Below are positions 1 to 64,000 of a stretch of 64,000 bases of DNA, piece after piece. The stretch covers positions 2,068,571-2,132,570 of the forward strand of contig CP166621.1 of the NCBI GenBank assembly GCA_041937185.1. Direction: 5' to 3'. Positions within the stretch are counted from its first letter, which is position 1; every line of letters starts with the position of its first letter. Both the position numbers and the translations under genes were made by a program. The DNA is from Leptolyngbya sp. BL-A-14. Its GTDB lineage: Bacteria > Cyanobacteriota > Cyanobacteriia > Leptolyngbyales > Leptolyngbyaceae. Under the pieces are notes generated by a model. That model was not told where the DNA came from. It saw only the letters and a list, made by a program, of their open reading frames with translations, and did no database searches.

Positions 1-18
1 CACTACAATCCGAGCCCT

Positions 19-558
19 ATGCCAGATGTGCCGCACTTTCAGGAAGCAGGACGCATCAATCCTGTTAGTTCTGACGATCGCATGCCCGAAGCCGTTTACA
101 GTACAGCGCTGGATTTCCTCGTTTTTGCCTGTGTCGATCTCGTATTCACCCATCAACACCAAATTCTGCTGGCAAAGCGCAATACCGAACCGCGATCGTC
201 CTGGTGGATTGTAGGCGGCAGAATGGCAGCGGGTGAAGCACCAACTACCACCGCGATTAGAAAAGCTCGCCAAGAAGCTCAGTTGACCAATCTAGACACT
301 GACCGCTTTCGCTGTATTGGGGTCTATTCCACCTGTTTTGCCACTCGCCGCCAAGCCCCTAAACATCACGGTTCCCACAGCCTGAATGTGACGTATCAGA
401 TTGAATTAACGGCGCAAGAAAAAGAACGCGTGAACTTGCGATCGGACGAGTACGACACCTGGCAGTGGCTTGACTTAGCTAACGTCAACAGTCTGCTTCA
501 GTCCGATGACGCGATCGATCAGGCACTTTTAAGAGTCATTTCTGATTTGCGAAAGTAA
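19..558 (+). CDS. NUDIX-family hydrolase (degenerate Nudix box GGRMAAGEAPTTTAIRKARQEAQL)
   Basis: 179-aa ORF with a Nudix-box-like motif. The true start may be an internal Met. Confidence 0.55.
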   Translation: MPDVPHFQEAGRINPVSSDDRMPEAVYSTALDFLVFACVDLVFTHQHQILLAKRNTEPRSSWWIVGGRMAAGEAPTTTAIRKARQEAQLTNLDTDRFRCIGVYSTCFATRRQAPKHHGSHSLNVTYQIELTAQEKERVNLRSDEYDTWQWLDLANVNSLLQSDDAIDQALLRVISDLRK

Positions 559-560
559 TG

Positions 561-650
561 GCTCAGAAGCGAGACAAAAAGGATGAGGGATGAAGGCTAG
601 ATGAAGGATGAAGGCAGGAGGCAGAGGGCAGAAGGTTTTTTGGTTGTTAG
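561..650. repeat. Purine-rich heptamer-type spacer repeat (GGATGAA/GGATGAGG units)
   Basis: gaggatgagggatgaaggctagatgaaggatgaaggcaggaggcagagggcagaagg read directly. Same family as the repeats at 6281, 35281, 44870, 45641, 49165, 50101 and 52310. Confidence 0.7.
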
Positions 651-780
651 TTGTATAGCCCTAAAGCCTTTCAGGCATACAAGAAAGGGCATTCAAGAAA
701 AGTGGTTAGAAGGAGCGCAAAGGCAGTGCTTGTCCCAGCTAAACACTAAACACTAAAAACCAACCCCTAAAAACTGACTT

Positions 781-828
781 AACTCAAAACTCCTAACTCA
801 AAACTCCTAACTCAAAACTCCTAACTCT
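781..828. repeat. Tandem 14-mer AACTCAAAACTCCT x3.4
   Basis: Direct tandem copies read in the sequence. A second locus with the same unit lies at 36846-36880. Confidence 0.85.
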
Positions 829-839
829 CCCCCCACCCC

Positions 840-1502
840 TTACTCATCCAAATACGGCTGTAGTTGCAGTTGTAAACGCTGACGGGCACGAGCAATGCGC
901 GATTTCACAGTGCCTAGAGAAGCGCCCGTCAACTCGGCAATTTCTTCGTAGCTCATGCCTTCGATTTCGCGAAGGACGATCGTCGTGCGAAAGACCTCAG
1001 GTAAGTCGGCGATCGCAACTTTGAGCTGGTCGTAAAACTCCTGGCGGCTCAACGCTTCAGCGGGCTCAGGCGTATCGGCGGCAATTTCCCAATCCATTTC
1101 ACCATCGCTGAACGTAAGAGGCGCATCCAGGGACAACGGCGAGGCATGACGCTTACGTTTCCGCAGTTCGTCGTAGAACAGATTCGTCGCAATGCGGCTC
1201 AACCAACCCTGGAACTTTGCTGGTTCATTGAGCCTTCTCAAATTGCGGTACACCCGAATCCAGACTTCCTGCACCAAATCGGCCCGATCTTGCCAATCGG
1301 GTGCGAGATGATAAAGAACTTTTTCTACATGCGGCTGATACCGTCTTAACAACTCAGCAAACGCTGCTTTATCGGGACGATGACCTGCCTGACAGCGCAG
1401 AACAAGATCAAGGTTTGGTAGGTCTTTTACTGACACCGACACCTGTGTGAGCATTGTCGTAACTGTTGACCAGGATACAGGCAGAGATGAATCCATTAAC
1501 AA
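840..1502 (-). CDS. ECF-type RNA polymerase sigma factor (sigma-70 regions 2 and 4)
   Basis: Region 2 (YHLAPDWQDRADLVQEVWIRVYRNL) and region 4 (LREIEGMSYEEIAELTGASLGTVKSRIARAR) motifs. Confidence 0.85.
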   Translation of the reverse strand: MLMDSSLPVSWSTVTTMLTQVSVSVKDLPNLDLVLRCQAGHRPDKAAFAELLRRYQPHVEKVLYHLAPDWQDRADLVQEVWIRVYRNLRRLNEPAKFQGWLSRIATNLFYDELRKRKRHASPLSLDAPLTFSDGEMDWEIAADTPEPAEALSRQEFYDQLKVAIADLPEVFRTTIVLREIEGMSYEEIAELTGASLGTVKSRIARARQRLQLQLQPYLDE

Positions 1503-1951
1503 ACCTCACCCAAAGACTCTGTCATCTTGCTGCTTGCCGCCAGAGATTGTTTAAAGCTCCGGGGCGCGCATTACTTTCAGGTTAGAAGTTACAGGGTTGA
1601 TCGCCCGCTGCTGAAGTGCCACTTGTCTAACTGTCAATTTTTGTTGCCGTCTGCGGTGCAGTCACCGTACTTGAAGATTGGATTATTGGAGACGATCGCG
1701 GTCAAACTGAAGGTTGTTATACATAAAAGAGGAGGTTGCTGCTTGAACCGCTTGTAAGACGGTAGGAGCGATCATCTACTCGATCAACCATCGATATTTT
1801 CGTCCGTTCAAAGAAACCTTGAGAAAGTTGACTAGAAGTTCAGCCTCTACAACCCAATCCGTATAAGATTTCTAGAGTTCCATATAGTTATCTCGGCTCT
1901 TCTACCACAGTCCTTTTCTCTATTGCTATTTAGCGCAAGCGAGTCGCCAGC

Positions 1952-2788
1952 ATGTTCAACGCTACCGAACTTCTTATTGAAGACTTTGTGAACAAACTCA
2001 AGGAAGGCTACCGTCGCACCTATGGAGGCTGGAAGTCTGACTATGAGGACATCATCGGTTGGGTTGGCTCTATGGCAATGGAGAATATTGCGAACAGCGA
2101 TGCGCTTTACCACAACGTTGAGCATTCGATTCTCGTGACGCTGGTCGGTCAGGAGATTTTGCGCGGTCGGCATATTCGCATGGGTGGCGTTTCCTGTGAA
2201 GACTGGCTGCACTTCATTATTTCGCTAGTCTGCCATGACATTGGCTACGTCAAAGGCGTTTGCCGCCAAGATCGGGACGGTATGTACGCAACGGGCAAAG
2301 ACGGCAGCATGGTGAACCTACCACCGGGCTCATCTGATGCAGGGTTGACGCCATACCATGTCGATCGCGCCAAATTATTCATTGACGAACGCTTCGGGGG
2401 GCATAAGCTCATTGACGCCGAAATCGTCAAACGCAACATCGAGCTTACCCGCTTCCCCGTCCCTGCGGCTGAAGATCACCAAGACACTATTAACTATCCT
2501 GGCTTGATTCGTGCGTCGGATCTCATTGGGCAACTGAGCGATCCGCGTTACCTTAAAAAAATTGGCGCACTGTTCTACGAATTTGAAGAAACTGGTGTGA
2601 ATAAAGCGCTTGGCTACCGACATCCAGGCGATCTCCGCAAAAACTACCCCAAGTTCTACTGGCATGGCGTTTTCCCGTACATCAAAGACGCGCTTTACTA
2701 TTTATCGCTCACGCAACAGGGCAAGCAAATTGTGGCAAATCTCTACTCCAATGTCTTTGTCGTAGAGCATGAAAAGCCAGAGGACTAA
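1952..2788 (+). CDS. HD-domain metal-dependent phosphohydrolase (paralog A)
   Basis: H..HD motif (VEHSILV...CHDIGY). About 75% identical to the ORF at 5440-6285. Confidence 0.75.
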   Translation: MFNATELLIEDFVNKLKEGYRRTYGGWKSDYEDIIGWVGSMAMENIANSDALYHNVEHSILVTLVGQEILRGRHIRMGGVSCEDWLHFIISLVCHDIGYVKGVCRQDRDGMYATGKDGSMVNLPPGSSDAGLTPYHVDRAKLFIDERFGGHKLIDAEIVKRNIELTRFPVPAAEDHQDTINYPGLIRASDLIGQLSDPRYLKKIGALFYEFEETGVNKALGYRHPGDLRKNYPKFYWHGVFPYIKDALYYLSLTQQGKQIVANLYSNVFVVEHEKPED

Positions 2789-2877
2789 CTCTAAGGTTAC
2801 AAGTTAGATGCATCATGACCTGACCTGGGAACCCTAACACTATTGAGACAGTAGAGTGAGACAGTAGAGGGTTAACC

Positions 2878-3204
2878 ATGGCAACGATGCAAACGTTTTA
2901 TCCCACCAGGATTCTCAGTGCCTCAACGGCAGGCGATCTCCTAGAGGGTATAGCTCGCAACCTTGAGGCTGGCACCATCAATATCTTGATTGACTTTCAG
3001 CAGGTCATGTTTATGGACAGTACGGGCTTGTCAGCTTTGGTTGTGGCGTTGAAGCAAGTGCGTGCGGCCAACGGACGTTTGGCGCTCTGTGGGCTGAACG
3101 GTCAAGCCTCTATGGTTTTAGAACATAGCGGTATGAATAAAGTGTTTGAGCTTTACGAAACGCCAGAGGACTTTGCCCGATCGCTAGGGGCTGTCATCAA
3201 TTAA
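2878..3204 (+). CDS. STAS-domain anti-sigma-factor antagonist (SpoIIAA-like)
   Basis: 108 aa with the typical DSTGLSALV phosphorylatable-Ser region. Confidence 0.85.
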   Translation: MATMQTFYPTRILSASTAGDLLEGIARNLEAGTINILIDFQQVMFMDSTGLSALVVALKQVRAANGRLALCGLNGQASMVLEHSGMNKVFELYETPEDFARSLGAVIN

Positions 3205-3360
3205 GACTACACCTACTGGCAGCGAGGGTTACAGTCCCCTAGCCTTGTGTATTGAGCCGGGCGCGACACTGCTGCTGCCAAAGGGTTCGGAGCTAAGTTG
3301 AGGACGCGCCCTGGCCAACAGCGCAAACCAATCGCTGGCAAAGTAGCTGATAATGGCAGT

Positions 3361-3609
3361 ATGCCACGCAAACAAAAATACCCGCATCTCGTGCAGTCCA
3401 AATGGACAGCTCAGCAAAAAATTGACGGATGGCGGCATTTTCAAGTCACGAATCGTAAAAATCAGGGGCAATGGGTCTTTGCCGAAATGGTCGCTGCCTG
3501 CGATCCAACTGTTCGCTTTTGGATTAATGCCCGCTTGCTGAAAGATCGATCGCTCTGGCAGGCGGGTTGGCAGTCACTACAAGAAGCTGAAACAACCCGT
3601 GTGCCATAG
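3361..3609 (+). CDS. Small Trp-rich conserved hypothetical protein
   Basis: ORF from the internal ATG at 3361 (MPRKQKYPHL...). Several Trp residues. Resembles a cyanobacterial Trp-rich small protein family. Confidence 0.4.
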   Translation: MPRKQKYPHLVQSKWTAQQKIDGWRHFQVTNRKNQGQWVFAEMVAACDPTVRFWINARLLKDRSLWQAGWQSLQEAETTRVP

Positions 3610-3738
3610 GACGATCGGGTCGCTTTAGCTAACTGGAGCAGATCTGTCCCAAGGGTGGTTGCACAAGCGCAAATACCAGTGTATTCCAGTCAGTAACCTC
3701 GGTTTCCGAGGCAACATTAGCAACTTAAAGAGGTTTTT

Positions 3739-4188
3739 ATGTTGAAATGGCTAGGAACAACGATGGTTGTTGGCGCTGCGGTGTGCTTAGGGGTATCAGC
3801 AAACGCTCAGTCCTGTCGCCTGTTGAGAGTGGTTGAAGGAAACGGTGCTTACTCGGTTCAGAAAAAAGTTTCGGCTGCCAGCACCCCCGTCAGCCCAAGC
3901 AACTGGAATACAGATTTTGTGGTACCGAGCGGACAGCGCTATCGTTACTATGCCGCGACCGTCCGGGCTAAAAATAAGGGCAATTACAACATTCAGATGA
4001 ACCTGAAGTACGCCAACAAAACATCTGATAAGGTTTTCGATAAAAAGGTTTCGCTCAAAGATAATGAAGCAATCAATATCTCAGGTTCACCCCGCTTAAA
4101 TGCAGAGCCGTATCAGATCAACGTCGTTGTTGGCGGGATTCCGGTAACGGGTAACGCTTATACAGTGGCCGTTTCAGCCTGCCCCTAA
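3739..4188 (+). CDS. Secreted hypothetical protein (N-terminal signal peptide)
   Basis: MLKWLGTTMVVGAAVCLGVSANA signal-like N-terminus. AAAGAGG-like RBS upstream. Confidence 0.5.
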   Translation: MLKWLGTTMVVGAAVCLGVSANAQSCRLLRVVEGNGAYSVQKKVSAASTPVSPSNWNTDFVVPSGQRYRYYAATVRAKNKGNYNIQMNLKYANKTSDKVFDKKVSLKDNEAINISGSPRLNAEPYQINVVVGGIPVTGNAYTVAVSACP

Positions 4189-4419
4189 AACGAAAACGGG
4201 TTTCAGGGTATTGGATGTAGGGGTTCATATGCATCCGCGCTGCTAACCCACATCTTCAGATAGATGCCGATCGCTCAGGTTTGAGGTGATCTACGGTTAG
4301 AGAACCGCAACACTGCGTAAACTCCGCGTCTCTGCGCCTCTGCGGTTATGCTTTTAGCCGTTCCAGCAGTGCGCTTGTAGGGTGTTCTCTCAACCGTAGC
4401 TCACTCAGAGAAGGCATTT

Positions 4420-5292
4420 ATGGAAACCAAACAGCTAGGTAAAACAGGCATCACAGTGAGCGCGATCGGCTTGGGTGGTATGCCAATGTCGTTAAGCAGC
4501 CGTCCGCCAGAGGCACAGGCGATCGCTACAATTCACCGTGCTTTGGACTTAGGAGTCACGCTAATCGATACTGCCGACTCCTACTGCAAAGATGAGTCTG
4601 ACAAGCACCATAATGAGCGCTTAATTCACAAAGCACTTCAGGAGTACGACAAAGACACAACTAACGTCATGATTGCCACAAAGGGCGGCTTGATGCGTCC
4701 TGACGGTTCATGGACACGTAACGGTGATCCTGAGCACCTGCGAGAAACGATCCATACCAGCTTTGAGGCTCTAGGTGGTGATCAACCGATCGGGCTTTGG
4801 CAGTATCACGCCCCCGATCCCAACTACTCCATTGAAGCGTCACTCAAACCAGCGAGAGAAGCCGTTGTCAATGGGCTAATTCGCTTTGTGGGCGTCTCTA
4901 ACTTTTCAGTAGAGCAAATTAAGCGTGCTCGTGATGTGGTCGATATCGCGTCTGTGCAGAACCAATACAATCCCTGGCACCGTGGTCCCGAAACAGATGG
5001 AGTACTGGAATATTGCGATCGCGAAGGGTTAACGTTCTTCCCGTGGAGTCCCTTAGGTGGCAGTCGGCGGTTTAGCCAGATCAATGAGATCGAGGCGATC
5101 GGGCAACTGGCTCGATCAAAGGGCGTTTCAGTTTATGCCATCGTACTGGCGTGGCTGCGGGCAAAATCGGCCCAAGTGATACCGATTCCCGGAGCCAGCA
5201 AACCAGAAAGTATCGAAGATTCGGTTACAGCCGCATCGATCAATCTTTCACAAGCAGAGGTAGAACAGATCGACAAAGCAACGGCTGATTGA
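4420..5292 (+). CDS. Aldo/keto reductase family oxidoreductase
   Basis: 290 aa with the family-typical GLGGMPMS...LIDTADSY N-terminus. Confidence 0.85.
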   Translation: METKQLGKTGITVSAIGLGGMPMSLSSRPPEAQAIATIHRALDLGVTLIDTADSYCKDESDKHHNERLIHKALQEYDKDTTNVMIATKGGLMRPDGSWTRNGDPEHLRETIHTSFEALGGDQPIGLWQYHAPDPNYSIEASLKPAREAVVNGLIRFVGVSNFSVEQIKRARDVVDIASVQNQYNPWHRGPETDGVLEYCDREGLTFFPWSPLGGSRRFSQINEIEAIGQLARSKGVSVYAIVLAWLRAKSAQVIPIPGASKPESIEDSVTAASINLSQAEVEQIDKATAD

Positions 5293-5439
5293 AGCCAGTA
5301 GGGCAACGGACGATCGCGATCACTACTTCTCTACCGCACGATCACGCGTGTCCTATTTCACTATCACCTCATCAAATGGGCGATCGGGGCATAGTAGAAA
5401 CATGAAACGCTGATCCAACGTCCGTGTTAAGCGGGCAGG

Positions 5440-6285
5440 ATGGAGGATTTAACGATGTTCAACGCGACCGAGATCCTGACGGGTGCCTTTGTGCAGCAAC
5501 TTAAGGCAGGCTACCGACGTACCTACGGTAACCTCAAAGCCGACTATGCCGATATCATCGCCTGGGCTGGCGGTATGGCGCTAGAAAATATCGCCAACAG
5601 CGATGCGCTCTACCACGACATTGAACACACGATTCTGGTTACGCTAGTTGGGCAAGAAATTTTGCGTGGCAAGCATATTCGTGAAGGGGGTGTCGCTCCC
5701 GAAGACTGGCTGCATTGCGTCATTTCGCTGGTGTGTCATGACATTGGCTACGTTCGGGGCGTATGCCGGGACGATCGTGCTAACCTCTGCGCCACCGGAA
5801 TTGCCGACACCATGATTGAGCTACCGCCGGGTGCCACCGATGCCAGCCTCACGCCGTACCATGTCGATCGGGGCAAGCTGTTCATTGACGAACGCTTTGG
5901 TGGACACCGCTTACTCGATACCGAACTTATCAAGCGCAATATTGAACTCACTCGTTTTCCGGTGCCTGCTGCCGAAGACCATCAGGATACAAGCCACTAC
6001 CCAGGACTGGTGCGGGCGGCAGATCTCATCGGGCAACTCAGCGATCCACGCTACCTGAAGAAAATTGCTGCACTCTTTTACGAATTTGAAGAAACCGGAG
6101 TGAACAAAGCGCTTGGCTACAAAACGCCTGGAGATCTCCGCCAAAGCTACTCGCAGTTCTACTGGAAAGGGGTGTACCCCTACATTCAAGATGCGCTACG
6201 CTACCTGTCTGTGACCCAACAAGGGCAGCAGATTACAGCGTCCCTGTACTCCAATGTCTTCGTTGTAGAGCATGGAGGGGGATAG
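5440..6285 (+). CDS. HD-domain metal-dependent phosphohydrolase (paralog B)
   Basis: About 75% identical to 1952-2788 across the full length. Confidence 0.75.
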   Translation: MEDLTMFNATEILTGAFVQQLKAGYRRTYGNLKADYADIIAWAGGMALENIANSDALYHDIEHTILVTLVGQEILRGKHIREGGVAPEDWLHCVISLVCHDIGYVRGVCRDDRANLCATGIADTMIELPPGATDASLTPYHVDRGKLFIDERFGGHRLLDTELIKRNIELTRFPVPAAEDHQDTSHYPGLVRAADLIGQLSDPRYLKKIAALFYEFEETGVNKALGYKTPGDLRQSYSQFYWKGVYPYIQDALRYLSVTQQGQQITASLYSNVFVVEHGGG

Positions 6286-6327
6286 GAAGGCTAAAGGATG
6301 AAGGCTAAAGGCTAAAGGGGCAATGGG

Positions 6328-7347
6328 ATGGGACGATCGGTTCTACGCGTGCTTTTGGCGATCGTGCTAATCGTCGTAACTAGCTGTCATTTATCGTCCT
6401 CTCAGCCACCTCCTGTCTCTTCCCCCTATACCCCAAACCCTACACTCCAAACCCTTCCCCAACCTATTCCCACCAAACAGCCAGTCCCTCAAATAGACCC
6501 GGATCGCCTTTTCCAACATGTTGAAGCATTAAACTTTGAGCGGTATCAGGCAAGCGATCGCGATCGTGCCCGTCGTTATCTGGTCAGAACGCTCGTTAAA
6601 TTTGGTTGGAAACCGCAGCTACGAGCGTTTGAGGGTGGCGTGAATGTCTTCGCTCAGCGTTCCGGTACAAATGCCAGTGCAGGAGCAATTTTGGTCGATG
6701 CTCACTACGACACGGTAAAAGGGTCGCCCGGTGCGGATGACAATGGCAGCTCGATCGCGGCGACGCTTGAAATTGCTCGTTTACTGGGTTCTCGTTCAAC
6801 GCAACGCCCGTTGTGGATTGCGTTTTTTGATCGGGAAGAGGCGGGTTTAGTCGGCAGTCTCAATTTCACAGCGCGTCCAGAGAATTTGGTGAACCTTGCT
6901 GGTGTGGTCAATTTGGAGATGATGGGCTACGCCTGCTACACGTCTGGCTGTCAGAAATACCCTGAAGGCTTGCCTGTAAAACCACTGAGTGATCGGGGCG
7001 ATTTTCTAGGAGTCATCGGTGATCAGGAGCACTTGCCGCTGCTGAATGCGTTTCAGGTGCCTGCATCGACCCCATCCGCCTTGAACCTGCCAGCCATCAT
7101 CACAGTGTCCATTCCCTTTAAAGGTTTACTGACTCCAGACGTGTTAAGGAGCGACCATGCGCCGTTTTGGGCAAAGAACATTGGGGCCGTGATGGTGGGC
7201 GACACAGCCAACTTCCGCAACCCCCACTATCATCAGCCAAGCGATACGCCAGAAACCCTCGATCGCGCCTTCCTTGCTGGAGCCACTCAACGAGTCGTAA
7301 ATGCCATCAGTACCTTGTTAGATAGTCAAGAGGCATTGAGTAACTAA
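6328..7347 (+). CDS. M28-family Zn peptidase with Pro-rich N-terminal linker
   Basis: HYDTV...GADDNGS...EEAGLVGS motifs. Signal peptide then a Pro-rich stretch. Confidence 0.8.
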   Translation: MGRSVLRVLLAIVLIVVTSCHLSSSQPPPVSSPYTPNPTLQTLPQPIPTKQPVPQIDPDRLFQHVEALNFERYQASDRDRARRYLVRTLVKFGWKPQLRAFEGGVNVFAQRSGTNASAGAILVDAHYDTVKGSPGADDNGSSIAATLEIARLLGSRSTQRPLWIAFFDREEAGLVGSLNFTARPENLVNLAGVVNLEMMGYACYTSGCQKYPEGLPVKPLSDRGDFLGVIGDQEHLPLLNAFQVPASTPSALNLPAIITVSIPFKGLLTPDVLRSDHAPFWAKNIGAVMVGDTANFRNPHYHQPSDTPETLDRAFLAGATQRVVNAISTLLDSQEALSN

Positions 7348-7492
7348 GCAATTATCCACCAGCTTTCAGCCATCAGCGAACCCATGTGAGGGATAGCCTG
7401 TGTTCAATACGTTCCACAATCAACAGCGGAGTCGGTACTGACCGCTACTGCTGACGCCGATCGCCGATCGCTCTGATTGACCAAGATCACGT

Positions 7493-7777
7493 GTGATCAC
7501 CAAAATTGTCACACTGCATCGCTCTACTCAATCACCAGGCAGACTGGGAGGCAGCCGCATACTAATCAGTATCGAGTTCCTCCAAAAGTCCATGGAAGCC
7601 CAAATGTTGCCCCCCTCGCTTCAAGACGTTGTTGACCGCATCCTGACCTCTCGCCGTATTACTCGTGTCGATCAGCGCTTGCTAATCTCGCTAGCAAATT
7701 TAAGCCGTGACGAGCAGGCATTACTCAATGAAGTATTCGATCGCCTGCGTCGTGGTCTTTTACGAGTGGTTGATTAA
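7493..7777 (+). CDS. Hypothetical small protein (possible start at 7592)
   Basis: ORF only. No recognisable motif. Confidence 0.25.
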   Translation: MITKIVTLHRSTQSPGRLGGSRILISIEFLQKSMEAQMLPPSLQDVVDRILTSRRITRVDQRLLISLANLSRDEQALLNEVFDRLRRGLLRVVD

Positions 7778-7779
7778 GC

Positions 7780-9561
7780 TCAATACCCATACGCCGCTCC
7801 TTCTCCACGCGGATCAGCCGCTCCTTCTAACGTGCCATCGGACGATCGCGTAATCGCATCCGCATTCCCCCAGCTACTACGCTCTTCAATCTGGTTCCCG
7901 CGACGACGCAAATCATCCAGTGTGAGACGATCGAAACCCTGCCGTTCTACCATCAGCTTATCGGGAAGCCACTGCTGATGCAGTCGGGGAGCCACGACCG
8001 CTTGCCTCGCGTTCATGTCGTAGACCAGCACATTCAACACGACTTGCAGCACGGTTGTAATGATGGTGCTACCGCCAGGAGAGCCTGCCACGAGGCGCAA
8101 TTGTCCCTTTTCCGTCACGATCGTCGGCGTCATGCTGGAGAGCGGCGTTTTACCAGGCGCGATCGCATTTGCATCGCCACCCACCAGTCCAAAGGCATTG
8201 GGCACACCAGGCGCGATCGCGAAGTCGTCCATTTCGTTGTTGAGAATAATCCCGGTTGCCGGCACCACGACGCCAGAGCCAAAGCCAAGATTGACCGTAA
8301 ACGTAAGGCTCACAGCATTGCCTGCACTATCCACCACGCTGAGATGGCTGGTATCGTGAGACTCTTTGCCGAACCGCTTTAGCGTTTCTGGATCAGCCGC
8401 TCGTACCTGGCTAGCCGATCGTGCCTTCTGTGGATCAATCTCCTGACGGCGCTGCTTTGCATAGGCAGGGCTGATCAACGCCGCAACGGGCACTTTCACA
8501 AAATCGGGATCGCCTAAATAAACGGCGCGATCGGCATAGGCAATCCGCATCGCTTCTACTATCAGATGGAGTGCGTCCGGGCTATGCCAGCCCATCGCCT
8601 TGAGATCCGTATCACCCAGAATATTTAGGATTTCTAGCAGATGCACGCCACCGGATGATGGGGGCGGCATCGAACAAATGCGCGTTGCCCGAAAGTTGCC
8701 GCACACCGGATCGCGCCAGATGGGATGATAGCGTTTCAAATCTGCCAGCGTAATTAACCCTTTGTTGGCAGACATATCTTGAGCGATCGTCTCTGCCAGT
8801 TTGCCTGTGTAGAAGCTCTGAGGCTCGTTGGCAATGGTGGTCAGAGTCTTCGCCAAATCTGTTTGCACCAACTGATCGCCTGGCTGTAAAGGCGTGCCAT
8901 TGCGGGTAAAGATTTTACGGGCAGCCGGGTTTTGTTGAAGCGTTTTTTGTTGAGCGATCGCGTCTGCCAACCGCCAGCTTACCGGAAAGCCTTTCGCCGC
9001 CAGTTGGATTGCTGGAGCCACCACGTCTTTCCAGGCCAGCTTGCCATAGCGATGCTGTACCTCATAAAGCCCTGCCACCGTTCCTGGTACGCCTACCGCT
9101 AAATAGCCATCCGTACTGGCATTGGGGCGCACTTTGCCCTGGGCATCCAGATACATCTTTGGGGTTGCGGCTAGCGGTGCCCGTTCACGGAAATCGAGTG
9201 CCTTGACTTCACCCGTTTTGCCCAACCGCACCAGCAAGAACCCGCCTCCGCCAAGACCTGCTGACGCGGGCTCTACCACCGAAATGGCGAGCGTGGTTGC
9301 TACTGCTGCATCGATCGCGTTGCCACCCTGTTTCAGCATCGATAGACCTGCTTCACTTGCTAAGGGATGGGCTGAGGCAACCATGCCCCGTTTTGCACGA
9401 TCGGGATAGGGAAAAGCGCGATCAAGCGCTGTGCGATCCGAAATCGCACGATCGACCACTACCCGCTCCGGAACTGCCCTTACACTCTGACTACTAACCA
9501 GCAGCACCATAAGGCACAGCAGTGGGCGTGTCAGTTGCTTCCGCGCAAATCGTTGGTTCAT
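7780..9561 (-). CDS. ggt: Gamma-glutamyltranspeptidase
   Basis: 593 aa. Signal peptide. Autocatalytic Thr region TSHLSVVD and GGGGF motif. Confidence 0.9.
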   Translation of the reverse strand: MNQRFARKQLTRPLLCLMVLLVSSQSVRAVPERVVVDRAISDRTALDRAFPYPDRAKRGMVASAHPLASEAGLSMLKQGGNAIDAAVATTLAISVVEPASAGLGGGGFLLVRLGKTGEVKALDFRERAPLAATPKMYLDAQGKVRPNASTDGYLAVGVPGTVAGLYEVQHRYGKLAWKDVVAPAIQLAAKGFPVSWRLADAIAQQKTLQQNPAARKIFTRNGTPLQPGDQLVQTDLAKTLTTIANEPQSFYTGKLAETIAQDMSANKGLITLADLKRYHPIWRDPVCGNFRATRICSMPPPSSGGVHLLEILNILGDTDLKAMGWHSPDALHLIVEAMRIAYADRAVYLGDPDFVKVPVAALISPAYAKQRRQEIDPQKARSASQVRAADPETLKRFGKESHDTSHLSVVDSAGNAVSLTFTVNLGFGSGVVVPATGIILNNEMDDFAIAPGVPNAFGLVGGDANAIAPGKTPLSSMTPTIVTEKGQLRLVAGSPGGSTIITTVLQVVLNVLVYDMNARQAVVAPRLHQQWLPDKLMVERQGFDRLTLDDLRRRGNQIEERSSWGNADAITRSSDGTLEGAADPRGEGAAYGY

Positions 9562-9619
9562 GTTTCATCCCCAAAGCAGACATTCATCACTTTACCGCCT
9601 CCGTCCAGCCTTACTCCTC

Positions 9620-9658
9620 ACAAAAACAAAAAGACCCCTGACAGACTGTCAGAGGGTC
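9620..9658 (-). terminator. Rho-independent terminator for the lipoprotein gene 9717-10214
   Basis: Hairpin gacccctgacag/ctgtcagagggtc. On the minus strand it is followed by TTTTTGTTTTTG. Confidence 0.5.
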
Positions 9659-9716
9659 ATTTCCGCACACAACCAAGGAGAAAACAATAAAACAACTTCA
9701 GCTAAGCACACCTGGA

Positions 9717-10214
9717 CTAATAACGTGGTGTAGTGGACTCCATTTCAAAGGCAGATGATAGTGCTTCCTGAGGAACCAGCGTTAGCATCATTTCCGGATG
9801 TTCCAGGAAAGGATACTTGCTCAAAAGAGCGACCTCTGTTGGCTCAAGCCTGTAAGCCTGTCGTACTCTATAGAGGATGGCGAGCACAAACAGCCCAATC
9901 ACGGCCCCAAGCCCTGCAACTTCAGCTTCGGTGACATTAAGCCGCTTGGAATCACCCATCAGACCAAAACCATAACGATGCTTGAATTCATCAGAGTGAC
10001 GCAAAGAAAATTCAGAGCCGCCGTTCCCACTCAAACGACTCCTATCATCTGCTCCACTGAGCCTATCTGAATCATTGCGATTTTCTGGGCTGTCAAAGCG
10101 GCCTAAACCACTAAAAGGGCAGGCACTCACCAACATCGATGAACCGAGCAGTAAGGCACCACTAACAATCGCGATCGCCGCAATGTTTGACAAAGGGGGG
10201 CGGAATTGGGGCAT
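9717..10214 (-). CDS. Hypothetical lipoprotein (lipobox LVSAC), start set at 10214
   Basis: The internal Met at 10214 gives a signal peptide plus lipobox and an AAGG RBS. The upstream extension of the longer ORF looks non-coding. Confidence 0.45.
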   Translation of the reverse strand: MPQFRPPLSNIAAIAIVSGALLLGSSMLVSACPFSGLGRFDSPENRNDSDRLSGADDRSRLSGNGGSEFSLRHSDEFKHRYGFGLMGDSKRLNVTEAEVAGLGAVIGLFVLAILYRVRQAYRLEPTEVALLSKYPFLEHPEMMLTLVPQEALSSAFEMESTTPRY

Positions 10215-10533
10215 AACCTTGTTGCAAGTAAAGGTTGTGACGATTATGGGCGAGTCGGTGCCATTAAACAGGCTAATACGATACAAAAGCAGAGAAGACC
10301 TAGAAACGGAGCAAAAAACAGGCTCCATAGCTGGTTGAGCGCCCTTTCTCAAAAAGACATTATTTCTGATGCAAAAAGAGAGAAGTTTTTGTTTGCAAAT
10401 ATACACTTCTATCCCGTACCAGCCCAGACTTAGGTTACGCTATCAAAAGCGTCGATCAAGCGCTGTTTAGAGCGCTGTCAAAAGACAGATCCGATCGCTA
10501 ACCTAGTTCCCTTTAAGCCTAGTGACCTAATCG

Positions 10534-11496
10534 ATGCAGATCCGTCGTCGTCCACCCAATCCTGCGGTTTCTGTACAGGAATTGCGCTATCAGGTAAAGG
10601 TACCGGATGCAGCCCCTCGCCATATTCTGGAGGAAATCGTCTGGCAAAAAGAGGCTGAAGTCGCTCAATGGCGCGAGCGTGTGCCGTTGCTAGAGCTGCA
10701 AAAGCAGGTGCAAGATCTACCAGCACCACGAAATTTTTTGCAGGCTCTCCGCCAGGGTAAGTCTCGTCCTGCCGTCATTGCCGAAGTCAAGAAGGCATCT
10801 CCTAGTAAAGGGGTGATTCGGGAAGATTTTGACCCCGTCGCGATCGCTCGCTCCTATGAGCAGGGTGGTGCAACCTGCCTTTCAGTACTCACCGACCAAA
10901 CGTTTTTTCAAGGCAGTTTTGAGTATCTTGCCAGCATTCGTCGGGTAACCGAGCTGCCGTTGTTGTGCAAGGAATTCATTATTTACCCATACCAGATGTA
11001 CCTGGCAAGGGTAAACGGTGCGGATGCCGTACTCTTGATTGCAGCCATTTTGTCTGACAAAGATCTTCAGTACTTTCTCAAAATTGCAGCCACCCTGGGC
11101 TTAACCGCGCTGGTCGAGGTGCATACCTTAGCAGAGCTCGATCGCGTACTATCACTAGAAGGCGTTGCTCTAGTTGGCATCAACAACCGTAATCTACAAG
11201 ATTTTTCAGTTGATTTACAAACCACCTGTCGCCTGCTGGACGATCGCCAGGAGCAACTGCGATCGCGAAACATTCTGATTGTCAGTGAATCTGGTCTTTA
11301 TACGACTGAGGATTTGCAATTGGTAATGAATGCAGGTGCCAGTGCAGTACTGGTGGGCGAAGCACTTATGCGGCAACCTGATCCTGCCGTTGCGCTAAGC
11401 ACCCTCATTGGGGGTAGTGCAGACGTTGGGGCTACTGCAAACTCCCCAGCATCAAATCCACCGTTACCTGCCCCGCCCTCAGGAGAGGCTGGCTAA
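10534..11496 (+). CDS. trpC: Indole-3-glycerol phosphate synthase
   Basis: [38 protein letters not shown]-terminus typical of cyanobacterial TrpC. Confidence 0.9.
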
Positions 11497-11603
11497 GCCG
11501 AATCTGTTCTGCGTGTTTATCGATCGGCACGTTGTCGTTCATGCACGCTGAACGCTGCTCCACCCTTGTTCAATTGATTTACGCTAAAAGGTAGCACGTT
11601 CCC

Positions 11604-11876
11604 ATGGAACCCATTCCCCTCCCCTCCCATATTCATTACGAGCTTCTCCTCCAGCTTTTGGAGCGGCAGACAATGGTTGCCGTTGGTCGGCAGGTTCCAT
11701 CCCAGGCACAGGTACACCAGTTGATCATCACGTTGCGCAAAGCACTCGCCTTACAGAAGCAGTTAGAGGAAGACTGTCAGCGTCATCACTTGCCGATCGA
11801 GTACCGTTGGTCGCTCAACAATCTCACTACGGAGAAAGAGCTTAAAGATGCCGTGCTGAGTTTGCAAAACGAGTAG
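11604..11876 (+). CDS. Hypothetical protein
   Basis: 90-aa ORF. No motif recognised. Confidence 0.3.
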   Translation: MEPIPLPSHIHYELLLQLLERQTMVAVGRQVPSQAQVHQLIITLRKALALQKQLEEDCQRHHLPIEYRWSLNNLTTEKELKDAVLSLQNE

Positions 11877-12199
11877 CCTATCGTGCTTTTTAGAGTAATA
11901 GGTGGTATTTTCAGTCTCTTTACTGGACAAGGCGATTTGGATAAGCGTTTAATCGACAAAATTGTTTCAAACAGTATCGTTTACGGTGGCGATTCTGCAC
12001 TTGATCAACTACTTTAGATTCAATCTAGCGGTCGGAGTTAGGGCTTGGAATCATGGACAGTCAATACTAGAGCTGGAGCTTGCTCTAAGGTGGCGAAGGC
12101 AAAAGCCCCTGGAAGAAGCTGCTTTAGACGGAAACTTCTGAGCCTGACGTCTGTTTAGAGCGCTAACTGCGCTGGCTTATCGCTTTCGGGAGGTCCTGC

Positions 12200-13684
12200 G
12201 TGTCTGAACCGAATTTAGCCTACAGTGCCTTGATGTCAGAGAGTAGACACTCTGACGATCGGAGCCTGCTGGAGACTGTGCCATTAGATGCAGGAAACAT
12301 CAGCCCGTCCCCTGGAGCAGCGATCGCTCAAGGCACAGAATCACTAAAGAACTATTTAGACGCCTGGGTCGCCACTCATCACGAGACCAATGCGATTGAT
12401 CCTGAGTTTATTGCGGCCCTCACCCAACATGCCACTATTGCACTGGAGTCTCAGCGACGGCAGTGGGAACAGGAGCAGGAATTCTTGCGCACTGAGCTAA
12501 GACAGGCGCGATCACACTCTCACGAGCAACTTGAACGCATCCGTCATTTGGAGCAAGCACTGGATCAATCGGTTGCCTCGCTACGTGAAATGCGACTCCA
12601 GGCCGTCGATCAGCAGCTTCTAGAAGCACAGCTTGCCTCAACGGAAGAAATTTCTAACATTCAGCAGCAGGCGATCGCACGATTAAAGCTACAGTTGGCA
12701 CAGCAACAGCAGGCGTTAGACGCTCAACTGGTTGAAACGCAAACGCGCGATCGCTCCCTGCAGACGCTTTTGCACACGATGGAAGCGCTCACCCAGGCAC
12801 AGCAGCAGGAGCTAACCCAATTACAGACTCAGATTGCCTGCGATCGCGCCGACGTGCAAGCATATCAACACCAGTTGGAAGAACAGCTGGAGCACCTGCA
12901 AACAGACTTGCAAACCCAGCAAGCCCGCGCTACGGCTCTAGAAGCCCAATCTCTCGATGCGTGCGCTTTGGCGAAGCATTTAGCCGCACGCTTAGAGCAA
13001 GCTCACGCTCAGGTCAGCGAACTCTCACAGATTCTGAGCGATCGCCAGGCCGCACTTGGGCAACTGGAGGTAGAGATCCAGCAAGCACACGTCACCTTGC
13101 AGGAGCAACAGGCATTGCTGGATCGGCTGCAACAAGCCCACCCGCAGCAAACTTCGACGGGTGTGCTCGTGTCTTCCAGCACAACGACAGAGAGCCGCCC
13201 TCCAGCCATCACCCCCGATTTAGCCACTGCCCACGCCAAAATTGTGGCGCTCGAAGCCCAGGCAGCGAAACAAACAACCGCTCAAGCCATGCTCAGGCAT
13301 GCCTGCCAGGAACTTGAAGAAGAGCGCGATCGTCAGCACGTTCGGCTGACAGAGCTGGAACAGCAGACGAATGACATGCAAGAGCAGATTTTGCGGCAGG
13401 CCCAGCAAGCCAGTGAGTATGAAACCGCCATCCAGCACTGGAAAGATCGATGCTTTAGCAGCCAAAGCGGGGTACTCAAGCTGAAAGCCCTGCTAGAGAG
13501 CGTTTTACCAAACCCTCCGGCTGAGCTATCAGACGTGTTAGCGGTGCTGCTGGCTGCTGCGAATGAAACCACTGAACCTGGTAGCCCTGGTTTGCTACCC
13601 CCAACGCCCTTCAATCGTGAACCCAAAGTCGATCTCCCAGACTTCTTGATCCGACGTCGCAATCACAAAACGCGGCGATCGTAG
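12200..13684 (+). CDS. Gln/Leu/Ala-rich coiled-coil protein (494 aa)
   Basis: Long heptad-like Q/L/E/A repeats. No enzymatic motif. Confidence 0.55.
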   Translation: MSEPNLAYSALMSESRHSDDRSLLETVPLDAGNISPSPGAAIAQGTESLKNYLDAWVATHHETNAIDPEFIAALTQHATIALESQRRQWEQEQEFLRTELRQARSHSHEQLERIRHLEQALDQSVASLREMRLQAVDQQLLEAQLASTEEISNIQQQAIARLKLQLAQQQQALDAQLVETQTRDRSLQTLLHTMEALTQAQQQELTQLQTQIACDRADVQAYQHQLEEQLEHLQTDLQTQQARATALEAQSLDACALAKHLAARLEQAHAQVSELSQILSDRQAALGQLEVEIQQAHVTLQEQQALLDRLQQAHPQQTSTGVLVSSSTTTESRPPAITPDLATAHAKIVALEAQAAKQTTAQAMLRHACQELEEERDRQHVRLTELEQQTNDMQEQILRQAQQASEYETAIQHWKDRCFSSQSGVLKLKALLESVLPNPPAELSDVLAVLLAAANETTEPGSPGLLPPTPFNREPKVDLPDFLIRRRNHKTRRS

Positions 13685-13717
13685 TTCTGGATGCGTCCAT
13701 CTGGAGGTGGCGTCCTA

Positions 13718-15274
13718 TCAAGCTGTTGGTTCTGGCTGCTCTATAGGGAGTTTGATCACAAATTTAGTGCCCTGCCCAAGAGTAGAGAAGCATTGCAGGG
13801 AACCTTTATGCTTTTCCGTCACGATTTGATGGCTAATAGACATCCCAAGTCCCGTTCCCTTCCCCATTTCCTTTGTCGTAAAGAAGGGTTCAAACAATCG
13901 CTGTCTGACCTGTTCTGGCATACCACCAGCGTTATCAGCAATTTGAATCGTGACCCAACCAGGTTCCGTAACGGCTGTAGAAAGATGGATTTTGGGTGAA
14001 AACGAAGCCATTGCTTCAACGGTTTCGCTGGCTTCTTGGGTCTGCTGTTTGTACCCCATCCGTTCTTCCAGTGCATCAATCGCATTGCTAAGAATGTTCA
14101 TAAACACTTGATTCAACTGCCCACCAGAGCATTCCACTTTAGGCAACGCTCCATAATCCTTCAGGATTACAATGGCTGGACGAGCGGCGCAGGCCTTCAA
14201 ACGGTTGTCGAGAATCAGGAGAGTGCTATCAATGCCTTCATGGATATCGATCGCTTTCGTTTCAGATTCGTCCAATCGTGAGAAGACGCGGAGAGACTTA
14301 ACAATCTCCCGAATGCGCTCGGTGCCAACTCGCATAGAAGCAAGTAATTTGGGTAAATCTTCAGCCAAAAAATCAACTTCGATCGCGGCTGACTTTAGCT
14401 GAATTGCCGCCGTCGGTGCAGGGTACTCTGTCTGATAGAGCGCCAGCAGTTCAAGCAAATCTTCCATGTACTCATTCGCATGAGACAGGTTGCCGTGGAT
14501 GAAATTAACGGGGTTGTTGATTTCATGCGCCACACCTGCCACCAACTGCCCCAGCGTAGACATCTTTTCGCTCTGAACAAGCTGCACCTGGGCATGTTGA
14601 AGCTGATGGAGCGATCGCTCTAATTGCTCGGCCTTCTCACGTTCTCTCGCTTCACTCACCCGTAGTGCAGCTTCTGTCTCTTTCCGCTGTAGAATCTCCA
14701 ATTCCAGATTACGGCTAGTTTCCAATGCTTTCATCAGGGTAGAAAACGCCCTCAACGCGGTTACAACAGCAATAAACAGTCGTTGTGACGTTAGCTCAGT
14801 TTTCGTTTTGTAATCATCAATGCCGTAGTTTACAACAACGAGGTTTTCGGGTGCTTGCCCCGGTTGTCCAGTGCGTAAAATGATGCGAACAAGTTGATTA
14901 CCTAACTGTTCACGAACAAATTTCACGACCTGCAAGCCTGCATCCTCAGCTTCCATGACCACGTCTAGCAAAACAACCGCAATGTCAGGATGAGTCCGAA
15001 TAATTTGTCTGGCTTCCTGCCCCGAATAGGCATGCAAGAAGCTTAATGTTTTACCCTCCAGGGTAAAGTCACTGAGTGCCAATTCGGTAACTTGATGCAC
15101 TTCTACTTCATCATCTGCAATCAGCACTTTCCAGCTTGCTATAGGTGAATTTTCTATTTCTTCAGCAAAAGGGACTGCTTCTTGCTCATCCGCAAACACT
15201 AATTCATCACTCTGGTTCGTAGCAAATTCTTGCATGATTTGTAAGCTCGTCTTTTTTGTGGATGAGAGGCTCAA
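13718..15274 (-). CDS. Hybrid response-regulator receiver / histidine kinase
   Basis: REC domain (LIADDE...LLDVVM), HisKA H-box AHEINNP, and HATPase_c motifs. Confidence 0.85.
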   Translation of the reverse strand: MSLSSTKKTSLQIMQEFATNQSDELVFADEQEAVPFAEEIENSPIASWKVLIADDEVEVHQVTELALSDFTLEGKTLSFLHAYSGQEARQIIRTHPDIAVVLLDVVMEAEDAGLQVVKFVREQLGNQLVRIILRTGQPGQAPENLVVVNYGIDDYKTKTELTSQRLFIAVVTALRAFSTLMKALETSRNLELEILQRKETEAALRVSEAREREKAEQLERSLHQLQHAQVQLVQSEKMSTLGQLVAGVAHEINNPVNFIHGNLSHANEYMEDLLELLALYQTEYPAPTAAIQLKSAAIEVDFLAEDLPKLLASMRVGTERIREIVKSLRVFSRLDESETKAIDIHEGIDSTLLILDNRLKACAARPAIVILKDYGALPKVECSGGQLNQVFMNILSNAIDALEERMGYKQQTQEASETVEAMASFSPKIHLSTAVTEPGWVTIQIADNAGGMPEQVRQRLFEPFFTTKEMGKGTGLGMSISHQIVTEKHKGSLQCFSTLGQGTKFVIKLPIEQPEPTA

Positions 15275-15361
15275 ATGGAGGCGAAATCAAGATCCAGGCA
15301 ATGCGTTGAAAGGGGCTATTCTGAGGTCTAAGCGCTACCGTTTGTTCAAACTATTTTTTGT

Positions 15362-18202
15362 TTAGCTGTCTGTCAATGCTTCGAGACACATGGGAATTTT
15401 GAGCGTGAATTGTGTTTTCAAACCGGGTTGGCTCTCACAATGGATGGTTCCACCCATTTTTTGTGTCACCAAGTTGTAAACAATGTGTAGGCCTAATCCG
15501 CTACCACCTTGCCCTCGCTTTGTGGTAAAGAATGGCTCAAAAATTTTGTTTAGATGATCAGGAAGAATTCCTTTGCCATTATCGCCATAGACAAAGATAA
15601 GATGCTCATCTACTTGTTGGAATTCAATTGTGATTATGCCTCGATCGCCCTCGTTATAAGCATGAATCACTGAATTCATAATCAGGTTTGTCAAGATTTG
15701 AGAAAAGACACCTGGATAATTATCCAAACACAAATCATGATCACCGTGAATGTGTATGGTATGCCCAAGCGGCTTTAACTTCGGGCTCAGCTGAAGTAGA
15801 ATCTCTTCCAAATAGGTCTTAATGTTAAAGCGACGTCTCGTTTCACTCGATTGATCAACCGCAATCTGTTTAAAGCTGTGGATCAGTTCAGCCGCGCGAT
15901 TAAGATTTGCCAGTGTCATCTTGCTACTCTGAGTCGCCAACTCTAGAAATTTTGCTAAATCAGAACGTTTCATGGAGCCATTACTAAAGCTCTGTGCAAA
16001 TGCTTCTGTTTTTTCTACTAATAAAGAGGCGGCTGTAACACCAATGCCGATCGGAGTATTAATTTCGTGAGCAATGCCTGCAACTAAACCACCTAATGCC
16101 GCCATTTTCTCTGTTTGAATGAGTTGCTCTTCAGCCTGCTTCAAATTATGCAGCGTTTGCTCAAGCTGTTTTGCTTTTTCTTGCACTTTCGCTTCTGCCT
16201 GTTCGCGCTCCTTCACTTCTTGCTGAAGCTGAAGGTTTTGTTTATCAAGTTCTATTTGTGCCAACTCACGACTTTCCTGCGCCAGAACCAACCACCACGA
16301 GCCCATACCAATTAAGACTAACAAGGCAGCATAAACTTCAATCAGCGTGATAAAAGCCCTTCTGGAGGCGTCTAAGGGGGCAGTCATCACTGTCTCAGTT
16401 TGATGATAGTAAGCGAACCCAAACATAACGCCAACAATGCCAGCAATGCTCAAAAAGATTGTGAGGTACTTGAGCATTCTGCCCACTAAATCAGAGGGTA
16501 TTTTATCTTGAAAAACCGTTTGTGCAATGGTTTGAGCAAGATTCAAAAGCGGGTAAGAATTTTGTTTGGTGGGCTCTTTGCACACATCATGGCAGCGGGC
16601 ATTCAGACTACAACATAAGGAACAGATAGCTCCTTCATAAACCGGACAATGTGCAATATCGTATGATTCGTACTCACCATCACACACGCGACAGCGCACC
16701 ACATTTAAGGAGAGTGCTGTTTGATTTTGATAATGAGTGTTTGAGCGAGCAATATAGTATTTACTTTTAGTGAGGACAGCGATCACAGGTGCCAACACAA
16801 AGGCTAAACCCAACGCAATTAAGGGAGCATAGGCCTGAGCGATCGACCCCAAGGCTCCCGTAAACGCCACGATGGAAACCAGTGAGCCAATCACCATTGA
16901 CCCAAACCCAACCGGGTTCACGTTGTAGAGGTGTGCTCGCTTAAACTCGATATATGAAGGGCTGAGTCCTAAAGGTTTATTAATGATCAAATCAGCCACG
17001 ATCGCGCCGACCCAGGCGATCGCCACATTCGAGTAAAATCCCAACACTATTTCCAGGGTTGAAAACACATCCAGTTCCATTAACAGAAGGGCGATCGTGA
17101 CGTTAAAAACGAGCCACACAACGCGCCCCGGATGGCTATGCGTTAGTCTCGAAAAAAAATTGGACCACGCCAATGAGCCTGCGTAGGCATTCATAACGTT
17201 GATTTTGATTTGCGACAGCACCACGTACAAAATCGTGACGGCTAGCGCAATGTCTGGATTTGAGAAAACGTACTCAAACCCCACCAAATACATTTGCGTC
17301 GGCTCATTAGCGCGCGACAGGCTGACCCCATGACTTACGGCCAGTGACGCCAAAAAAGCTCCTGCTAGCTGCTTCAAGGCTGCCAGCAAAATCCAGCCTG
17401 GGCCTGCAAACACTACAGCAAACCACCACTTGCCTCGATTGGTCGCTTCTGGGTTTGGCAGAAACCGCAAAATGTCTACCTGTTCACCAATTTGAGCAAT
17501 CAGCGAGAAGGATACCGTTGCGGCCGCACCTAAGAGCAGCGGACTAAAGGCAGTACCGCTTGGCGATCGACCTGCAAATTGAATCCAATGAGAGAGCGCT
17601 TCCGGTTCCTTATACAGAATGCAGCCGAAGGGCAACAGCAACAAGACAAGCCAGAGGGGTTGGGTCCACAGCTGGAGTTGGTTAATCAGGGTGATCCCAA
17701 AAAACACCAACGGGATCACAAGCAAGGAACAAACGACATAGCCGATCGCTAGCGGTAGATGAAAATACAGTTCCAACGCTTGCGCCATAATGGCCGCTTC
17801 GAGCGCAAAGAAAATGAAGGTAAACGATGCGTAGATAAGCGACGTAATCGTCGAACCAATGTACCCAAATCCTGCACCACGGGTCAGCAAGTCCATATCA
17901 ATGTTGAACTTGGCCGCATAGTAAGTAATCGGCAATCCTGTCAGAAAAATGATGCCCGATGCCAGCAGGATGCCCCATAGCGAGTTTGTGAACCCATAGC
18001 TGATGGCGATCGAAGCGCCGATGGCTTCCAGTGCAACCGCCGAAATGCCCCCGATCGCAGTGTTGGCAACCAGAAACTCTGACCAGGTGCGGAAGGATTT
18101 AGGTGCAAAGCGCAGGGCGTAATCTTCAATCGTCTCCGTAGCAACCCAGGCATTGTAATCACGGCGATCCTGAACAACCTTGAGGCTTGGATTAGTTTGC
18201 AT
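15362..18202 (-). CDS. Sensor histidine kinase with N-terminal ~12-TM permease-like (NCS1-like) domain and a Cys-rich segment
   Basis: Start set at the internal ATG at 18202 (MQTNPSLKV). About 500 aa polytopic domain, Cys cluster, coiled coil, H-box AHEINTP, HATPase. Confidence 0.75.
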   Translation of the reverse strand: MQTNPSLKVVQDRRDYNAWVATETIEDYALRFAPKSFRTWSEFLVANTAIGGISAVALEAIGASIAISYGFTNSLWGILLASGIIFLTGLPITYYAAKFNIDMDLLTRGAGFGYIGSTITSLIYASFTFIFFALEAAIMAQALELYFHLPLAIGYVVCSLLVIPLVFFGITLINQLQLWTQPLWLVLLLLPFGCILYKEPEALSHWIQFAGRSPSGTAFSPLLLGAAATVSFSLIAQIGEQVDILRFLPNPEATNRGKWWFAVVFAGPGWILLAALKQLAGAFLASLAVSHGVSLSRANEPTQMYLVGFEYVFSNPDIALAVTILYVVLSQIKINVMNAYAGSLAWSNFFSRLTHSHPGRVVWLVFNVTIALLLMELDVFSTLEIVLGFYSNVAIAWVGAIVADLIINKPLGLSPSYIEFKRAHLYNVNPVGFGSMVIGSLVSIVAFTGALGSIAQAYAPLIALGLAFVLAPVIAVLTKSKYYIARSNTHYQNQTALSLNVVRCRVCDGEYESYDIAHCPVYEGAICSLCCSLNARCHDVCKEPTKQNSYPLLNLAQTIAQTVFQDKIPSDLVGRMLKYLTIFLSIAGIVGVMFGFAYYHQTETVMTAPLDASRRAFITLIEVYAALLVLIGMGSWWLVLAQESRELAQIELDKQNLQLQQEVKEREQAEAKVQEKAKQLEQTLHNLKQAEEQLIQTEKMAALGGLVAGIAHEINTPIGIGVTAASLLVEKTEAFAQSFSNGSMKRSDLAKFLELATQSSKMTLANLNRAAELIHSFKQIAVDQSSETRRRFNIKTYLEEILLQLSPKLKPLGHTIHIHGDHDLCLDNYPGVFSQILTNLIMNSVIHAYNEGDRGIITIEFQQVDEHLIFVYGDNGKGILPDHLNKIFEPFFTTKRGQGGSGLGLHIVYNLVTQKMGGTIHCESQPGLKTQFTLKIPMCLEALTDS

Positions 18203-18598
18203 GGAACACTGAAGGATGAGCGGTTGGTTTAAGCGTGTTGTCTTAAAGCAGTAGATGATTGATGCAGCGACAGTCTTGATGACTGCCAATCATGAGTGAC
18301 GAAGCTTGGCTGTGACAAACGTCAGTAAGCGTGACTGTAATTTAGACGGCGCGATCGTTCTGCTCTCATAAATCCCTAAGAGAGTACAAAAATCAACAAA
18401 TGTAAAAATCAACCTGAGAGTATGAGGCCTCTCGCTTCGCCTGGGACTTTATGGGCGGTAGTGCGGTTTCAAGTGGGTGTCTCACCACGTTGGCACGCCT
18501 GTAGAAGACCCTCTCAGGATGGTTTAAAGGTTAGAAATTATGTCATCCTGGGATAGGCCGCTATTGTGTGTGATGTTCTCAATTCCCAAGGCAGACCC

Positions 18599-19753
18599 AT
18601 GGACGACAAGTTGATGCTGATGATTCCCGGCCCCACTCCGGTGCCAGAGCAGGTTTTACTCGCAATGGCGAAGCACCCGATCGGGCATCGTAGCGGCGAC
18701 TTTTCCAAAATCATGGCGGAAGTTACTGATGGATTGAAATGGCTGCACCAAACCCAAAATGACGTACTGAGCTTAACGGTGAGCGGTACAGGTGCAGTTG
18801 AAGCAGCAATCATCAACTTTTTGAGTCCGGGCGATCGTGTCCTGGTCGGCAGCAATGGCAAGTTTGGTGAGCGGTGGGTAGAAGTTTCCCAAGCCTATGG
18901 TTTGAACGTTGAGCCAATCAAGGCGGAGTGGGGGCAGGCACTTGACCCAGAGAAGTTTCGGGAGGCCTTAGAGGCTGACACGCAAAAGACGATCAAAGCC
19001 GTCATCATCACTCACAGCGAAACGTCAACGGGGGTGTTGAATGATCTGGAAACCATTAACCGTCACGTCAAAGCGCACGGAGAAGCACTCATCATCGTTG
19101 ATACCGTAACCAGCCTCGGTTCTTACAATCTACCGATCGATGCTTGGGGGTTGGATGTTGTGGCTTCTGGTTCTCAAAAGGGCTATATGGTGCCTCCGGG
19201 CTTAGGCTTCGTTGCGGTTAACGCAAGAGCATGGGAAGCGTACAAAACGGCTAAGCTCCCCCGGTACTATCTGGATTTAGGCAAGTATCGTAAAGATGCG
19301 GCGAAAAACACCACTCCCTTCACGCCGCCGGTCAATATGTTTTTTGCTTTGCAGGTTGCACTACGCATGATGCAGGCAGAAGGGCTAGAAAACATTTTTG
19401 CCCGCCACCAACGCCTGACAAACGCCACTCGTGCCGCTGTAAAAGCATTGGGATTACCGTTGTTGGCTCCCGATCAGTCAGCGAGTCCGGCGATTACGTC
19501 TGTGATCCCTGATCGCGTTGATGCTGAGCAAGTGCGCGCTGTCATGAAAAAGCGGTACGACATTATTCTTGCAGGCGGGCAGGACCACCTCAAAGGCAAG
19601 ATTTTCCGCATTGGGCATCTAGGCTTTGTCAGCGATCGCGACATTTTGACTGCGATCGGTGCTTTAGAGGCAACGTTACAAGAACTTGGCTACGAAAGCT
19701 TTACCCCCGGAAGTGGTGTAGCAGCGGCAGCCAAAGTTTTTGCTTCAGCGTAA
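18599..19753 (+). CDS. Class V aminotransferase (serine-pyruvate / alanine-glyoxylate family)
   Basis: PGPTPVP N-terminus and SGSQKGYMVPPGLGF PLP-lysine region. Confidence 0.85.
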   Translation: MDDKLMLMIPGPTPVPEQVLLAMAKHPIGHRSGDFSKIMAEVTDGLKWLHQTQNDVLSLTVSGTGAVEAAIINFLSPGDRVLVGSNGKFGERWVEVSQAYGLNVEPIKAEWGQALDPEKFREALEADTQKTIKAVIITHSETSTGVLNDLETINRHVKAHGEALIIVDTVTSLGSYNLPIDAWGLDVVASGSQKGYMVPPGLGFVAVNARAWEAYKTAKLPRYYLDLGKYRKDAAKNTTPFTPPVNMFFALQVALRMMQAEGLENIFARHQRLTNATRAAVKALGLPLLAPDQSASPAITSVIPDRVDAEQVRAVMKKRYDIILAGGQDHLKGKIFRIGHLGFVSDRDILTAIGALEATLQELGYESFTPGSGVAAAAKVFASA

Positions 19754-19841
19754 TCAGCTTACCCTGCTCTCACGGCGTGCTTGACTTTGACGTATGCAGC
19801 ACGCTCCCTTGTCATGCGGACTTTCTAATGTCCGGGCCTCT

Positions 19842-20969
19842 CTAAGGAGTCGTTGCTTTAGCGGGTGGAATGGCATAGTCGGCAGGGCTAATGCGATTTC
19901 TACCAGAGGGTTCGGGATACGCCTGTGAATGCAGTTTTTGAATTGCGTCTGTCCACTGGCCAATCTTATCCTGCGCTTCTTGATAAAGTGCGCTGCCAAA
20001 GCTGACGTTGCTTGCTTCTGCAATCGCCGCCTGTAGCGAAGACGTATCACCCTTGCTTGCCAATTGTATGGCGCGGGCAAGATAAGGACGGTCTTCAAGC
20101 TCTTGCAACTGACGATTCCAACGGTCAATCGATCGCTGAGCCTCTTCATAGCGAGGAGTGCCGTAAAGTACCAATCCAGCCGCATCCATTGCTGCTCTCA
20201 AGCCTTCTCCTGTGCCAGCGCTTGCCAATCTACGTGCACGATCGAGGTTTTCGGTGGCTTCGCGCGCCTGGTCTTTCTGCCAGTTTGATACCAGATCGGG
20301 TTCAGCCGTGTACTTTGTCTCGGAGGCTTTCTGGCGCTCGCGCTCTACTTTCGCCTGAGCTGCTTGTCCTTCCTTCGCTTCCTGTATTTTTTGTACCAAT
20401 TCCTGGTAGCGATCGTTACTCCAATAGCGACTGGTCAACTGCCGCAACTCTCTGGCCTTTTCAAAGGCTTGCTCCCACTGATTTCGCTCTGCCGAAGCTT
20501 CCGCATCACTGTAGATCGTTTGGGCATCATCCCAGGCAGATTGCCAGGACTTGATGCGTTCATCGGCAGTTTTGTATGCCCCTGCGGTGACAGGAATGCG
20601 ACGAGCTGTGCTGATCGCCTCTTCAAGGTTGCCATCCTGAAACGAGTTTTCAGCCAGCTCCAACAGCTTTTGGGATGCCTGTTCCACCAGTTGCTCGCTC
20701 TGAGCCGCGAGTGGGTGGTCGGCAGGTACCAGTCGTGCCAGCCTGATTGCTTCTGAGAGGCTGTCGATCGTCTGCTGACTTGCGCTTGCCTTAGCACAGT
20801 AAAAACCAGCAGCGATGGAATCATCAGTTGCTGTTGCGGCTTCTGCATTTGCCTGACAGTCTGCAAGTTGCTGAAAACGCAACATATCAATGGCCCACCA
20901 CCCTATGGCAAATGGACAAACCAGCAGCAACCCAATTCCCAATAGGCGCAAATACAGTACATTCTTCAT
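19842..20969 (-). CDS. Membrane-anchored hypothetical protein with helical repeat region
   Basis: N-terminal TM/signal segment. Repeated A/E/Q-rich helical segments. Confidence 0.45.
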   Translation of the reverse strand: MKNVLYLRLLGIGLLLVCPFAIGWWAIDMLRFQQLADCQANAEAATATDDSIAAGFYCAKASASQQTIDSLSEAIRLARLVPADHPLAAQSEQLVEQASQKLLELAENSFQDGNLEEAISTARRIPVTAGAYKTADERIKSWQSAWDDAQTIYSDAEASAERNQWEQAFEKARELRQLTSRYWSNDRYQELVQKIQEAKEGQAAQAKVERERQKASETKYTAEPDLVSNWQKDQAREATENLDRARRLASAGTGEGLRAAMDAAGLVLYGTPRYEEAQRSIDRWNRQLQELEDRPYLARAIQLASKGDTSSLQAAIAEASNVSFGSALYQEAQDKIGQWTDAIQKLHSQAYPEPSGRNRISPADYAIPPAKATTP

Positions 20970-21139
20970 CTTCTGGAGCTTACATCATTCCCAAACGGTT
21001 AGCTAGCGTGTATCAGCGGCACTTACATGCAAAGAAGCTATCATCAGTTATAGCAAGACCTTAAATGCAAAAAGAGCGGGCTGTGGTCAGTCCGCTCTCT
21101 GATTGGAGGAAGCAATTGTCTAAAGAGGCGATCGAGGCG

Positions 21140-21367
21140 TCAGGCTTGTTCGAGCCAATCATAAATTTGCTCCAACTGCTCCAGGGTCACTAACCCGTAC
21201 TGCCAGAGAATCATTGGCAATGGCCCCGGATCATGTTCCCGATGGCGCAGTGCGATGGCCAGCGAGGCAGCCGAAATTGACAGGTCTTCCTGCAGGAACC
21301 GAATCAATCGAGAGTAGGTTGTCGGAGCCGTCATGGTTGGCCTCAGAACTAGTGGTAAGTCAATCAA
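21140..21367 (-). CDS. Small conserved cyanobacterial hypothetical protein
   Basis: 75-aa ORF. Resembles a small cyanobacteria-specific family. Confidence 0.35.
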   Translation of the reverse strand: MIDLPLVLRPTMTAPTTYSRLIRFLQEDLSISAASLAIALRHREHDPGPLPMILWQYGLVTLEQLEQIYDWLEQA

Positions 21368-21995
21368 TAATTGACGGGTAGGTAAAGTCCGAGTTGTTGA
21401 TTAGGGTTAAATTTTCTGGGTCTTCGACCCGTCAAAATTTTCCTGACGGAACACTAGGACACTATTGTGAGTTAAGGAGTCAAGGGCTGAGAAGGCTATC
21501 AGCCAGTCTTTAAGCTGTCTACACAATTTCTAGTGGGACTATGTAGTTTCTATCTGACGAATGACACCCTTCATTCGATCAGCAACATCTGTGAGCGTAT
21601 TGGTCTCTCAGGGTCGTTAATGCCTACTTAAGCAAGCACAGTCACTAAAAGGCATCTGCGGATCTACAGAACCGCGCCACTATTTTGCCAGTGACTTTAG
21701 CTTTTCTTCAGCTTTTCTACGTAAAGTCTGAATCAGCGCTCAGTGTGTGATCGCTCAAAAGGCTGTCGAAACTACTTTTACTGCCTTTCTGCTGTGCCAA
21801 CAAAACGCGGGTTCAGTTTATCTTTGTTTACAGGAAGACCCAGACGTTTCTTTGAGCAACAGAAACTCCTCACATTAGATGCCCAGGTTAGCGGTTATTT
21901 GGGCTAGCAAACTCTACCCAGCGAAGGATTACAGTAGCACCAACGTCCCAAAAAGAATCTGAAATCCGGTAAGCTTTGTGGCACGGCAGGAGTGG

Positions 21996-22583
21996 TTACT
22001 GTTTTTGCACCAACACGCGATCGCCCTGCTTCAAACCAAGTTCTTGTGCTCGCCCAGCTCGTAATTCAATCACCTGATCCACCAAAGCATTGGGTCCATA
22101 AATGGGACAAGGATCCGCTTTACACGGTTGAACATTGCTGGCTATTCCCTGCACTTTACCTTTAAGCAAAAAGACCATGTCCAGCGGAATGAGCGTGTTT
22201 TTCATCCAGAAGGCAACTCGGCGCGGCGGATCAAACGGAAAGGCCATGCCTCGATCGTTGGCTAATTCTGTGCGATACATGAGCCCAATTTCTTGTTGCT
22301 CCGCAGTTTGTGCAACTTCAAGCTGAATTGTCTGATCCGCAACGCTAAAGCGGGCTGAGAGTGGCAGCATTTGACCAGAATTTGCGGCTGTTTGTGTGGT
22401 TGCTGACTGATTTATAGAGGGCATAGCGTTGGAAGTACCGCTACCATTGGGCGTTTCTGCAGGTACAGAGGAAGAACAACCCAGCAGAAGGCAGGTAAGC
22501 ATAATACTGGTGCCATGCTTTAATGCAGCCCAACAACCTGGTGCTACCCGGCGATCGCGTCCTTGTCTCATCATCCAACTCAA
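21996..22583 (-). CDS. DUF192-domain protein (secreted)
   Basis: GMAFPFDPPR...FWMKNTLIPLDMVFL motif. Confidence 0.65.
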   Translation of the reverse strand: MSWMMRQGRDRRVAPGCWAALKHGTSIMLTCLLLGCSSSVPAETPNGSGTSNAMPSINQSATTQTAANSGQMLPLSARFSVADQTIQLEVAQTAEQQEIGLMYRTELANDRGMAFPFDPPRRVAFWMKNTLIPLDMVFLLKGKVQGIASNVQPCKADPCPIYGPNALVDQVIELRAGRAQELGLKQGDRVLVQKQ

Positions 22584-22753
22584 TGGTCTACTCCTCTTAC
22601 CATAGGGTTAACTAAACGTTAGAGCAAAAGCTGGACTAAAGCACTCAATGTGCTGTGCTGCCTCGCTACTGCCCAAACGAACGCGCCTGCGTCTTCTCTT
22701 TAGTCTCCTAACACAGCAACTGAGTTCCTCACATCAGCGGCTCATTTGCCAAT

Positions 22754-23449
22754 TTAGGCTTCGCGCATGACATAGCCAACACCACGAACCGTTTGGATCA
22801 GACGCTTTTCGCCTTCGTCTTCAATTTTCAGCCGCAGGTAGCGAATATAGACTTCAATTACATTCGATTCGCCAACAAAGTCATATCCCCACACGTTCTC
22901 AAGGATTTGTTCTCGTGTCAGGACTTCGCGAGGATGCTCCATCAAGTATTTGAGTAGTTCAAATTCTTTCATCGTCAAATCGATCGCCCGTCCGTTTCGT
23001 AAAGCACGACGAGTTGAAAGATCTAAAATCAGGTCGCCAAAGCGTAAGCGTTCACTGGCGGGGTTATCTGGCTGGAGGTAAAGACGTACCAACTTGAGAA
23101 ATTCTTCAGTCCGGTAGGGCTTCAGGAAGTAATCATCTGCGCCAGCTTCCAGGCATGCAACCCGATCATCCACGCTATCCCGAGCCATCATGAGCAACAC
23201 TGGTACGCGGTTGCCAAGCGATCGCAAACGGTTGCAAAACCATAGCCCTGACTCGCCTACCAACATGCGATCGACCACAATCAGTGAAGGCTGTAACTCT
23301 GTGGCTTGACGCAGTCCAACAATAGCATCGGGTGCCATCACAATCTCATAGCCAGACTCTTTAAGGTCAAGGCTGACGTGGTTTGCCAGCGCTTCATCGG
23401 TTTCAACCAGCAGCACGCAAGGGGTTGAGTCAGGCAGAACGCTATTCAT
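22754..23449 (-). CDS. OmpR-family response regulator (receiver + winged helix)
   Basis: REC with conserved Asp (LIVVDRM) and Lys (FLKPY). C-terminal trans_reg_C (VWGYDF...VYIRYLRLKIE). Confidence 0.85.
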   Translation of the reverse strand: MNSVLPDSTPCVLLVETDEALANHVSLDLKESGYEIVMAPDAIVGLRQATELQPSLIVVDRMLVGESGLWFCNRLRSLGNRVPVLLMMARDSVDDRVACLEAGADDYFLKPYRTEEFLKLVRLYLQPDNPASERLRFGDLILDLSTRRALRNGRAIDLTMKEFELLKYLMEHPREVLTREQILENVWGYDFVGESNVIEVYIRYLRLKIEDEGEKRLIQTVRGVGYVMREA

Positions 23450-23650
23450 ACACAGTAAGAAGACAGGATCAATTGCGTTATCTCAATGGAAGGAGTCACT
23501 AGGAATGAATACTCAGCCACTTTCCTTACTGTTGTAGCACGTCAAACGCGTACTGGATAGCGTAGGTTCCGCCGCTAAAAGCGACAGCATTAGCTTCAAG
23601 TCTTGTAAACCAACCTATTACCGTGATTGAAAAGGCCGAAAGATTGAGGC

Positions 23651-24568
23651 TTAGGGTAGCTCAACAGATGACGGTTTTGCGACATGGGGCAGCCCCCAAC
23701 CCAGCTTTTCGCGCAGAAGGTGAAAAAATTCTGGCGATCGCAGCCGTATGAAGCGCGCCTGATAGGCCGATCGCTCAATTCGCACCCGATCTTCTGGGAA
23801 AACATAGCAACCACCATTGCCATCCACCACCATGACCATCCGATTCGGCGTTGCTGGAAAGATAGTCACTGGCTCTGTATCGGCAAATACCAGGGCACGT
23901 GATGCCAGCGAATGGGGACAGATCGGTACGAGTTGGAGGACAGGTACGCCAGGTGTAACCACAGGGCCACCCGCTGAAAGAGAATAGGCCGTTGAACCTG
24001 TTGGCGTTGACACAATTAAGCCATCAGCCGCAATATCAACAGGAGCATGATTGCCAATTTTGACCTCAAAGTGACACATGCTGGTCAAAGGCTCGCGGTG
24101 AATCACCATTTCGTTGAGGCAAAGCGCTTCCCACAACATCGCCTCGTCACGGTACACCTGCACCCGAAGCATCGCGCGCTCTTCAATTTCGTACTCGTCC
24201 GCGAGAATACCGTCCAATGCGTCGGGCAAATTGTTGAGATAGGTTTCTGTGAGAAACCCCATATGCCCTGTATTCACGGTTAGTAACGGAATACCATACG
24301 GCGCTACCTGCCGAAATGCAGACAGAACAGTGCCATCGCCACCCAGGACGATCGCAAAGGCCATGTCTCGATCGAATCCAGGCGCGTTCAGGTAATCGAT
24401 CGGCATGTGACACACCGGACCTTGCGGATCGGAATAGCCAAGAATGCCGCCAGCGCCAGTCGCTAGAAACACTTCCCAGCCATACGCAACGAGTTTGCCT
24501 TTTAATTCTTCGGCAGTCCGACAAGCCACAGGCTTGATGTCATTGTAAATAATGCCAGCTTTGGGCAC
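23651..24568 (-). CDS. nadK: NAD kinase
   Basis: GGDGT motif ([12 protein letters not shown]) and NAD kinase C-terminal fold motifs. Confidence 0.85.
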
Positions 24569-24642
24569 GGCGTAGACTCATCTGAAGGGGCAATGCTTGG
24601 GTATTAGGGACTATACCATTTCGAGCGGTCTACCTGGACACT

Positions 24643-25623
24643 CTAAAATCTGGGGTAGGCTCGCTTTTTATCCGTTTTCTTTTTGCCTTTAGATTTTTCA
24701 TAGTCAAGCTCCTTCAGCTTTTTGAGAATGCGGCTGAAGTAATCTTGTAAATAGGCTTCCAGAGTCGTCGTTTCATTCGGATCAAGCCCAAAGACCTTAT
24801 AGACGTCCTCCATAGGCGCAGTCAACGGTTTACCCGAAGACACTACTTCGGCAAACGCAAGTCGATCAGAAATATTCCACGTCCACTGAAAGAACCGGGT
24901 CAGACGACGCACCGTTCGCATCAGGCCGATCGGCATGCGTGTAGTCTTCGCTTCACGGCCAGAGAGTCGCTCACATAAGCGAATAATTTCGTAAGCGCCC
25001 CAGGCGCGCGACCCGACAACGGGAAACGTTTTGTTCTCAGTTTCTGCCACCGTTAGCGCCCGTACTGCAAACTTAGCCACATCCTGCGTATCCATATAGG
25101 CGGTTGGCGACGTATCACCCATCACCCAGACGGACTGTCCTTCTAGAACAGGAATGGCGTATTGCCCAATCAGTCCCTGCATAAAGCCGCAAAGGCGCAG
25201 AATAGTGTAATTCAGCCCCGACTCAGCCAGAAACAGCTCCGCGCAGCGCTTGACTTCCATTAGCGGCACATCGGGATATTTTTCGGCATCCAGAATCGAG
25301 AAGAAAATGAAGCGTTTGACGTTTGCCGCTTTTGCCGCCTGAATGAGATTGACATTCCCCTGCCAGTCAACCTGCTTGACGTTGAGCGAATCTGTTGCCC
25401 GCGTCGTTGCGGCATCAATCACAGCATCAACATCCTTGAATGCGGGTGGCAAAGTTTCTGGCACACACAAATCACCCTGTACCAGTTCTGCACCCCACTC
25501 TTTTAAGAAACCTGCCTTTTTAACGCTGCGAACCAAACAGCGAACCTGGTGTCCCTCATCTAATGCTCGGCGGGTTACTTGTCTTCCTAAAGTGCCGGTG
25601 GCACCCACAATTAATAAATTCAT
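24643..25623 (-). CDS. ycf39: NmrA-like NAD(P)-binding protein, Ycf39 homolog
   Basis: Rossmann GATGTLG N-terminus. Length and composition typical of cyanobacterial Ycf39. Confidence 0.75.
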   Translation of the reverse strand: MNLLIVGATGTLGRQVTRRALDEGHQVRCLVRSVKKAGFLKEWGAELVQGDLCVPETLPPAFKDVDAVIDAATTRATDSLNVKQVDWQGNVNLIQAAKAANVKRFIFFSILDAEKYPDVPLMEVKRCAELFLAESGLNYTILRLCGFMQGLIGQYAIPVLEGQSVWVMGDTSPTAYMDTQDVAKFAVRALTVAETENKTFPVVGSRAWGAYEIIRLCERLSGREAKTTRMPIGLMRTVRRLTRFFQWTWNISDRLAFAEVVSSGKPLTAPMEDVYKVFGLDPNETTTLEAYLQDYFSRILKKLKELDYEKSKGKKKTDKKRAYPRF

Positions 25624-26061
25624 GAGGGAGTCGCAGCTAATTCTTAACTTTTTATAAGATTTTATCAGAAATTGTTGCGCTGTCTGCCTGAGTTAAGGAG
25701 AGACAATCACATCGTACAATTGCCTGACTTGGTTGACTTTAACTTACTTCATAGCCGTCTTACAACGTCGATCGTGCGGAGGTCCTTAACTGAGAGGCCG
25801 CAATGAAAGTTGCACAAGATCAAAACGTTCGTGAATTTTCTCTCGGCATGAGGCCTCAAAACAGGGTTAATTTGGCGGCAGCGCAGCCATAAATCCATAA
25901 GGCTAGCTTCCTGTCGAAAGGTTTCGATCTCAGGGATTGAGACGACTAAAAAGCCCCTCACTCCTATCAAAGGAATTGGGGGAAGCCCGGCCAACTGCAA
26001 GCGCTTTGCGCTTACGGCAGTAAGCTGCAAGTGTGTGAACCGTTAACCACCACCGACACCA

Positions 26062-26775
26062 TCAAAAGGTCTGCGGCTTTGAGTCGTCTGAAAACAAGCC
26101 CAGTAAAGGACCTAAAATTGCGCCAAAGACAAAGCCTCCTGCATGGGCCCAGTAAGCAACGCCGCCGCTTTCCATGCCAATGTTCATAGGGGCCTCTAAA
26201 CTGGCCAACCCATAGAGTGCTTGCTGTAAAAACCAGAAGCCAAGAAAAGCAAAGGCGGGTACCCGGAATGTCCAGAAGAAAAACCCAAGCGGAATTAACG
26301 TCAACACTTGAGCTTTGGGAAAGCGCAAAATGTAGGCTCCCATCACTCCCGCGATCGCACCACTGGCTCCTAAAGACGGAATGGCTGACCCAGATGAGAA
26401 AAACCATTGCGTGAGTGCTGCAAGTGCGCCACAGACGAGGTAAAAAATCAGATAACGGACATGACCTAAACGATCCTCGACATTATTGCCAAAAATCCAA
26501 AGGAACAGCATATTGCCAGCAACGTGCAAAAAGCCACCGTGCAGAAATTGAGACGTAAAAAGAGTAATCCACTCTGGCAATGCCTGGGCAGGAAGCTGAC
26601 CAGAAAAGCTGGCGGTTAATTCTCTGGGCACAACAGCCCATATGCGAAAAAATTGCTCAAGCTGAGGGGGAGACAGACTCAGCTCATAGAAGAACACAAG
26701 AATATTCGCAGCGATTAACGCATAAGTAACGATTGGAGTTATGCGCGTAGGATTATCATCACGAAGAGGAACCAC
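26062..26775 (-). CDS. Rhomboid-family intramembrane serine protease
   Basis: GASGAIAG (GxSG) and catalytic His in AHAGGF. Multi-TM. Confidence 0.8.
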   Translation of the reverse strand: MVPLRDDNPTRITPIVTYALIAANILVFFYELSLSPPQLEQFFRIWAVVPRELTASFSGQLPAQALPEWITLFTSQFLHGGFLHVAGNMLFLWIFGNNVEDRLGHVRYLIFYLVCGALAALTQWFFSSGSAIPSLGASGAIAGVMGAYILRFPKAQVLTLIPLGFFFWTFRVPAFAFLGFWFLQQALYGLASLEAPMNIGMESGGVAYWAHAGGFVFGAILGPLLGLFSDDSKPQTF

Positions 26776-26873
26776 TGATTTTTCCTTCTTTGTAGCTAGC
26801 TAGAAGCGAGGATACTACACTTCACCTTGAATCATTGCTGATCCAACGGTAGATTCCTAACAATGCGAACAAC

Positions 26874-27204
26874 TTACCAACCCTTCTCGGCTTGCTCCAA
26901 CACGTAGGTTGCGACATCTTCAATCTGCATGGCGTTGAGCCGTCCGCGAAAAGAGGGCATAGCGTTTTTGCCGTTCGTCACCTGCGTTTTAATCGCATCA
27001 AGCGATGCCATACCGTATTTTTCCAACGCTTCTTTCTTTAAAGTCTTCTTAGCTAGAATTACGTTATTGCCGCCTGTATGACAAGCAGCACAGGTTGCAT
27101 TAAAAAGCTTTGCACCATTGGCAGCATTTGCCGCCTGAGCAGGAGAGCCTGCCAGACTCATTAGGAGTACGATCGCGATCAGCGCGAGCGATAGTCTCTT
27201 CAAA
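26874..27204 (-). CDS. petJ: Cytochrome c6
   Basis: CAACH heme motif. Start set at the TTG at 27204, which has a GAGGAA SD 6 nt upstream. The longer ORF to 27299 is probably over-extended. Confidence 0.8.
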
Positions 27205-27447
27205 CAGGTTTCCTCTACGTTATGTAAGGTTGTAAAGAACTCACGCAAAAAATATTTTAACGTTGTTGCGCTATGTTGCAATGTAGCGGTACAACGCATT
27301 TAGAAAAGCGTCTACAATCGGGCTTCAAAGTACTTAGCTTTGCAGCAATGATGCCAAAGCAACCTTAATCGATGCGGGCAATCCGTTTAGACACGAAAAT
27401 GGAACTACCGTCACCAGTCTACCTGTAGTTCCATTTCGCTCTCGTAA

Positions 27448-27867
27448 TTAGCCTGCAACCGTAATTTTGCCGACCATACCAGCACCTCGGTGAGGTGCAC
27501 AGAAGTAAGAGTATTCACCAGCAGCCAAATCTTTGGGAATTGTCAACTCGTAGCCTGCGCCAGGAGTCATTTCAAGCTGAGGGTGAGAAAGGGATTTCGC
27601 CAGAGCTTTGTCATTACCAGGAATTGCTTTGTCGTCGAAAATCACGTTATGGGGAGGAACTTTGTTGACCACCCACTTGACAGTATCACCAGGCTTGACC
27701 GTCACATTGGCGGGTTGGAAAACCAGAAGACCATTGTCAGCACCCATTTTAACCGTGTAGGTTTCGGCTGCCGCTGGAGCGACAGACACGAAGAAGCTAC
27801 CAACAACAAGTAAAGCAGCCATCAATGTGAGGCAGAGGCTTTTCGTAACAGAATTGATTGATTTCAT
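27448..27867 (-). CDS. petE: Plastocyanin
   Basis: Signal peptide. Copper ligands (PHNVIFD...[13 protein letters not shown]). Confidence 0.9.
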
Positions 27868-27993
27868 AGCTCTCTTAGGGATTTAAAGCGCACATAACAC
27901 CTTATAGATCTTAAACCAAATCTACGACAGCGCGTCGAAGAAACCAAATGGTTATGCTGTACGAACGACAAAATGTTGGCAAAGCCGCGAAAC

Positions 27994-28509
27994 CTACTGT
28001 TCTCGAAACTCTGCGCCGCCCCAACCGGGTGCTTTCTGGGCTGCTCTCAACACAAAACCAGCCAGACTTTCAACTTGGGCTTGCGACAACCAGCTTTCAG
28101 GCACCTGACGACACCAAAAGGTGTCTTCCTGACCGTCATGGGTCATGGGTTGTCGAAGATAAGCTACCAGGCTGCTGACGGTATCCCGCCGAGGCACGGC
28201 GCTCTGCAGATCTGCCAACGATAGCGAGACGGTTGGATCTGGCAACGTGGCCCCGCCAACATGGCAATTAAGGCAGTTACGCTCAAAAAGCTGTTTGCCC
28301 GCTGCCAATTCGTCTGCCGCAAACAGGCGGGTCTCACCCTGCTCATTCACGACTAAAGGGACTGGATCAGTAACACGTAAGTAGCGTGTCACGTATGCAT
28401 CAGCCGCAAACGCAGGTGTGGCAATCGCAAGCGGCAAACAAACCAAAACCGCGAAGAAGAACCCACGAATCCAGAAAACGCAGTGCTGCATGTGTAATGG
28501 CTTCCTCAA
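27994..28509 (-). CDS. psbV2: Cytochrome c550-like protein (PsbV2-type)
   Basis: CLNCH heme motif. Paralog of the adjacent psbV. Signal peptide. Confidence 0.7.
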   Translation of the reverse strand: MRKPLHMQHCVFWIRGFFFAVLVCLPLAIATPAFAADAYVTRYLRVTDPVPLVVNEQGETRLFAADELAAGKQLFERNCLNCHVGGATLPDPTVSLSLADLQSAVPRRDTVSSLVAYLRQPMTHDGQEDTFWCRQVPESWLSQAQVESLAGFVLRAAQKAPGWGGAEFREQ

Positions 28510-28523
28510 ACTTAAAAAAGACC

Positions 28524-28595
28524 TGTGCGATCAGATTGTAGACTTTTGTTAAGCTTACCGTCTGATGTCACAGGTCTTTTAAGAAAGGTGCAGAG
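28524..28595 (-). terminator. Long imperfect hairpin with T-run downstream of psbV
   Basis: aaaagacctgtg...cacaggtctttt inverted repeat. On the minus strand it is followed by TTTTTT. Confidence 0.5.
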
Positions 28596-28633
28596 GGGTA
28601 ATCTGCACCATCGCGTTGAAGGCACAGCCGCGC

Positions 28634-29125
28634 TTAATAGTAAATCTTGCCACCGCCCCACTTATCGCCAACAACTTTAGGTTGGAGCAGAATGTGCCCT
28701 GCGATCGCAACCAGGTCATCCTCCGTCAAGTTGCGCATTTCAGGGAAGTTATCCTTACTCTTCAGGCTAGGATGCACTTCTGCAATGGACTGTGCCCCAT
28801 CATAAGTTGTAGGGTCTTTCATGTAATCCACCAAAGCATCGACGTTGTTGCGAGGGGGTGTTGCCAAAGACAACGACTCCGGATCAAGTCCAACGTTTGG
28901 ATCGGTCTTTGTAACACCGCCAGCGTGGCACTGGGCGCACGCATACTGAAACAACCGTTTGCCTTCCTTGACTTGCTTAAGGCTCAGTTCAAGCGTTCCA
29001 CCTTTAGCATCGAGTGGAATCGTGCGCGTCGCAGCATCTAGCTCAGCCGCAGAAACGCTGCTGACAAACAGCTGAAAAGTGAAGAATACAGTGGCTACAA
29101 CAAGCCAGATGTACCTTTTAAGCAT
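28634..29125 (-). CDS. psbV: Cytochrome c550 of photosystem II
   Basis: CAQCH heme motif. C-terminal WGGGKIYY typical of PsbV. Confidence 0.85.
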   Translation of the reverse strand: MLKRYIWLVVATVFFTFQLFVSSVSAAELDAATRTIPLDAKGGTLELSLKQVKEGKRLFQYACAQCHAGGVTKTDPNVGLDPESLSLATPPRNNVDALVDYMKDPTTYDGAQSIAEVHPSLKSKDNFPEMRNLTEDDLVAIAGHILLQPKVVGDKWGGGKIYY

Positions 29126-29507
29126 GGTTCTCCTTACTGTGGCTCAGGTATTTGGTTTATTAAGACACCGGACTCAGTCAACTGCACCTGGGGATGCCTG
29201 AGAGCATGCTTAAACGCAGCATTCTCGGTAAAGTCCAGTTGTGTTCAACGCACAAGCGTCAGGGCATGGAAATGATGACTTTACAGCCGCCAAAGCTAGA
29301 CGAGTCTGGAGTTTAAAATGAATTCCTTTTAGATTGTACAGGTGAAGCGTACCGTCTATTGAACGGTCAAAGTTCTTCACACGTATGGAAGTGACGGCAC
29401 GGAGTTGCGTGAGCAAAATTGGCTACACCACTATTGAGGCCGTTCCCTTAATACCGTTCTCTAAGAACGTCAAGTAACGACCACCGCACAACTAGCAACT
29501 GCTAGTC

Positions 29508-30437
29508 TTAGACTTCTGGCGTTGTGACCTGAAGTGGGCGAACACCTGTCAAGTGAACAGGTAAATGGGTGGGTGCTGCTGAGGGCTGATGGAGACGGAT
29601 CAGTTGAGCCAGGGTTTTCTTAAGCTGAGTCCGGGGCACGATCGCGTCTACAAAGCCGTGTTCCAACAAATATTCTGCTGTTTGAAAATCATCGGGTAGC
29701 TTTTCGCGTAGCGTTTGCTCAACGACTCTCCGTCCTGCAAAGCCGATCGTGGCCTTCGGTTCTGCCAGGATAATGTCGCCCAACATGGCAAAACTAGCCG
29801 TGACGCCACCGGTGGTGGGATGGGTCAGTACCGGAAGGTACAGTAGCCGAGCCGCTCGATGCCGCTCCAACGCGCCCGAAATTTTTGCCATTTGCATCAG
29901 GCTCAGCATGCCTTCTTGCATACGAGCGCCACCAGAGGCACAAATAATAATCACAGGAAGCCGTTCACGAGTGGCACGCTCAATGAGTCGGGTCAACTTC
30001 TCGCCCACCACTGACCCCATACTGCCGCCCATAAAGCGAAAGTCCATCACACCCAGTGCAACAGGCAGTTCCTCAAGCTGACCCAACCCAGTTTGCACAG
30101 CGTCTAGAAGTTTCAACTTGTCCTGAGTTTCACGCAATCGATCGCTGTAGGGTTTGCGATCACGAAACTTAAGTGGGTCAGTCGCATAGAGCCCTTCATC
30201 CAGTGCAATCCAGGTGTTGGAATCAATGAGTTGGCGAATGCGTTCGTCGCTATAAACCCGAATGTGATGGTTACACTCCAGGCAAACCATCTGATTTGTG
30301 CGCAGGTCTTTCGTGTAGGTGAGCACGCCACAGGCTTCACACTTTGCCCAAAGCCCGTCCGCAATCTCCCGTTCCTGCCGATCTTTGCTGATGGGACCAG
30401 CTTTTTGCCGATTGGCAAACCAATCAAATAACGACAT
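29508..30437 (-). CDS. accD: Acetyl-CoA carboxylase carboxyltransferase beta subunit
   Basis: Zn-ribbon CEACGVL...CLECNHH and carboxyltransferase core. Confidence 0.9.
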
Positions 30438-30626
30438 GGGCGCGGTAGTTCCTTACTAACTTGCTACCTGTCCATCCCTCAGCCAGAACTTTAAGCGTGC
30501 GATCAGAAGTCGAACAGATAGCCTAACTTTGCTAAATCTACTAATCTTGCAAACTCTAAATTTTGCGAACTCTAAATATATCAGACAGCGGTCAGCATTT
30601 TTTAGTTGCCGACTGATCATAGCAGG

Positions 30627-30839
30627 TTACTTGAGTCCTTCTATTTCCCCATCTAGAGCTTCGAGTAAGAGGATGGCTGCCTGCTCATCTTCGACACGAA
30701 CCTGGAGCGCCGCAGAACTACCTTGCCCCATGTAAGGACCGATACCTCGATCAATCATACGAGCGGATATGCCGTGCGCAATCAGAACTTGCTGCAAGAG
30801 CTCTGCTTCCCATCGAAAGCGAGTCGTTCTGACTGTCAT
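30627..30839 (-). CDS. Small DUF2007-like (PII-fold-like) protein
   Basis: 70-aa ORF from the ATG at 30839. The longer upstream extension looks spurious. Confidence 0.4.
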   Translation of the reverse strand: MTVRTTRFRWEAELLQQVLIAHGISARMIDRGIGPYMGQGSSAALQVRVEDEQAAILLLEALDGEIEGLK

Positions 30840-31029
30840 CCAAATCTCTGTATTGCCTTGATCTGCACCGCCTCTGGCCCCTAAAAAGCCCCACTCCTCA
30901 AGCAATTGAGTAGCCAATGACACAATACGTACCATACCAGTATGAAGGATACCTAGTGTATTCAATAGCACGACGTTAATTTCCGCAAAACCTGGGAACT
31001 CTAAAGCGAGACCAAGGTTAGTAATTGAC

Positions 31030-32088
31030 ATGGACAGCATCAGAATTTCAGGATTAGTGGGTTCCTCTGAATACGATGCGATCGCAGACGATTCGCTCAA
31101 AGACGAAGATAATGCGGCGTGGGTAATGGAATTGGAACCTTGTGTCCGTGACGAGTGGATCGAGCGCATCGGTTGGATTCGCCTGATTGATCGGTTGGCT
31201 GAAAATGAGCTAGTGGATTCTGGCAGTGCTGAATTTCGCAAGTTTTACTCCGGTTGGAAGTGGCTCTTACTTTGGGGACAAGTGAAGCCTGGATGCGCCT
31301 ACCAGGATGTTTTAACCCGGATTAGCGCCCGCTGGTTTGGAGCCTCCTCCACTCCCGTCGATCGACTCTCGCTCTGGTCTTGGAATCGTTACATGAAGGC
31401 AATCTCGCGTTATCACGGCCATAATCTCATTGTGGATACGCTAGCGCAGTACGAAACCATGCTGAAAGACCTGGGTGGGGCTTACTTCCAGGTACTTCCA
31501 TTTTTAGCGCAAGAATACTGGCAGGGTGCGTGCTATTTAGGGGCGTTAGACCAGTTTTTTAACAACTTGCGTGACATCCAAGAAGATGCCCAGCGTGGTA
31601 TATGCTACATACCCACCGATATTCTTATCCGCTTTGGGGTAACGCGCGAAGAAATCATTCAGCAGACGGCCTGCCAAAACCCAGGCTACCCCAAAATGAT
31701 GCAGTTCTTGCTCGATAGCTACCTGACTGAATTGCGACAAAAAGTTCAACCCCTAATCATGGCAGAGGATTTGCATCCCTCATGGACAATCCTACGCAAT
31801 TGGTCTGTGCATCGTTACAACCGCATTGAACGCATCTTCCGCGAATGCAATTTTGACTATACCCGGTTTCCCCAGCATTACTGGGCTGAAGTCCAACAAG
31901 ATTTGCCGGTACTAATCGCCCAGGTGCGTCAGCAGCAACGCATCACTACTTCTAAAGCCGCAAAGGGCTTTCTCCGTCACAATGCTGTGACGCTACCTTC
32001 CATCCTGAAAACGATTCTACATACGGTCACACACACCGTTTCTAAAGCGTTTAGTCGTCCTTCGTTCTCTGGACAAGAATCAAGCTAG
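31030..32088 (+). CDS. Squalene/phytoene synthase family protein
   Basis: Two Asp-rich isoprenoid-synthase motifs (IDRLAENELVD; LRDIQEDAQRGICYIP). Confidence 0.65.
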   Translation: MDSIRISGLVGSSEYDAIADDSLKDEDNAAWVMELEPCVRDEWIERIGWIRLIDRLAENELVDSGSAEFRKFYSGWKWLLLWGQVKPGCAYQDVLTRISARWFGASSTPVDRLSLWSWNRYMKAISRYHGHNLIVDTLAQYETMLKDLGGAYFQVLPFLAQEYWQGACYLGALDQFFNNLRDIQEDAQRGICYIPTDILIRFGVTREEIIQQTACQNPGYPKMMQFLLDSYLTELRQKVQPLIMAEDLHPSWTILRNWSVHRYNRIERIFRECNFDYTRFPQHYWAEVQQDLPVLIAQVRQQQRITTSKAAKGFLRHNAVTLPSILKTILHTVTHTVSKAFSRPSFSGQESS

Positions 32089-32130
32089 GGTGTTTTAACG
32101 GTCGACTGCCTGCGACCTCCGAAAACTTTA

Positions 32131-32607
32131 GTGCTGTGGGAAGAATGGTGCATGAAGCAATCTCTAACCCAATTGCTAGGACGTGCGGTGGCGATCGCAG
32201 CAACCGCCCATCAAAACCAGGTGGATAAAGCCAACGCGCCCTACATTCTGCACCCACTGAGACTCATGCTGCGAGGGCAAACACCCTTAGAGCAAATTGT
32301 GGCCGTGCTGCATGACGTAGTGGAAGACTCTGACTGGACATTAGAGCGGTTGGCCGCAGAAGGCTTTCCCCCGGAGGCGATTGCCGCTTTAGATTGCTTG
32401 ACGCGACGAAACAACGAGAGCTACGACGAATTTATCGATCGTGTGCTGACCAATTCCCTGGCAACGCGAGTGAAGCGCTATGACCTCGAAGACAATATGA
32501 CGCTCACTCGTATGACCACCCTTACACCGAAAGATGTCGAGCGGCTGCAGCGTTATCATGCGGTGTATCAGCGACTCTTAAAGGCAATAGAAGCTGAAAC
32601 TACATAG
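32131..32607 (+). CDS. Small HD-domain protein (RelA/SpoT-type hydrolase-like HD)
   Basis: AHQNQ...HPLRL...LHDVVED HD motif arrangement. Confidence 0.55.
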   Translation: MLWEEWCMKQSLTQLLGRAVAIAATAHQNQVDKANAPYILHPLRLMLRGQTPLEQIVAVLHDVVEDSDWTLERLAAEGFPPEAIAALDCLTRRNNESYDEFIDRVLTNSLATRVKRYDLEDNMTLTRMTTLTPKDVERLQRYHAVYQRLLKAIEAETT

Positions 32608-32707
32608 GTATTGGTTCAAGTACTGATCAAACTAGGAGTCTGCAATCAACTCCTGATTCTTGACTCCTTGAGCTTATCAATGCATTTGCGGCTGACACTT
32701 TTGCGGC

Positions 32708-33871
32708 TTACAGTAAGCCCACCGCATGCAACGGACCGCGTCCCATCAAGATTTCGAGCAGCACAGCGAGAATGCCTAGCATCGCAAGCCGGCCATTCCA
32801 CACTTCGGCTGAAATTGTCATCCCCCATTCCCATCGTTCGGGAGGATACATTTTCACCTGCTTCTCTGGATGCATGACCTGAGCCAGTTTCAGATGAGGA
32901 GCATCGATCGCTTCCACAACCAGATCTGCCAGATCCTCGATAAAGCCAGGATGGGTATTGAGAGCCGGAACGCGGTGGAAGTTTTCAATGCCAGCTTCCT
33001 CTGCCAGTTCCCGATACTCCATATCGATTTCTTGCAGCGTTTCAATATGCTCTGAAACAAAGCTAATTGGCACAACGGCCAAATCTTTTACGCCTTGATC
33101 AGCCAGTTCCTGAAGTGCGTCATCGGTATAGGGTTGGAGCCACTCGACAGGACCGACACGACTTTGATACGCCAGCACATGCGGGTTAGGACGATTCAGC
33201 GTTCGCATGATGAGCGCTACACAAGCTTCAATTTCGCGCTGATAGGGATCGCCCGCCTCTTCGACATAGCTTACAGGCACGCCATGCGCGCTGAAGAAGA
33301 CGTGCACCTGATCGGGATTGGGAAACTGATCCAATTCATGTGCAATTAAATCTGCCATCGCCCGAAGGTAGCCGGGGCGATCGTACCAGGAGGGAATCGC
33401 CGTGTAGTCAATCTTCGCCAGACTGGGATCTTCTTGCCAAATTTGCTCTAACAGACGAAAGCTAGAGCCACTGGTACTGATGGAAAAGTGGGGATAGAGC
33501 GGCAAAATCACCAGCTGGTCAACCTGATCCCGCTTGATACGAGCGATCGCTTCTTCTGTGTAGGGGTGCCAGTAGCGCATACCCACATAAACGCTTGCAT
33601 CATGCCCTTTTTGCCGTAGTGCTGCCTGGAGTGCTTGAGCCTGTTCTTCTGTGATGCGTCGCAGTGGTGAACCGCCACCAATTTGCCGATAGTTTTCCTG
33701 CGATTTTTTTGCCCGTGTGGTTGAAATTAACCAGGCAAGTGGACGTTGCAGCCAGGGAAATGGCAGGCGAATAATCTCCGGATCGGAGAATAAGTTGAAC
33801 AGAAAGGGACGAACATCCTCCAAATGGTCTGGTCCGCCCAGATTTAGCAGCAATACCCCAAATCGACCCAT
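32708..33871 (-). CDS. hemH: Ferrochelatase with C-terminal CAB (chlorophyll a/b-binding-like) helix
   Basis: Ferrochelatase core. C-terminal [18 protein letters not shown] motif typical of cyanobacterial HemH. Confidence 0.9.
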
Positions 33872-34094
33872 AACGGCTACAGCTTTTTCTTGCTCTCAGG
33901 TTTGTAACTGATTTTAACCTTATGTCTGGAGCAAGGTAGGCTAGAGAGTCACAGATCGCGGATTTTCCCTGAAAGTTCGTAACAGAACGTTAAATTTGTC
34001 GCGACGATCGAGGCAACAAATGTACTATAAGCGGCGATCGCCCTTCTAGAATTGATCGCAAGGACTCTAACATCTCACTGACGTTTGCTTTGTT

Positions 34095-35294
34095 ATGACG
34101 GATGCCAACGCCGCGATCGACGCTCGCATTAGCCAAACCAATCAGCGGTTGAAAGCAGCCCAGATGGGCTTTCAGATTGAGCGACGAGGGCAAAAGCTGG
34201 GACTACGAGGAATGTTGCCGCCGCGTCCAGGCAGTTTACGCTTGAAACCGACTCAACAGCGTTTAAGCCTTGGTTTACCCGCCACACCTGCGGGCTTAAA
34301 GCAGGCAGAACAAACGATCAAAATCATCGCTGCCCAACTAATTCAAAACACCTTTGACTGGCGTAACTATGCTGATGGGGCTGGCTGGGGACGACTCGAC
34401 CAGATGGGGTTGGCACAACAAGCGGAAGCCTTTAAGCACCAGTTTTTTGCCGATTCAACCCGCGTCAGTCATCCTGCTTCTGCCAAAACGACCTGGGACG
34501 GGGCCTATGCTCCCTATTTGCGGAAACTGGAGGCGATCGCGCAAGCAAACCCCCAACTCAGTTTTGTCGAAGCCATTTACGCCACGGTGCGAGCAACAGA
34601 AGACCATTCGCGTAGCCGACAGCTTTGCTGTACGACGCTTGGTGCGTTTGCCGATTTCTTAAAGGTAGAATTGCCGATCGACCTCAAAACCTTTTGGGGA
34701 CGCTACGGTGTCAGTCAGGCGCAAGCCCGCGAACTACCGTCTGATGAGTTAATCGTTTCAACCTGGGCGACGATCCCCAATCCACACTGGCAGTTTGTTT
34801 ATGCCGTGATGGCAACCTATGGCTTGAGAAATCATGAAGTTTTCTTCTGTGATTACTCAGCACTCCTGCAAGGCAACCCTGAAGCAACCATTCGCGTTCT
34901 CAACACAACAAAAACGGGTATGCATGATGTCTGGCCGTTCTATCCTGAATGGGTAGAGCAGTTTAATTTGCGATCGCTCCAGCTACCCACCATCCAAACC
35001 GATCTCAGTCAGACCACACTGCAACGAGTTGGTCAGCGCGTCACCTCCCAATTCCGCCGCTATGGCTTGCCCTTCTCACCGTACAATTTGCGTCATGCGT
35101 GGGCTATCCGCACCATCCACTTTGGCTTACCCGATACGGTGGCTGCCCGGATGATGGGCCACTCCGTTGCCGTCCACAATCGCACGTATCATCAATGGCT
35201 GACTCACCGTGACCAGCAGCAGGCAGTGAAGACCGCGTTGAGTCGGAGTCAGTTGGCTGCACCGGGAGGGGGAGGGATGAGGGATGGGGGATGA
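34095..35294 (+). CDS. Tyrosine-type recombinase/integrase family protein with atypical N-terminal domain
   Basis: Catalytic motifs GLRNHE, LRHAWAIR, MGHS and RTYHQW (R, H-x-x-R, H, Y). Confidence 0.6.
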   Translation: MTDANAAIDARISQTNQRLKAAQMGFQIERRGQKLGLRGMLPPRPGSLRLKPTQQRLSLGLPATPAGLKQAEQTIKIIAAQLIQNTFDWRNYADGAGWGRLDQMGLAQQAEAFKHQFFADSTRVSHPASAKTTWDGAYAPYLRKLEAIAQANPQLSFVEAIYATVRATEDHSRSRQLCCTTLGAFADFLKVELPIDLKTFWGRYGVSQAQARELPSDELIVSTWATIPNPHWQFVYAVMATYGLRNHEVFFCDYSALLQGNPEATIRVLNTTKTGMHDVWPFYPEWVEQFNLRSLQLPTIQTDLSQTTLQRVGQRVTSQFRRYGLPFSPYNLRHAWAIRTIHFGLPDTVAARMMGHSVAVHNRTYHQWLTHRDQQQAVKTALSRSQLAAPGGGGMRDGG

Positions 35295-35450
35295 GGGATG
35301 AGGGCGGAAGGCTAAAGGCTAAAGGTAACTTCTGGCTCCTGACCCCTGACTTCTAACTCATGGCTCCCCTTGCCTCCCCTGCTCCCCTTGCCTCCCTTGC
35401 TTCCCCTGCTCCCTCCGCTTCCCCTGCCTTTGCCCCCTCACCCCGCACCT
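35281..35450. repeat. Purine-tract then pyrimidine-tract heptamer repeat block
   Basis: gggatgggggatgagggatgagggcggaaggctaaaggctaaagg ... tccccttgcctcccctgctccccttgcctcccttgc read directly. Confidence 0.75.
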
Positions 35451-35453
35451 CCT

Positions 35454-36083
35454 ATGGCAACCATTCTCAGAGACTGGAGTTATCAATATCAGTGGGTCTA
35501 CGACAGCTTTGCGCGGTTGGCGGCGTTGAGTGTGGGTGGAGAGCGCCGGTTTCGGCAACTCGCGCTAGAAGGGGTGCCGATCGCGCCCGAAACCACGGTG
35601 CTTGACTTGTGCTGTGGCAGTGGGCAAACAACGCAATTTTTGGTGGAGCGATCGCATCACGTGACCGGACTGGATGCTTCACCGCTGTCGCTCAAGCGTG
35701 CTGAGAAAAACGTTCCGCAGGCAACCTATATCGAAGCCTTCGCAGAAGCGATGCCTTTTCCCGACAACCACTTTGATGTGGTGCATACCAGTGTGGCGCT
35801 GCACGAAATGGAAGCACAGCAACTCCAGCAAATTTTGAAGGAAGTGCAGCGCGTCCTGCGACCCGGTGGTTATTTCGCGCTGGTTGATTTTCACAAACCG
35901 ACCAACCCTCTTTTTGTACCCGGACTAACGCTGTTTTTATTGCTGTTTGAAACCGAGACGGCATGGGCATTGATCAATTCAGATCTCGCGGCACAGCTTG
36001 AAGCAACTGACTTTCAGCTTATGAAACAAACGCTGCATGCGGGCGGTAGCCTTCAGGTGATTCAGGCGAAAAAGCGTTCCTGA
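35454..36083 (+). CDS. Class I SAM-dependent methyltransferase
   Basis: Motif I LDLCCGSGQ. Start moved to the ATG at 35454. The 5' extension of the ORF is a translation of the pyrimidine-rich repeat. Confidence 0.8.
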   Translation: MATILRDWSYQYQWVYDSFARLAALSVGGERRFRQLALEGVPIAPETTVLDLCCGSGQTTQFLVERSHHVTGLDASPLSLKRAEKNVPQATYIEAFAEAMPFPDNHFDVVHTSVALHEMEAQQLQQILKEVQRVLRPGGYFALVDFHKPTNPLFVPGLTLFLLLFETETAWALINSDLAAQLEATDFQLMKQTLHAGGSLQVIQAKKRS

Positions 36084-36088
36084 GACTA

Positions 36089-36655
36089 ATGATGGATAAA
36101 CAGGCATTGCGGAAAGAGTTGCTTGCTCAACGTCAAGCGATCGCGCCTGAGATTTGGCAAACAAAGAGCGATCAGCTTTGCCATCAGTTGCGATCATCTC
36201 CTCTGTTTACCCAGGCTCAGACGGTGCTGGCATACTTTAGCATTCGGCAGGAACCAGATCTGCGTACGCTGTTTGCGCTGGAGAAAGTTTGGGGCTTTCC
36301 GCGTTGCGTGGGCAAGACACTGCACTGGCATACGTGGAGTCCGCAAGCCTCTCTGCCGCTTCAGACGGGAGCCTACGGCATTCTAGAACCCCATCCCGAC
36401 TCGCCAATGCTAACTCCCGAACAGGTCGATTTGCTGTTAGTGCCCGCGATCGCCTGCGATCAACGAGGCTATCGGTTAGGCTATGGCGGTGGCTTCTACG
36501 ATCGGCTGTTAGCCTCACCCGACTGGGCAGCAAAACCGACGATCGGCATTGTTTTCGACCAGGCGTACCTGCCTGCACTACCAGACGATCCGTGGGATCG
36601 ACCGCTCACAGCTATATGTACCGAAAACGGGTTCTTTCGCTCAACGCTTTCTTGA
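36089..36655 (+). CDS. 5-formyltetrahydrofolate cyclo-ligase
   Basis: KxxLR N-terminus, GYGGGFYDR motif, 188 aa. Confidence 0.8.
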   Translation: MMDKQALRKELLAQRQAIAPEIWQTKSDQLCHQLRSSPLFTQAQTVLAYFSIRQEPDLRTLFALEKVWGFPRCVGKTLHWHTWSPQASLPLQTGAYGILEPHPDSPMLTPEQVDLLLVPAIACDQRGYRLGYGGGFYDRLLASPDWAAKPTIGIVFDQAYLPALPDDPWDRPLTAICTENGFFRSTLS

Positions 36656-36916
36656 GGAAATGGTTAAGGGTCGATCGCTCCTGCGTCAAAACAATTCTCG
36701 CTTACAGCTTGACAGTAACCTTCCGTAATAGCGATACTGATTAACTGGCTGTCTATTCCTGCTCGGAACAGGTCAGGCACACAAAAAGCCTACGGACAAG
36801 TGACGAGTCGAAGGGTTTGAGCGTTGAATAAGCCACCATTGGTTTAACTCAAAACTCCTAACTCAAAACTTAAAACTACTCCAGGCTACCTGTACGGCAA
36901 CTTTCAGGACTATCTC

Positions 36917-37312
36917 ATGACTACTTACGCAATTATCGAAGCGGGCGGCAAACAGATTCGGGTAGAACCCGGTCGGTTCTACGACATCAATCGCCTTCCG
37001 GCCGAACCCGATACTCAAATTACGATCGACAAAGTGCTGTTTGTTCAAGAAGACGGCAACATCAGCGTTGGGCAGCCTCTCGTTGAGGGCGCTACCGTCG
37101 AAGCAACCGTGATGCAGCATCTGCGCGATCGCAAGATCATCGTCTATAAGATGCGCCCCAAGAAGAAAACCCGCAAAAAGCAAGGGCATCGTCAAGACCT
37201 TACCCGGTTGATGATTGATAGCATTAACGTGGGCGGTTCTAGCTCCAAAGCAGCGAAGAAAGCCGCGCCAGCAGAAGAATCTGCGCCAGAAGCAGAGGCT
37301 GACGAAGCGTAG
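36917..37312 (+). CDS. rplU: 50S ribosomal protein L21 (with Ala/Glu-rich C-terminal extension)
   Basis: [19 protein letters not shown]... canonical L21. Confidence 0.95.
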
Positions 37313-37433
37313 ATAGACTGCGATCGAGCCGCCCCTTTAGCTGCAACGCTAAATACGGCTTCGGCGATCGATGACTGATGTGAATTAGACTTCTGTTAGA
37401 AGCGTCTGTTAAAAACGAAAGGCTGGGAGAACT

Positions 37434-37727
37434 ATGGCTCATAAAAAAGGTACAGGCAGTACACGTAACGGTCGCGACTCAAATGCTCAGCGCCTGGGCG
37501 TTAAGCGCTATGGCGGGCAGACCGTGAAAGCAGGCAACATTTTGATCCGTCAGCGTGGTACTAAGATTCACCCCGGCAACAATGTTGGTCGCGGTAGTGA
37601 CGACACGCTGTTTGCCTTGATCAACGGCATCGTGACATTCGAGCGTTACGGCAAGAGCAAGAAGAAAGTGAGCGTTTATCCTGTTGCGGAAACAGCCGCC
37701 GCTGCACCTGTGGCAGTTGAAGCATAG
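37434..37727 (+). CDS. rpmA: 50S ribosomal protein L27
   Basis: [29 protein letters not shown] canonical L27. Confidence 0.95.
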
Positions 37728-37825
37728 GGCTTTGCAAAAAGGCTTACTCATTAATTTTGTGTACTCCCAGTGCCTTGTCTCGTTCTGAGATCGCAAGACA
37801 CTGGGAGTTTTGTTTGGGAAAAAAC

Positions 37826-39451
37826 TCAAGAAACCTTGCCGCCCCGAAATCCATAGCCTTTGACAAGATAATAGTTTTTAATCCAGATGCCGAACCGTGA
37901 GATCGCGATCGTCGTTCGTTCTGAGGTGCGATCGAACTGGGCCAGCAATTTCGGTTGAATCGGATGCCAGTCATCCGACAAAATCAGCGCATTACGACCT
38001 TTGAAAGCGGCATCGCTAGTGTACCAAAAGTCAAATTGGTCAATGCGATCGGAAATTGCCATCACGTTTTTATCATTCAATTGATAGGCCAAAGCTGATG
38101 CAGAACGGTAATCTGTTGTCACTAAAAATGGCTCGCCATTGACTGCCTCTGCCTGCGTTTTAACGACTGCTGCTACCTGATTCCACCCAAACAACATCCG
38201 CGAATCTGGGTCAGTTTCTTTGTCGAACAAGGCTGATAGTGGAAAAATGCTGTAATGCACAACTAACAGCGTTGCAAACAACAATCCATAGCACTGTGCG
38301 GCAAAGAAAAGAGGCTTGCGGGGCAAGAAGTGAAGAGAGTTCTGAGGTTTAACTTCTGACTCCTGCCTCCTTCCGACGCGTCTGTCGCCTGCTTCGCCTG
38401 TGGCGCTAGAAACGTTGTCTCCTGGTTCCTTCTCAAAAACTGCTGGCAGCAACGGAAACAGTAACAAATATGCTGTGATATTCCAGTAATACAATGCCGC
38501 AGAGAGGAGTGAAATTCCCGTAAGCGTAATGCTAGAGATGATAAAGACCCAAAACGCAACGGCTGGATAAACAGTGCGGTTGCCAAGCGATCGCTCAGCC
38601 CGTTTCAACCCTTTAAAAAAGCCAAAGCAAAGCATCGGCGAAACGAGCAAAATCGAGAACAGCACAAAGTTGAAGAAGGGCGAAAATTTGAGGCTAAATC
38701 CTTCTGTGCCAACGCTACGATCGACGTAATAGCGAAACGACTGGAAATCATTAGAAACATTCCACAACACGATAGGTATTAAGGCAGTCAGTGCGATCGC
38801 CACTGCAAAATAAAGTCGTCGATCGCGCCATAAGGGACGTAACCGCTTATCTGCTATCAACGTTGCTGCAAAACCCAGGATGACGAAAACCGCATTGTAT
38901 TTGGATAATATCGCCAGCGAGATCGCTCCTGCTGCCCCATACAAACGCCAGCTTTCACCCTTGCTATTCTCTATATAGCGATCGAGAAAGCGAATGAATT
39001 GATAGGCCGAAACTAATGTCAATGTAATGAGTAGATGGTCATGCCATGCCAATGCTAAGAATAAAAAATAGAGTGGTGATGCCAGTATTAGTAAGACAAT
39101 CAACCAGAAAAAACGTTGAAATCTCTCACCATGCAAATAACGAATCAGCCGATAATAGGTGTAAAAAAAGATCGCATTACTCAATACATTGGGCAACCGC
39201 AATGTAAATGTAGAACGCCCTAAAATCGCCGTAAAAAATCCTTGCACCCATGCTTCTAGCGGTGGATGATCGTAGTAGGAAAGTGCTGGATGTTGTCCCC
39301 ATAGCCAGTAATATGCCTCATCAGGATTGGGAAAGGTTGCGAACCAAAAGACCAATCGCAGACAGATAAAGGTAATAAGAAACGGCGAAAACGATCCGGG
39401 CATGAGAAAAGCCTTGTTAAATAGTGCCAATTTGTCAGAAAAGCCTGCCAC
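37826..39451 (-). CDS. GT39/ArnT-type membrane glycosyltransferase (PMT family)
   Basis: PNPDEAYYW...DHPPL motif. Polytopic membrane protein. Confidence 0.75.
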   Translation of the reverse strand: MAGFSDKLALFNKAFLMPGSFSPFLITFICLRLVFWFATFPNPDEAYYWLWGQHPALSYYDHPPLEAWVQGFFTAILGRSTFTLRLPNVLSNAIFFYTYYRLIRYLHGERFQRFFWLIVLLILASPLYFLFLALAWHDHLLITLTLVSAYQFIRFLDRYIENSKGESWRLYGAAGAISLAILSKYNAVFVILGFAATLIADKRLRPLWRDRRLYFAVAIALTALIPIVLWNVSNDFQSFRYYVDRSVGTEGFSLKFSPFFNFVLFSILLVSPMLCFGFFKGLKRAERSLGNRTVYPAVAFWVFIISSITLTGISLLSAALYYWNITAYLLLFPLLPAVFEKEPGDNVSSATGEAGDRRVGRRQESEVKPQNSLHFLPRKPLFFAAQCYGLLFATLLVVHYSIFPLSALFDKETDPDSRMLFGWNQVAAVVKTQAEAVNGEPFLVTTDYRSASALAYQLNDKNVMAISDRIDQFDFWYTSDAAFKGRNALILSDDWHPIQPKLLAQFDRTSERTTIAISRFGIWIKNYYLVKGYGFRGGKVS

Positions 39452-39610
39452 ATTACGAATGGTATTGGTGACTCTAACTCGCGATCGAAGCGATTCTGGC
39501 TATAGAAATCTAGCAGTCTGGTACGACGTTAAAGCAAAACATCTTCCTGCGGTCGATACAATTATGAAGGGCAGTAGCTTTGCGGTGCCTTACAGTTATG
39601 AGCCTCATGC

Positions 39611-40735
39611 ATGAATCAGTATTTTGCAACAGTGGCGCGGGGGCTAGAAACGCTGGCAGCGCAGGAGTTAGAGCAGTTGGGTGCCAGTGCGGTAGAGCCA
39701 GGATTTTGTGGCGTTGCGTTTGCAGGCGATCGGACGCTGCTGTATCGCGTTAACCTCTGGGCTAGATTACCATTCCGTATCCTCATGAAGCTGCATGAGT
39801 TTCCTTGTAAGGATGCAGAGGAACTCTATCAGGGGATTCAATCGATCGAGTGGTCGCAGTATCTCACCCCCGACCTGACGCTAGCCGTTAACGCAACGGG
39901 CAAAAGCGAACAGCTTAACCATACTCATTTCACCGCGCTGCAAGTTAAACGGGCGATCGTCGAGCAGCAGCAAGAACAGACGGGCGATCGCTCCAATGTG
40001 GAACTGCAATCACCGGATGTGCAAATCAGCGTCCATCTCGAACGCGACACGTGTACCGTCAGCCTGGATAGTTCGGGTCAAAGTTTGCACCGCCGAGGCT
40101 ACCGTCCGGCGGTTGGCGCTGCACCACTGAAGGAATCGCTGGCAGCAGCGCTCATCCAACTATCAGGTTGGCAGCCAGAGCAAATGTTTTACGATCCGCT
40201 CTGTGGCTCTGGCACGTTGCCCTTAGAAGCGAGTTTGAAAGCGCTTAATATTGCTCCCGGTCTATTTCGCGATCGCTTTGGCTTTGAAACCTGGTTGGAT
40301 GCCGATCTGCCTTTGCTAGAAAAGCTGATTCAAGCGGCAGAAGACAGCCAGCGAGAAAGTCTTCCGGCACCGATTTGGGGCAGCGATCGCGATGAGAATG
40401 TCATTGAGCAGGCGATCGCCAATGCAACCAACTGCGGTGTGTCGAATCACGTTTATTTCACGGCGATCGACCTTGAAGACGTGGCTGCACCCACCGACAG
40501 CGGCGTTTTATTCTGCAATCCACCCTATGGCGAACGGCTAGGACGAGATAGCGATTTAGGCGTGTTTTACAAACGTCTGGGCGATGTGCTGAAGCAACGC
40601 TTTAAAGGTTGGACAGCCTTTGTGCTGAGTGGGAATAAGGAACTCGCGCAGTCGATCGGGCTGAAATCGTCCCAACGGTTTGCGGTCTACAATGGCACGT
40701 TGCCCTGCCAATTGATGAAGTATGAACTGTACTGA
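39611..40735 (+). CDS. THUMP-domain RNA methyltransferase (RlmL/COG0116-like)
   Basis: DPLCGSGTLPLEA and NPPYGERL motifs. Confidence 0.8.
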   Translation: MNQYFATVARGLETLAAQELEQLGASAVEPGFCGVAFAGDRTLLYRVNLWARLPFRILMKLHEFPCKDAEELYQGIQSIEWSQYLTPDLTLAVNATGKSEQLNHTHFTALQVKRAIVEQQQEQTGDRSNVELQSPDVQISVHLERDTCTVSLDSSGQSLHRRGYRPAVGAAPLKESLAAALIQLSGWQPEQMFYDPLCGSGTLPLEASLKALNIAPGLFRDRFGFETWLDADLPLLEKLIQAAEDSQRESLPAPIWGSDRDENVIEQAIANATNCGVSNHVYFTAIDLEDVAAPTDSGVLFCNPPYGERLGRDSDLGVFYKRLGDVLKQRFKGWTAFVLSGNKELAQSIGLKSSQRFAVYNGTLPCQLMKYELY

Positions 40736-41016
40736 ATGAGACCAAAAGGCTTGATAAGGCTCAATTCAATGACTGGAAAGGGGGCGACCAAGCTGAATCT
40801 GAATTATGCAGAAAGATTCTAGCTAGCCAAGCCAAATGCCGCGATAAATGAGGTGAATTCAAAGTGGCTGTAGAGTTTGCAATTTTCCAATGATTTAGTC
40901 TTGCGATCGTGCGCTCCAGTTTATCTTGTGATAGTACAGCGCAACGCACCAATTGATTGCCAATCATACAATTTATGTCTCCAATCGATTTACTAGAATT
41001 GCGTCAAAGTTGAAGG

Positions 41017-41047
41017 GCATCTAACAGGCTTAGATGCCCTTCTCTAG
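41017..41047. terminator. Perfect 12-bp stem hairpin in the spacer after the Coq4 C-terminal fragment and the THUMP gene
   Basis: gaagggcatcta-acaggc-ttagatgcccttc. No clear U-run. Confidence 0.35.
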
Positions 41048-41589
41048 TCTGATTAAGGGAAGAAGATGTCCTCAACAGTTGACTAGTAGGCGGTTCACCG
41101 TGAGGATAGGGCGATCGCATCCCGCAGATAAGGACGGCTATACCAACTCCAGAGTCCTTCGGTCACTGGCACAATGTTTAATTCGGCACGCCACTCGTCG
41201 ATAGGGCGTTCCAGTCCTTCTTCAAACTTCGCCGGAAACAAGGGTTTCGCTTGCCGTGCAATGCGGATGCCTTGAGAAACCAGGTCAAACTTATATTCCA
41301 GAGGAGAATCGATGCCTTCCGGTGCTTGATTAGCCATGAACGCTAGCAACGAACCAACCAAATCAATGAACGTGAATGCGGGATAGCCAATCTGCCCAAC
41401 CGTCACTGAAATCACTCCCAGTTCACCGTAGTCGTCAAAACTAAAGCCCGTCAAAATATGATGCAGATCATGAGTTTTGCGAACGCGATGGGTAATGTAA
41501 TCGACATCTGATTCAATTTTTCGGAGGCGATAGAACCGTGGATCATAGTTCATGGCACTGAGCACCTGAGCATACAGCGTGTTGCATAA

Positions 41590-42024
41590 CTAATTGGTAC
41601 AGTAACAGCAGTGAGCAAAGTAGTTTCGCAAGTCCCTACTCGAACAGAGGCTAACGCCCAGTTGTAATAGCTTTGTAATGGTTTCTACACTCTTCGGTAC
41701 AAACCGCCGGATAAACGACTTCAACTGCCACCACAGGTGTTCAATCGGGTTGAACTCAGGTGAGTACGGCGATAAGTAAACAACCCTGGCTCCGACCGCT
41801 TCGATCATCTGCTCTATCCCTTCAACTTTATGGGCTTTGAGGTTATCCATCACCACCACTGCCCCCGGCCACAACTTCGGGACGAGACGTGCGGACACAA
41901 ACTGTTTGAAGTCTTCTCCTGTCATCGATTTGCCCAACGTTTGCATCGCCAGGATGGCGGTTTGACTAATCGCCCCAACGACGGTGATCCGGCGACCGCG
42001 GTAGAAGGGTTTGAGGTCATACAC
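41590..42024 (-). CDS. IS630 transposase, C-terminal DDE_3 part (frameshifted relative to the HTH part)
   Basis: VVVMDNLKAHK...YLSPYSPEFNPIEHLW DDE_3 motifs. Confidence 0.75.
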   Translation of the reverse strand: MYDLKPFYRGRRITVVGAISQTAILAMQTLGKSMTGEDFKQFVSARLVPKLWPGAVVVMDNLKAHKVEGIEQMIEAVGARVVYLSPYSPEFNPIEHLWWQLKSFIRRFVPKSVETITKLLQLGVSLCSSRDLRNYFAHCCYCTN

Positions 42025-42152
42025 TCGTTGTCCCTTACAACTTCTTCCCGGGTCTGCTTAACCCTTGCAGCACTCCCATCTCGTCCAGGAAGACTAAATT
42101 TTCTGGCAGAACCGTACTGATCGTCCGCCAGTAGGCAACTCGTTGTGCTTGC

Positions 42153-42533
42153 TTATCCGCTGCTGCGGCTTGAGCACTGCGACAGGTTTTTTTTAACCGT
42201 TAACTGCTGTTTTTGCAAGAATCGGCACATCGTACTTTCACTCACACTCACCCCGGTTTTGTCTTGCCAATACTCGCAATACTCTGCCAATGTATAGTCC
42301 TGGTGTGTCTCAACCATCTCTGCGATGTTCTGTTCATAGCCTGCCAGTTGGCTTGCCTTACCGCCTGTTGCTGGAGCAGGCTTCAGTGTTCCTGTGGCTT
42401 GCTTGCGCTTGAGCAACGACTGAACCGTATTTTTGCTGACCTGAAATCTCTCTGCTACCTTCCGAATCGAAGTATTGCCTGTCTCATAGGTACTGATAAT
42501 TTTTTCGCGTAGGTCGAGGGAGTAGGGCTTCAT
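42153..42533 (-). CDS. IS630 transposase, N-terminal HTH part
   Basis: MKPYSLDLREKII...IRKVAERFQVSKNTV helix-turn-helix. Separate frame from the DDE part. Confidence 0.7.
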   Translation of the reverse strand: MKPYSLDLREKIISTYETGNTSIRKVAERFQVSKNTVQSLLKRKQATGTLKPAPATGGKASQLAGYEQNIAEMVETHQDYTLAEYCEYWQDKTGVSVSESTMCRFLQKQQLTVKKNLSQCSSRSSG

Positions 42534-42967
42534 AGCTATCCAAGTGGAAGACTCTCTCTATTGTGCCAAACCGTCGTGCAAAACGCTGTAAGTCCAACCC
42601 AATGAGCCTTCCGGCAGCTTCAGCAAGGTTTCCAGATCAAACTCTGGACCCATATAACGCTCATCAACTAATTGTGCTGAGTCTGGATTTTGACGGACAA
42701 TCTGCAAACACCTTTTCATTGGCCCACTATCAGTCAAAGCATCCTCAATATCGAAGATGTTTTGCGTGTCAACTCTCCCCCCAGCAACCATGTCAACTAA
42801 AGACAGCAGTTTATCAACATTTTCAGGGGTTGCTAGTTCGTTGATATATTTGAATCCCATGATTGTTACCTCGCGGTGCGTTGTTTGTTTTCGACAACTG
42901 CATCCTACGGTGACTCCACAGGTAAGCAACAGGGTCTTTTTTTGATATAGGTCAAATTTGATCTTGA

Positions 42968-43594
42968 TCAAATTTCCTGGGCTAGATGACGGCGGCGTTG
43001 CTGATTTCGATATCTAGCGCGGATGCGACTGAGGGTTTCTTGAGTTATTCCCAAATAGGAGGCAAGATGTCCTAGCTTAACGCGATCGAGAATATCAGGG
43101 TGTCTCTGAACGAGATTCTCATATCGTTCAAAGGCGGTTTGAGTTTTCATTAAAAAAGCCCGTTCTTCTAATTCAATATAATAACTTTCAGTCAATAATC
43201 GACCAATCTTATTCCAGTCAGGGTCGTTTTCATACAGATATTGCAGTCCATCATAACTTGTTACAAAAAACTTGCAGTTTGAAACTAATTCAACACTTTG
43301 TTTGCTTGGTTTTCTCGAAATAAAGCTATAAAGTGAGCATATAAAATCATCTTCAAATGCAAACCTTGATGTAATTTCTTTGTCTTCAACATAGTAGAAT
43401 TGCCGAACTACCCCTTCAATCAGGAAATATAATTGGCTCGATATTTCACCTTCCTTCAGGAGATAATGGTCTTTTGGGAACTCCTGGTACTTGAAAAATT
43501 TACGAACATTTTCCTGCTGTTGTTTACTGAGTATGACTGCTCGATCTAAAACTTGAAATAGCTTTTCGTATTGATCAATTTCTTGCTGCATCAA
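42968..43594 (-). CDS. Crp/Fnr-family transcriptional regulator in a low-GC (~37%) single-gene island
   Basis: cNMP-binding domain plus C-terminal HTH (LGHLASYLGITQETLSRIR). Composition is very different from the neighbouring DNA. Confidence 0.85.
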   Translation of the reverse strand: MMQQEIDQYEKLFQVLDRAVILSKQQQENVRKFFKYQEFPKDHYLLKEGEISSQLYFLIEGVVRQFYYVEDKEITSRFAFEDDFICSLYSFISRKPSKQSVELVSNCKFFVTSYDGLQYLYENDPDWNKIGRLLTESYYIELEERAFLMKTQTAFERYENLVQRHPDILDRVKLGHLASYLGITQETLSRIRARYRNQQRRRHLAQEI

Positions 43595-43885
43595 ATCATG
43601 TATGCACGTGTGACTATAATCACTCTAAATTCTAAGCAAAATTTTGACAGTACTATAGAATCTGCTATACATTTCTAGTTGAATTTTGTGGGTTATGGAA
43701 TCCTGTATAAACACTGGGACCAATGACACTAACAGCACAGGCTAACAACCCGGCTGGATTGGACTGTTGGGAGATCTTGGTTGTGCCACAAAAGTTATTT
43801 ACAGCCGTTCAGCTAGAACGTTAGGCGGGCTTGATTGGCGATATTGGGGATGTACAGAGTACTGAACCACTGCGGGATAGCGAGG

Positions 43886-44815
43886 TTAGGCAAGACGTCG
43901 TTGATCGAGCCATGCCAGTGCAGCACCCACTGCCTCTGCCAGAACACTAATGAGGCGATAGAGCGCTACTACGCTGAGAATCAAACCGGGAGAGAACGTC
44001 TGACCAAGAAGGGCGATCGCCGTTGCTTCAAAGACGCCAAGGCCACCCGGTGCACCGGGCACGACTAACCCCAAAAGCCACGCCAAACTAAAGGCACTCA
44101 GCAGCAGCGGTAGTTGGTTCACCTGAATAGGACTGAGCGCCAGAAAGGTCAAGACAAAGCCCAAACTGCGTAAAAGCAGGAAGCTAACCTCGCCCAATAG
44201 CGGGACCAGTGGGTAATGCTCCAGCTTAAAGGGAAGCGCTTCACTGGCCGTCTTAGTTGTCGTTTGCTTAAGCTTTCTCAGCAAGCGCACGAGTGGATTA
44301 ATGACACGCGGATGCACAGACGCCAACACAACCAGCAAACTTGCCCACTGAAGCCCTAAAGCAGGGAGCCCGTAGCGTGCCACGATCGGCTGACTATAAA
44401 GCAATGTTACCAGTAGCGCCGCCGCTGCCATTAACAGAGGCTCTAACAACACGCTGACGGTAGCCGTTTCTAGCGTTGCTCCTGCGCTGGTAGCCGCCGT
44501 GATGCGACCGTAGTAGTGCCAGACATTCCCCGGAAGGTATTTGGCGATCGTCGTTTGTAAGTAAGCCTGCACCAGCCAGATCCTATTCACTGGCTGACGA
44601 AAAACCTGCAACAGCCAACTCCAAACCCCACCCGCACAAATGTGAGCCAGAAGCGTGATGCCTAGAGCGATCGTCAAACACGCCCAGCCCGCACTATCCA
44701 GACGAATAGACACGACCTTCTGCCAGTGCTGCTTGAGAACAGAGCCTAGAAAAAACAGCGTTCCACCCAGAACAATCCAGCGTAAGAATGGCTTTAAGCG
44801 TCCGATCGACTTCAT
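43886..44815 (-). CDS. Flippase-like / lysylphosphatidylglycerol-synthase TM-region family membrane protein
   Basis: 309 aa, about 8 TM helices. Pattern typical of the UPF0104 family. Confidence 0.55.
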   Translation of the reverse strand: MKSIGRLKPFLRWIVLGGTLFFLGSVLKQHWQKVVSIRLDSAGWACLTIALGITLLAHICAGGVWSWLLQVFRQPVNRIWLVQAYLQTTIAKYLPGNVWHYYGRITAATSAGATLETATVSVLLEPLLMAAAALLVTLLYSQPIVARYGLPALGLQWASLLVVLASVHPRVINPLVRLLRKLKQTTTKTASEALPFKLEHYPLVPLLGEVSFLLLRSLGFVLTFLALSPIQVNQLPLLLSAFSLAWLLGLVVPGAPGGLGVFEATAIALLGQTFSPGLILSVVALYRLISVLAEAVGAALAWLDQRRLA

Positions 44816-44869
44816 TGCGTTCAGGCGGAATACAGTCAGTGGACATCATAAAGCTTTTTTCAGGCTCTA

Positions 44870-45010
44870 AAGGGGGGATGGGGGATGGGGTGTAGGGTAT
44901 GGGGTACAAAATGTAGTGAATGCCAAGGAAAACGACTGTAGTTTAAACCTTAAGCACGGCTTCCCCTGCCTCTCCTGCTCCCTCTGCCTTCTGCCTTCTG
45001 CCCTCTGCCT
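44870..45010. repeat. Purine-tract then pyrimidine-tract heptamer repeat block
   Basis: aggggggatgggggatggggtgtagggtatggggtac ... ttcccctgcctctcctgctccctctgccttctgccttctgccctctgcc. Confidence 0.75.
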
Positions 45011-45016
45011 TTTGCT

Positions 45017-45613
45017 TTAATCCAACTCCCGACGACCTTCTAACGCCCTTGCCAGCGTTACCTCGTCAGCATATTCCAGATCGCCACCCATCGGTAACCC
45101 AAACGCAATCCGCGTCACCTTTGTAAAATGCTTCAGCAGATGGCCCACGTACAGCGTGGTTGTCTCGCCTTCAACGCTGGGACTAATGGCCATAATCACC
45201 TCGGCAATATTCTGCTGCTTGACGCGGCGTATGAGCGGTTGAATATGCAGTTGTTCTGGGCCGATGCCATCCATTGGCGAAATCAGTCCGCCCAGCACGT
45301 GGTATTTGCCCCGATACTCACGGGTTTTTTCTAGTGCAATCACATCCCTGGAATCTGCAACCACACAGATTGTCTGACTATCTCGGCTGGGCGTACGGCA
45401 AATTTCGCAGACAGGTTCTGCGGAAAGGTGAAAGCAAACTGAACAATAGCCAACCTGTTGCTTGGCCTCCATCAGCGCATTTGCCAGCGCCTTGACCTCA
45501 TCCTCCGATCGCCTGAGGATATGAAGCGCCAATCGCTGCGCCGTCTTAGGACCAACGCCAGGAAGGTGTTGCAGTTGCTCAATTAAGCGGGCAAGGGGGC
45601 GTGTGTAAACCGT
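45017..45613 (-). CDS. recR: Recombination protein RecR (no canonical start codon at the conserved N-terminus)
   Basis: Zn-finger [16 protein letters not shown] and Toprim. The in-frame upstream codons encode [31 protein letters not shown] (HhH). ACG sits at the expected Met position with a GGAGGA SD 6 nt upstream. The first canonical start is the TTG at 45532. Confidence 0.8.
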
Positions 45614-45640
45614 TGGAGTTCCTCCAAATTTACATTCATT

Positions 45641-45780
45641 TTAGCGTGGACGGGGATGGGGGGTGGGGATGGGGGCGTAGGGAGTGGGGGGTGGGGAGTA
45701 GGGAATGGGGAATGGGGAGAAAGTTATGCAAAACCCAAAATTCTTCATCCCTCATCCCTCATCCTTCATCCCTCACGTTC
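45641..45780. repeat. Purine-tract then pyrimidine-tract heptamer repeat block
   Basis: ggggatgggggcgtagggagtggggggtggggagtagggaatggggaatgggg ... ttcatccctcatccctcatccttcatccctc. Confidence 0.75.
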
Positions 45781-45787
45781 AAGGCCA

Positions 45788-46639
45788 CTACAGCTTCATC
45801 ACTTCACCGACTTTCATCAGCTTGAGCTGACTTTTAACGCCTTGCTGCTGGAGTGCCTGAGAAAAAGCCTGAGGCGTTCCTGGCAAGTTAAAAACGCCAA
45901 AATGGATCGGGACTACAGTTTTGGGGTTGACGAGCTTAACCGCTTCAGCCGCTCGCTGTGGTCCCATGGTGAACTGGTCGCCGATGCAAGCCAGCATTAA
46001 GGTCACCTTTCTGAATTGAGGAATGAGGGACATATCCGAAAACAGATCTGTATCGCCAGTGTGGTAGATCACAGGACCGTTTTTGACACTGATGAGAAAC
46101 CCACCTGGATTGCCTGCGAAGGCGGCAGGGCTGCCATCAGAGGCAACCGAAGAACTGTGAACGGCAGGAATGAAGGCAACCTTGACTTCACCATTCAGCA
46201 GGTTGAGTTCGCCGCCAAAATTTCCTTGCGTCTCAAACGGGACGAGATCTTTAGGATAGCCAGCGGAGGCAACGATCGCCTGCCCCAAATCAAACGTACT
46301 GACCAGCTTTGCCTTCGTCTTTTTAGCAATTTCCACCGCATTGCCAAGATGGTCAAAGTGTCCATGCGTGACGAGAATCAAATCGGCTTGCTTCAGGTTC
46401 GCAAGGTCGGCTTTACCAGAGGGGTTAAGCGGATTTTCGAGCCAGGGGTCAAGCAGCAGCACTTTACCTGAAGGTGTGGTGAGCTTAAATGCAGAGTGTC
46501 CGTACCATAACAGTTGCGTGTTGCCGGTTTGGGCATTACTCGCACTGTGCAAGCCAAACATCGCAACAGCAAAAATGAGTGTCATGAGTGCAACGCTGGC
46601 CTTCAGCGCATGCTTCCGCACCCAGTTCCATTGATTCAT
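45788..46639 (-). CDS. Secreted MBL-fold metallo-hydrolase
   Basis: HGHFDH motif. N-terminal signal peptide. Confidence 0.8.
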   Translation of the reverse strand: MNQWNWVRKHALKASVALMTLIFAVAMFGLHSASNAQTGNTQLLWYGHSAFKLTTPSGKVLLLDPWLENPLNPSGKADLANLKQADLILVTHGHFDHLGNAVEIAKKTKAKLVSTFDLGQAIVASAGYPKDLVPFETQGNFGGELNLLNGEVKVAFIPAVHSSSVASDGSPAAFAGNPGGFLISVKNGPVIYHTGDTDLFSDMSLIPQFRKVTLMLACIGDQFTMGPQRAAEAVKLVNPKTVVPIHFGVFNLPGTPQAFSQALQQQGVKSQLKLMKVGEVMKL

Positions 46640-46871
46640 GTTGGTATCCTTTATGTTGACGATCGCATCATCGGGCGTGCTGCTCTATTCCACAGCAGGC
46701 CCTACTTCAAAGCAATGTATCACCTAAATTAAGCTTCGGTGCCGCTAGGGGCTGTCATCAATTACGACTACGCCTTTCTTTTAGCAAGGGTTTTAGCCCC
46801 TATCCTCATGTATTGAAACGGGCGCGAAACTGCTGATATCAAAGGTTTCGGGGCTTAATTGATGCCGCGCC

Positions 46872-47786
46872 CTAGTCAAAGGGGATCGTATCCACCCAGT
46901 CCTGATACTGTGGATCGCGCTTTTCAGTGATGGCAATCAGCTTGGCGCGTAGCTGGTCAGTGATGGGACGATCGACAGGCAGCATGTAGTTTTCGACCCG
47001 TTTGATAGGTGCCACTTTCGCCGCTGTCCCCGTCAGAAATGCTTCATCAGCGATGTAAAGCTCTGATTTATCCACCGGACGCTCGATCGTGGGAATGCCC
47101 AAATCCTTTGCCAACGTCAGCACGCTATCGCGCGTAATGCCCTCCAAAATATCTTGCTCAAACCCAGGTGTAATCAACGTCCCGTTACGAACAATGAAAA
47201 TATTCATCCCAGACGCTTCACTGACTTTGCCCTGAGCATTGAGCATGATGGCTTCATCAAACCCTGATTCGGCCGCTTCTGTTTTAGCAAGGGCAGAGGC
47301 AATATAGGCGGCCGTAATCTTGCCCCGCAGCGGCATGCTGTTATCGGCCTGACGCTGCCACGAACTAATGCGACAGCTTACCCCAGCGGGGGACAAATAA
47401 TCATCCATTGCCAAGCCGTAGACCAGGAAGCTCTTTTCTACCTGGTGAAGCCGAGGTGCAACGCCTAACCCAGACGTGTAAACCAGAGGGCGAATGTAAA
47501 ACGGAACGGTTGGGCGATTTTTTTGAATAAATTCGACAATGACTTGCTTGATGGTAGTGCTGGGCAAGTCGTAATGGAGAAAGCGAGCGCTTTGGCTCAA
47601 GCGATGACAATGGCGCTCTAGCCGAAATAACAGCACTTGATTCGCATTCTGCGGATCGGGAATGCCTCGTAACCCCCCGATCGCACCCGTACCATAGTGC
47701 AACGCATGGGTCGCGATCGAAATTTTGGCCTCTGTAAACGGTAGAAATTGGTCTTGAAGGTAGGCGATGGGTAAGAAATTGTCCAT
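46872..47786 (-). CDS. ilvE: Branched-chain amino acid aminotransferase
   Basis: Class IV aminotransferase motifs. 304 aa. Confidence 0.9.
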   Translation of the reverse strand: MDNFLPIAYLQDQFLPFTEAKISIATHALHYGTGAIGGLRGIPDPQNANQVLLFRLERHCHRLSQSARFLHYDLPSTTIKQVIVEFIQKNRPTVPFYIRPLVYTSGLGVAPRLHQVEKSFLVYGLAMDDYLSPAGVSCRISSWQRQADNSMPLRGKITAAYIASALAKTEAAESGFDEAIMLNAQGKVSEASGMNIFIVRNGTLITPGFEQDILEGITRDSVLTLAKDLGIPTIERPVDKSELYIADEAFLTGTAAKVAPIKRVENYMLPVDRPITDQLRAKLIAITEKRDPQYQDWVDTIPFD

Positions 47787-47833
47787 GAGTCTGTGTGAGT
47801 GATGAGATGAAAAGAAGCCAATAATGGCAAACG

Positions 47834-48298
47834 CTAGTGCTGTTGATAGTACTGTACGATTTGCGCGATGAATGACTGCCAGCGATCGTTTGGTTTCCAG
47901 ATGGCGTACAGATCTTGTGCAGCAAGCGTCTCATCCATGCCTTGACACAACCGACGGTAAAGATACAGAAACGCCGAAACCCGCATGTTTTTTGCACAGT
48001 GGACAAAAATCGGCTGTTCTGCGTGCGTTTGCATGACGCTGAAAAACTGTTGCACATCTGCCAGCGTTGGCTCTTCCCACACCACGGGAATAGAAATATA
48101 GGTCATCCCCTGCGCTTCGACCAGTGCCTGCTCGTTCGGTAATGCATTTGCCGAAGTCGGCAACGCCAGATTGACCACAACACGATAACCTGCGGCTTTG
48201 ATGGCAGCAATCTGCGCCTCGGTTGGTTGCCCTGCCGTAGCGATCGTGTCTGCAAGCTGGCGGTAATGAGGAATAGCGGCGATCGACGTTTCAACCAT
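47834..48298 (-). CDS. DUF442 / phosphatase-like (beta-lactamase hydrolase-like) family protein
   Basis: VHCAKNMRVS Cys-loop resembling a PTP-like fold. 154 aa. Confidence 0.5.
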   Translation of the reverse strand: MVETSIAAIPHYRQLADTIATAGQPTEAQIAAIKAAGYRVVVNLALPTSANALPNEQALVEAQGMTYISIPVVWEEPTLADVQQFFSVMQTHAEQPIFVHCAKNMRVSAFLYLYRRLCQGMDETLAAQDLYAIWKPNDRWQSFIAQIVQYYQQH

Positions 48299-48564
48299 AC
48301 TGAACTGTGGGCAATGTGTTGCTATCTCCAGTACAACACAATCTTTCTGTGTAGAAACAGCAGATTTCGCAGTATTCCCTGACCGAGTAAATCAAAGCGC
48401 TTTATTATCTCTTCTTTCCAATTTCGCCTCTGCCTTGTATGACATGAGACTTATTTTCTCCATCTTCAGGTTTAAACTTTGCTGATACGTCAATCCATCA
48501 TTTCCTTGGACACATCATTTCCTTGGACACATCATTCCCTTGAACACATCATCCCCTCAAACAA

Positions 48565-48831
48565 ATGAGACAAGAACTCACAGAACAACGACAGGAGCAA
48601 TATCTGAAATTGATTGAAGCGTTGTTCGCTTGCCCTAATGGACAGGAACCAGTCATTCTCGATGCCCAACCCGATCTAATTGATGCCGGGTTGGTGCAAT
48701 CACTGGTCAAAGTTGGCACGATGATGGCTCACCAAGAAAATCAAGAAGGTGCCCAGTTTCTCTTCCATGTTGCCCGTGAATTAGCCATCCAGCTAAACCT
48801 ATATGCTCAACCAACGGCGAAGGAGTCATGA
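48565..48831 (+). CDS. Hypothetical protein (translationally coupled to the next ORF by an ATGA overlap)
   Basis: ORF. Stop/start overlap at 48828-48831. Confidence 0.35.
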   Translation: MRQELTEQRQEQYLKLIEALFACPNGQEPVILDAQPDLIDAGLVQSLVKVGTMMAHQENQEGAQFLFHVARELAIQLNLYAQPTAKES

Positions 48832-49151
48832 TGACCACTCTTAACCGATCGACCGATGACGTTGGGCAACTCGCGATCGCCTTTCTCATGGAGGATCTGG
48901 AGATTCCAACCGATGATCAAGAATGGTTTTCGGTGTTGAATGTGCGGCCTGTAGGAGAAACCTGGGATGTCGTGGAGATTGGCGTCGAAGGGCTCCCTGA
49001 TAAATGGGTGCTGCAAGTTTACGACACGGGGGAGTGCGACCCCAGCTATACCTTTAGCTCTCCTGTAAGTGCGTCAGAAGCAGATACTGGCTTAGAAGAT
49101 CTGCCAGAGCCGATCGCCAAGATCTTAGCCGCTGAACGCACAAACACCTAA
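48828..49151 (+). CDS. Hypothetical acidic protein
   Basis: ORF. Asp/Glu-rich. Coupled to the upstream ORF. Confidence 0.35.
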   Translation: MMTTLNRSTDDVGQLAIAFLMEDLEIPTDDQEWFSVLNVRPVGETWDVVEIGVEGLPDKWVLQVYDTGECDPSYTFSSPVSASEADTGLEDLPEPIAKILAAERTNT

Positions 49152-49234
49152 TCGCATCTTGCCCTGGAAATACGGGTGTGGGGTGTAGGGGTAGGGTATG
49201 GCGAATGCAAAGGGAAGTGGCTGTAAGGGAAGCA

Positions 49235-50071
49235 TTACTGCATTGGTGGCATCACCACTTTGCGAGCTAACCCCAATCGTTTTAACAGCCAGATTGCCCA
49301 CCAGGTCGGGTCGTATTCCCACCAGCGCCATCCGGCTTTGGCAACATTAGGGTAGGCATGGTGATTGTTGTGCCAGCCTTCCCCATACGTGAGGATCGCT
49401 GCCCACCAGAGATTGCGCGAGTTATCGTCTGTTTCAAAAGTACGATAGCCCCACATATGAGTAATGGAATTGATAAACCAGGTGCTATGCCAGAGCAAAA
49501 CAGCTCGAACAACCATACCCCAGATGATAAATTTCCAGCCTCCGAGGACATATAACAATAGACCCAGGGGGATTTGCAGCAGCAAAAAGTTTCGATTCAA
49601 CCAACGATAAAAGGGATCGCGTGCCAGATCAGGGGCAAACCGCTCGTACTCCTCATAGTTAAAGAATTCTGAATGGGGATAAAAAATCCACAGCATGTGG
49701 CTCCACCAAAAGCCACGACGGGCAGAGTAGGGATCTTTATCCACATCTTCGGTGTATGCATGGTGCAACCGATGCCCTGAAACCCAGAAGATGGGGCCGC
49801 CCTGTAACGCTGTGGCTCCGATCAGGGCAATAATATACTCTAACCACTTGGGCACCTGAAAGCTGCGATGGCTCAAGAGACGGTGATAGCCTAAACAGAT
49901 CCCAATGCTGCCAAACAGCCAGTGTAGAAATAAGGTCATCCCCAACGCGGACCAGGAGAAAAACCAGGGTGCTGTCAGCGCCAGCAGGTGAACGCTGCCG
50001 AAGAAAATGACAGCGACCCAATCTAAAGCAGGTTCATGCTTGGGGTTTATTGACACGTTATTACCAGTCAT
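49235..50071 (-). CDS. Acyl-lipid delta-9 fatty acid desaturase (DesC/DesF-like)
   Basis: Histidine boxes HRLHH, HNNHH. Start moved to the ATG at 50071 (GAGGA SD). The upstream part of the ORF translates a repeat. Confidence 0.85.
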   Translation of the reverse strand: MTGNNVSINPKHEPALDWVAVIFFGSVHLLALTAPWFFSWSALGMTLFLHWLFGSIGICLGYHRLLSHRSFQVPKWLEYIIALIGATALQGGPIFWVSGHRLHHAYTEDVDKDPYSARRGFWWSHMLWIFYPHSEFFNYEEYERFAPDLARDPFYRWLNRNFLLLQIPLGLLLYVLGGWKFIIWGMVVRAVLLWHSTWFINSITHMWGYRTFETDDNSRNLWWAAILTYGEGWHNNHHAYPNVAKAGWRWWEYDPTWWAIWLLKRLGLARKVVMPPMQ

Positions 50072-50100
50072 CAAAAAAATCCTCAACCACAGTAAGTAGA

Positions 50101-50240
50101 TAGAAAGGGGGAAGGAGTGAGAGAGCGGGTGGGTGAGAGAGTGGGTGGGTGAGAGAGTGAGAGCACACATCATTCCATCACCTCGTTATCCCCTCACCCC
50201 ATCACCGCATCATCTCATCATCCCGTTATCTCAACACCTC
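50101..50240. repeat. Purine-tract then pyrimidine-tract repeat block (GTGAGAGA / GGTGATGG units)
   Basis: gggggaaggagtgagagagcgggtgggtgagagagtgggtgggtgagagagtgagag ... catcacctcgttatcccctcaccccatcaccgcatcatctcatcatccc. Confidence 0.75.
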
Positions 50241-52275
50241 ACGACCAGGCTGTTACTGCTGGTTCTAGAAGGTTGGCAATCGCAGGATCTTGGTACGTCC
50301 CATTGCGATGCGTGATTCTAACGGCATTCGCCAATTGCTCAATCGGTGCCCCTTTTAAGTAGATGGCATCGGCTCCTGCCGCGATCGCCTCTGAGACGAT
50401 GGATAGTTGTCCAGGGCTAACCAGCACCAAAATTTTGGATGGGATGACGTAAGAATTTGCTTGAGCCTTACGCGCCATCCGAATGAACTTAGCCAGATCC
50501 ATATCGGGTAAAGTCCCATCAACCACTGCAACATCAACATCAATGGATTCCAACAGCACAATCCCTGTTTCAGCATTGGTGGCTTCGCTGGCAACTTCAA
50601 TGCCATCTTGGGCGCGCAAATCTATCCGCAGCTTAATACGTGTCTGTTCATCAGCCTCAATGAGAGCAACCTGAATCACATCATGAGGTTTCTGTACTTT
50701 GATGTAGCCACTGGCTTCTGATGGTTCATTCGGCCCCCCGCAAGCTGAAATGGTGCCAAGGGAATCAACATCAGCTGAAACCTGCTTCAGTTGAGCCATT
50801 TGCTCGGCAGACAGAATTCTGGATTCATCAAAGCCGAACTCAATTTCGGTATGTAGCCCTTTCTGTTTGACGCGGCTCAAATTGTAGAAGCGCTTGTTGA
50901 GTGTCGTTTTGACAAAAGCCCAGAGGCAGCCCAGGAGGTAACGCCGCTTAAACGGATCGGGCTCAAACCAATATTCTAAAAACTTCCAGGAATAGAAACG
51001 AGCATAGTTCCGCAACACGCCTTTAAGTACACCCTCCCGCGTCATATTGTCGGGTTTGATGATGGGCGTCACAAAGTTGTAATGGGAATAATCGCGGATT
51101 TCAACTTTATCCTGTAAATCCTGAAATAGTTCTGAAAACGGCCAGGGGGTGTACATGTTCCAGTTGGTCATGTCCGCTTTCCAGTCGCGCGCCATCCGGT
51201 AGGTTTCCTCGATGGTTTCTGGCGTTTCACTGGGTAAGCCCATAATGAACTGGACTTCTGCCAGGATGCCATTGTCACGCAGAAGCTCTACAGCGCGCTT
51301 GTTGTCAGCGATCGTCGTTTCTTTGCGGAACAGATTGAGATTTAACTGCGCGGCCGCTTCTGTGCCGAGAGAAACATGCACCAATCCCGCTTTGCGATAC
51401 AGAGGCAGCTCCTTTTCATCCCGCAAAATATCGGTTACGCGGGTGTTAATGCCCCAATGTACCCCCAGGTTGCGCTCAACAAGCTCATGGCACAGTGCCA
51501 CAAAGCGCGATTTGTTGATCGTGGGTTCTTCATCGGCCAGGATGAAAAAGCCGACCTTATGCTCCTTCACCAACTGCTCGATTTCATCCACAAAGTTTTG
51601 GGGCGATCGAGAGCGATATTTGCGCCAGAACTTCCATTGCGAACAAAAGCGGCAGCGGAAGGGACACCCACGCGAGTAATTGGGCACAGCCACCCTCGTA
51701 TTGAGGGGCGTGTACTTGTAGGTGTTCCAATCCAGCAGCGACCAATCTGGAGTGAGCGTGTTCAGATCTTTGATCGGTGGGTGGGCTGGAGTCGCGACGA
51801 TTTTGCCATCTTCCAGGAAGGCCAATCCCAGGATTTGGCGACGATCGCGTGCGTCGGTGCCAGCTGCGATCGCCCGCAGCAAATTGACCGTGATCTCCTC
51901 ACCTTCACCCCGAATGATGTAATCCACCCAGGGAGCTTCACTTAACACCTCTCGATACATATAAGTGGGATGCACACCACCCATGATGGTTTTGGCGTTT
52001 GGGCAAACGTCTTTGACCAGCTTCAATGTTTTCTGAGACTGATAAATCATGGGCGTAATTGCCGTCGCCAACACAACATCCGGTTGATGCTCGCGAATCA
52101 TGTCTGCCAGTGCAGCATCGGCAATATAGTTAGTCATCGCGTCAATGAACCGAACGTCATTGAAGCCTGCGGTCTTTAAAGCACCGCCTACATAAGGCAC
52201 CCAACTAGGCGGCCAGTTACCAGCGATTTCTGCACCACCGGAGTGATAGTTGGGTTGAATCATTAAAATACGCAT
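50239..52275 (-). CDS. B12-binding radical-SAM enzyme (BchE-like anaerobic Mg-protoporphyrin IX monomethyl ester cyclase family) with fused C-terminal receiver(REC)-like domain
   Basis: N-terminal B12-binding region. CPFRCRFC radical-SAM cysteine triad. C-terminal ~130 aa carries REC motifs (VVDGTLPDMD, LVLVS, YLKGAP). Confidence 0.75.
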   Translation of the reverse strand: MRILMIQPNYHSGGAEIAGNWPPSWVPYVGGALKTAGFNDVRFIDAMTNYIADAALADMIREHQPDVVLATAITPMIYQSQKTLKLVKDVCPNAKTIMGGVHPTYMYREVLSEAPWVDYIIRGEGEEITVNLLRAIAAGTDARDRRQILGLAFLEDGKIVATPAHPPIKDLNTLTPDWSLLDWNTYKYTPLNTRVAVPNYSRGCPFRCRFCSQWKFWRKYRSRSPQNFVDEIEQLVKEHKVGFFILADEEPTINKSRFVALCHELVERNLGVHWGINTRVTDILRDEKELPLYRKAGLVHVSLGTEAAAQLNLNLFRKETTIADNKRAVELLRDNGILAEVQFIMGLPSETPETIEETYRMARDWKADMTNWNMYTPWPFSELFQDLQDKVEIRDYSHYNFVTPIIKPDNMTREGVLKGVLRNYARFYSWKFLEYWFEPDPFKRRYLLGCLWAFVKTTLNKRFYNLSRVKQKGLHTEIEFGFDESRILSAEQMAQLKQVSADVDSLGTISACGGPNEPSEASGYIKVQKPHDVIQVALIEADEQTRIKLRIDLRAQDGIEVASEATNAETGIVLLESIDVDVAVVDGTLPDMDLAKFIRMARKAQANSYVIPSKILVLVSPGQLSIVSEAIAAGADAIYLKGAPIEQLANAVRITHRNGTYQDPAIANLLEPAVTAWS

Positions 52276-52309
52276 GGCTTACTTTCCTTTCTCAACCAAT
52301 GAATATTCA

Positions 52310-52440
52310 TTTGGAGATGGATGATGGGAAGGGGTGATGATGGAATGATGAGGTGATGAGAGGGGGAGATGATGGGATAGCGGGATCTCCTACGCTCTTA
52401 CGCTTCCTCACCCACTTACCCAGCCTTCCACCCTGCCACC
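52310..52440. repeat. Purine-tract then pyrimidine-tract repeat block (GATGATGG units)
   Basis: gagatggatgatgggaaggggtgatgatggaatgatgaggtgatgagagggggagatgatggg ... cgcttcctcacccacttacccagccttccaccctgccacccacgc. Confidence 0.75.
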
Positions 52441-52445
52441 CACGC

Positions 52446-53843
52446 TTATACCGCTCTTGAGAAGTTGGATGTTGTGTTTTGCTTGAAGTAAGCATCAAAC
52501 GCCGAAGCAATATTGCGAATCAGCAACCGCCCGGCAGGCGTCACTTCAATGTGATTCGGGGAATGCCTGATTAACCCATCCACTTCTAAGCGACGCAGTT
52601 GGAATTTTTCAGAGGCAAAATACGTTTCAAAATCCAGATCAAAGCCAAGGTGGTATTTTTCTTCCACATCCTGAGGAGAAAGCTGAAATTGACACATCAA
52701 TTCCATAATGACCGTGCGTCGAATGATGTCATCCTGGCTTAAGGTAACGCCTCGCTCGATCGGCAATTCATTGGCATCGATCGCTCGATAAAAATCTTTC
52801 AGGCGCTTATGATTTTGCACATAAACATCGTTCAGCATGCTAATCGAGGTCACACCAAAGCCGATCAAATCGGATTCTGGTTTCGTCGTATAACCCTGAA
52901 AGTTCCGGTGTAGCAGTCCTTCACGCTGGGCAATCGACAATTCATCCTCAGGTTTGGCAAAGTGATCCATGCCAATGTACTGATAGCCATGCTGGGTTAA
53001 CTCATCGATCGCCATTTGCAGAATCTTGAGTTTCTCAGCGGCTGAAGGTAAGGCCTCCTGGGGAATTCGCTTTTGGACTGGTTTGAGCCACGGCACATAG
53101 GCAAAGTTGAAGACGGCAATGCGATCGGGATCGAGTTGAAGCGTTTTGCGAATGGTGTCTCGGAACGTTTCTAGCGTTTGATAGGGAAGTCCATAAATCA
53201 AATCCACATTCACGCTTTCAAAGCCTGCATCCCGGCTCCACCGCATGACATCAAACAGCATGGATTCTGGCTGTACTCGATTGACCGCTTCCTGCACCTT
53301 CAAGTTAAAGTCCTGGATGCCAAAGCTAATCCGGTTAAAGCCCAGATTCTTTAACGAGGCAAGATAGTGTTGATCTAATGCTTTGGGATTGACCTCAATC
53401 GAAATTTCAGCGTTCGGATCAAAGCGAAAATGCTCGTGAATCGCTGTCCATAGCGTTTCAACCTGCTTCAGCGAAAGATAGTTCGGCGTGCCTCCGCCCC
53501 AGTGCAGTTGGTGAACGGTGCGATCGCCATCAATTAATTGAGCCATCTGCTGAATATGCCTGATCAGATAACTCAGGTAATGCTCAGCCAGTTCCTTACG
53601 CTGCGTAATGACCGTATTGCAACCGCAGAAATAACAGGCGCTGTCACAAAACGGAATATGGCAGTAGAGCGACAGAGGTGTTTTTTTATAATTACTGACC
53701 GCGATCGCCGCTCTAAAATCAATGTCTTCAAACTCTGGTTTTAACTCGGTCGCTGGGGGGTAGCTGGTGTAGCGCGGTACGGGCTGGTCGTATTGTTGCA
53801 GGAGTTGAGCGTCAAACTGCACAGTGGGCAACAGATGTTGCAT
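52446..53843 (-). CDS. hemN: Oxygen-independent coproporphyrinogen III oxidase
   Basis: Radical-SAM CxxxCxxC (CDSACYFCGC). HemN length and C-terminal domain. Confidence 0.9.
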   Translation of the reverse strand: MQHLLPTVQFDAQLLQQYDQPVPRYTSYPPATELKPEFEDIDFRAAIAVSNYKKTPLSLYCHIPFCDSACYFCGCNTVITQRKELAEHYLSYLIRHIQQMAQLIDGDRTVHQLHWGGGTPNYLSLKQVETLWTAIHEHFRFDPNAEISIEVNPKALDQHYLASLKNLGFNRISFGIQDFNLKVQEAVNRVQPESMLFDVMRWSRDAGFESVNVDLIYGLPYQTLETFRDTIRKTLQLDPDRIAVFNFAYVPWLKPVQKRIPQEALPSAAEKLKILQMAIDELTQHGYQYIGMDHFAKPEDELSIAQREGLLHRNFQGYTTKPESDLIGFGVTSISMLNDVYVQNHKRLKDFYRAIDANELPIERGVTLSQDDIIRRTVIMELMCQFQLSPQDVEEKYHLGFDLDFETYFASEKFQLRRLEVDGLIRHSPNHIEVTPAGRLLIRNIASAFDAYFKQNTTSNFSRAV

Positions 53844-54290
53844 GGTGTTCTCGGTGGTAAGGGTGGGAGTGAAGCGTGAGAAGTCAAGGAGGATGAGCTG
53901 GGAGGTGGTAGTCGCGCTGCAGTGGCATTGGGGATTAACCGCATGAAGCCGTTGAACCGCACTAGGGCGTGCTTTAAAACCTTCGGGTCGTTGCCTTGAC
54001 TCTTGGTGATCCCCCTAAATCCCCCTTAAAAAAGGGGACTTTGAATGGTTCAGTTCCCTCCTTTTTAAGGAGGGTTGGGGAGGATCAAGGGTTTTAAAAT
54101 ACAGCCTAGGGGGCAGGAGTCACGCAAGAGTGTTCCAGCCAAATGAAGTGGACTGTCCTTCTGAAAGCCATTTGGTTTGAGTTTCTGGAGGAAAGACTGT
54201 GGCCAGTGGCATCGTGCGATCGTCGCTGTAGCGTAAAGAGCTACTGGTCAGAACGGTGCCAGATCTGAGCGCGTCCACGCTCCCATTGTT

Positions 54291-55046
54291 CTAAATGCTG
54301 TACTCAATGGCAGGTGCTTTGGCAACGCCGTGCGGAGGACGCTCAGTCGCGCCAGGAATTTCCTGACGGGTGAGTAGATCAAACACGTGGTCACCAATAA
54401 GCGCTTTCACGTCTGGTTCCAGATCATGCATCACATCCCGGTTGAGACGGAAGGCATCGTTTGCTTCATCCACAATGTGCTGAATGTCTAGGTCATTCAA
54501 GGGCAATGCGTTCAAGGCATCCCGGTATTTTTCCTTGAAGGCACGTTTAGCTTCCACCGTTGGTAGTTGCTCAAATTCGTGCAGTGCCGTGCCTTGATCG
54601 GGCGGCAACTTTAAAGCAGACCGGATAATGTTTTTTAATGCTTGCCCACCCGAGAGATCGCCCATATAACGGGTGTAGGCATGGGCAATCAACAGGATGG
54701 GTTCGGTGTTGGCAACGGTGTGGATGCGATCGACATAGACCTGCCCTGCCGGTAAAGCCACAATTTCCTCCCGCCAGCGATCGCCATAATAGAAGGCCAG
54801 ATCGCGTTCGAGATTAGCAGCGCGGTAAATTTCGGGAAACACAATGGGAGCAATGGCCGGATGCTCACTGTGCCGCTGTAGTTCTGTTTCTAACGCGCTG
54901 TAGACCAGGTATAAATTTGCAAGCAGTTTGCGGAAGGGTTCCCGTTCTACAATGCCTTTGAGAAAACATTTCATGAAAGCGGTGTTTTCAGCAGCGGTAT
55001 GGGAATGCTTGGTGCCTTCACGAAGGCGGGTTGCTAAAGTACTCAT
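54291..55046 (-). CDS. Heme oxygenase (ho2-type, in the low-oxygen cluster)
   Basis: MSTLATRLREGTKHSHTAAEN proximal-His helix typical of HO. Confidence 0.85.
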   Translation of the reverse strand: MSTLATRLREGTKHSHTAAENTAFMKCFLKGIVEREPFRKLLANLYLVYSALETELQRHSEHPAIAPIVFPEIYRAANLERDLAFYYGDRWREEIVALPAGQVYVDRIHTVANTEPILLIAHAYTRYMGDLSGGQALKNIIRSALKLPPDQGTALHEFEQLPTVEAKRAFKEKYRDALNALPLNDLDIQHIVDEANDAFRLNRDVMHDLEPDVKALIGDHVFDLLTRQEIPGATERPPHGVAKAPAIEYSI

Positions 55047-55056
55047 GGCAATCTTC

Positions 55057-56130
55057 CTATTTTATGGCGGTTCTAGCTTGTTCGGCGTTAATCGAGGGCA
55101 GGAAATAAAGGCGCAACAACTGCCACCCGATCACAGCGAGCCAGGGCAGTTTTTGCAAAAATTGGATGGGTTTGGGACGCTTCGCCTGAGAAATTTCGTC
55201 TAATTTTTGATTGGCGATCGCGCAGCGCTCTAACCGCGAGAAAAATTCAGGATGCTCGGTATCCATGACGCTGGGGAACGCTCGCACAGAGGTTGCATTG
55301 GTCTGGCGAATGACTTCTTCGTTATAGGCGCGTGGATCAATGCCCAACGATTGGTAGAAGGTAGAGCGTTCCAGTACGGTCAGCGTATGCGTTGCAAAGA
55401 CCGTGAGCAAAAAGAAACGCGCCCAGAGTCTCGACTGCCAGGTGTTCCACAGCTTGGGTTGCGATCGCAGCAGCACCTTGAAGAAATCGCCATGCCGATT
55501 TTCGTCCTGACACCAGTTCTCAAAATAGCGGAACAGTGGGTAATAACGGTTTTCTGGATGCTGCTCAAGATGGCGGAAGACGAGAATGTAGCGCCAGTAG
55601 CCAATCTTCTCAGACAGGTAAACGGTGTAAATAACCCATTCTGGCGGGAAAAAGGTATAGGTCCGATGTTTGGTTAAGTAGCCCAGGTCGAGGGATAACC
55701 CAAAGTCGGCCATCGCCTTATTCAAAAAGCCTGCATGACGGGCTTCATCTCGCGCCAGCAAGCTAAAGGCTTCGGATAACACGGGATTGCGGTCTTTGAG
55801 CTTGCGGGAGAGTTCTTTGAAGAGCAGAAACCCCGAAAATTCTGATGTGCAAGACCGTTCTAGAAAGTCAATGAACGATCGCCGAGTTTCCCCATCAATG
55901 TGCTCCCAGCATTGCTCAAACTCTTGATTACGGACAAAATGATGGCGGTTATAGTCAGCTCGCAATTCTGCTAAAACGGCTTCTATTTCATCCGCTTGCC
56001 CCGATAAATCCATCTGAGCAACGGCATCGAAATCAGTGGTGTAAAAGCGAGGGGTTAAGAGCGTTTCTTGAACGGGTGATTTTATACCTGGACGCATCCC
56101 GGACTCAGTCGCGGGCGTTGAACTGACCAT
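55057..56130 (-). CDS. acsF: Mg-protoporphyrin IX monomethyl ester oxidative cyclase (AcsF/ChlA, chlAII-type copy)
   Basis: Di-iron carboxylate motifs (EFSGFLLFKE...ARDEARHAGF; DENRHGDF). 357 aa. Confidence 0.9.
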   Translation of the reverse strand: MVSSTPATESGMRPGIKSPVQETLLTPRFYTTDFDAVAQMDLSGQADEIEAVLAELRADYNRHHFVRNQEFEQCWEHIDGETRRSFIDFLERSCTSEFSGFLLFKELSRKLKDRNPVLSEAFSLLARDEARHAGFLNKAMADFGLSLDLGYLTKHRTYTFFPPEWVIYTVYLSEKIGYWRYILVFRHLEQHPENRYYPLFRYFENWCQDENRHGDFFKVLLRSQPKLWNTWQSRLWARFFLLTVFATHTLTVLERSTFYQSLGIDPRAYNEEVIRQTNATSVRAFPSVMDTEHPEFFSRLERCAIANQKLDEISQAKRPKPIQFLQKLPWLAVIGWQLLRLYFLPSINAEQARTAIK

Positions 56131-56376
56131 AGGATTGATGCTTCTAATCGTGACTGAGCAACATCTTTCCGCGAATCGTCAAACCTCCGCAAGACAGTTA
56201 CCATCGCTGCGCTATAGTTACCGCAAGTAAAGCATTAGTACGCTGTCTGGCTTTGAGGCAGTTCTAAAGAAATAATATTTTTTGTTAGCACTGGCTAGAA
56301 GGGCAGGCAAAACGCCTAGAATGCTGGTAGCAGCGCAGTTTTCCAAGTCGCTTTCTCCTGCTAGAAGATCTGACCG

Positions 56377-56742
56377 ATGCTAGAAACGAATCCGTGTATT
56401 GAGGCTCAATGTCCGATCCAGTTCGTATTAGATGTTCTGGGCAACAAGTGGTCCATTCTCGTTTTGCGGGAGCTTTTTGGGGGCGATCGACGAACGCATG
56501 AACTGCTCACCGCACTACCAGGCATTAGCACCAAAACGTTGACTCAGCGACTTCGATCGTTAGAGGCACAAGGGCTGGTTGAACGTCATATCTATGCAGA
56601 AATTCCGCCTCGCGTGGAGTACGCCCTTACGCCAAAGGGTCGTCAGATCAAGCCTGTGATGGCGGCGCTGCACGAAGTCGGTTCGCAGTGGCTAGAGCAA
56701 GATCCGTGTGTTTGCCCCTTAAATCTCGTGGAACAACCGTAG
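56377..56742 (+). CDS. HxlR-family winged-helix transcriptional regulator (divergent from acsF)
   Basis: CPIQFVLDVLGNKWSILVL signature of HxlR/DUF24. Confidence 0.8.
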   Translation: MLETNPCIEAQCPIQFVLDVLGNKWSILVLRELFGGDRRTHELLTALPGISTKTLTQRLRSLEAQGLVERHIYAEIPPRVEYALTPKGRQIKPVMAALHEVGSQWLEQDPCVCPLNLVEQP

Positions 56743-56993
56743 GCTTTCAGGTTCAGAATGGTGCAAGTTGTTTCTTTTTGATCGCCGCGATCGCCTTACA
56801 ATCATTGAGCAAGCGGTTAGGATCACAGATTAAATAAAATCGAATATTCTGGCTGTACGGGCGAAGCATTCGGCACTTAACGCCGCCTGAGTTGCAAGGT
56901 TTTTGCCCGTAGCTTGCTTCCCGCAGGGTACGCTTCGCCCCTACCAAAGCTTATTGACTTCTCATTCCTTAATGCCTCAAACACTCTGCTTCC

Positions 56994-57773
56994 ATGTGCC
57001 AACTGCTCGGAATGAACTGCAATACACCAACCGACATCTGTTTTTCCTTTGAGGGGTTTTCAGCACGAGGAGGAAAAACAGACGAACACCGGGACGGGTG
57101 GGGCATTGCGTTTTTTGAAGGGGTTGGGTGCCGTATTTTTCTCGATGAGAAATCGTCGTTCACCTCCCCTGTGGCGGATTTAGTCCGGCGTTATCCCATT
57201 AAATCAACCCATGTCATCGCGCATATCCGTAAAGCGACCTTCGGTGCAGTGGCGCTAGAAAACTGCCATCCCTTTCAGCGAGAACTTTGGGGCCGCTACT
57301 GGATCTTTGCTCACAACGGCGATTTACCGGACTTCTACCCAGAGAATGCTGGCTTTTATACACCTGTAGGTCAAACCGATAGCGAGCGAGCGTTTTGCTT
57401 ACTGTTGAATACCCTGCGGCAAACCTTCCCTAATGGCAAACCACCGCTGCAAGACCTTTACCCGGTGCTGCAAGCAGTAACACGCACCATTGCCGCCAAA
57501 GGCAGCTTCAATTACTTATTATCGGATGGGGAGCATTTTTTTGCCCACTGCTCTACCAAGCTTTGCTACATTGTGCGCCAGGCTCCCTTTGCAGCGGCTC
57601 ACCTCATCGATGCGGATCTCACGGTAGATTTTCAGGAATTGACGACTCCGCGCGATCGCGTCGCTCTCATTACCACTGCACCCTTAACAGATAATGAAGT
57701 CTGGACAGCGATTGAACCCGGAGAGCTACTGGTTTTTCATGATGGATTGCCCCTAAAACCTCCGAGGTTTTGA
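56994..57773 (+). CDS. Class II (Ntn) glutamine amidotransferase, YafJ-type
   Basis: N-terminal MCQLLGMNCNTPTD with the catalytic Cys2 after Met. Confidence 0.8.
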   Translation: MCQLLGMNCNTPTDICFSFEGFSARGGKTDEHRDGWGIAFFEGVGCRIFLDEKSSFTSPVADLVRRYPIKSTHVIAHIRKATFGAVALENCHPFQRELWGRYWIFAHNGDLPDFYPENAGFYTPVGQTDSERAFCLLLNTLRQTFPNGKPPLQDLYPVLQAVTRTIAAKGSFNYLLSDGEHFFAHCSTKLCYIVRQAPFAAAHLIDADLTVDFQELTTPRDRVALITTAPLTDNEVWTAIEPGELLVFHDGLPLKPPRF

Positions 57774-57853
57774 ATGCCCCGGAGGTTTGAACGTTTTCAC
57801 TCTCGATGCGTGACAAAATAAATGCGCCTCACTCAATGGAAACTTCTAGAAAC

Positions 57854-58069
57854 CTACCTTAAAAGCGCTTTCACCAATTTAGGGTGGAGTTGCTCAGGGG
57901 TAAAGGCCGGTTCATTCGGCGGGTAGAGTTCTTCTTCAGCAAAGGCAAACCCATACGCACTGCTCAAGGCCACTAATTCTTTAGCCCGTTCACAGGCTTT
58001 TAGCTTGTCTTGTAATTCCGCGTCTGTTTTAGCCTTCTGGGCAAAAGAGATGATTTGACTGATAGACAT
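57854..58069 (-). CDS. Nif11-domain small protein
   Basis: QIISFAQKAKTDAELQDKLKA...ELVALSSAYGF resembles the Nif11 N-terminal leader-type domain. Confidence 0.5.
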   Translation of the reverse strand: MSISQIISFAQKAKTDAELQDKLKACERAKELVALSSAYGFAFAEEELYPPNEPAFTPEQLHPKLVKALLR

Positions 58070-58852
58070 AGGACACGTCCTGGTTTAAGTTCTCCAAAAA
58101 AAGTGAAAAGCAAACTGCTTTCATTTGAATTTTACGGATAACTATCCATGCTATTGCAAGCTCCTCCATGAAAACCTTGTTAGCGTTGTTTTGATGCTTC
58201 TTCACACTTTGAGTCATATTGCTTCAAGCTATGAGACCGCTGAAAGATGTTTTGTACTTTCAAAATTGCTTTGAGACGGGGATTCTAGCCATAGTTAATC
58301 GATAACGTTGCGATCTCGCTTCAGGGTTAAGCTCAGATGATCGGAGATTGATAAAAATTGCAAATGTTATTAAATACCCACAAAGAAATTGAAGATGGAA
58401 GCGCAGTTCTTTCAATCAGACCGCTAAAAGGTTGAAAAGTTCGGAGGTTGAGCGCACAATTTAGTCCACCATCAGGAGCAATCGCGTCGAATTAAGCCGC
58501 ACGTACCAGGGCAAGGGCTGCTCTTTGATGGTTTGCCATGTCTCCTTAAACACTTTTGCCTGGGCATGGTAATCCTGTGCTTCTACAGGACTTGCATTAA
58601 ATTTGAGAAACAGCGTGATCCGGTGTAGTGATTCGTTCGATGAGAGAACCATTCCTGTCGCAATTGGACTGCGAACGGTTTTAGTGCGGTCATCAGCTTT
58701 ATCCCAAGCGAATCAAACAAATGAATTGACTATGCCACCAGGCAATGCACAACGCTTTCCATTGAAAGAGCCTGTTCAGCAATAGTTTTCTGTGTGCGTT
58801 ACTCTGCGATCGATCGCGCTTGCATCCTCTAACCTACCTCTAAAAACATGGA

Positions 58853-59263
58853 TTAGAGGATAATGGCCTGACTGCGCGGACACGTCTGTAAATCTTGCCC
58901 TGTATCAATTGATTGAAGACCAATCCAGGCATCAATCGCTAACATCTCAAAGCCTACCGATCGTCGATCGCCAACCTGCATGAGAGGACGGCGAATGAGC
59001 AGTGGGTTTTGCACCATCAACCGTAAAGCTGTTTCTGCCTGTACGACTTCAGGAATGATGTCCCCTGTTTTGATCGCAGGTGCCGATCGATTGAACCAGT
59101 CTGCCACGGGAAGCGAGCCAAAAAAGGGGCGGAGGCTTTCTGCTGTCCAGGGTTCAGTCAGTAAATTGTGTGCCTGCACGTCATGGCCTGCGGCCTTTAG
59201 CACCGCTTTTTGCTTAGTGTTATTAATGCAGCCCGGCTTTTCATAAAAAAGAACAGTAGCCAT
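58853..59263 (-). CDS. ArsC/Spx-family protein (nitrogenase-associated ArsC-like type)
   Basis: VLFYEKPGCINNTKQKAVLKAAGH thioredoxin-like N-terminus of the ArsC family. Confidence 0.6.
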   Translation of the reverse strand: MATVLFYEKPGCINNTKQKAVLKAAGHDVQAHNLLTEPWTAESLRPFFGSLPVADWFNRSAPAIKTGDIIPEVVQAETALRLMVQNPLLIRRPLMQVGDRRSVGFEMLAIDAWIGLQSIDTGQDLQTCPRSQAIIL

Positions 59264-59329
59264 AGGATTTCCTGTGAAATAAGAGCATGCCTACCGATTG
59301 GTTCTTAGAGCCAATCCAGGGAAAGGTCG

Positions 59330-59680
59330 CTAATCAGGCGTTGAAGTGGGTAAGAGACGATGAAGTTCCAGCCAAAATCGGGGGGCTTCCTGTTTCAATT
59401 TCGACTTTGGATCACGGAGCAGACGCACCACATTAATGCAAACAGGTTCTGCCAGCCCCATATAACGAGAGATATGTCTGAACGCATCCTTTTGGTCAGA
59501 GACGGCTTGAAACAGGGTCTCAGGGCAGTAGAGAGCGATGTAATCCAGTCGTCGAGGTGGATGTCCCCAATGGGCTGTAACCAGCTTGATGTGACACTGA
59601 TGCAACAAAGCGCCCGCTTGAGGATAGGTACGCTCGACCAGCGTTGTAAATTCTTGCAATAAATGGGATTCCGTTAGCAT
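59330..59680 (-). CDS. Hypothetical protein
   Basis: 116-aa ORF. No motif. Confidence 0.35.
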   Translation of the reverse strand: MLTESHLLQEFTTLVERTYPQAGALLHQCHIKLVTAHWGHPPRRLDYIALYCPETLFQAVSDQKDAFRHISRYMGLAEPVCINVVRLLRDPKSKLKQEAPRFWLELHRLLPTSTPD

Positions 59681-60206
59681 GATGGGGGAGAGCCGTTGAA
59701 GGGATCATTGGAGCGATGGCAGCAAGCTTGAAGGGTGGGAAGCGGGCAGAAGAAAGCGTTCATCACCTCTGCACCGAGCTTCTCCGCAGTTCAAACGAGA
59801 TGAAAGGCTGCACCCATTTCCAAAGACGTCGTTTGTCAAAAACGCTTTGAATCAAACCATCTCATCAGTTGTTACCCAGTCACTGCAAGCATCTCGCGGT
59901 CGATCGTGGGGTGATGGCAATCCAGACACTCATACACACGCTTGAGCAAAGACTGTACTACCAACTTTGTTTGTACCACATCACTTTAAATTGAGTAGAA
60001 TTTAGCGGCTTTGCTTAAACCTAATTAGGGATGTACTCAACCCTCAAACATTAGATGCAGCGATGGTTTAAAGTTCAATATCAGGGGGAGGGACAGGTAT
60101 TTTAGGGGGGAGGGACAGGTATTTTCTGTGAATTAAACGCAAATATGTGAAATGAAATTCACAGACGTAATATTGATATCAGTTGAGATGGGTTTATCTT
60201 GATAAT

Positions 60207-61349
60207 CTCAGTACAGGACAAAAAGCTTGAAAAGAGGAGCAGGGTAGGGTTTCATCAGAATTACCACACTCTTGAGAAACCCTATGAGTCAATATAGCGA
60301 ATTAAAGCAAGTCCTCCAAGCGCAATTAAATTGGCATGGTGCGAGGCTTTCCTTTCTGGCGTTGTTCCTGTTAGCGCTGCTGAAAGTCAAAACGGTGAAC
60401 TTGAGCGAACTGTGTTTAGGTTTTGGTGGAAAGGCGTTGCCCGAATCAAGCTACAAACGGTTGCAGCGGTTTTTTCGAGCATTTGACCTCGATTACCCAC
60501 AACTGGCTAACCTCGTGGTGAGTTGGATGCAAATTCCAAGTGGCTGGGTCTTGAGCCTGGATCGCACGACCTGGAAATTTGGCACTCACTGGTACAACAT
60601 TCTGACCTTAGGGATTGTGCATGAAGGGGTTGCCTTCCCCGTGCTGTGGTGGCTGCTGGACAAGCAAGGGCATGTCAATAGTGACGAGCGGATGCGGTTC
60701 ATGGAGACCTTTGCCAAACGGTTCCCCACGGCGGTCATCAACTACTTGTGTGCTGACCGAGAATTCATCGGGCAAGCCTGGGTGCGCTATCTCCTGCTTG
60801 AACCCGCCTTAGCCTTTCGCTTACGGATTCGCGGCACTGACCAGATTGAGCACGATGGCAAAGTGCTGGCGGCACGGGTCGTGTTTGCGCATTTGCAAGT
60901 GGGGCAAGCCCAGCACCTCACAGGCACTTGCCGGGTCTGGGGCTACCCAGTGGCAATCGAAGCGCTGCGCCTTGAGGATGGGGAGCTACTGGTGGTGATT
61001 GCGCCCGTCGGGGCGCAGGCTTTGGTCAAAGATTATGCCTTGCGCTGGGGCATCGAAACGTTGTTTGGCCTCTTCAAAACGCGCGGCTTCTGCTTGGAAT
61101 CCACTCACTTTACCGAGACTGAGCGCTTGAGTAAGTTGTTCGCTTTGTTGACCTTAGCTCTGTGTTGGGCGATGCGAACGGGTTTATGGTTGCAGCAATG
61201 GCAGCCCATTGCGCTTAAAAAACATGGTCGTCGTGCCAAAAGTTTGTTTCACTTCGGCCTCGATTTTTTGCGCCACTTAGTGCTCAATCCATCAGTGGCT
61301 AATAAGTCCGACTTTGTGCAATCCCTACAACTTTTGTCCTGTACTTAGC
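60207..61349 (+). mobile_element. IS4-family insertion sequence (1143 bp) with 9-bp target duplication CTTGATAAT
   Basis: 18/19-bp TIR CTCAGTACAGGACAAAAAG / CTAAGTACAGGACAAAAG. Identical 9-mers at 60198-60206 and 61350-61358 immediately flank the ends. Confidence 0.8.
60272..61348 (+). CDS. IS4-family DDE transposase
   Basis: C-terminal YALRWGIETLFGLFK motif typical of the IS4 group. Confidence 0.8.
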   Translation: MRNPMSQYSELKQVLQAQLNWHGARLSFLALFLLALLKVKTVNLSELCLGFGGKALPESSYKRLQRFFRAFDLDYPQLANLVVSWMQIPSGWVLSLDRTTWKFGTHWYNILTLGIVHEGVAFPVLWWLLDKQGHVNSDERMRFMETFAKRFPTAVINYLCADREFIGQAWVRYLLLEPALAFRLRIRGTDQIEHDGKVLAARVVFAHLQVGQAQHLTGTCRVWGYPVAIEALRLEDGELLVVIAPVGAQALVKDYALRWGIETLFGLFKTRGFCLESTHFTETERLSKLFALLTLALCWAMRTGLWLQQWQPIALKKHGRRAKSLFHFGLDFLRHLVLNPSVANKSDFVQSLQLLSCT

Positions 61350-61430
61350 TTGATAATATATTGATGCAGAATGAAAGCCAATCGGTACTTTCTCTCTCAA
61401 TCAAACAAGGAATTAACCAAGGAACCAAAT

Positions 61431-61640
61431 ATGGAAATCAGTGCACGCAATGCCCTTAAAGGAACCATCAAAGCGGTTGAAATTGGGGCAGTAAATACGG
61501 AAGTTACGTTGGAAGTTGCAGCAGGTGTTGAAATTACTGCCATTATTACCAAAGCTTCGGCAGAAAAATTAGGGTTGAGCGTTGGTAAAGAAGCCTACGC
61601 AATTGTTAAAGCCAGTGATGTCATGGTCGCGATCGACTAA
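61431..61640 (+). CDS. mop: Molybdenum-pterin-binding protein (Mop, single TOBE domain)
   Basis: MEISARNALKGTIKAVEIGAVNTEV...IVKASDVMVAID TOBE pattern. AAGGAA RBS. Confidence 0.75.
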   Translation: MEISARNALKGTIKAVEIGAVNTEVTLEVAAGVEITAIITKASAEKLGLSVGKEAYAIVKASDVMVAID

Positions 61641-61687
61641 GACAGCCGTAACCCTTCGATTGATACAAACGATCGAAGGGTTACTCG

Positions 61688-62368
61688 TCAACCTTTTTTA
61701 CGAGCCACAATATGGAAAAGATGCCAGTGCTTTTCTTCCCCGATCGCAGTGACACCGGGATGTTCTTCTTCCTCTAGCCATTCAATGTCAAAGGGATGTA
61801 AAAGCGCTTCAACCTGTTGACGGGTGTGATGGGAACGATTGGGATAAACAACCCAGGAATCCCGATCGCCAAACAACTGCCCACAGAAACGTCCACCGGT
61901 CGTTAGCGATTCCACAATGGTTTGCCATAAGCCTGGAAAGCTTGCAGGTGGGCAAAAGGGAAGGCAAAAGCTGGCATTAACAAGATCAACTGCAGGCGGC
62001 AACGTTAAGCCCTCAAAGCGCATCAATTGAGTTTGCAATTGCTCTCGCTGAAAATCAGGATGGTGAAGCTCCGGACGAGCCAGTAGCCGTTCAAACGCCT
62101 GTTCTTCTCCATCAATGGCTAAAGCGCGCCAGCCTCGACGTAACAGTTCTATCGTGTCGCGCCCATCGCCACATCCCAGATCAACCGACAGACGAGGGTA
62201 ATCTGGCGATCGCTCTGCATCAAAATTTGCCAATGCCTTCAGCAGTGTTTCACGGGGCGGGCGACCTTCCACTGCCTGGTAGTACGTCGCCCAATGTTGT
62301 CCAGACAGGTGCGAGTGAGTGGATGGAGTCATACTCAGGCAATCGCCAATGTAGCGTGAGTCTGGCAA
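61688..62368 (-). CDS. Class I SAM-dependent methyltransferase (TehB-like)
   Basis: [18 protein letters not shown] motif I. Confidence 0.7.
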
Positions 62369-62634
62369 TTCTTAGGACAGACTCTAGCACAGGCTTCACA
62401 ACCAATGCAATTATCCGCATTGGCGATCGTCATGACCTTACGCTCAAATTCTTCATCTTCGTCGTCTCCATCAACAAATTCGCCATCTTCATTCAGCGGG
62501 CGCAATGCCATTACCCCCTGCCCACAAGATTTCAAGCAGCGACCGCAGCCAATACAGCGCGCAATGTCGATCGCTTGCAAAAATTTGGGCGTCCAAACTT
62601 TGCCACCAAAGGTCAAGCCAGTAAATGTCGTCAT
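62335..62634 (-). CDS. fdxB: 2[4Fe-4S] ferredoxin, nif-type ferredoxin III (FdxB-like)
   Basis: WTPKF...[11 protein letters not shown] and [13 protein letters not shown] clusters, separated by an acidic insert. Confidence 0.65.
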
Positions 62635-62742
62635 GGTCGGTGTTCTCCTAAGATTAAATCATCATTTGATGTAGAGGCAGGCTTCATAAAAGTTCCATTC
62701 TAAGCCGCGACAGCGCCGCCCCTACGCAGACTGCAACTCGTT

Positions 62743-63375
62743 TCAAACGCCAGCAAACCCTTTGGCTGCAAGGTGAACTTCATCCCAGGTGGGAGGACGA
62801 TAATCAGGGTTCATGGTCTGGTCAACATATCTCACCAGGTTAGGCAAAGCTTCATAGGGAATGGTTTGGTTGAGAAATTGCTTGAGTGTATCCTCCCAAT
62901 GAGATGGATAGTCACGAATAACAGGATGTTTCACCGCCGAAGATTGATACTCTGGCGTCGTGCTATCTACGATGAAATCCAGGCTAAGCAAAGCGAGTGG
63001 GCGAATGAAAAAGCCAGTGGCAGCGATCGCAAACCCATCATCCAACCCTTTTTGCTTCATCACTACCACAAACTGCCCACCTTCAGGAACCTTGTAGGGA
63101 ATCTGACTGGGGTCTGCAACGGCTTTTACCTCAATGTTGTAGCCCTTAGTCAGCCCAGCTTGTAGCGTGATGCCATCATATTGCTGGTCAGGATGAGGAA
63201 TGTACACCGTCAGCTGGTGCAGCGTTCGCCAGGGATCGTCAGGCATATCATCGTTAGAAAGATGATGCAGTCGATGAATTGCTTGCCCCACGTAGCTCGT
63301 TTGATTACAGAGATTGATCAAGCTAATGGTAAGAACACACTGATCGAATCGATTGACGCCTACTGTTCTAATCAT
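62743..63375 (-). CDS. Hypothetical protein in the nif-flank (start set at 63375)
   Basis: ORF between the fdxB-like and NifX/NafY-like genes. No motif recognised. Confidence 0.35.
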   Translation of the reverse strand: MIRTVGVNRFDQCVLTISLINLCNQTSYVGQAIHRLHHLSNDDMPDDPWRTLHQLTVYIPHPDQQYDGITLQAGLTKGYNIEVKAVADPSQIPYKVPEGGQFVVVMKQKGLDDGFAIAATGFFIRPLALLSLDFIVDSTTPEYQSSAVKHPVIRDYPSHWEDTLKQFLNQTIPYEALPNLVRYVDQTMNPDYRPPTWDEVHLAAKGFAGV

Positions 63376-63389
63376 GTCTGCACAACCTC

Positions 63390-63986
63390 TTATACCAGTG
63401 CTTTGTAGTTTTTGACGCGATCGCCATCGGCAACGCCCAAAATTTTCGCCAGCCACGGGGGAGGAGAGGTCGCGATCGCGTGTTGCAATTCGCTTAAAAT
63501 CTCTCTAGCGGGACCTCCTGCCTCTTTTTTGATGGGATAGATGCCAGCCTGCACCACTTTCCCTGCTGCGGGGCCGCCAATCGCCACAATATAGAGCACT
63601 GGACAATCTCGAATTAAGCTGACTCGAAACGCATTTTTGTCATCAGATAAATCAGCTTCGATCGCCGATCGAATATCAATCAGCCTGATCTCATCCACGG
63701 AGAGTTGATAGATCAGGTAGCGTAAGCAAGAGCCAAAATGTCCGTCCAGCATTTCTCGATTGTTAGAGGCCACCGCAACTCGAATGGAATTGGGCAAATC
63801 TCCATCCTGGTAAGCTTCAAGGGGTGGTAACTGATCGATTTCATCCAGTTCTCCCCACAAAATGCGAACGGCTTTCTTGAAGATGGCAATATCCGCGGCG
63901 TCAGCATCTTCACCATGCTCCTCTCCATCCAACTCGTAGGTATGTCCAAGAGCGGTTTTCAGATTAGTGACAGTGATTTTACTCAA
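63390..63986 (-). CDS. NifX/NafY-family FeMo-cofactor-binding protein
   Basis: C-terminal dinitrogenase FeMo-cofactor-binding fold motifs (VAVASNNREMLDGHFGSC...IVAIGGPAAGKV) after an N-terminal extension, as in NafY. Confidence 0.6.
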   Translation of the reverse strand: MSKITVTNLKTALGHTYELDGEEHGEDADAADIAIFKKAVRILWGELDEIDQLPPLEAYQDGDLPNSIRVAVASNNREMLDGHFGSCLRYLIYQLSVDEIRLIDIRSAIEADLSDDKNAFRVSLIRDCPVLYIVAIGGPAAGKVVQAGIYPIKKEAGGPAREILSELQHAIATSPPPWLAKILGVADGDRVKNYKALV

Positions 63987-64000
63987 CGAGGCTTCGTCCA

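Follow-up and report, generated by a model that had tools for sequence, protein, structure and literature searches.

Architecture of the locus

The window, by which we mean the whole 64-kb stretch of the Leptolyngbya sp. BL-A-14 contig that was analysed, carries a coding sequence of 946 codons plus stop (15362..18202, minus strand), delimited from the list of open reading frames and an alignment of homologues. Read from a TTG, the frame extends to 18289 (15362-18289, minus strand); we placed the start at the ATG at 18202, which gives 946 aa, because in the alignment this start is common to all homologues. NCBI lists an identical protein, P0001, under the name 'ATP-binding protein [Leptolyngbya sp. 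BL-A-14]', so that both this match and the homologue starts bear out the gene coordinates of a preliminary description of this DNA (15362-18202). A protein search returned at least 120 full-length homologues of the kinase.

The protein is built, in order, of an NCS1-like domain, an eight-Cys module, two TM helices, a coiled coil and a histidine kinase. Hydropathy gives 12 peaks within residues 45-480 and 2 further ones near residues 588 and 625, and the helices of an AlphaFold (AF2) model of residues 1-547 agree with these peaks. The transporter-like domain takes up approximately residues 25-480 (16763..18130, minus strand) and is followed by the eight-Cys module at residues 504-541 (16580..16693, minus strand), delimited from the translation, its conservation and the AF2 model. 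The TM13/TM14 hairpin (approximately residues 578-640; 16283..16471, minus strand), placed by hydropathy and topology count, has an outside loop of about 20 residues and by that count brings the chain back to the cytoplasm. Beyond it, a heptad-like charged helix at about residues 641-700 (16103..16282, minus strand), conserved in the alignment, was judged by eye from the sequence to be a coiled coil or signalling helix. The preliminary description had proposed two additional helices and a kinase core after the Cys segment, with a coiled coil in between; the peaks near 588 and 625, the HATPase_c match and the heptad-like helix agree with that proposal.

The kinase core begins with a DHp/HisKA region (15833..16096, minus strand) that contains His712 in an H-box AHEINTP. 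The HisKA match at residues 703-761 is weak (16.8-20 bits against a Pfam cut-off of 26.9); H712, E713, N715 and P717 are invariant in the homologue alignment, and this H-E-x-N-x-P motif identifies H712 as the phospho-accepting His of the DHp helix. The catalytic domain at residues 834-938 (15389..15703, minus strand) matches Pfam PF02518 at 83.5 bits (E 1.8e-23) and has the N, G1, F and G2 boxes of sensor kinases, with N839, N843, D874, G876, G878, FEPFFTTK and G900-L905 invariant among 30 full-length homologues. NCBIfam kinase models align across residues 645-938, and the Pfam scan of the protein found no PAS domain.

Downstream lies the partner gene (13718..15235, minus strand), whose 505-aa product, read from the ATG at 15235, combines REC, HisKA and HATPase_c domains by Pfam. 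This REC-HK hybrid had been described before and its domains stand, while its start is likely to be the ATG at 15235 and not the TTG at 15274. There is no terminator-like site between the kinase and REC-HK genes. A class-V aminotransferase gene also adjoins the kinase in the window; a link by way of this gene to ureide/glyoxylate metabolism was considered and not retained. A syntenic gene at 22754-23449 encodes an orphan regulator of the OmpR type.

The transporter-like domain

That the N-terminal part of the protein is a full NCS1-like transporter, as first proposed, is supported by its fold and contradicted, on the face of it, by the family models. Residues 1-488 gave no Pfam or NCBIfam match even at E<=10, so that PF02133 (Transp_cyt_pur) does not reach its gathering score, the kinase protein has no Pfam match to SSF or STAC, and phmmer, run with the single sequence, matched no PDB entry. 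A profile search, in contrast, matched CodB with an E of 2.6e-7, in an alignment that ends at TM6, and the AF2 model of residues 1-547 (pLDDT 86.1) has a 12-TM LeuT fold that is nearest to solved NCS1 structures, CodB and Mhp1 ranking top in Foldseek and SSS structures ranking below NCS1. A distant member of the family, P0232, scores 17.9 bits against PF02133, where the cut-off is 23.5, and the match spans the full length of the model. We attribute the missing matches to the sensitivity of the HMMs and not to absent homology; to dismiss the transporter for want of a transporter-family HMM match, as the preliminary description would have had it, would thus be a mistake. The input domain is, by its modelled fold, a complete 12-TM NCS1-like (CodB-like) LeuT-fold module.

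The domain stands well apart from CodB and Mhp1 (PDB 7QOA, 2JLN), members of the NCS1 family, TC 2.A.39. Identity to the two is only 15-19%, and the kinase adds a C-terminal eight-Cys module, a signalling fusion and cytoplasmic loops that are unusually conserved, those at residues 99-115, 341-360 and 408-430 among them. In CodB, W108 and F204 sandwich the nucleobase together with Q105, and the aromatic pair is conserved across NCS1 (PMC9379551). In the profile alignment, a comparison at the level of sequence, W108 aligns with F131, which remains aromatic, F204 with L234 and Q105 with T128, so that the base-stacking pair is not kept in the kinase; we conclude that its pocket is not one for nucleobases. 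This bears on the possibility that the domain binds or transports a classical NCS1 substrate, i.e. a nucleobase, allantoin, hydantoin or a vitamin, which the kinase would report. Such a reading draws on the closest solved structures, a cytosine and a hydantoin permease, and on automated names such as 'purine-cytosine permease-like' and 'allantoin permease' among the homologues; with one of the two sandwiching aromatics left, Leu and Thr in place of F204 and Q105, and no match to PF02133, we consider it quite improbable, and the gene neighbourhoods described below argue in the same direction.

The eight-Cys module

Residues 504-541 contain 8 Cys in 38 residues, in the arrangement C-x2-C-x11-C-x7-C-x2-C-C-x5-C-x3-C; given the amino-acid composition of this protein, such a density has an expectation of about 4e-5 by chance. 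Nine had been claimed originally; the string then quoted contains eight. None of the eight varies among 30 full-length homologues, 79 of the 80 module ORFs from metagenomes have the motif, and the spacing is fixed even in family members that are only 33% identical. The positive-inside count places the module in the cytoplasm, and disulfide chemistry was rejected for that reason.

In the AF2 model the module folds into four short strands, forming two beta-hairpin knuckles, and a helix. When the isolated module was used as a Foldseek query, the nearest structures were RING, IBR, PHD, FYVE, ZZ and LIM domains, none of them significant (best E 0.55), while the corresponding profile search yielded short C2H2-knuckle matches and nothing significant. 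Neither set of matches reaches significance; going by the predicted fold, the module is probably a two-zinc coupling domain. With the named cross-brace families it would share eight residues of the metal-ligand type within about 40 residues and zinc-knuckle hairpins followed by a short helix; it differs from them in that all of its ligands would be Cys, in a spacing (2-11-7-2-0-5-3) that fits none of them, and in being bacterial and membrane-tethered, besides the lack of a significant sequence or structure match. No Pfam model exists for the domain.

It can also be argued that the eight-Cys module is itself the sensor, as an Fe-S cluster or a metal/redox thiol site responding to redox state, O2/NO or a metal, with the 12-TM domain serving mainly as an anchor; metal/redox sensing had indeed been suggested as the input at the outset. 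Eight invariant Cys in a cytoplasmic segment would suit such a role, AF2 has no power to tell Zn from Fe-S, and the first three Cys have the C-x2-C-x11-C spacing of the Fe-S sensor kinase NreB. However, the kinase lacks the PAS domain of an NreB-like sensor and holds its Cys within a hairpin module of about 40 residues, the spacing is unlike the ferredoxin-type CxxCxxCxxxCP, and the predicted hairpin-knuckle fold resembles that of structural two-zinc domains. Moreover, stand-alone permease-like proteins, with no output to inform, show the module in just as invariant a form, and the TM domain is conserved beyond the needs of an anchor, being more conserved than the rest of the protein, with 60% identity across 540 residues between cyanobacteria and proteobacteria. 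The genes found near family members, finally, are concerned with nitrogen compounds, namely amides and urea, and not with redox or metals. We regard a sensory Cys module as improbable.

The family and its gene neighbourhoods

The permease-plus-eight-Cys module defines a large family that has so far gone unnamed, with 1,816 representatives at E<=1e-3 (about 1,800 clusters at 50% identity); it occurs in cyanobacteria, soil proteobacteria and Klebsiella plasmids. Across the family the module is joined to kinase, GGDEF/EAL or PP2C outputs or to none; 44 representatives had HATPase_c (32), REC (24), PAS, SpoIIE (3), GGDEF+EAL (2) or no output, and the stand-alone permease-like proteins carry the eight-Cys module without any signalling output. 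Plasmid or chromid records with the module number 527, and Klebsiella plasmid records with it 342; of the latter, the one that was inspected has the amide/urea gene cluster. The module is common cargo on the IncFIB plasmids of Klebsiella, whose annotations currently give the kinase as 'ATP-binding protein', 'response regulator' or even 'ArcB'.

Homology queries with formamidase, aliphatic amidase, Urt and urease showed Urt, FmdA, AmiE or UreC homologues within 9 kb at 47 of 80 metagenomic module loci and at 1 of 70 control loci (Fisher p 5.8e-16), and a REC-LuxR regulator lay downstream at 41 of the 80 module loci and at none of the 70 controls. The controls were unrelated kinase loci, 70 of 80 retrieved by way of the generic kinase motif F[ED]PFFTTK. 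At high-GC proteobacterial loci the scan covered only clear downstream genes, greedy ORF calls giving wrong-strand ORFs. In four cyanobacterial loci (L001, L002, L085 and L086) the kinase is accompanied by a REC-MarR regulator and amide genes: Urt-type transporter genes adjoin the kinase/regulator pair in L001, L002 and L085, FmdA and a zinc-ribbon (FmdB-type) gene are present in L001, L085 and L086, and L001 and L085 have a CN_hydrolase gene. By NCBIfam, L085 encodes UrtB/C/D/E above the cut-off, a UrtA-like binding protein below it, formamidase FmdA, FmdB and an aliphatic amidase. Annotated examples with an amide/urea cluster include plasmid pBVIE02 of B. vietnamiensis G4 and plasmid p1 of K. 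pneumoniae, and in Carbonactinospora a stand-alone module adjoins ureABCFGD. The genes of the pBVIE02 system are Bcep1808_7162/7161, and WP_004181991.1 is the protein of a K. pneumoniae IncFIB plasmid; Leptolyngbya sp. NIES-3755 also has the full cluster, and S. meliloti pSymB is a further candidate. Amide/urea genes were not found at 15 of 43 (about 35%) well-flanked family loci, nor in the context of a stand-alone Streptomyces copy.

For the family, then, a kinase beside amide/urea catabolic genes and a regulator is a recurrent arrangement, and it is these genomic contexts that make transceptor-type sensing, raised already in the preliminary description, the best reading. From gene neighbourhood we infer that the family ligand would be a short-chain amide (formamide/acetamide) and/or urea. 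Allantoin breakdown yields urea, and a classical NCS1 substrate could in that way also explain urease and urt neighbours; against this, the neighbours found are those that the homology queries covered, formamidase, aliphatic amidase, Urt and urease, and the annotated loci L171 and L173 contain no purine/pyrimidine catabolic genes.

The BL-A-14 copy and its partner

The arrangement seen in the family does not extend to the BL-A-14 copy, as there is no amidase, formamidase, urt or urease gene in the 64-kb window. The copy nevertheless keeps every family-invariant residue, and it is 70-75% identical in its sensor module, and 65-72% in its kinase core, to the copies in amide clusters. Its partner is 77% identical to a syntenic gene in Stenomitos, where the order is again aminotransferase, kinase, REC-HK, and over its receiver region the partner shares 52-54% identity with the REC-MarR regulators encoded after orthologous kinases. 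This similarity shows the receivers to be orthologous, a kinase domain standing in the window partner where its relatives have the MarR DNA-binding domain. Because of this likeness to REC-MarR receivers, the earlier suggestion that the REC-HK protein serves as a phosphorelay partner is plausible.

With no amide neighbours in the window, and with a kinase in place of a DNA-binding regulator as its partner, the BL-A-14 copy is less certain than the family in its ligand and output, and its clade, which includes the kinase-partnered copies of Stenomitos and Pantanalinema, may sense or control something else. Put more specifically, the family would sense amides/urea, while the BL-A-14 clade would have been rewired, so that its input, unchanged or drifted, enters a different, global relay, e.g. 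nitrogen or stress signalling, and not an amide operon. In favour are the Stenomitos synteny, the REC-PAS-HK partner of the Pantanalinema kinase, the lack of amide genes in the window, and the receiver, which is conserved although its output domain has clearly been exchanged. On the other hand, the retention of all family-invariant residues at 70-75% identity to amide-cluster copies argues against it, and the catabolic genes may simply sit elsewhere in the 7.19-Mb contig. We consider this version rather unlikely, with the proviso that it overlaps with the explanation preferred below, sharing its mechanism and differing only in output.

Comparison with known sensors

A close analogy is offered by the SLC5(SSS)-STAC-PAS kinases CbrA, CrbS and MxtR, which control nutrient-utilisation genes. 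In these, too, a whole LeuT-fold transporter lies N-terminal to a histidine kinase, and a small cytoplasmic domain directly follows the final helix of the transporter. This domain is called STAC in CbrA, where it docks under the SLC5 transporter core and is likely the coupling element (PMC13022988). Yet the CbrA group has an SLC5 transporter of 13 TM and a four-helix STAC linker, whereas the BL-A-14 kinase has an NCS1-like domain of 12 TM and an eight-Cys beta-hairpin module, two extra TM helices after this linker, and no PAS. CbrA is partnered by the NtrC-type CbrB, the family described here by MarR- or LuxR-type regulators or a REC-kinase. With NCS1 outranking SSS and no SSF or STAC match, the kinase may work like the CbrA-type transceptors by analogy but is not one of them.

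The regulators known to act on amidase or formamidase expression upon short-chain amides are of other kinds. AmiC of Pseudomonas aeruginosa is a soluble sensor of the periplasmic-binding-protein fold that sequesters the antiterminator AmiR, and the AmiC/AmiR system has neither a kinase nor a membrane domain. FmdB, a zinc-ribbon 'putative regulator', is encoded within the amide clusters of the family itself. In P. veronii, amiC/amiR are reported to be missing from the amiE-fmdAB-urtABCDE cluster (PMC13209695), in keeping with the use of another sensor.

Proposed mechanism and significance

On balance, and with modest confidence, we favour the reading that the BL-A-14 gene encodes a transceptor-type sensor histidine kinase with an amide/urea input, coupling through the Cys module and a phosphorelay via the downstream receiver. 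The NCS1-like module would bind, and perhaps slowly transport, a small nitrogen compound, which the gene neighbourhoods of the family suggest to be formamide/acetamide and/or urea. Ligand-dependent rocking of the transporter fold could then be read at its conserved cytoplasmic face by the eight-Cys module, probably a two-zinc cross-brace, which would play the part of STAC in CbrA; the TM13-TM14 hairpin and then the coiled coil would relay the movement to the DHp/CA core. From the kinase, the phosphate would go to the receiver of the downstream gene product. Among most relatives this receiver belongs to a DNA-binding regulator, REC-MarR in cyanobacteria and REC-LuxR in proteobacteria, presumed to switch on urt-like, fmdA, amiE and ure genes; in the BL-A-14 clade the receiver is fused to a second kinase, and the signal would therefore enter a multi-step relay.

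To our knowledge, the kinase-fused transporters studied so far are of the SLC5 and Amt types only, and our literature search turned up neither an NCS1-kinase fusion nor a sensor for the amide/urea clusters. Fusions of a whole transporter to a kinase are considered rare, CbrA being termed 'a rare transceptor' (PMC13022988). Formamide and urea induce the fmd/ami/urt clusters. Among the papers found, regulation of these clusters is discussed in a review of 2024 and a genome paper of 2026; neither gives a sensor, and they mention only FmdB or note the absence of AmiC/AmiR (PMC10781810, PMC13209695). It is tempting to go further and propose that the family is an unrecognised, widespread class of NCS1-type transceptors with a new, probably two-zinc, eight-Cys coupling domain and constitutes the missing inducer sensor of the formamide/acetamide/urea clusters, that its stand-alone form is a new kind of urea/amide permease, and that the BL-A-14 gene is a member rewired into a kinase-to-kinase relay; for this proposal as a whole we would claim slightly less than an even chance. 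If it is true, NCS1-like proteins would be a third transporter class among kinase-fused sensors, with a conserved coupling domain of their own, and the fmd/ami/urt clusters would have a concrete, testable candidate for their absent sensor. Practical interest would lie in biosensors and the control of formamide-based bioprocesses, in nitrogen scavenging by cyanobacteria, and in what the module, as a common cargo of IncFIB plasmids, does for Klebsiella.

The Amt-histidine kinase fusions such as Ks-Amt5 likewise use the fold of a nitrogen-compound transporter as the sensor of a kinase (PMC5764959), and differ in their trimeric Amt/Rh channel fold, their ammonium ligand and the lack of a Cys module. 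At one locus (L088) the two types occur close together, with an Amt-PAS-HK gene two genes away from a member of the family.

The sensor kinase and its architecture

The minus-strand reading frame at 15362-18289 begins with TTG in the ORF list. The alignment of all homologues begins at the ATG at 18202, and the resulting 946-aa product is identical to the NCBI entry 'ATP-binding protein' of Leptolyngbya sp. BL-A-14, so that the gene coordinates of the preliminary description, 15362-18202, are right. Kyte-Doolittle analysis places 12 hydrophobic peaks within residues 45-480 and two further peaks near 588 and 625, and the positive-inside count (K+R 23 inside vs 4 outside) assigns a cytoplasmic location to the N-terminus, to the stretch that follows TM12 and to the kinase. 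Pfam assigns HATPase_c to 834-938 (83.5 bits) and, below threshold, HisKA to 703-761, while NCBIfam kinase models cover 645-938. Domain order, topology and a complete catalytic kinase core are established, and we are highly confident of the architecture and fold. Transporter-fused sensor kinases are a known kind; what is new here is the transporter class and an unnamed, probable coupling domain.

Direct searches gave no hint of that class: residues 1-488 had no Pfam or NCBIfam match even at E<=10, and a phmmer search of PDB sequences returned no match to the 12-TM region. A proposed HMM comparison with the transporter families thus failed in its direct form and succeeded with a diverse profile, since a profile of 17 family modules, i.e. 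the 12-TM domain plus a Cys motif, matched the NCS1 permease CodB (7QOA) across TM1-TM6 (E 2.6e-7). Residues 1-547 give a high-confidence AlphaFold model (pLDDT 86.1, pTM 0.88), which bears out the predicted 12-TM topology along with the 12 peaks and whose top Foldseek ranks are CodB and a second NCS1 permease, Mhp1 (E 6e-10 to 1e-6). Moreover, Pfam Transp_cyt_pur aligns along its entire length, though below threshold, with P0232, a remote member of the family, the JGI automated name for the sensor kinase is 'histidine kinase/purine-cytosine permease-like', and stand-alone relatives are 'purine-cytosine permease family protein' in NCBI annotation. Taken together, these findings point to an outlying, non-canonical branch of the NCS1 lineage; the earlier NCS1-like call was correct, with a fold that standard HMMs miss. 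CodB and the family domain have in common a D-x2-R-F motif ending TM6. In CodB, W108 and F204 stack on the base and Q105 hydrogen-bonds to it (PMC9379551); in the profile alignment these residues fall on F131, L234 and T128 of the sensor kinase, and, judging from sequence, a nucleobase would be an unlikely occupant of the family's pocket.

The eight-cysteine module

The cysteine string at residues 504-541 (window 16580-16693) holds eight cysteines and not the nine first counted, a cluster with a chance expectation of ~4e-5 given the protein's own composition. The pattern C-x2-C-x11-C-x7-C-x2-C-C-x5-C-x3-C keeps a constant 38 residues even in members only 33% identical, and its conservation, which had been put forward as a check, extends to 79 of the 80 metagenomic module ORFs. 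The module is predicted by AlphaFold to fold into four short strands plus one helix, whether it is modelled within the longer construct (pLDDT 72-81) or by itself with 44 sequences (core pLDDT 86-90). Foldseek gave nothing significant (best E 0.55), the top neighbours all being two-zinc cross-brace folds (RING/IBR, PHD, FYVE, ZZ, LIM), and profile searches returned only short zinc-knuckle matches. The eight invariant cytoplasmic cysteines would fit two Cys4 zinc sites. Iron-sulfur binding by the same residues is possible; zinc is the ligand we consider fairly probable, and the suggestion of metal or redox sensing was not supported. In the histidine kinase CbrA, the equivalent place is taken by the small STAC domain, which docks beneath the transporter core and has been proposed to relay the core's motions (PMC13022988). 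By analogy, the Cys module may have a STAC-like docking and relay role, which would account for the conserved cytoplasmic loops (99-115, 341-360 and 408-430), the most invariant motifs of the family.

A family with varied outputs

In a full HMMER scan with residues 1-545, 1,816 representatives of clusters made at 50% identity reached E<=1e-3, and 462 of these reached E<=1e-30; the 12-TM domain and Cys motif co-occur. The outputs of 44 representatives comprise HATPase_c (32), HisKA (28), receiver (24), PAS (~7), Hpt (5), SpoIIE/PP2C (3) and GGDEF+EAL (2), and several proteins stop directly past the Cys motif. Outputs so varied, or absent, imply that the module serves generally for input or transport and that the Cys motif is part of it and not of the kinase. 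Cyanobacterial and proteobacterial copies are ~60% identical across 540 residues, an unusual degree of conservation among sensor domains. In one cyanobacterial subgroup (P0117-P0120), the sensor module is 72-80% identical to the rest of the alignment but the kinase core only ~34%, suggesting that the core was replaced; the H-box of these proteins, HEINNPVNFI, resembles by eye that of the REC-HK encoded downstream of the sensor kinase.

Association with amide and urea genes

Orthologous cyanobacterial kinases are partnered by a REC-MarR regulator, and beside this pair lie CN_hydrolase, FmdA, a zinc-ribbon (FmdB-type) gene and an Urt-type binding protein in Leptolyngbya NIES-3755 (L001); an Urt-type binding protein, two permeases and an ATPase in Chroococcidiopsis TS-821 (L002); a full Urt-type transporter, FmdA, a zinc-ribbon (FmdB-type) gene and CN_hydrolase in Leptolyngbya SIO1E4 (L085); and FmdA, a zinc-ribbon (FmdB-type) gene and a nitrile hydratase alpha subunit in locus L086. 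The last of these (L086:2611-3135) raises the possibility that nitriles enter the amide pathway in that cyanobacterium. At the SIO1E4 locus, NCBIfam recognizes UrtB/C/D/E above cut-off, a UrtA-like binding protein below cut-off (418 bits), formamidase FmdA (681 bits), aliphatic amidase (700 bits) and FmdB. The proteobacterial hybrid kinases adjoin Urt-like genes, and the next gene, which overlaps theirs, encodes a REC-LuxR regulator of ~300 aa. Among 80 module loci from a metagenome-contig scan with module-only sequences, 47 had a UrtA-like, UrtB, UrtC, FmdA, AmiE or UreC homologue within 9 kb, as against 1 of 70 control loci of unrelated kinases (Fisher p 5.8e-16), and 41 vs none had a REC-LuxR regulator within that distance (p 9e-15); where at least 5 kb of upstream sequence was present, 28 of 43 module loci were positive for amide/urea genes.

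The association also travels on plasmids. On the conjugative Burkholderia plasmid pBVIE02 (B. vietnamiensis G4; L171, 2028-14423), a block bordered by Tn3 and IS elements has the order amidase, FmdB, formamidase and five 'amino acid/amide ABC' genes, divergent from an 'integral membrane sensor hybrid histidine kinase' and a LuxR regulator, and on K. pneumoniae KpC11 plasmid p1 (L173, 3894-13366) formamidase-urtEDCBA is divergent from the kinase, so that both plasmids carry the amide block with its kinase. Plasmid or chromid records with the module number 527, of which 342 are from Klebsiella; many of the Klebsiella records listed have a copy with identical score, and the kinase goes there under the names 'ATP-binding protein', 'response regulator' or 'ArcB'. 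A 2026 paper described an amiE-fmdAB-urtABCDE cluster of P. veronii without amiC/amiR and named no regulator (PMC13209695). Our literature searches found no paper on this large, mobile and still unstudied family of NCS1-like/8-Cys kinases.

In Carbonactinospora thermoautotrophica, a stand-alone protein of 566 aa without an output domain (L090:7001-8701) is divergent from the neighbouring urease operon ureABC-ureFGD (L090:2325-6738), which hints that the stand-alone form could be a urea permease; a Streptomyces stand-alone copy had no amide/urea gene link in the locus examined. The family is strongly associated with genes for taking up and hydrolysing amides and urea, and a role in amide/urea utilisation is likely. 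The preliminary 'transceptor' idea gains support, its candidate ligand class now being concrete. On a metagenomic cyanobacterial contig, a 901-aa Ammonium_transp + PAS + HisKA/HATPase_c fusion (L088:2674-5379, +) lies two genes upstream of a family member (L088:8001-10943), placing two distinct transporter-kinase fusions, both linked to nitrogen compounds, almost adjacent.

For proteins with eight invariant cysteines, invariant cytoplasmic loops, an NCS1-like fold and a neighbouring, conserved receiver of the cognate type, a pathway can be envisioned where a small amide or urea would bind the transporter pocket, the putative two-zinc module would read the alternating-access motion, and TM13-14 and the coiled coil would carry the signal on to the kinase, with phosphotransfer to the downstream receiver.

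The copy in the window

The window copy retains every family-invariant residue and is 70-75% identical to the cyanobacterial amide-cluster copies in the sensor module and 65-72% in the kinase core; the 64-kb window has no homologues of the urt, fmd, ami or ure genes. The gene that follows it, also on the minus strand, is REC-HK (13718-15235, likely start ATG at 15235); it encodes REC, HisKA and HATPase_c domains by Pfam, and the gap before it has no terminator-like site. Its first ~240 residues are 52-54% identical to the REC-MarR receivers, from which it appears that the cognate receiver was kept and that a kinase took the place of its DNA-binding output domain; the Pantanalinema partner is a similar REC-PAS-HK. 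The most economical reading is that the window copy feeds the same kind of input into a multi-step relay, and we hold only tentatively that it shares the family's input.

The flanks are syntenic with Stenomitos, having a divergent class-V aminotransferase upstream and REC-HK with a coiled-coil protein downstream. The aminotransferase (18566-19753, +, 395 aa), which has the same arrangement in Stenomitos frigidus (L084:6536-7690, Aminotran_5), is possibly tied in function to the sensor kinase, e.g. in glyoxylate or ureide metabolism. Convergent with REC-HK is a glutamine-rich, coiled-coil-looking protein of 494 aa (12200-13684, +), whose syntenic 495-aa Stenomitos gene (L084:12526-14013) has no Pfam match. 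Finally, a putative orphan OmpR-type regulator of 231 aa (22754-23449, -) matches in length and synteny a Response_reg + Trans_reg_C protein of Stenomitos (L084:2900-3595). Located ~4.5 kb upstream of the sensor kinase and ~7.5 kb from REC-HK, it is a possible last component of the relay.

Follow-up and report, generated by a model that had tools for sequence, protein, structure and literature searches.

A Coq4-family gene of Leptolyngbya sp. BL-A-14 interrupted by an IS630-family insertion sequence with a transposase split at a poly-A tract

An IS630-family element flanked by a duplicated TA

The window, by which we mean the whole 64-kb stretch of the Leptolyngbya sp. BL-A-14 genome analyzed here, contains an IS630-family insertion sequence (IS) of 1014 bp (positions 41575 to 42588, minus strand) lodged in a gene of the Coq4 family. 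Homology with the related elements L002, L004, L005, and L083 (88-100% nucleotide identity to the window IS) begins and ends exactly at these positions, and TA is found outside both edges in these four elements, as it is in every other copy examined. In the window, the order is TA (41573 to 41574), the element itself (CAGCGTGTTGCAT...GTGCAAAACGCTG, 41575 to 42588), and TA again (42589 to 42590). From the sequence reading and the comparison with an uninterrupted homologous locus that has a single TA (see below), the two TA dinucleotides were identified as a target-site duplication, with the former on the 3' side and the latter on the 5' side of the Coq4 gene. The ends of the IS are imperfect inverted repeats that both start with CAGCGT and are identical in 22 of the first 30 positions, namely, CAGCGTTTTGCACGACGGTTTGGCACAATAG at the transposase 5' end (42559 to 42588, minus strand) and CAGCGTGTTGCATAACTAATTGGTACAGTAA at the transposase 3' end (41575 to 41604, plus strand); both are conserved in relatives. 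An earlier note on this DNA had placed the element and its TA duplication at 41575-42588 and described imperfect terminal inverted repeats of about 27 bp beginning with CAGCGT; the coordinates proved exact to the base, and the repeats are those given above.

When the 64-kb window was scanned with a 16-nt degenerate pattern derived from the ends (up to two mismatches), the two ends of this IS were the sole occurrences; by the same scan, the window holds no further copies or MITE-like derivatives, and long repeats are absent as well. Scans of the entire window for tRNAs and Rfam families yielded no matches. The element belongs to a known IS family, and its insertion into a TA site is an ordinary event.

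The disrupted Coq4-family gene

The insertion separates a 5' fragment of the Coq4-family gene (42591 to 42860, minus strand), which comprises 90 codons followed by a split Tyr codon 91 that runs into the TA, from a 3' fragment (41095 to 41572, minus strand) that contains the stop codon and is devoid of a proper start. As it stands, the open reading frame (ORF) in the 5' fragment specifies 91 residues of Coq4 and nine residues from the inverted repeat (SVLHDGLAQ, followed by a stop). The 3' fragment includes the sequence HDLHH-ILTGFSFDDYG-E, that is, HDLHH-x11-E, which we take to be the HDxxH-x11-E metal-binding motif of the Coq4 family.

In silico removal of positions 41575 to 42590 produces a single uninterrupted minus-strand ORF of 249 amino acids (aa) that reads MGFKYINE...LPEGSLGWTYAQVLSAMNYDPRFYRL...THDLHHILTG...SSR. 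The restored protein matches the Pfam family Coq4 (PF05019) with E = 1.8e-16 and 60.5 bits (gathering cut-off 22.9), in an alignment that spans profile positions 47-219 of 221. Thus, the proposal that the flanking ORFs reconstitute one Coq4-like protein held when put to the check suggested along with it, namely, excision, translation, and alignment to Coq4. A search with the restored ORF retrieved 270 homologs at E ≤ 1e-10; among the 120 that were listed, lengths range from 199 to 259 aa, most being 245-259 aa long with a query coverage of at least 98%, so that their alignments cross the IS junction. Solved structures of Coq4-like proteins were also matched, namely, 3msq, a putative ubiquinone biosynthesis protein (E = 4e-23), and 6e12, Alr8543 of Nostoc (E = 3e-15); the restored protein resembles both, whereas the gene in BL-A-14 is interrupted. 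Ubiquinone synthesis is not known in cyanobacteria. The Coq4-family gene is inactivated by the IS, a case of ordinary pseudogenization.

Because the IS and the gene are co-oriented, transcription that starts at the Coq4 promoter could read through into the first ORF of the element. A scan of positions 41400-42800 for sigma-70-like promoters gave no match.

A natural empty site and the surrounding block

The closest homolog of the restored Coq4 protein is encoded in Anabaenopsis circularis NIES-21 (96% identity) by a gene that is uninterrupted. At about 91% nucleotide identity, positions 5236-6272 of the NIES-21 locus (L081) align with window positions 43624-42589 and positions 6271-7023 with window positions 41574-40829; the two alignments overlap by exactly one TA. 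The empty site reads ...GGTTGGACTTA followed by TGCTC..., and the window reads ...GGACTTA, then the IS, then TATGCTC.... The single TA in NIES-21 indicates that the IS inserted within the codon for Tyr-91 and duplicated a 2-bp target there.

The similarity to NIES-21 is limited to positions 40829-43624. This block encompasses a cNMP-binding Crp-like regulator, the Coq4 gene, and the start of a gene for pterin-4a-carbinolamine dehydratase, which has a frameshift after about 30 codons and is truncated. The GC content of the block outside the IS is 0.35-0.47, compared with 0.51-0.55 in the flanks. The nucleotide identity of about 91% between a Leptolyngbya and a strain of Nostocales suggests that the block was acquired horizontally. 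The whole block looks like it is decaying.

A transposase encoded in three frames

The transposase coding sequence occupies bases 56-999 of the 1014-bp IS and, on minus-strand translation, falls into three segments. The first, orfA (42153 to 42533, minus strand; 126 aa in the ORF listing), corresponds to the helix-turn-helix (HTH) DNA-binding part. The middle segment (42050 to 42187, minus strand; TCRSAQ...LVFLDEMGVLQGLSRP) is shifted by +1 with respect to orfA and contains the candidate first catalytic D. The C-terminal DDE segment (41590 to 42048, minus strand; GRSCKGQRVYD...VVVMDNLKAH...NPIEHLW...CCYCTN and a stop) is in the third frame. The earlier note had correctly recognized that the transposase is split between HTH and DDE ORFs, and had assigned these to two frames, where we found three. 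A single -1 frameshift joining the HTH and DDE ORFs, which would be suggested by the frames of these two ORFs taken alone, was ruled out because the intermediate segment lies in yet another frame.

An uninterrupted natural version of the protein, 314 aa long (P0262), is identical to the window protein once both indels are repaired. In the conceptual repaired 314-aa protein, the Pfam domain HTH_Tnp_IS630 was detected at residues 4-120 (27.8 bits, cut-off 21.3) and DDE_3 at residues 147-277 (1e-28, 100.5 bits, cut-off 28.6), the latter match straddling the middle and C-terminal segments. P0262 scored 166.8 bits (cut-off 100) against NF033545, the NCBIfam equivalog for IS630. By inspection, candidates for the catalytic triad are the D in LVFLDEMG, the D in VVVMDNL, and the E in NPIEHLW, with 34 residues separating the D of VVVMDNL from the E of NPIEHLW. 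The matches to NF033545, DDE_3, and HTH_Tnp_IS630, combined with the 1014-bp size, the terminal repeats, and the duplicated TA, bear out the assignment to IS630 that had been made from the sequence alone. The closest relatives found at the DNA level are 88-89% identical elements in Leptolyngbyaceae metagenome-assembled genomes. A search of a plasmid collection returned only short, weak matches (about 72-81%) to IS630 family transposase genes, and a sequence search of the PDB with the transposase found no match.

The first frame break coincides with a variable poly-A tract

The boundary between orfA and the middle segment is marked by an A8 tract (42187 to 42194, minus strand; T8 on the plus strand), a slippage-prone site with a +1 frame change and a homologous poly-A in relatives. 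When genomes were scanned, one per species, 80 cyanobacterial loci encoding relatives of the transposase were recovered, and the junction could be placed in 65. In almost all of these 65 relatives, the HTH/DDE boundary carries a poly-A tract, mostly A8-A10; coding continues downstream in the -1 frame at 37 loci, in the +1 frame at 18, and without a shift at 10. Among the Microcoleus relatives, tracts of A7 up to A10 occur, and each of the three frame relations is seen. Within the close clade (80-100% nucleotide identity), eight elements combine A8 with the +1 relation (the window IS, L002, L003, L062, L085, L086, L087, and L089), and three have A7, in frame (L083, L084, and L088); in L004 and L005, the tract is interrupted (AAACAAAA) and the +1 relation is kept.

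All three coding segments have a dN/dS near 0.1 (range 0.03-0.19) at a dS of 0.34-1.43 (Nei-Gojobori, against L002, L003, L004, and L062), and for the middle segment the ratio against A8 relatives is 0.08-0.15. These low values downstream of the break imply that the region was kept as protein while the split arrangement persisted. Folding of the RNA flanking the A tract gave a minimum free energy of -38.8 kcal/mol, against an average of -39.2 for shuffled sequences (z = 0.10), that is, no significant structure. A stimulatory structure is not needed for slippage on long A runs. The A8 state in BL-A-14 is probably real, given that the same state is seen in the polished copies of this genome and in other assemblies with contig names suggestive of short-read assemblers.

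The second frame break and the sibling copies

The second break maps to the sequence CCCGGG (42047 to 42052, minus strand), where relatives and sibling copies have CCCAGGGG. In the alignment with L002, L004, L005, L083, and L084, the AG of CCCAGGGG is missing in the window copy alone. The middle and C-terminal segments share one frame in 60 of the 65 relatives, and likewise in these five elements. In the window copy as assembled, the middle frame runs into a stop nine codons on (GLSRPGKKL and a stop), ahead of the last two residues (D and E) of the candidate catalytic triad, so that this copy, as assembled, makes no transposase even with slippage at A8. The question raised earlier, whether the broken frame reflects a programmed frameshift or decay, thus has one answer for each break: the A8 break is conserved in the family, and the second, private break is either decay or a Nanopore error.

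The exact orfA protein is annotated at no fewer than four loci, that is, at least 4, of Leptolyngbya sp. BL-A-14, and several variants of the downstream ORF, orfB, are annotated too, from which it follows that the IS is multi-copy in this genome. As deduced from the annotated protein sequences, the sibling orfB alleles at the 2-bp site comprise the intact form of 177 aa at three loci of the same genome (P0258, MSTVLPENLVFLDEMGVLQGLSRPRGRSCKG...), a form minus A at two loci (P0257), and a form minus G at one locus on a plasmid (P0169). The window copy, minus AG, is the fourth allele, and the sibling orfB proteins are otherwise identical; four alleles at one 3-bp spot in copies that are otherwise identical are not expected from random decay.

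The BL-A-14 genome was assembled from R9.4.1 Flongle reads using Guppy 6.4.2, Flye, and Medaka, with Polypolish and Illumina polishing; the read sets of the project are SRR32600066-72 (PMC12341861). With an R9.4.1 Nanopore assembly, an artifact has to be weighed seriously against real decay as the source of the 2-bp loss. The Logan contig L083, from run SRR32600071 of the same BioProject, differs from the window IS only in having A7 and in retaining the AG, the identity being 100% elsewhere; it encodes a single uninterrupted 314-aa ORF, P0262. Of seven unique BL-A-14 proteins looked up in Logan, none was present. This run may therefore consist of raw Nanopore reads, where a true A8 might have been called one base short, as A7, and L083, considered as proof of an A7 allele in BL-A-14, was downgraded on account of these missing proteins.

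Similarity to known systems

Members of the IS630 family, within the IS630/Tc1/mariner superfamily, are about 1 kb long, with inverted repeats, a TA duplication, and a transposase that combines HTH and DDE_3 domains, all of which apply to the window IS; the family transposase is, however, encoded in a single ORF, whereas here it is split at the poly-A tract. Cyanobacterial members include ISY100 of Synechocystis PCC 6803 and IS895 of Anabaena PCC 7120.

In Nostoc PCC 7120, IS elements whose only difference is a poly(A) run of 8-10 have been interpreted as a case of productive transcriptional slippage (Baranov et al. 2005, PMC1088944). As in these elements and those of Deinococcus radiodurans described in the same study (A8-A10), the poly-A tract of the window IS is conserved at the orfA/orfB junction and varies in length among copies that otherwise match; unlike them, the window clade mostly has A8 in the +1 relation, so that the putative slippage would have to remove one A or add two. 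IS630 has been included among the IS families that use frameshifting (Atkins et al. 2016, PMC5009743), and for ISFtu1 of Francisella tularensis, also of the IS630 family, a programmed ribosomal frameshift on a poly-A site has been predicted (PMC4412822). In both ISFtu1 and the window IS, the transposase ORFs are joined at an A-rich slippery site, but ISFtu1 has two consecutive overlapping ORFs joined by ribosomal frameshifting, in contrast to the +1 relation on A8 in the window clade. An IS630 element of Roseiflexus, as cited in PMC5009743 and PMC6211511, employs transcriptional realignment on T5C5 that is stimulated by an RNA hairpin. The window IS, too, is an IS630-family element whose transposase is predicted to depend on a recoding event; the Roseiflexus element differs in its slippery motif and in its upstream hairpin, compared with no significant structure predicted for the window IS.

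Origin of the two frame breaks

Overall, the observations are best explained, we consider with high confidence, by insertion at a TA in the Coq4 gene, recoding at A8, a 2-bp loss, and possible mobilization in trans. In this account, an IS630 element transposed into the TA within codon 91 (Tyr), duplicating the TA and inactivating the gene. The DNA-binding orfA ends soon after the poly-A tract, with the catalytic part following in the +1 frame, an arrangement typical of this cyanobacterial IS630 group, and because the catalytic part is in another frame than orfA, a full-length transposase would need slippage at the A tract. Candidate events are the loss of one A or the addition of two by RNA polymerase, a ribosomal +1 shift, or a heritable change to A7. 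A copy that lacks 2 bp in the catalytic part would not make a transposase of its own and may be moved in trans by its siblings via the intact ends; such mobilization of the window copy appears plausible considering that both of its ends are intact and that orfB is intact at three sibling loci. Several observations weigh against this scenario: we infer slippage at A8 from conservation only; the +1 relation, with one A lost or two gained, is less usual than the -1 relation of most relatives; slippage cannot explain L004 and L005, which keep +1 with an interrupted tract; the RNA around the tract forms nothing stable (z = 0.10); and the genome is an R9.4.1 Flongle assembly, with L083, from reads of the same project, showing A7 and the AG.

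For the CCCGGG site, the evidence is evenly balanced between a real deletion and an assembly error in a repeated element, the true copy in the latter case reading CCCAGGGG, like most copies. Four independent mutations at a 3-bp spot of a 1014-bp element would be very unlikely, and the site, which has CCAGG beside runs of G and C, was assembled with Flye and Medaka from a low-yield R9.4.1 Flongle run, with short-read polishing being weakest in multi-copy repeats. Furthermore, L083 is intact at this site and otherwise differs from the window copy only in the A tract. Yet, the unique genes of the window look intact, Polypolish was built to correct truly identical repeats so that leftover heterogeneity could be real, and extra frameshifts that look real occur in 5 of the 65 related copies (about 8%). 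Extending the error to both breaks, such that the true element would have A7 and one 314-aa transposase with no recoding in BL-A-14, is unlikely in our assessment. This possibility is raised by L083, which equals the window IS apart from A7 and the AG and carries P0262 as a single ORF, but its A7 may itself be an error if SRR32600071 is raw Nanopore data, which are prone to under-calling long homopolymers. In addition, every orfA annotation in the polished assembly (at least four loci) requires A8, and A8 with +1 recurs in seven elements from other genomes that, to judge by their contig names, were put together with short-read assemblers. Alternatively, the A8 break could be a plain inactivation of a dead copy or lineage, in which case activity would be confined to the few A7 masters that arise when the tract length changes heritably. 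The in-frame A7 alleles of the clade (L083, L084, and L088), the variation from A7 to A10 among close Microcoleus relatives, the lack of a stimulatory structure at the A tract, and the interrupted tract of L004 and L005 are all compatible with this account, which we nevertheless regard as improbable: A8 with +1 is commoner (eight elements against three) across independent genomes at dS of 0.3-1.4, the downstream segments evolve at dN/dS of about 0.1, and the published identical IS copies that vary only in A8-A10 (PMC1088944) favor productive slippage.

Returning to recoding at A8, the break itself is of the known slippage type combined with the hypervariable tract of such IS elements, as judged from the sequence comparisons. 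What is mildly unusual, and the only such feature, is that the window clade stably keeps the +1 relation behind A8. Tentatively, and with more doubt than conviction, one could envisage a Leptolyngbya IS630 clade that is stably maintained with the catalytic ORF in +1 behind A8, in which the transposase would need an unusual event and A7/A8 would act as a heritable on/off switch. The unusual event would be the dropping of one A or the addition of two by the polymerase, or a +1 ribosomal shift on AAA-AAA-AAC; such +1-type events differ from the usual -1 events.

Implications

Beyond annotation, the significance of the locus is small. The Coq4-family gene of BL-A-14 should be annotated as an IS-disrupted pseudogene, and the IS is better presented as a single element that contains a recoding site than as two or three separate "transposase" genes. 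More generally, multi-copy IS in Nanopore R9.4.1 assemblies can hold indels that are peculiar to one copy and resemble decay. The window IS is an ordinary member of a cyanobacterial IS630 group already known for poly-A-dependent transposase expression, and its clade, with A7 in frame, A8 in +1, and an interrupted tract, is a compact natural series for poly-A control of the IS630 transposase.

Frame breaks of the transposase

The A tract (window positions 42187-42194), at which the reading frame of orfA, the DNA-binding part of the IS630-family transposase, passes to +1, is broken up (AAACAAAA; positions ~1836-1850) in L004 and L005, two loci from the Leptolyngbyaceae MAGs SM1_4_3 and RM1_406_9, respectively, that both carry close relatives of the insertion sequence. 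In these loci, the +1 frame relation is retained, and the coding sequence is intact apart from the frame break. Homopolymer slippage cannot explain expression of their transposases.

At the second frame break (42047-42052 in the window), the copies of the element in BL-A-14 present four alleles, CCCAGGGG, CCCGGGG, CCCAGGG, and CCCGGG. The copies compared, namely, that in the window and those encoding the proteins P0258, P0257, and P0169, are identical elsewhere. The assembly was generated with Nanopore R9.4.1, and the four alleles represent either an error of the consensus that depends on sequence context and affects repeats, or a site prone to mutation (a hot spot).

In Leptolyngbya sp. IPPAS B-1204, a related element contributes to an annotated protein of 363 aa (P0134), the reading frame of which runs from a host open reading frame (ORF) resembling a membrane protein through the inverted repeat into orfA. 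Some insertions can therefore be translated in frame from the host gene into the DNA-binding part of the transposase.

Other genes and repeats of the window

A site-specific integrase gene (NCBI name), possibly part of an integrated element, is located at 34095-35294 (+), and a scan of the entire 64-kb window for tRNA genes detected none. Oxygen-independent enzymes are clustered at 50239-53843 and 63390-63986 (-); by their NCBI names, these are an anaerobic Mg-protoporphyrin cyclase of the BchE type and a coproporphyrinogen oxidase of the HemN type. A protein containing dinitrogenase FeMo-cofactor-binding domains also occurs. A direct repeat of 300 nt (1952-2251 and 5455-5754; 74% identity) falls within two ORFs, 278 and 281 aa long, that are separated by 3.5 kb and are probably paralogs. 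Purine-rich, short heptamer-like repeats (GGATGAA/AGGCTAA units) occur at 571-635, 6279-6318, and 35272-35325, in all three places at or slightly past predicted ORF ends. The HIP1 octamer GCGATCGC occurs 56 times in the window, as is typical of cyanobacteria, and CCWGG sites number 169.

The genomic block containing Coq4

Next to the disrupted Coq4 gene lies what is left of a pterin-4a-carbinolamine dehydratase gene (40764-40967, -), the first ~30 residues of which match a 101-aa protein of Anabaenopsis circularis NIES-21 (Nostocales). Beyond these residues, the matching sequence (KLYSHFEFTSFIAAFG) shifts to another frame, and a stop soon follows; because of this frame change and early stop, the gene is, by its reading frames, a frameshifted, truncated pseudogene. 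Apart from this remnant and the insertion sequence, no broken genes were seen in the 64-kb window.

The similarity to NIES-21 extends over 40829-43624 (~91% nucleotide identity; ~1.8 kb, the insertion sequence excluded), a block that comprises a Crp-like cNMP-binding regulator, Coq4, and the start of the dehydratase gene; its flanks are not syntenic with NIES-21. The low GC content of the block, 0.35-0.47 versus 0.51-0.55 in the surroundings, suggests horizontal transfer between cyanobacterial orders.

Follow-up and report, generated by a model that had tools for sequence, protein, structure and literature searches.

A probable ChlR-type low-oxygen tetrapyrrole and lipid regulon in Leptolyngbya, with a putative receiver domain on its BchE-family cyclase

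Three cyanobacteria provide the closest described systems. In Synechocystis PCC 6803, ChlR (Sll1512) acts as the activator of a chlAII-ho2-hemN operon (Aoki et al. 2012, as reported in PMC4500134 and PMC13421787). The corresponding regulon of Synechococcus (Picosynechococcus) PCC 7002 is chlR <-> acsFII-ho2-hemN-desF (Ludwig et al. 2014, summarised in PMC4500134), with chlR lying divergently upstream of acsFII. The same source describes ChlR as a MarR-type protein with HxlR similarity, and gives its Cys-X4-6-Cys-Pro motif as the proposed holder of a [4Fe-4S] cluster. For Cyanothece PCC 7425, bchE is placed just downstream of chlAII-ho2-hemN (PMC4500134), and Cyanothece bchE orthologues are reported to have made good the loss of bchE in a Rhodobacter mutant (Yamanashi et al. 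2015, as cited by PMC4944227).

We analysed a stretch of 64,000 nucleotides from Leptolyngbya sp. BL-A-14 (contig CP166621.1), hereafter called the window. It exhibits six ORFs, each of which passes its own family model (Table 1). A preceding sequence-only reading had described five co-directional minus-strand genes, an acsF, a haem oxygenase gene, an O2-independent hemN, a BchE-like gene and a delta-9 desaturase gene, next to a divergent HxlR-type regulator gene, and had taken the enzymes for isoforms used under micro-oxic conditions. Coordinates, strands and family matches all agree with this layout, and the isoform set is borne out by the comparisons given below. We consider it highly likely that the locus is the low-oxygen regulon of cyanobacteria for tetrapyrroles and lipids in its most complete compact form, namely chlR divergent from chlAII(acsFII)-ho2-hemN-chlE-desF.

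Table 1. Coordinates (window numbering), strands and supporting evidence of the features of the locus.
Feature	Position	Strand	Evidence
Five-gene run acsF/chlAII, ho2, hemN, bchE/chlE, desF	49235-56130	-	
desF, low-oxygen delta-9 acyl-lipid desaturase isoform, 278 aa from Met35 (probable start)	49235-50071	-	PF00487
Desaturase ORF, longer form	49235-50173	-	PF00487
chlE (bchE), predicted O2-independent B12-dependent radical-SAM MPE cyclase with C-terminal receiver domain	50239-52275	-	TIGR02026
Receiver (REC) domain of ChlE, about aa 535-655	50311-50673	-	PF00072, CheY matches
hemN, O2-independent radical SAM coproporphyrinogen III oxidase	52446-53843	-	TIGR00538
Hairpin-forming dispersed repeat (MITE-like) in the ho2-hemN spacer	53963-54109	.	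Copies elsewhere, fold energy
ho2, haem oxygenase, low-oxygen isoform	54291-55046	-	PF01126; HO-2 clade
acsF (chlAII/acsFII)	55057-56130	-	TIGR02029; ho2/hemN-linked clade
Divergent chlR/chlAII promoter region, 246 bp	56131-56376	.	Phylogenetic footprinting
Composite box, 48 nt: palindrome and two GWAACT repeats 20 nt apart, then CTTG	56186-56233	-	
Candidate ChlR operator TTACT-TGC-GGTAA	56218-56230	-	Some 100 nt ahead of the chlAII start codon; 9/10 vs TTMCC-N3/4-GGWAA
Second conserved block TTTCTTTAGAA, near-palindrome	56262-56272	-	Roughly 105-115 nt upstream of chlR
chlR, 121-aa MarR/HxlR-type predicted oxygen-sensing activator, 4Cys-type	56377-56742	+	PF01638, Cys motif, orthologue context

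The window AcsF scores 518 bits against TIGR02029 (cut-off 192.5), and its translation shows two E-x2-H motifs (DEARH, DENRH). A neighbour-joining tree of 84 AcsF sequences, with the references Sll1214 and Sll1874 standing outside the tree, assigns it to the ho2/hemN-linked paralogue clade, which is split from the unlinked (ChlAI-type) clade with bootstrap 100/100. The loci with positive context are all on the same side of this split as the window, and four genomes hold one copy in each clade. The haem oxygenase (PF01126, 271 bits) is nearer to Synechocystis HO-2 (1WOV; 321.7 bits, 62% identity, gap-free alignment) than to HO-1 (1WE1; 254.4 bits, 52% identity, two gaps), and it groups with HO-2 and the in-cluster haem oxygenases (bootstrap 85). 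Both proteins are thus placed by the trees outside the constitutive-type (ChlAI / HO-1) groups, to which the low-oxygen isoforms postulated earlier should not belong.

The identity of HemN as the O2-independent enzyme is clear from its TIGR00538 score (717.9 bits, cut-off 325); PF04055 (Radical_SAM) and PF06969 (HemN_C) also match, and the translation exhibits the radical SAM CxxxCxxC core as CDSACYFC. DesF exhibits the three histidine boxes HRLLSH, HRLHH and HNNHH. It shares 79% identity with the DesF encoded in the Picosynechococcus NIES-970 cluster, and 74-83% with desaturases whose genes follow chlE or hemN at other loci. Its translation probably starts at Met35 (nt 50071), which gives a product of 278 aa, because the orthologues span 277-284 aa and align from this methionine.

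The insertion of a BchE-like gene between hemN and the desaturase gene, together with the HxlR-type regulator, had been taken as a variant organisation. The synteny comparison does not sustain this view. The same chlR <-> acsF-ho2-hemN-chlE-desF order is present in Pegethrix and Phormidesmis, and the order ho2-hemN-chlE-desF already occurs in Cyanothece PCC 7425 and is noted in the literature. In the comparative loci chlE is most often located between hemN and desF. It is tightly linked with tetrapyrrole genes in 9 of the 12 chlE-bearing loci, the window counted. Filamentous cyanobacteria also carry the gene, in its BchE plus REC form, far more widely than a 2015 review suggests, which speaks of "two Cyanothece strains". 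The locus therefore adds a Leptolyngbya MAG to the carriers of a described system and is not a new variant.

Phylogenetic footprinting of the divergent promoter region against Pegethrix, Phormidesmis and one Microcoleaceae MAG revealed three conserved blocks. This alignment of the closest promoters took the place of k-mer conservation, which over 28 acsF upstream regions returned AT-rich low-complexity words only. A shared motif, for which a search of this region had been proposed, is found there: a palindrome of the published ChlR type (TTMCC-N3/4-GGWAA, as cited in PMC13421787) lies within a conserved box. The TTAC-N5-GTAA core is present at -100 to -111 in six orthologous promoters, and the Picosynechococcus palindrome, TTACC-ACA-GGTAA, fits the published motif exactly. 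Taken alone, the short palindrome is no more frequent in the window than chance predicts (8 matches with at most one mismatch, 10.9 expected), so we used it only together with its position and conservation. The composite box around it occurs once in the 64-kb window. All eight loci in which chlR is a neighbour and acsF runs in the direction of ho2 possess it, as scored by a PWM trained on these same eight loci. The end of the box lies 59 nt before the chlAII start codon in the window and 59-79 nt before it over the eight loci. The PWM did not find the box upstream of solitary chlE genes or in loci with divergent acsF <-> ho2, and for this reason the box does not qualify as a ChlR site of general validity. 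Wherever chlR is adjacent, this operator-like box is kept from Picosynechococcus to Leptolyngbya. The second block, TTTCTTTAGAA, is invariant in the four closest loci; it is discernible as ATTTCTT(T/C)A in the more distant L001, L017 and L019, and as a weaker CTTCTTCA in L006. This block may belong to the chlR promoter or represent a further operator.

By analogy with the characterised systems, the five genes would be co-transcribed and induced at low oxygen. The spacers between them, in the order acsF-ho2-hemN-chlE-desF, are 10, 447, 170 and 167 bp, the last being 65 bp with the longer desaturase ORF. The three long ones could hold internal promoters, and in that case ChlR would drive chlAII-ho2 only, while hemN, chlE and desF would be expressed from the spacers, possibly in response to other signals. 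Besides the size of the spacers, and the hairpin repeat inserted in the one of 447 bp, the distribution of the genes elsewhere speaks for such an arrangement: chlE or chlE-desF is solitary in L003, L088 and L090, and ho2-hemN-chlE-desF is divergent from acsF in L002 and L004, which indicates that sub-modules are able to work from promoters of their own. On the other hand, the window contains a single ChlR-type box, and Phormidesmis exhibits the same gene order with shorter spacers. In Synechococcus 7002, acsFII, ho2, hemN and desF are all given as ChlR targets (PMC4500134). A consensus scan found no minus-strand promoter- or terminator-like site in the spacers, and its promoter-like matches stay under the chance level (4 sites, 7.3 expected; terminator-like sites, 9 with 7.7 expected); with none of the sites on the minus strand of a spacer, we regard the scan as uninformative. 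On balance we find separate transcription of the distal genes unlikely. The hairpin repeat (fold energy -44.8 kcal/mol, z = -2.8) has copies at unrelated positions in eight other cyanobacterial loci and lies outside the core of the system. An Rfam search of positions 47000-59000 (E <= 1) returned zero matches, the repeat included, so that neither a cobalamin riboswitch nor any other was found in front of chlE, whose predicted product is B12-dependent.

Returning to the reading of the locus as a single ChlR regulon, the gene between hemN and desF requires closer attention. Its product exhibits a score of 769.9 bits against the BchE equivalog model TIGR02026 (cut-off 481) over aa 2-495, with matches to the B12-binding domain PF02310 and the radical SAM core PF04055, and the CxxxCxxC motif CPFRCRFC in the translation. 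The earlier label "BchE-like" thus named the right family but was too cautious, since such a score marks a true BchE/ChlE. The Cyanothece PCC 7425 protein B8HM76, encoded downstream of ho2-hemN, is 81% identical to it in total and 88% identical within the 495 catalytic residues. From the review's description, B8HM76 is presumably the very gene tested in 2015, and judged by sequence the window ChlE is an orthologue of an experimentally active cyanobacterial ChlE. A homologue of BchE might nevertheless serve another function than MPE cyclisation, as the "BchE-like" paralogues of Synechocystis 6803, which have no part in pigment synthesis, or might be regulatory through its receiver domain, a fusion atypical of a biosynthetic enzyme. 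We regard this as very improbable in view of the model score, the 88% catalytic identity, the complementation of the Rhodobacter mutant by Cyanothece orthologues and the tight linkage of chlE to tetrapyrrole genes.

The C-terminal receiver domain of this protein is an additional feature, absent from the sequence-only reading. PF00072 matches with 29.4 bits, just below its cut-off of 30.2, and CheY sequences match with E = 7e-7, aligning D586, S620 and K641 with the phospho-acceptor Asp, the Ser and the Lys. The domain is present on all 120 of the 120 best ChlE homologues, including the Cyanothece 7425 protein. Among them D586 is kept in 117, and K641 and E540 in all 120; the second acidic position of the pocket, however, is occupied by Ala in the window protein and 42 of the 120, and 18 of them have Ala or Asn at position 620. 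The domain is clearly under purifying selection, with the phospho-acceptor Asp and the Lys near invariant. From the Pfam match, the CheY alignments and this conservation, we assign the C-terminal region as a probable REC domain. The ChlE-REC proteins form one 50%-identity cluster among 1.84 billion representatives, and the next full-length BchE (63% identity, 581 aa) carries no REC domain.

Our literature search found no paper on a receiver domain of BchE or ChlE, and this domain is the sole feature of the locus not obviously covered by the literature searched. As to a cognate histidine kinase, kinase genes converge on chlE in two of the 12 chlE loci (L089, L090) and none does so in the window, so kinase linkage is not conserved. 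Tentatively, and with somewhat less than even confidence, we suggest that the cyanobacterial anaerobic cyclase may be under direct post-translational control, by phosphorylation or through a pseudo-receiver at which a partner, for instance an electron donor, docks. If so, this would constitute a second layer above transcriptional control by ChlR. The domain gives a concrete starting point for testing how a radical-SAM enzyme sensitive to O2 might be switched in an oxygen-producing cell.

The divergent regulator does belong to the HxlR family (PF01638, 111.8 bits, cut-off 20.8), as first read. The contrast then drawn with ChlR does not hold, since ChlR itself is MarR/HxlR-like and the window protein exhibits both its cysteine signature and a high identity to a regulator in the corresponding position. 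The cysteines are arranged as C7-X4-C12-P13 and C111-X-C113-P114, and the four are kept in 118-120 of 120 homologues. Orthology was gauged through the congeneric proxy Picosynechococcus NIES-970, standing in for Sll1512 and SYNPCC7002_A1993; its regulator, divergent to acsFII-ho2-hemN-desF, has the Cys7/Cys14 and the genomic context known from publications on the 7002 ChlR, and the window protein matches it with 75% identity over 100% of the window protein's length. On these grounds of sequence and context, the window regulator is most probably ChlR. That a different HxlR-type regulator governs the cluster, which would then be a chlAII operon of variant regulation, could be argued from the Pfam/NCBIfam labels, which name only HxlR, or RrpA/RrpB-like with scores under those families' cut-offs, and from public annotations, which read "winged helix-turn-helix / HxlR family" and never "ChlR", but it is scarcely tenable given the reported HxlR similarity of ChlR, the 4Cys-type cysteines, the in-cluster Picosynechococcus orthologue and the ChlR palindrome in the shared promoter. 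It is these labels that mask the identity of ChlR, and once they are corrected a seemingly variant locus turns into a textbook low-oxygen regulon.

With the literature on Synechocystis 6803, Synechococcus 7002 and Cyanothece 7425 as a guide to oxygen sensing, activation, co-transcription and enzyme activities, the regulon would operate as follows. At low oxygen, the ChlR homodimer would use its Cys-X4-Cys-Pro motif to assemble an O2-labile [4Fe-4S] cluster, bind the TTACT-N3-GGTAA palindrome upstream of chlAII and switch on one leftward transcript for the five enzymes. ChlAII, HO2 and DesF would be the low-oxygen-suited isoforms of O2-requiring enzymes, and HemN and ChlE the O2-independent radical-SAM replacements. 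Together they would sustain the synthesis of chlorophyll, haem, bilins and unsaturated lipids in micro-oxic or anoxic conditions.

Compared with the known systems, the window shares with Synechocystis 6803 the three core genes chlAII-ho2-hemN in equal order, an HO 62% identical to HO-2, the regulator family with its Cys-Xn-Cys-Pro motif and the palindromic type of operator. Synechocystis differs in that its chlR is unlinked, its operon lacks desF and it has no functional chlE. Cyanothece PCC 7425 exhibits the same ho2-hemN-chlE-desF order, and its ChlE likewise ends in a receiver domain; its chlAII, in contrast, is divergent from ho2, and neither a chlR nor the ChlR box of the window was found in its recovered 6.7-kb contig. 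The PCC 7002 arrangement is closer, with a divergent regulator of the 4Cys type, the order acsFII-ho2-hemN...desF and, in Picosynechococcus, a conserved operator palindrome about 100-111 nt upstream of acsF. The Picosynechococcus DesF, HemN and AcsF are 79%, 69% and 69% identical to those of the window. Unlike PCC 7002, the window has chlE between hemN and desF, a ho2-hemN spacer expanded by the hairpin repeat, and an N-terminal cysteine spacing in the regulator of X4 instead of X6. Two relatives, Pegethrix bostrychoides GSE-TBD4-15B and Phormidesmis priestleyi, carry three extra co-directional genes past desF (radical SAM, Fer4_12 and NMO-family oxidoreductase); homologues of these, and of the cNMP/AAA+/Fer4_5 protein gene of relatives, are absent from the window. 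Their arrangement from chlR to desF is identical, their ChlE proteins are 90-91% identical to that of the window, and their promoters are alignable and exhibit the same conserved blocks.

The six ORFs that the sequence-only reading had recognized around this locus are all present on the strands it assigned to them, and each is confirmed by a curated family model. The mechanical ORF call lengthens desF by 34 codons, through a low-complexity stretch (50072-50173). Because orthologues of 277-284 aa align from Met35 (nt 50071), with GAGGA 9 nt upstream, the true start is probably at this residue, giving a protein of 278 aa. The chlE-desF spacer (50072-50238) exhibits a purine-rich run (GGTGATGAGATGATG...), then CTCTCACCC-type pyrimidine repeats.

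Coordinates of the genes and of the ChlE receiver domain in the window
Feature	Position	Strand	Family model and score
HxlR-family regulator	56377-56742	+	PF01638, 112 bits
AcsF	55057-56130	-	TIGR02029, 518 bits (cut-off 192)
Haem oxygenase	54291-55046	-	PF01126, 271 bits
HemN	52446-53843	-	TIGR00538, 718 bits (cut-off 325)
BchE	50239-52275	-	TIGR02026, 770 bits (cut-off 481)
ChlE receiver domain (inside chlE)	50311-50673	-	
Fatty-acid desaturase	49235-50173	-	PF00487, 82 bits (cut-off 29.7)

AcsF homologues at 80 loci from representative genomes were scored for neighbours homologous to the window heme oxygenase (HO), HemN, ChlE, DesF and regulator. A neighbour-joining tree separates the AcsF sequences into two clades (bootstrap 100/100). 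All loci with an adjoining ho2 or hemN, including the window, fall in one clade, and no such neighbour was found in the other among the 80 loci. Four genomes (Chlorogloeopsis ULAP02, Aliinostoc HNIBRCY26, Pantanalinema CENA516 and bin J06633_8) possess one copy in each clade; the two clades thus represent genuine paralogues that correspond to ChlAII and ChlAI. The window HO exhibits a higher score against Synechocystis HO-2 (crystal-structure sequence; 321.7 bits, 62% identity, no gaps) than against HO-1 (254.4 bits, 52% identity, two gaps), and the HO tree places HO-2 together with every in-cluster HO, leaving HO-1 outside (bootstrap 85). The window desaturase is 79% identical to the Picosynechococcus NIES-970 desaturase encoded downstream of hemN, the position also occupied by the ChlR-regulated desF of strain 7002 (PMC4500134). 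These assignments agree with the low-oxygen isoform set proposed from the sequence and, since neither AcsF nor HO is placed with the constitutive clades, the low-oxygen reading stands.

The divergent regulator had been described as HxlR-type instead of ChlR. ChlR (Sll1512) is itself a MarR-type protein similar to HxlR, and "4Cys-type" ChlRs carry a Cys-X4-6-Cys-Pro motif close to the N-terminus (PMC4500134). The window regulator begins with MLETNPC7IEAQC12P and ends with ...DPC111VC113P. Each of its four cysteines is retained by 118-120 of the 120 best homologues, X4 being the commonest N-terminal spacing (112/120). It is 75% identical, over the full length, to a protein of NIES-970, a congeneric proxy for strain 7002; that protein exhibits Cys7 and Cys14, numbered as published for the 7002 ChlR, and its gene is divergent to the AcsF-HO-HemN-desaturase genes. 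The contrast between HxlR and ChlR is therefore a product of database naming, not of biology. Judged from its sequence, the window regulator is very probably a ChlR, its orthology to Sll1512 and A1993 being supported by proxy, through the NIES-970 protein. About 3.5 kb beyond chlR lies a DDE_Tnp_1 transposase ORF (60272-61348, +), with an ArsC-family ORF (58853-59263) and a class-II glutamine amidotransferase (56994-57773) in between; none of these three is conserved beside chlR in the other genomes.

A search for a shared motif had been proposed for the divergent promoter (56131-56376). The alignment of this 246-bp region with those of Pegethrix, Phormidesmis and a Microcoleaceae MAG reveals three conserved blocks, the central one containing TTACT-TGC-GGTAA (56218-56230). 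This candidate operator matches the published ChlR palindrome, TTMCC-N3/4-GGWAA (2026 review, PMC13421787), at 9 of 10 positions, and the Picosynechococcus sequence TTACC-ACA-GGTAA matches it exactly. The right half-site opens a GWAACT direct repeat with copies 20 nt apart, and CTTG follows. The 48-nt composite architecture so formed is present in 8/8 loci with an adjacent chlR and with acsF co-directional with ho2, as scored with a PWM trained on the same eight loci, and ends 59-79 nt from the ATG. Among the loci scanned, those with divergent acsF and ho2 lack it, as do the regions upstream of solitary chlE genes. The composite box occurs only once in the 64-kb window, across which the 10-nt palindrome by itself exhibits no enrichment. 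The near-palindrome TTTCTTTAGAA (56262-56272), likewise conserved, may be part of the chlR promoter. Elsewhere (21439-21550, -), a weak second match to the 20-nt-spaced GWAACT repeat (3 mismatches), together with a perfect TTCC-N5-GGAA palindrome, precedes a 64-codon ORF (21140-21334, -). With about 0.05 matches expected per window, it is probably due to chance, but might mark a minor ChlR target.

The best-supported model is a ChlR-activated leftward transcript. By analogy with the model strains of the literature, from which Fe-S sensing, activation and the enzyme activities are taken, ChlR would carry a [4Fe-4S] cluster at low O2, bind the palindrome located about 100 nt ahead of chlAII and activate a transcript coding for ChlAII, HO2, HemN, ChlE and DesF. 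The single ChlR box in the window, and a consensus scan finding no terminator-like sites in the spacers, weakly suggest co-transcription of the five genes; however, spacers of 447, 170 and 167 bp leave room for internal promoters. The longest, between ho2 and hemN (53844-54290; 96 bp in Phormidesmis), is enlarged by a hairpin repeat (53963-54109: CCCTCCTTAAAAAGGAGGG ... CCCCTTTTTTAAGGGGG, -44.8 kcal/mol). Copies of this repeat occur in eight other cyanobacterial loci, at unrelated positions, and it resembles an insertion of the MITE type.

The window BchE exhibits 81% identity to B8HM76 of Cyanothece PCC 7425 (88% over the catalytic 495 aa). It is a bona fide BchE/ChlE by sequence, with a predicted activity; Cyanothece bchE orthologues are reported to complement a Rhodobacter bchE mutant (PMC4944227). 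Its C-terminus (aa ~535-655) carries a receiver domain (PF00072), which the sequence-only reading had not mentioned. The domain is present in all 120 best ChlE homologues (78-100% identity, many genera). In a 50%-identity representative library, the BchE-receiver fusion forms one cluster only, and the next full-length BchE relative (63% identity, 581 aa) aligns to residues 1-525 only. D586, S620 and K641 align at the phospho-acceptor Asp, Ser and Lys positions of CheY. Among the 120 homologues, D586 is kept in 117, and K641 and E540 in all; positions 559-586, IEVASEATNAETG.V.LESIDVDVAVVD, hardly vary. Ala occupies the second acidic position of the pocket in 42/120, the window included, and 18/120 have Ala or Asn at position 620. 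Conservation of the domain exceeds that of the linker and tail, but falls short of that of the catalytic core. The domain may act as a phospho-receiver or as a pseudo-receiver. Across twelve chlE loci, chlE has no consistently linked kinase. In two of them, from Stigonema and Leptolyngbya 'hensonii' (homologous loci L089, 11193-17979, and L090, 11072-12241), chlE has histidine kinase and response-regulator genes converging on it directly; the other ten, the window among them, do not show this. Our literature search, which did not reach the primary ChlE paper, found nothing on this domain. It is the single lead here deserving experiment.

The surroundings of chlE vary among genomes. After desF, Pegethrix (L085, 13133-15802) and Phormidesmis (L086, 13008-15600) encode a radical-SAM protein (~278 aa), a Fer4_12 protein (~208 aa) and an NMO-family oxidoreductase; in two other genomes (L060, 2256-3350; L082, 3-998), the NMO gene is the next one after chlE or hemN. 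None of the three is found in the 64-kb window, where two small conserved plus-strand ORFs (48565-49151) abut desF. Three genomes (Planktothrix tepida L003, 1-2321; Phormidesmis L086, 1520-4228; L087, 12194-14926) encode, no more than a few kb from chlE, a protein of ~900 aa with cNMP-binding, sigma54-activator-type AAA+ and Fer4_5 domains, its gene often adjoining an aldehyde-deformylating oxygenase; the 64-kb window contains no homologue.

The presence of bchE between hemN and the desaturase gene had been taken as an insertion and a variant organisation. In Cyanothece 7425, bchE is known just downstream of the chlAII cluster (PMC4500134), and the gene order there is ho2-hemN-chlE-desF with acsF divergent. 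Among twelve chlE-bearing loci (window counted), this order recurs in Egbenema and Thainema (3/12 with Cyanothece 7425), and without desF in three more (L060, L087 and L089). The full six-gene layout, with chlR divergent from acsF-ho2-hemN-chlE-desF, is shared by the window, Pegethrix and Phormidesmis (3/12). Planktothrix tepida has chlE-desF alone (1/12), and two loci (L088, L090) chlE alone. Of the initial interpretation, the low-oxygen regulon holds, whereas the variant organisation does not. The window layout is a lineage-level arrangement uniting the published layouts of strain 7002 and Cyanothece 7425, and not a new organisation; the locus is a further example of a known low-oxygen regulon.

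Follow-up and report, generated by a model that had tools for sequence, protein, structure and literature searches.

The stretch of Leptolyngbya sp. BL-A-14 DNA analysed here, 64,000 nucleotides in length and referred to below as the window, carries a gene cluster in the order acsF(chlAII)-ho2-hemN-chlE-desF, a low-oxygen context that is kept in related loci. A 678-aa open reading frame occupies positions 50239–52275 on the minus strand and, as a preliminary description of this DNA had stated, sits within the acsF-ho2-hemN low-oxygen cluster, whose members are recognised by their TIGR02029, PF01126 and TIGR00538 matches:

56377–56742, plus strand: HxlR-family transcription regulator, divergent from acsF (PF01638, 112 bits)
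55057–56130, minus strand: acsF/chlAII, oxygen-dependent cyclase, first gene of the cluster (TIGR02029, 518 bits)
54291–55046, minus strand: heme oxygenase, ho2-like (PF01126, 270 bits)
52446–53843, minus strand: hemN, oxygen-independent coproporphyrinogen III oxidase (TIGR00538, 718 bits)
50239–52275, minus strand: chlE-REC gene, 678-aa open reading frame with its ATG at 52275 and its stop codon at 50239–50241
49235–50173, minus strand: fatty-acid desaturase, desF-like, 65 nt downstream of chlE (DesA-family match)

The desaturase is found at the same position in the related loci L002, L004–L007, L011 and L012, and an HxlR regulator divergent from acsF recurs in L006, L007 and L086; this HxlR-family protein is a candidate regulator of the acsF cluster. 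According to a review from the Fujita laboratory, bchE lies just downstream of chlAII-ho2-hemN in Cyanothece 7425, and chlAII-ho2-hemN(-desF) is under ChlR-dependent transcriptional control in Synechocystis 6803 and Leptolyngbya boryana (PMC4500134). By homology with the latter two species, the window cluster is presumably switched on transcriptionally at low oxygen. The ChlR system (PMC4500134) thus shares its gene cluster and presumed low-oxygen role with our locus, yet ChlR is a MarR-type transcriptional activator, whereas in the window acsF adjoins an HxlR-type regulator, and the receiver domain described below would act on the protein level. Searches for a cobalamin riboswitch or another RNA element near chlE gave no match at E≤0.1, and promoter and terminator scans returned no more matches than expected from shuffled sequence.

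Judged by its sequence, the product of 50239–52275 is ChlE, the cyanobacterial ortholog of BchE and a predicted oxygen-independent ring-E cyclase. Its enzyme body is made up of the following parts:

50716–52275, minus strand: BchE/ChlE enzyme body, residues 1–520 (TIGR02026 and alignment with other BchE)
51880–52236, minus strand: B12-binding domain, residues 14–132 (PF02310, 84 bits)
51193–51678, minus strand: radical-SAM core, residues 200–361 (PF04055, 94.5 bits)
51643–51666, minus strand: CxxxCxxC [4Fe-4S]/SAM motif CPFRCRFC, residues 204–211 (read from the translation)
50728–50751, minus strand: C-terminal BchE motif ISACGGPN, residues 509–516 (common to BchE of all phyla)

The NCBIfam equivalog TIGR02026 (BchE) matches with 770 bits against a cut-off of 481, aligning residues 2–495 to profile positions 1–496 of 497, and together with PF02310 and PF04055 it bears out the earlier reading of a BchE-like B12/radical-SAM enzyme with a CPFRCRFC motif. 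The likeness to BchE/ChlE therefore extends over the full-length equivalog match, the N-terminal cobalamin-binding domain, the CxxxCxxC radical-SAM core and the ISACG(A/G)P motif. All three cysteines of the cluster motif (C204-x3-C208-x2-C211) are invariant among 46 homologs, and ISACGGPN occurs in one to three copies in other BchE proteins. Alignments with BchE of Heliobacterium, Roseiflexus, Chromatiaceae and Nostocales run up to this motif, i.e. to about residue 516–520. Residues 1 to ~520 are 62–70% identical to BchE of Heliobacterium, Roseiflexus, Chromatiaceae and Gemmatimonas, but the proteins of Heliobacteria, Chloroflexi and purple bacteria that match the body at this level are without a receiver. 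Non-cyclase paralogs in a representative-library search stay below 40% identity. Among cyanobacterial proteins, the database entry P0001 from a Leptolyngbya sp. MAG is 100% identical to ChlE-REC, and P0109 of Cyanothece PCC 7425, which has the same receiver, is 81% identical and bears the UniRef name 'Response regulator receiver protein'.

Beyond the enzyme body, the protein continues with a short linker and a second domain:

50677–50715, minus strand: variable linker, residues 521–533 (13 residues), poorly conserved and of low pLDDT in the full-length model
50296–50676, minus strand: NarL/LuxR-type receiver (REC), residues 534–660 (127 residues; PF00072, AlphaFold2, Foldseek)
50650–50658, minus strand: acidic residues E540-A541-D542 after beta1 (position in the AlphaFold2 model)
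50518–50520, minus strand: D586, candidate phospho-acceptor Asp at the end of beta3 (aligned to T. maritima CheY D54)
50416–50418, minus strand: S620, Thr/Ser position after beta4 (model topology)
50353–50355, minus strand: K641, conserved Lys after beta5 (aligned to the CheY Lys)
50242–50295, minus strand: post-alpha5 tail, residues 661–678, counterpart of the helix that links REC and HTH in NarL-type regulators

Pfam Response_reg (PF00072) covers residues 536–653 with all of its profile (positions 1–111 of 111). Run on the whole protein it scores 29.4 bits, and on the isolated domain 32.9 bits; because these values straddle the gathering cut-off of 30.2, the match is borderline by Pfam score. 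The predicted fold is clearer. An AlphaFold2 model of residues 526–678 (pLDDT 91.7, pTM 0.86) has (beta-alpha)5 topology with the canonical order of strands and helices, followed by helices after alpha5, and a Foldseek search against the PDB returned 442 matches at E≤0.001, the top ones of which are all receivers (E about 1e-9; DesR, LiaR, VraR, spr1814 and RcsB). The DesR structure 4le0 superimposes with a TM-score of 0.89 and an rmsd of 1.8 Å, and alignments to full-length LiaR and DesR reach 141–147 columns, covering the post-alpha5 tail. At the level of the predicted structure, it is confirmed that the C-terminal domain is a real CheY-like receiver of the NarL/LuxR type with D586, S620 and K641 at canonical active-site positions. 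The fold proposed in the preliminary description was thus recovered by model and structure search alike, and each of the motifs that it quoted besides CPFRCRFC is present in the translation: IEADEQ spans residues 539–544, D586 lies in VAVVDGTLPDMD, S620 is the last residue of LVLVS and K641 is part of YLKGAP. The canonical second Asp after beta1 is Ala in ChlE-REC (A541), with a further Asp one position on (D542). A full-length AlphaFold2 model was poor (pLDDT 64, pTM 0.41), built from a shallow alignment of at least 78% identity, and the interface between receiver and body is not discernible in it.

NarL/LuxR(FixJ) regulators such as DesR, LiaR, VraR, NarL and RcsB are the best matches of this domain in both sequence and fold. 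The two groups have in common an 'EATNxxxG' signature at beta2/alpha2, a linker helix after alpha5 and an 'LKD/LKG...P' motif at beta5 that is missing the usual Lys-Pro; the acceptor Asp and the Lys are found in both, as is an acidic pocket, here with Ala in place of its second Asp. However, in the regulators the receiver is N-terminal to its output domain, whereas in ChlE-REC it is C-terminal to a large enzyme and there is no HTH: Pfam finds no GerE/LuxR match in the 678-aa protein, and the chain ends 18 residues past alpha5. On these sequence features, the domain appears to be a NarL/LuxR-family receiver that lost its DNA-binding partner.

The preliminary description implied that such an architecture was novel. 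This did not stand up, since PF00072 is already listed in public databases for a protein of 100% identity and for more than 120 homologs of 78–91% identity; for the same reason, the fusion is what a large clade of cyanobacterial ChlE proteins normally has. A survey of homolog architectures found it in all 120 closest homologs, PF00072 being precomputed for each, and found unfused, split and REC-HTH forms elsewhere. Clustered at 50% identity, the representative library places BchE proper in two clusters, one fused and one unfused, the rest being fragments or paralogs. The receiver is absent from Nostocales-type ChlE and from all BchEs of anoxygenic phototrophs that were sampled, which end at about residue 520–600; their tails have repeats, often with an 'MMKI' C-terminus, in place of the linker and receiver of ChlE-REC. 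As these proteins do without it, the extension does not belong to canonical BchE. Neither outcome that the preliminary description had named as speaking against its reading, a missing receiver fold or an extension shared by standard BchE, was thus obtained.

Leptodesmis (L004 and L005, two assemblies), L006, L017, L086 and L001 encode the receiver separately, each in a gene that starts with an ATG of its own. These genes are always adjacent, lying 6–200 nt past chlE or past one inserted gene, and their products keep the Asp and the Lys. A locus counted as truly split only if the stop codon and the tail motif could be seen together with an ATG belonging to the receiver. Several apparent stand-alone receivers were rejected as partial gene calls or contig fragments, among them Aetokthonos P0129, which lies within an intact 679-aa open reading frame. 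Such fusion and fission with an adjacent gene may be read as Rosetta-stone evidence for a functional link between ChlE and the receiver. In a neighbour-joining tree computed without bootstrap, cyanobacterial ChlE is monophyletic, all receiver-bearing forms fall into one clade of it and the split forms are scattered among the fused ones. That every split form retains the ancient 'MMKI' tail speaks for two separate genes as the probable ancestral arrangement.

The receiver is under purifying selection, with dN/dS values of 0.06–0.20 compared to 0.02–0.04 for the body and 0.11–0.26 for residues 496–533, synonymous divergence being saturated across the genera compared. E540 is Glu in 120 of 120 homologs; position 541 is Asp in 68, Ala in 42 and Glu in 5, and position 542 is Asp in 86 and Glu in 29. 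At least two acidic residues follow beta1 in every case (family versions EDD, EDE and EAD), and about one third of the relatives share the Ala of ChlE-REC at the canonical second Asp. D586 is Asp in 117 of the 120 and in every split receiver examined, K641 is Lys in all 120 and in every split stand-alone receiver, and G659, Y661, D663 and P664 in the tail are nearly invariant. Position 620 varies among Thr, Ser, Asn, Asp and Ala. In one fused lineage (L014, L015, L016 and L018) the domain persists although the acceptor Asp and the Lys are both gone, which points to a phosphorylation-independent role in that lineage at least. L016, a putative occurrence outside the cyanobacteria, is binned as Acidobacteria; its contig has 70% GC, and the neighbours examined were uninformative apart from a DUF3593 gene.

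Control of enzymes by receivers is an established principle, familiar from the methylesterase CheB, the diguanylate cyclases PleD and WspR, the phosphodiesterase RpfG and RssB-type adaptors. There, a CheY-like domain sits on a catalytic domain and its phosphorylation tunes activity, and the same is proposed here for ChlE-REC. In these proteins, however, the receiver is N-terminal and the enzymes serve signalling, whereas in ChlE-REC it is C-terminal and the enzyme is a core biosynthetic radical-SAM/B12 protein. Gating of the cyclase by phosphorylation, as suggested in the preliminary description, is plausible from the sequence. Such post-translational control is the most likely function of the receiver, at about even odds; the phosphate on D586 would come from an unlinked histidine kinase or from a small phosphodonor. 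In NarL-type receivers, the surface change induced by phosphorylation typically leads to dimerisation; in ChlE-REC, the phosphorylated surface may influence how active or stable the oxygen-labile cyclase is, or how it oligomerises, and the enzyme would then run only when a second signal, e.g. redox, oxygen or light, agrees. Phosphorylation itself, its kinase and the direction in which catalysis would respond are what we infer here.

For such control speak the conservation of Asp, Lys and Glu, the purifying selection, the Rosetta-stone splits, the restriction to a single clade, the low-oxygen cluster and the precedent of receiver-controlled enzymes. Against it stand A541, the variable position 620, the fused lineage without Asp and Lys, the position of the receiver C-terminal to the enzyme where classical regulators have it at the N-terminus, and the want of a nearby or conserved kinase. 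On this last point the preliminary description, which had placed the gene next to a histidine-kinase-rich region, has to be corrected: the window contains only two histidine kinase genes (13718–15274 and 15362–18289), 32–36 kb from chlE. A classical two-component pair has its kinase gene adjacent, whereas ChlE-REC has none; a search of the neighbourhood found no cognate kinase closer than 32 kb in the window and no kinase conserved in related loci. Of these loci only L008, from Kamptonema, has adjacent kinases, two genes next to chlE whose products are candidate partners of the receiver. ChlE of Cyanothece PCC 7425 and 7822 was described by Yamanashi, Minamizaki and Fujita in 2015, and the chlE of Cyanothece 7425 reportedly complemented a bchE mutant of Rhodobacter capsulatus. 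If so, the enzyme works without its native kinase, which counts against phosphorylation control.

A rather unlikely alternative is that the domain is a pseudo-receiver offering a phosphorylation-independent surface for dimerisation or docking, e.g. of an electron donor or of neighbouring pathway enzymes, with Asp and Lys retained for structural or metal-binding reasons only. The lineage that keeps the domain after losing both residues, the variability of position 620, the missing cognate kinase nearby and the activity reported in a heterologous host all favour this reading. However, Asp is kept in 117 and Lys in 120 of 120 homologs from genera whose synonymous divergence is saturated, and both are found in every split receiver; their retention across fused and split forms is hard to explain without phosphorylation chemistry. 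The probability of an artefact is virtually negligible, whether adjacent chlE and response-regulator genes had been merged through an error in sequencing or assembly or the domain resembled receivers by chance. The borderline whole-protein Pfam score (29.4 vs 30.2) and the two-gene versions in other genomes might hint at it, but it is refuted by a single uninterrupted open reading frame that recurs in many genomes of isolates (Phormidesmis, Planktothrix, Cyanothece 7425 and Aetokthonos among them) and across more than 120 independent clusters of the database, as well as by the confident receiver model and the fold matches at E about 1e-9.

A different and unlikely possibility is that ChlE-REC is a 'trigger enzyme', its receiver being the remnant of a NarL-type regulator whose main job is to signal outward rather than to gate catalysis. 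The oxygen-labile Fe-S/B12 body would report oxygen damage or cofactor or substrate load to the receiver. REC-HTH forms would pass this on to DNA; in forms without HTH the receiver would address a partner protein or serve as phosphate sink of a two-component pathway that controls the low-oxygen regulon. Such REC-HTH forms exist as a basal sub-group of ChlE-REC-HTH(LuxR) proteins, the HTH being found only in the basal relatives L034, L089 and P0320–P0325: L034 has an intact 769-aa ChlE-REC-HTH open reading frame, P0320–P0325 carry PF00072 and PF00196, and L089 is a frameshifted ChlE-REC-HTH fusion. In addition, L087 and L088 (two assemblies) have a large internal deletion in the enzyme body and an intact REC-HTH, which suggests a REC-HTH function independent of catalysis. 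The C-terminal position of the receiver resembles the layout of CheV or hybrid kinases, ChlE-REC keeps the NarL-type linker helix, and split single-domain receivers persist adjoining chlE. Yet ChlE-REC and most of its clade have no DNA-binding domain, so that the output would have to be a further partner; the GerE match of L034 (19.6 bits, profile positions 2–52 of 57) is below the Pfam cut-off; the three-domain examples are few and mostly fragmentary; and radical-SAM bodies are not known to control receivers by any mechanism. We regard it as decidedly unlikely that ChlE-REC(-HTH) is bifunctional in the full sense, with the cyclase body as a sensor whose integrity or turnover state, relayed by the receiver, would set gene expression where an HTH follows and would reach a phosphorelay partner where, as in ChlE-REC, none does. 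If this sensor reading were true, a chlorophyll-pathway enzyme would be a direct oxygen or tetrapyrrole sensor in cyanobacteria.

The ChlE-receiver architecture is already auto-annotated in public databases, and the literature searched yielded no study of its function. Nor did that literature mention any radical-SAM enzyme, BchE/ChlE included, that bears a receiver, although the primary ChlE paper by Yamanashi and colleagues in 2015 (BBRC 463:1328; PMID 26102037) might note the C-terminal domain. What can be claimed is limited accordingly: the architecture is visible in public annotation, fusions of receivers with enzymes are a familiar principle and the function of ChlE-REC is one we infer.

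As oxygen changes, cyanobacterial chlorophyll synthesis must switch between oxygen-dependent and oxygen-independent enzymes, and to our knowledge only transcriptional control by ChlR has been described so far for this switch. With its conserved and apparently phosphorylatable receiver, the anaerobic cyclase points to a further connection, post-translational and as yet unstudied, that would tie two-component signalling to a radical-SAM enzyme of tetrapyrrole synthesis. In practical terms, ChlE/BchE has, as far as we know, resisted reconstitution in vitro, and the behaviour of ChlE constructs may differ depending on whether they include the receiver or carry phosphomimetic changes. The natural series of unfused, adjacent two-gene, ChlE-REC, ChlE-REC-HTH and degenerate-receiver forms provides ready material for testing this link.

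The chlE-REC gene encodes a ChlE/BchE anaerobic cyclase that runs into a C-terminal receiver (REC), and it stands on the minus strand among the genes of a low-oxygen cluster.

Features of the chlE-REC region (window coordinates)
56377-56742, plus strand: HxlR-family regulator, divergent from acsF
55057-56130, minus strand: acsF/chlAII (oxygen-dependent cyclase), low-oxygen cluster
54291-55046, minus strand: heme oxygenase, low-oxygen cluster
52446-53843, minus strand: hemN, low-oxygen cluster
50239-52275, minus strand: chlE-REC, single ORF of 678 aa with ATG at 52275 and stop codon at 50239-50241
49235-50173, minus strand: desaturase, low-oxygen cluster

The N-terminal part of the product is a bona fide ChlE enzyme. 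Pfam searches place a B12-binding domain at residues 14-132 (84 bits) and a radical-SAM core at residues 200-361 (94.5 bits) containing the CPFRCRFC triad (residues 204-211), and the BchE equivalog TIGR02026 of NCBIfam scores 770 bits over residues 2-495, with the runner-up family, HpnJ, at merely 133 bits; every test of BchE/ChlE membership that could be applied gave a positive result. In an alignment with BchE of Heliobacterium, Roseiflexus, Chromatiaceae and Nostocales, the canonical body extends to a ‘(T)ISACG(A/G)PxD’ motif at about residue 510-520, and the linker to the receiver therefore comprises merely ~13 residues (521-533). Judged from this alignment, the receiver is a true addition outside canonical BchE, as the preliminary description had proposed; the motifs quoted there are all present in the 678-aa product.

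The tails of BchE/ChlE proteins (observed in L039, L043-L047, L052, L055, L057, L060, L066, L076 and L025-L027) have features of their own. A tandem Cys-containing motif, ‘[IV]SACGAP[NKR]DLPEY’, follows the TIGR02026-covered body in one to three copies in all phyla, and many of the proteins end in a conserved ‘MMKI/SMKI/MMHI’ C-terminus. Fused cyanobacterial ChlE retains one motif copy (window 50728-50751) and has lost the terminal tail.

The C-terminal domain is a real receiver, structurally a canonical one of the NarL type. Response_reg matches residues 536-653 over its entire profile. The score is borderline: 29.4 bits in the context of the whole protein falls short of the gathering cut-off (30.2), and 32.9 bits for the domain taken alone exceeds it. 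A phmmer search of PDB sequences returned CheY, VraR, Spo0A, NarL and DesR (best E = 7e-7), and alignment to Thermotoga CheY pairs the acceptor Asp with D586 and the conserved Lys with K641. An AlphaFold2 model of residues 526-678, built with 44 diverse relatives (pLDDT 91.7, pTM 0.86), has the canonical β1-α1...β5-α5 order, with E540/A541/D542 right after β1, D586 at the end of β3, S620 after β4 and K641 after β5. Fold, Asp and Lys are those expected of a receiver; the second acidic residue after β1 is atypical (A541). The top Foldseek matches in the PDB are receivers of the NarL/LuxR family (LiaR, DesR, spr1814, VraR, ChrA and RcsB), that to DesR having a TM of 0.89 and an rmsd of 1.8 Å, and the alignments continue into the helix connecting receiver and DNA-binding domain (HTH, LuxR/GerE-type) in these regulators. 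The confident model and the structural neighbours together bear out the earlier reading of this region as CheY-like. Since the window protein stops 18 residues past α5, it has a NarL-type receiver and linker without a DNA-binding domain; NarL-family transcription factors, in contrast, carry the HTH, and because it is missing here the protein is not one of them.

Comparison of homologs shows that this receiver, with acceptor Asp, acidic pocket and Lys, is under purifying selection. All of the best 120 database homologs have E540 and K641, and 117 of them have Asp at the position of D586; with D, A or E at 541 and D or E at 542 next to the invariant E540, the number of acidic residues never falls below two. 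T and S prevail at position 620, where A, N and D also occur. Pairwise dN/dS is lowest in the body (0.02-0.04), followed by the receiver (0.06-0.20) and by tail plus linker (0.11-0.26), values to be read with dS near saturation in most pairs. One all-fused lineage, consisting of Adonisia turfae (L014), Lyngbya confervoides (L018) and two MAGs (L015, L016), keeps the domain with Asp replaced by Ser/Gly and Lys by Pro/His/Leu, and is likely to possess a pseudo-receiver, to judge by these substitutions. L016 (CALRJF020000006.1, a 201-kb contig of 70% GC) is binned as the acidobacterium ‘Candidatus Sulfopaludibacter sp. SbA3’; its ChlE clusters with cyanobacterial sequences and a DUF3593 gene is among the neighbours. 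The contig may be mis-binned, come from a high-GC cyanobacterium or reflect horizontal transfer.

The fusion is very common within one cyanobacterial ChlE clade. The same best 120 homologs (78-100% identical, 631-719 aa, mostly 675-690 aa) all carry a precomputed PF00072, and a Leptolyngbya sp. MAG encodes a 100% identical protein. Further fused homologs occur in Phormidesmis, Pegethrix, Planktothrix, Oscillatoria, Aerosakkonema, Stigonema and Cyanothece PCC 7425, the last under the UniRef name ‘Response regulator receiver protein’. In a survey of 80 loci, one genome per species, with custom HMMs of the ChlE body and this receiver type, 12 loci had the fusion (L007-L012, L014-L016, L018, L034, L063) and two had the receiver in an ORF of its own next to chlE (L017, L086). 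Pseudanabaena sp. Salubria-1 (L013) is also fused; a lone in-frame stop in its chlE body (L013:11131-11135, about body position 378) could be a pseudogene mark or a sequencing error. The HMM scan found no such receiver within 10 kb of Nostocales-type ChlE (L019-L031, L033, L036, L037), of L032 and L035, or of any of 48 BchE loci (Heliobacteria, Chloroflexota, Chlorobiales, Gemmatimonadota, Vulcanimicrobiota, Proteobacteria and others). A neighbor-joining tree of the body, without bootstrap, has cyanobacterial ChlE monophyletic and all receiver-bearing forms in one nested clade.

Searching with the C-terminal 183 residues retrieved many proteins of 140-160 aa that are 52-78% identical. Some of these ‘stand-alone’ receivers are partial gene calls: in Aetokthonos hydrillicola (GCA_017591595.2, L002:6420-8459), the called gene, named ‘response regulator transcription factor’ by NCBI, covers only the last 152 aa of an intact 679-aa ChlE-REC ORF, an annotation artefact that inflates their count. 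Real two-gene arrangements exist in Leptodesmis (L004 and L005, two independent assemblies), L006, L017, L086 and L001. Here the enzyme ends in ‘MM[KH][IL]-stop’ and the receiver gene begins 6 to 200 nt downstream with an ATG of its own (‘M-x-D-IQV...’); Asp and Lys are retained in all true split receivers. Whether fused or adjacent, the receiver is tied to chlE in many genomes. In the cyanobacterial MAG L001 (L001:6813-9035), an NMO-family (nitronate monooxygenase-like) gene separates chlE from the receiver gene, downstream of which is a hemerythrin gene. L006 has an NMO gene as well, after desF. The unfused BchE of Heliobacteria, Chloroflexi and Nostocales has the same ‘MMKI’ tail, which suggests that separate genes preceded the fusion.

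At the base of the receiver clade, an Acaryochloris MAG (L034:6528-8834) encodes an intact 769-aa ChlE-REC that runs into a LuxR-type HTH (GerE, sub-threshold at 19.6 bits, 52/57 profile positions covered), and its database relatives P0320-P0325 have both PF00072 and PF00196. A further ChlE-REC-HTH fusion contains a frameshift (L089:2-1922), and two independent assemblies (L087:7193-8771 and L088) preserve REC-HTH intact but have lost a large internal part of the enzyme body (about HMM positions 262-485). Given these forms, a complete NarL-type regulator encoded beside chlE is the most probable source of the receiver.

The acsF-heme oxygenase-hemN-chlE-desaturase order recurs in related genomes, and the low-oxygen context previously assigned to the gene holds, with acsF, heme oxygenase and hemN adjoining it on the same strand. 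According to a Fujita-lab review, the cluster matches the chlAII-ho2-hemN(-desF) cluster of Synechocystis and Leptolyngbya boryana, and the position of chlE agrees with that of bchE in Cyanothece 7425 (PMC4500134). The HxlR-family regulator, a possible local equivalent of ChlR, is likewise divergent from acsF at L006:2035-2475, L007:5963-6325 and L086:5797-6201, and L087 has an ArsR/MarR-type HTH gene in its place. No Rfam elements were found in window 47000-58000, and a scan of the chlE region gave no enrichment of promoter or terminator motifs. Remnants of mobile elements, IS630-type transposase pieces (DDE_3, HTH_Tnp_IS630) and an IS4-family transposase, flank the region (41590-42533, 60272-61348); a ferrochelatase gene (a tetrapyrrole enzyme) and a NifX/FeMo-cofactor-binding-like ORF, at 32708-33871 and 63390-63986, are unlinked to the cluster.

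The histidine-kinase-rich region said to lie next to chlE is not close by: the sole kinase genes of the window, encoding a 518-aa hybrid with an N-terminal receiver and a 975-aa protein, are adjacent to each other at 13718-15274 and 15362-18289, 32-36 kb away. Among the related loci, none has kinases adjoining chlE except that of Kamptonema sp. (L008:4099-8587), whose two histidine-kinase genes, directly upstream on the opposite strand, are therefore candidate cognate kinases. Unlike a member of a classical kinase-regulator pair, the window receiver has no adjacent kinase gene and is thus an orphan.

How the receiver acts can be read in several ways; an assembly or sequencing artefact or a chance resemblance is excluded by the precomputed PF00072 of the homologs, the locus scan, the AlphaFold2 model and the Foldseek matches. 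The best explanation, which we hold to be about as likely as not, is that phosphorylation of the receiver modulates the cyclase. An unlinked kinase or small phosphodonor would phosphorylate D586, the receiver would change, probably by dimerisation as in DesR, VraR and LiaR, and this would modulate the oxygen-labile enzyme in its activity, assembly or stability, adding a fast control layer to transcriptional induction of the cluster. The loss of Asp and Lys in one fused lineage, the variable Thr/Ser position and the activity that Cyanothece chlE reportedly shows in Rhodobacter support a docking or dimerisation module independent of phosphorylation, which we consider rather unlikely. That the enzyme is instead the input and the receiver (plus HTH) the output, as in a trigger enzyme, is supported by the existence of REC-HTH forms and by REC-HTH outlasting the enzyme body in L087 and L088; this we regard as unlikely.

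The ChlE-REC architecture is already catalogued through automatic annotation, and the protein family includes a strain with a studied chlE; the gene itself is therefore not new. Nothing in the literature searched describes BchE/ChlE, or any radical-SAM enzyme, as bearing a receiver, and the Fujita-lab review, which covers cyanobacterial bchE, does not mention one (PMC4500134). Receiver-controlled enzymes are a known kind, of which we count ChlE-REC a variant. ChlE-REC offers a concrete, testable hint that two-component signalling is coupled, post-translationally or sensorily, to anaerobic chlorophyll synthesis, and nature provides a series for testing this coupling, with unfused, split, fused, HTH-bearing and degenerate forms.
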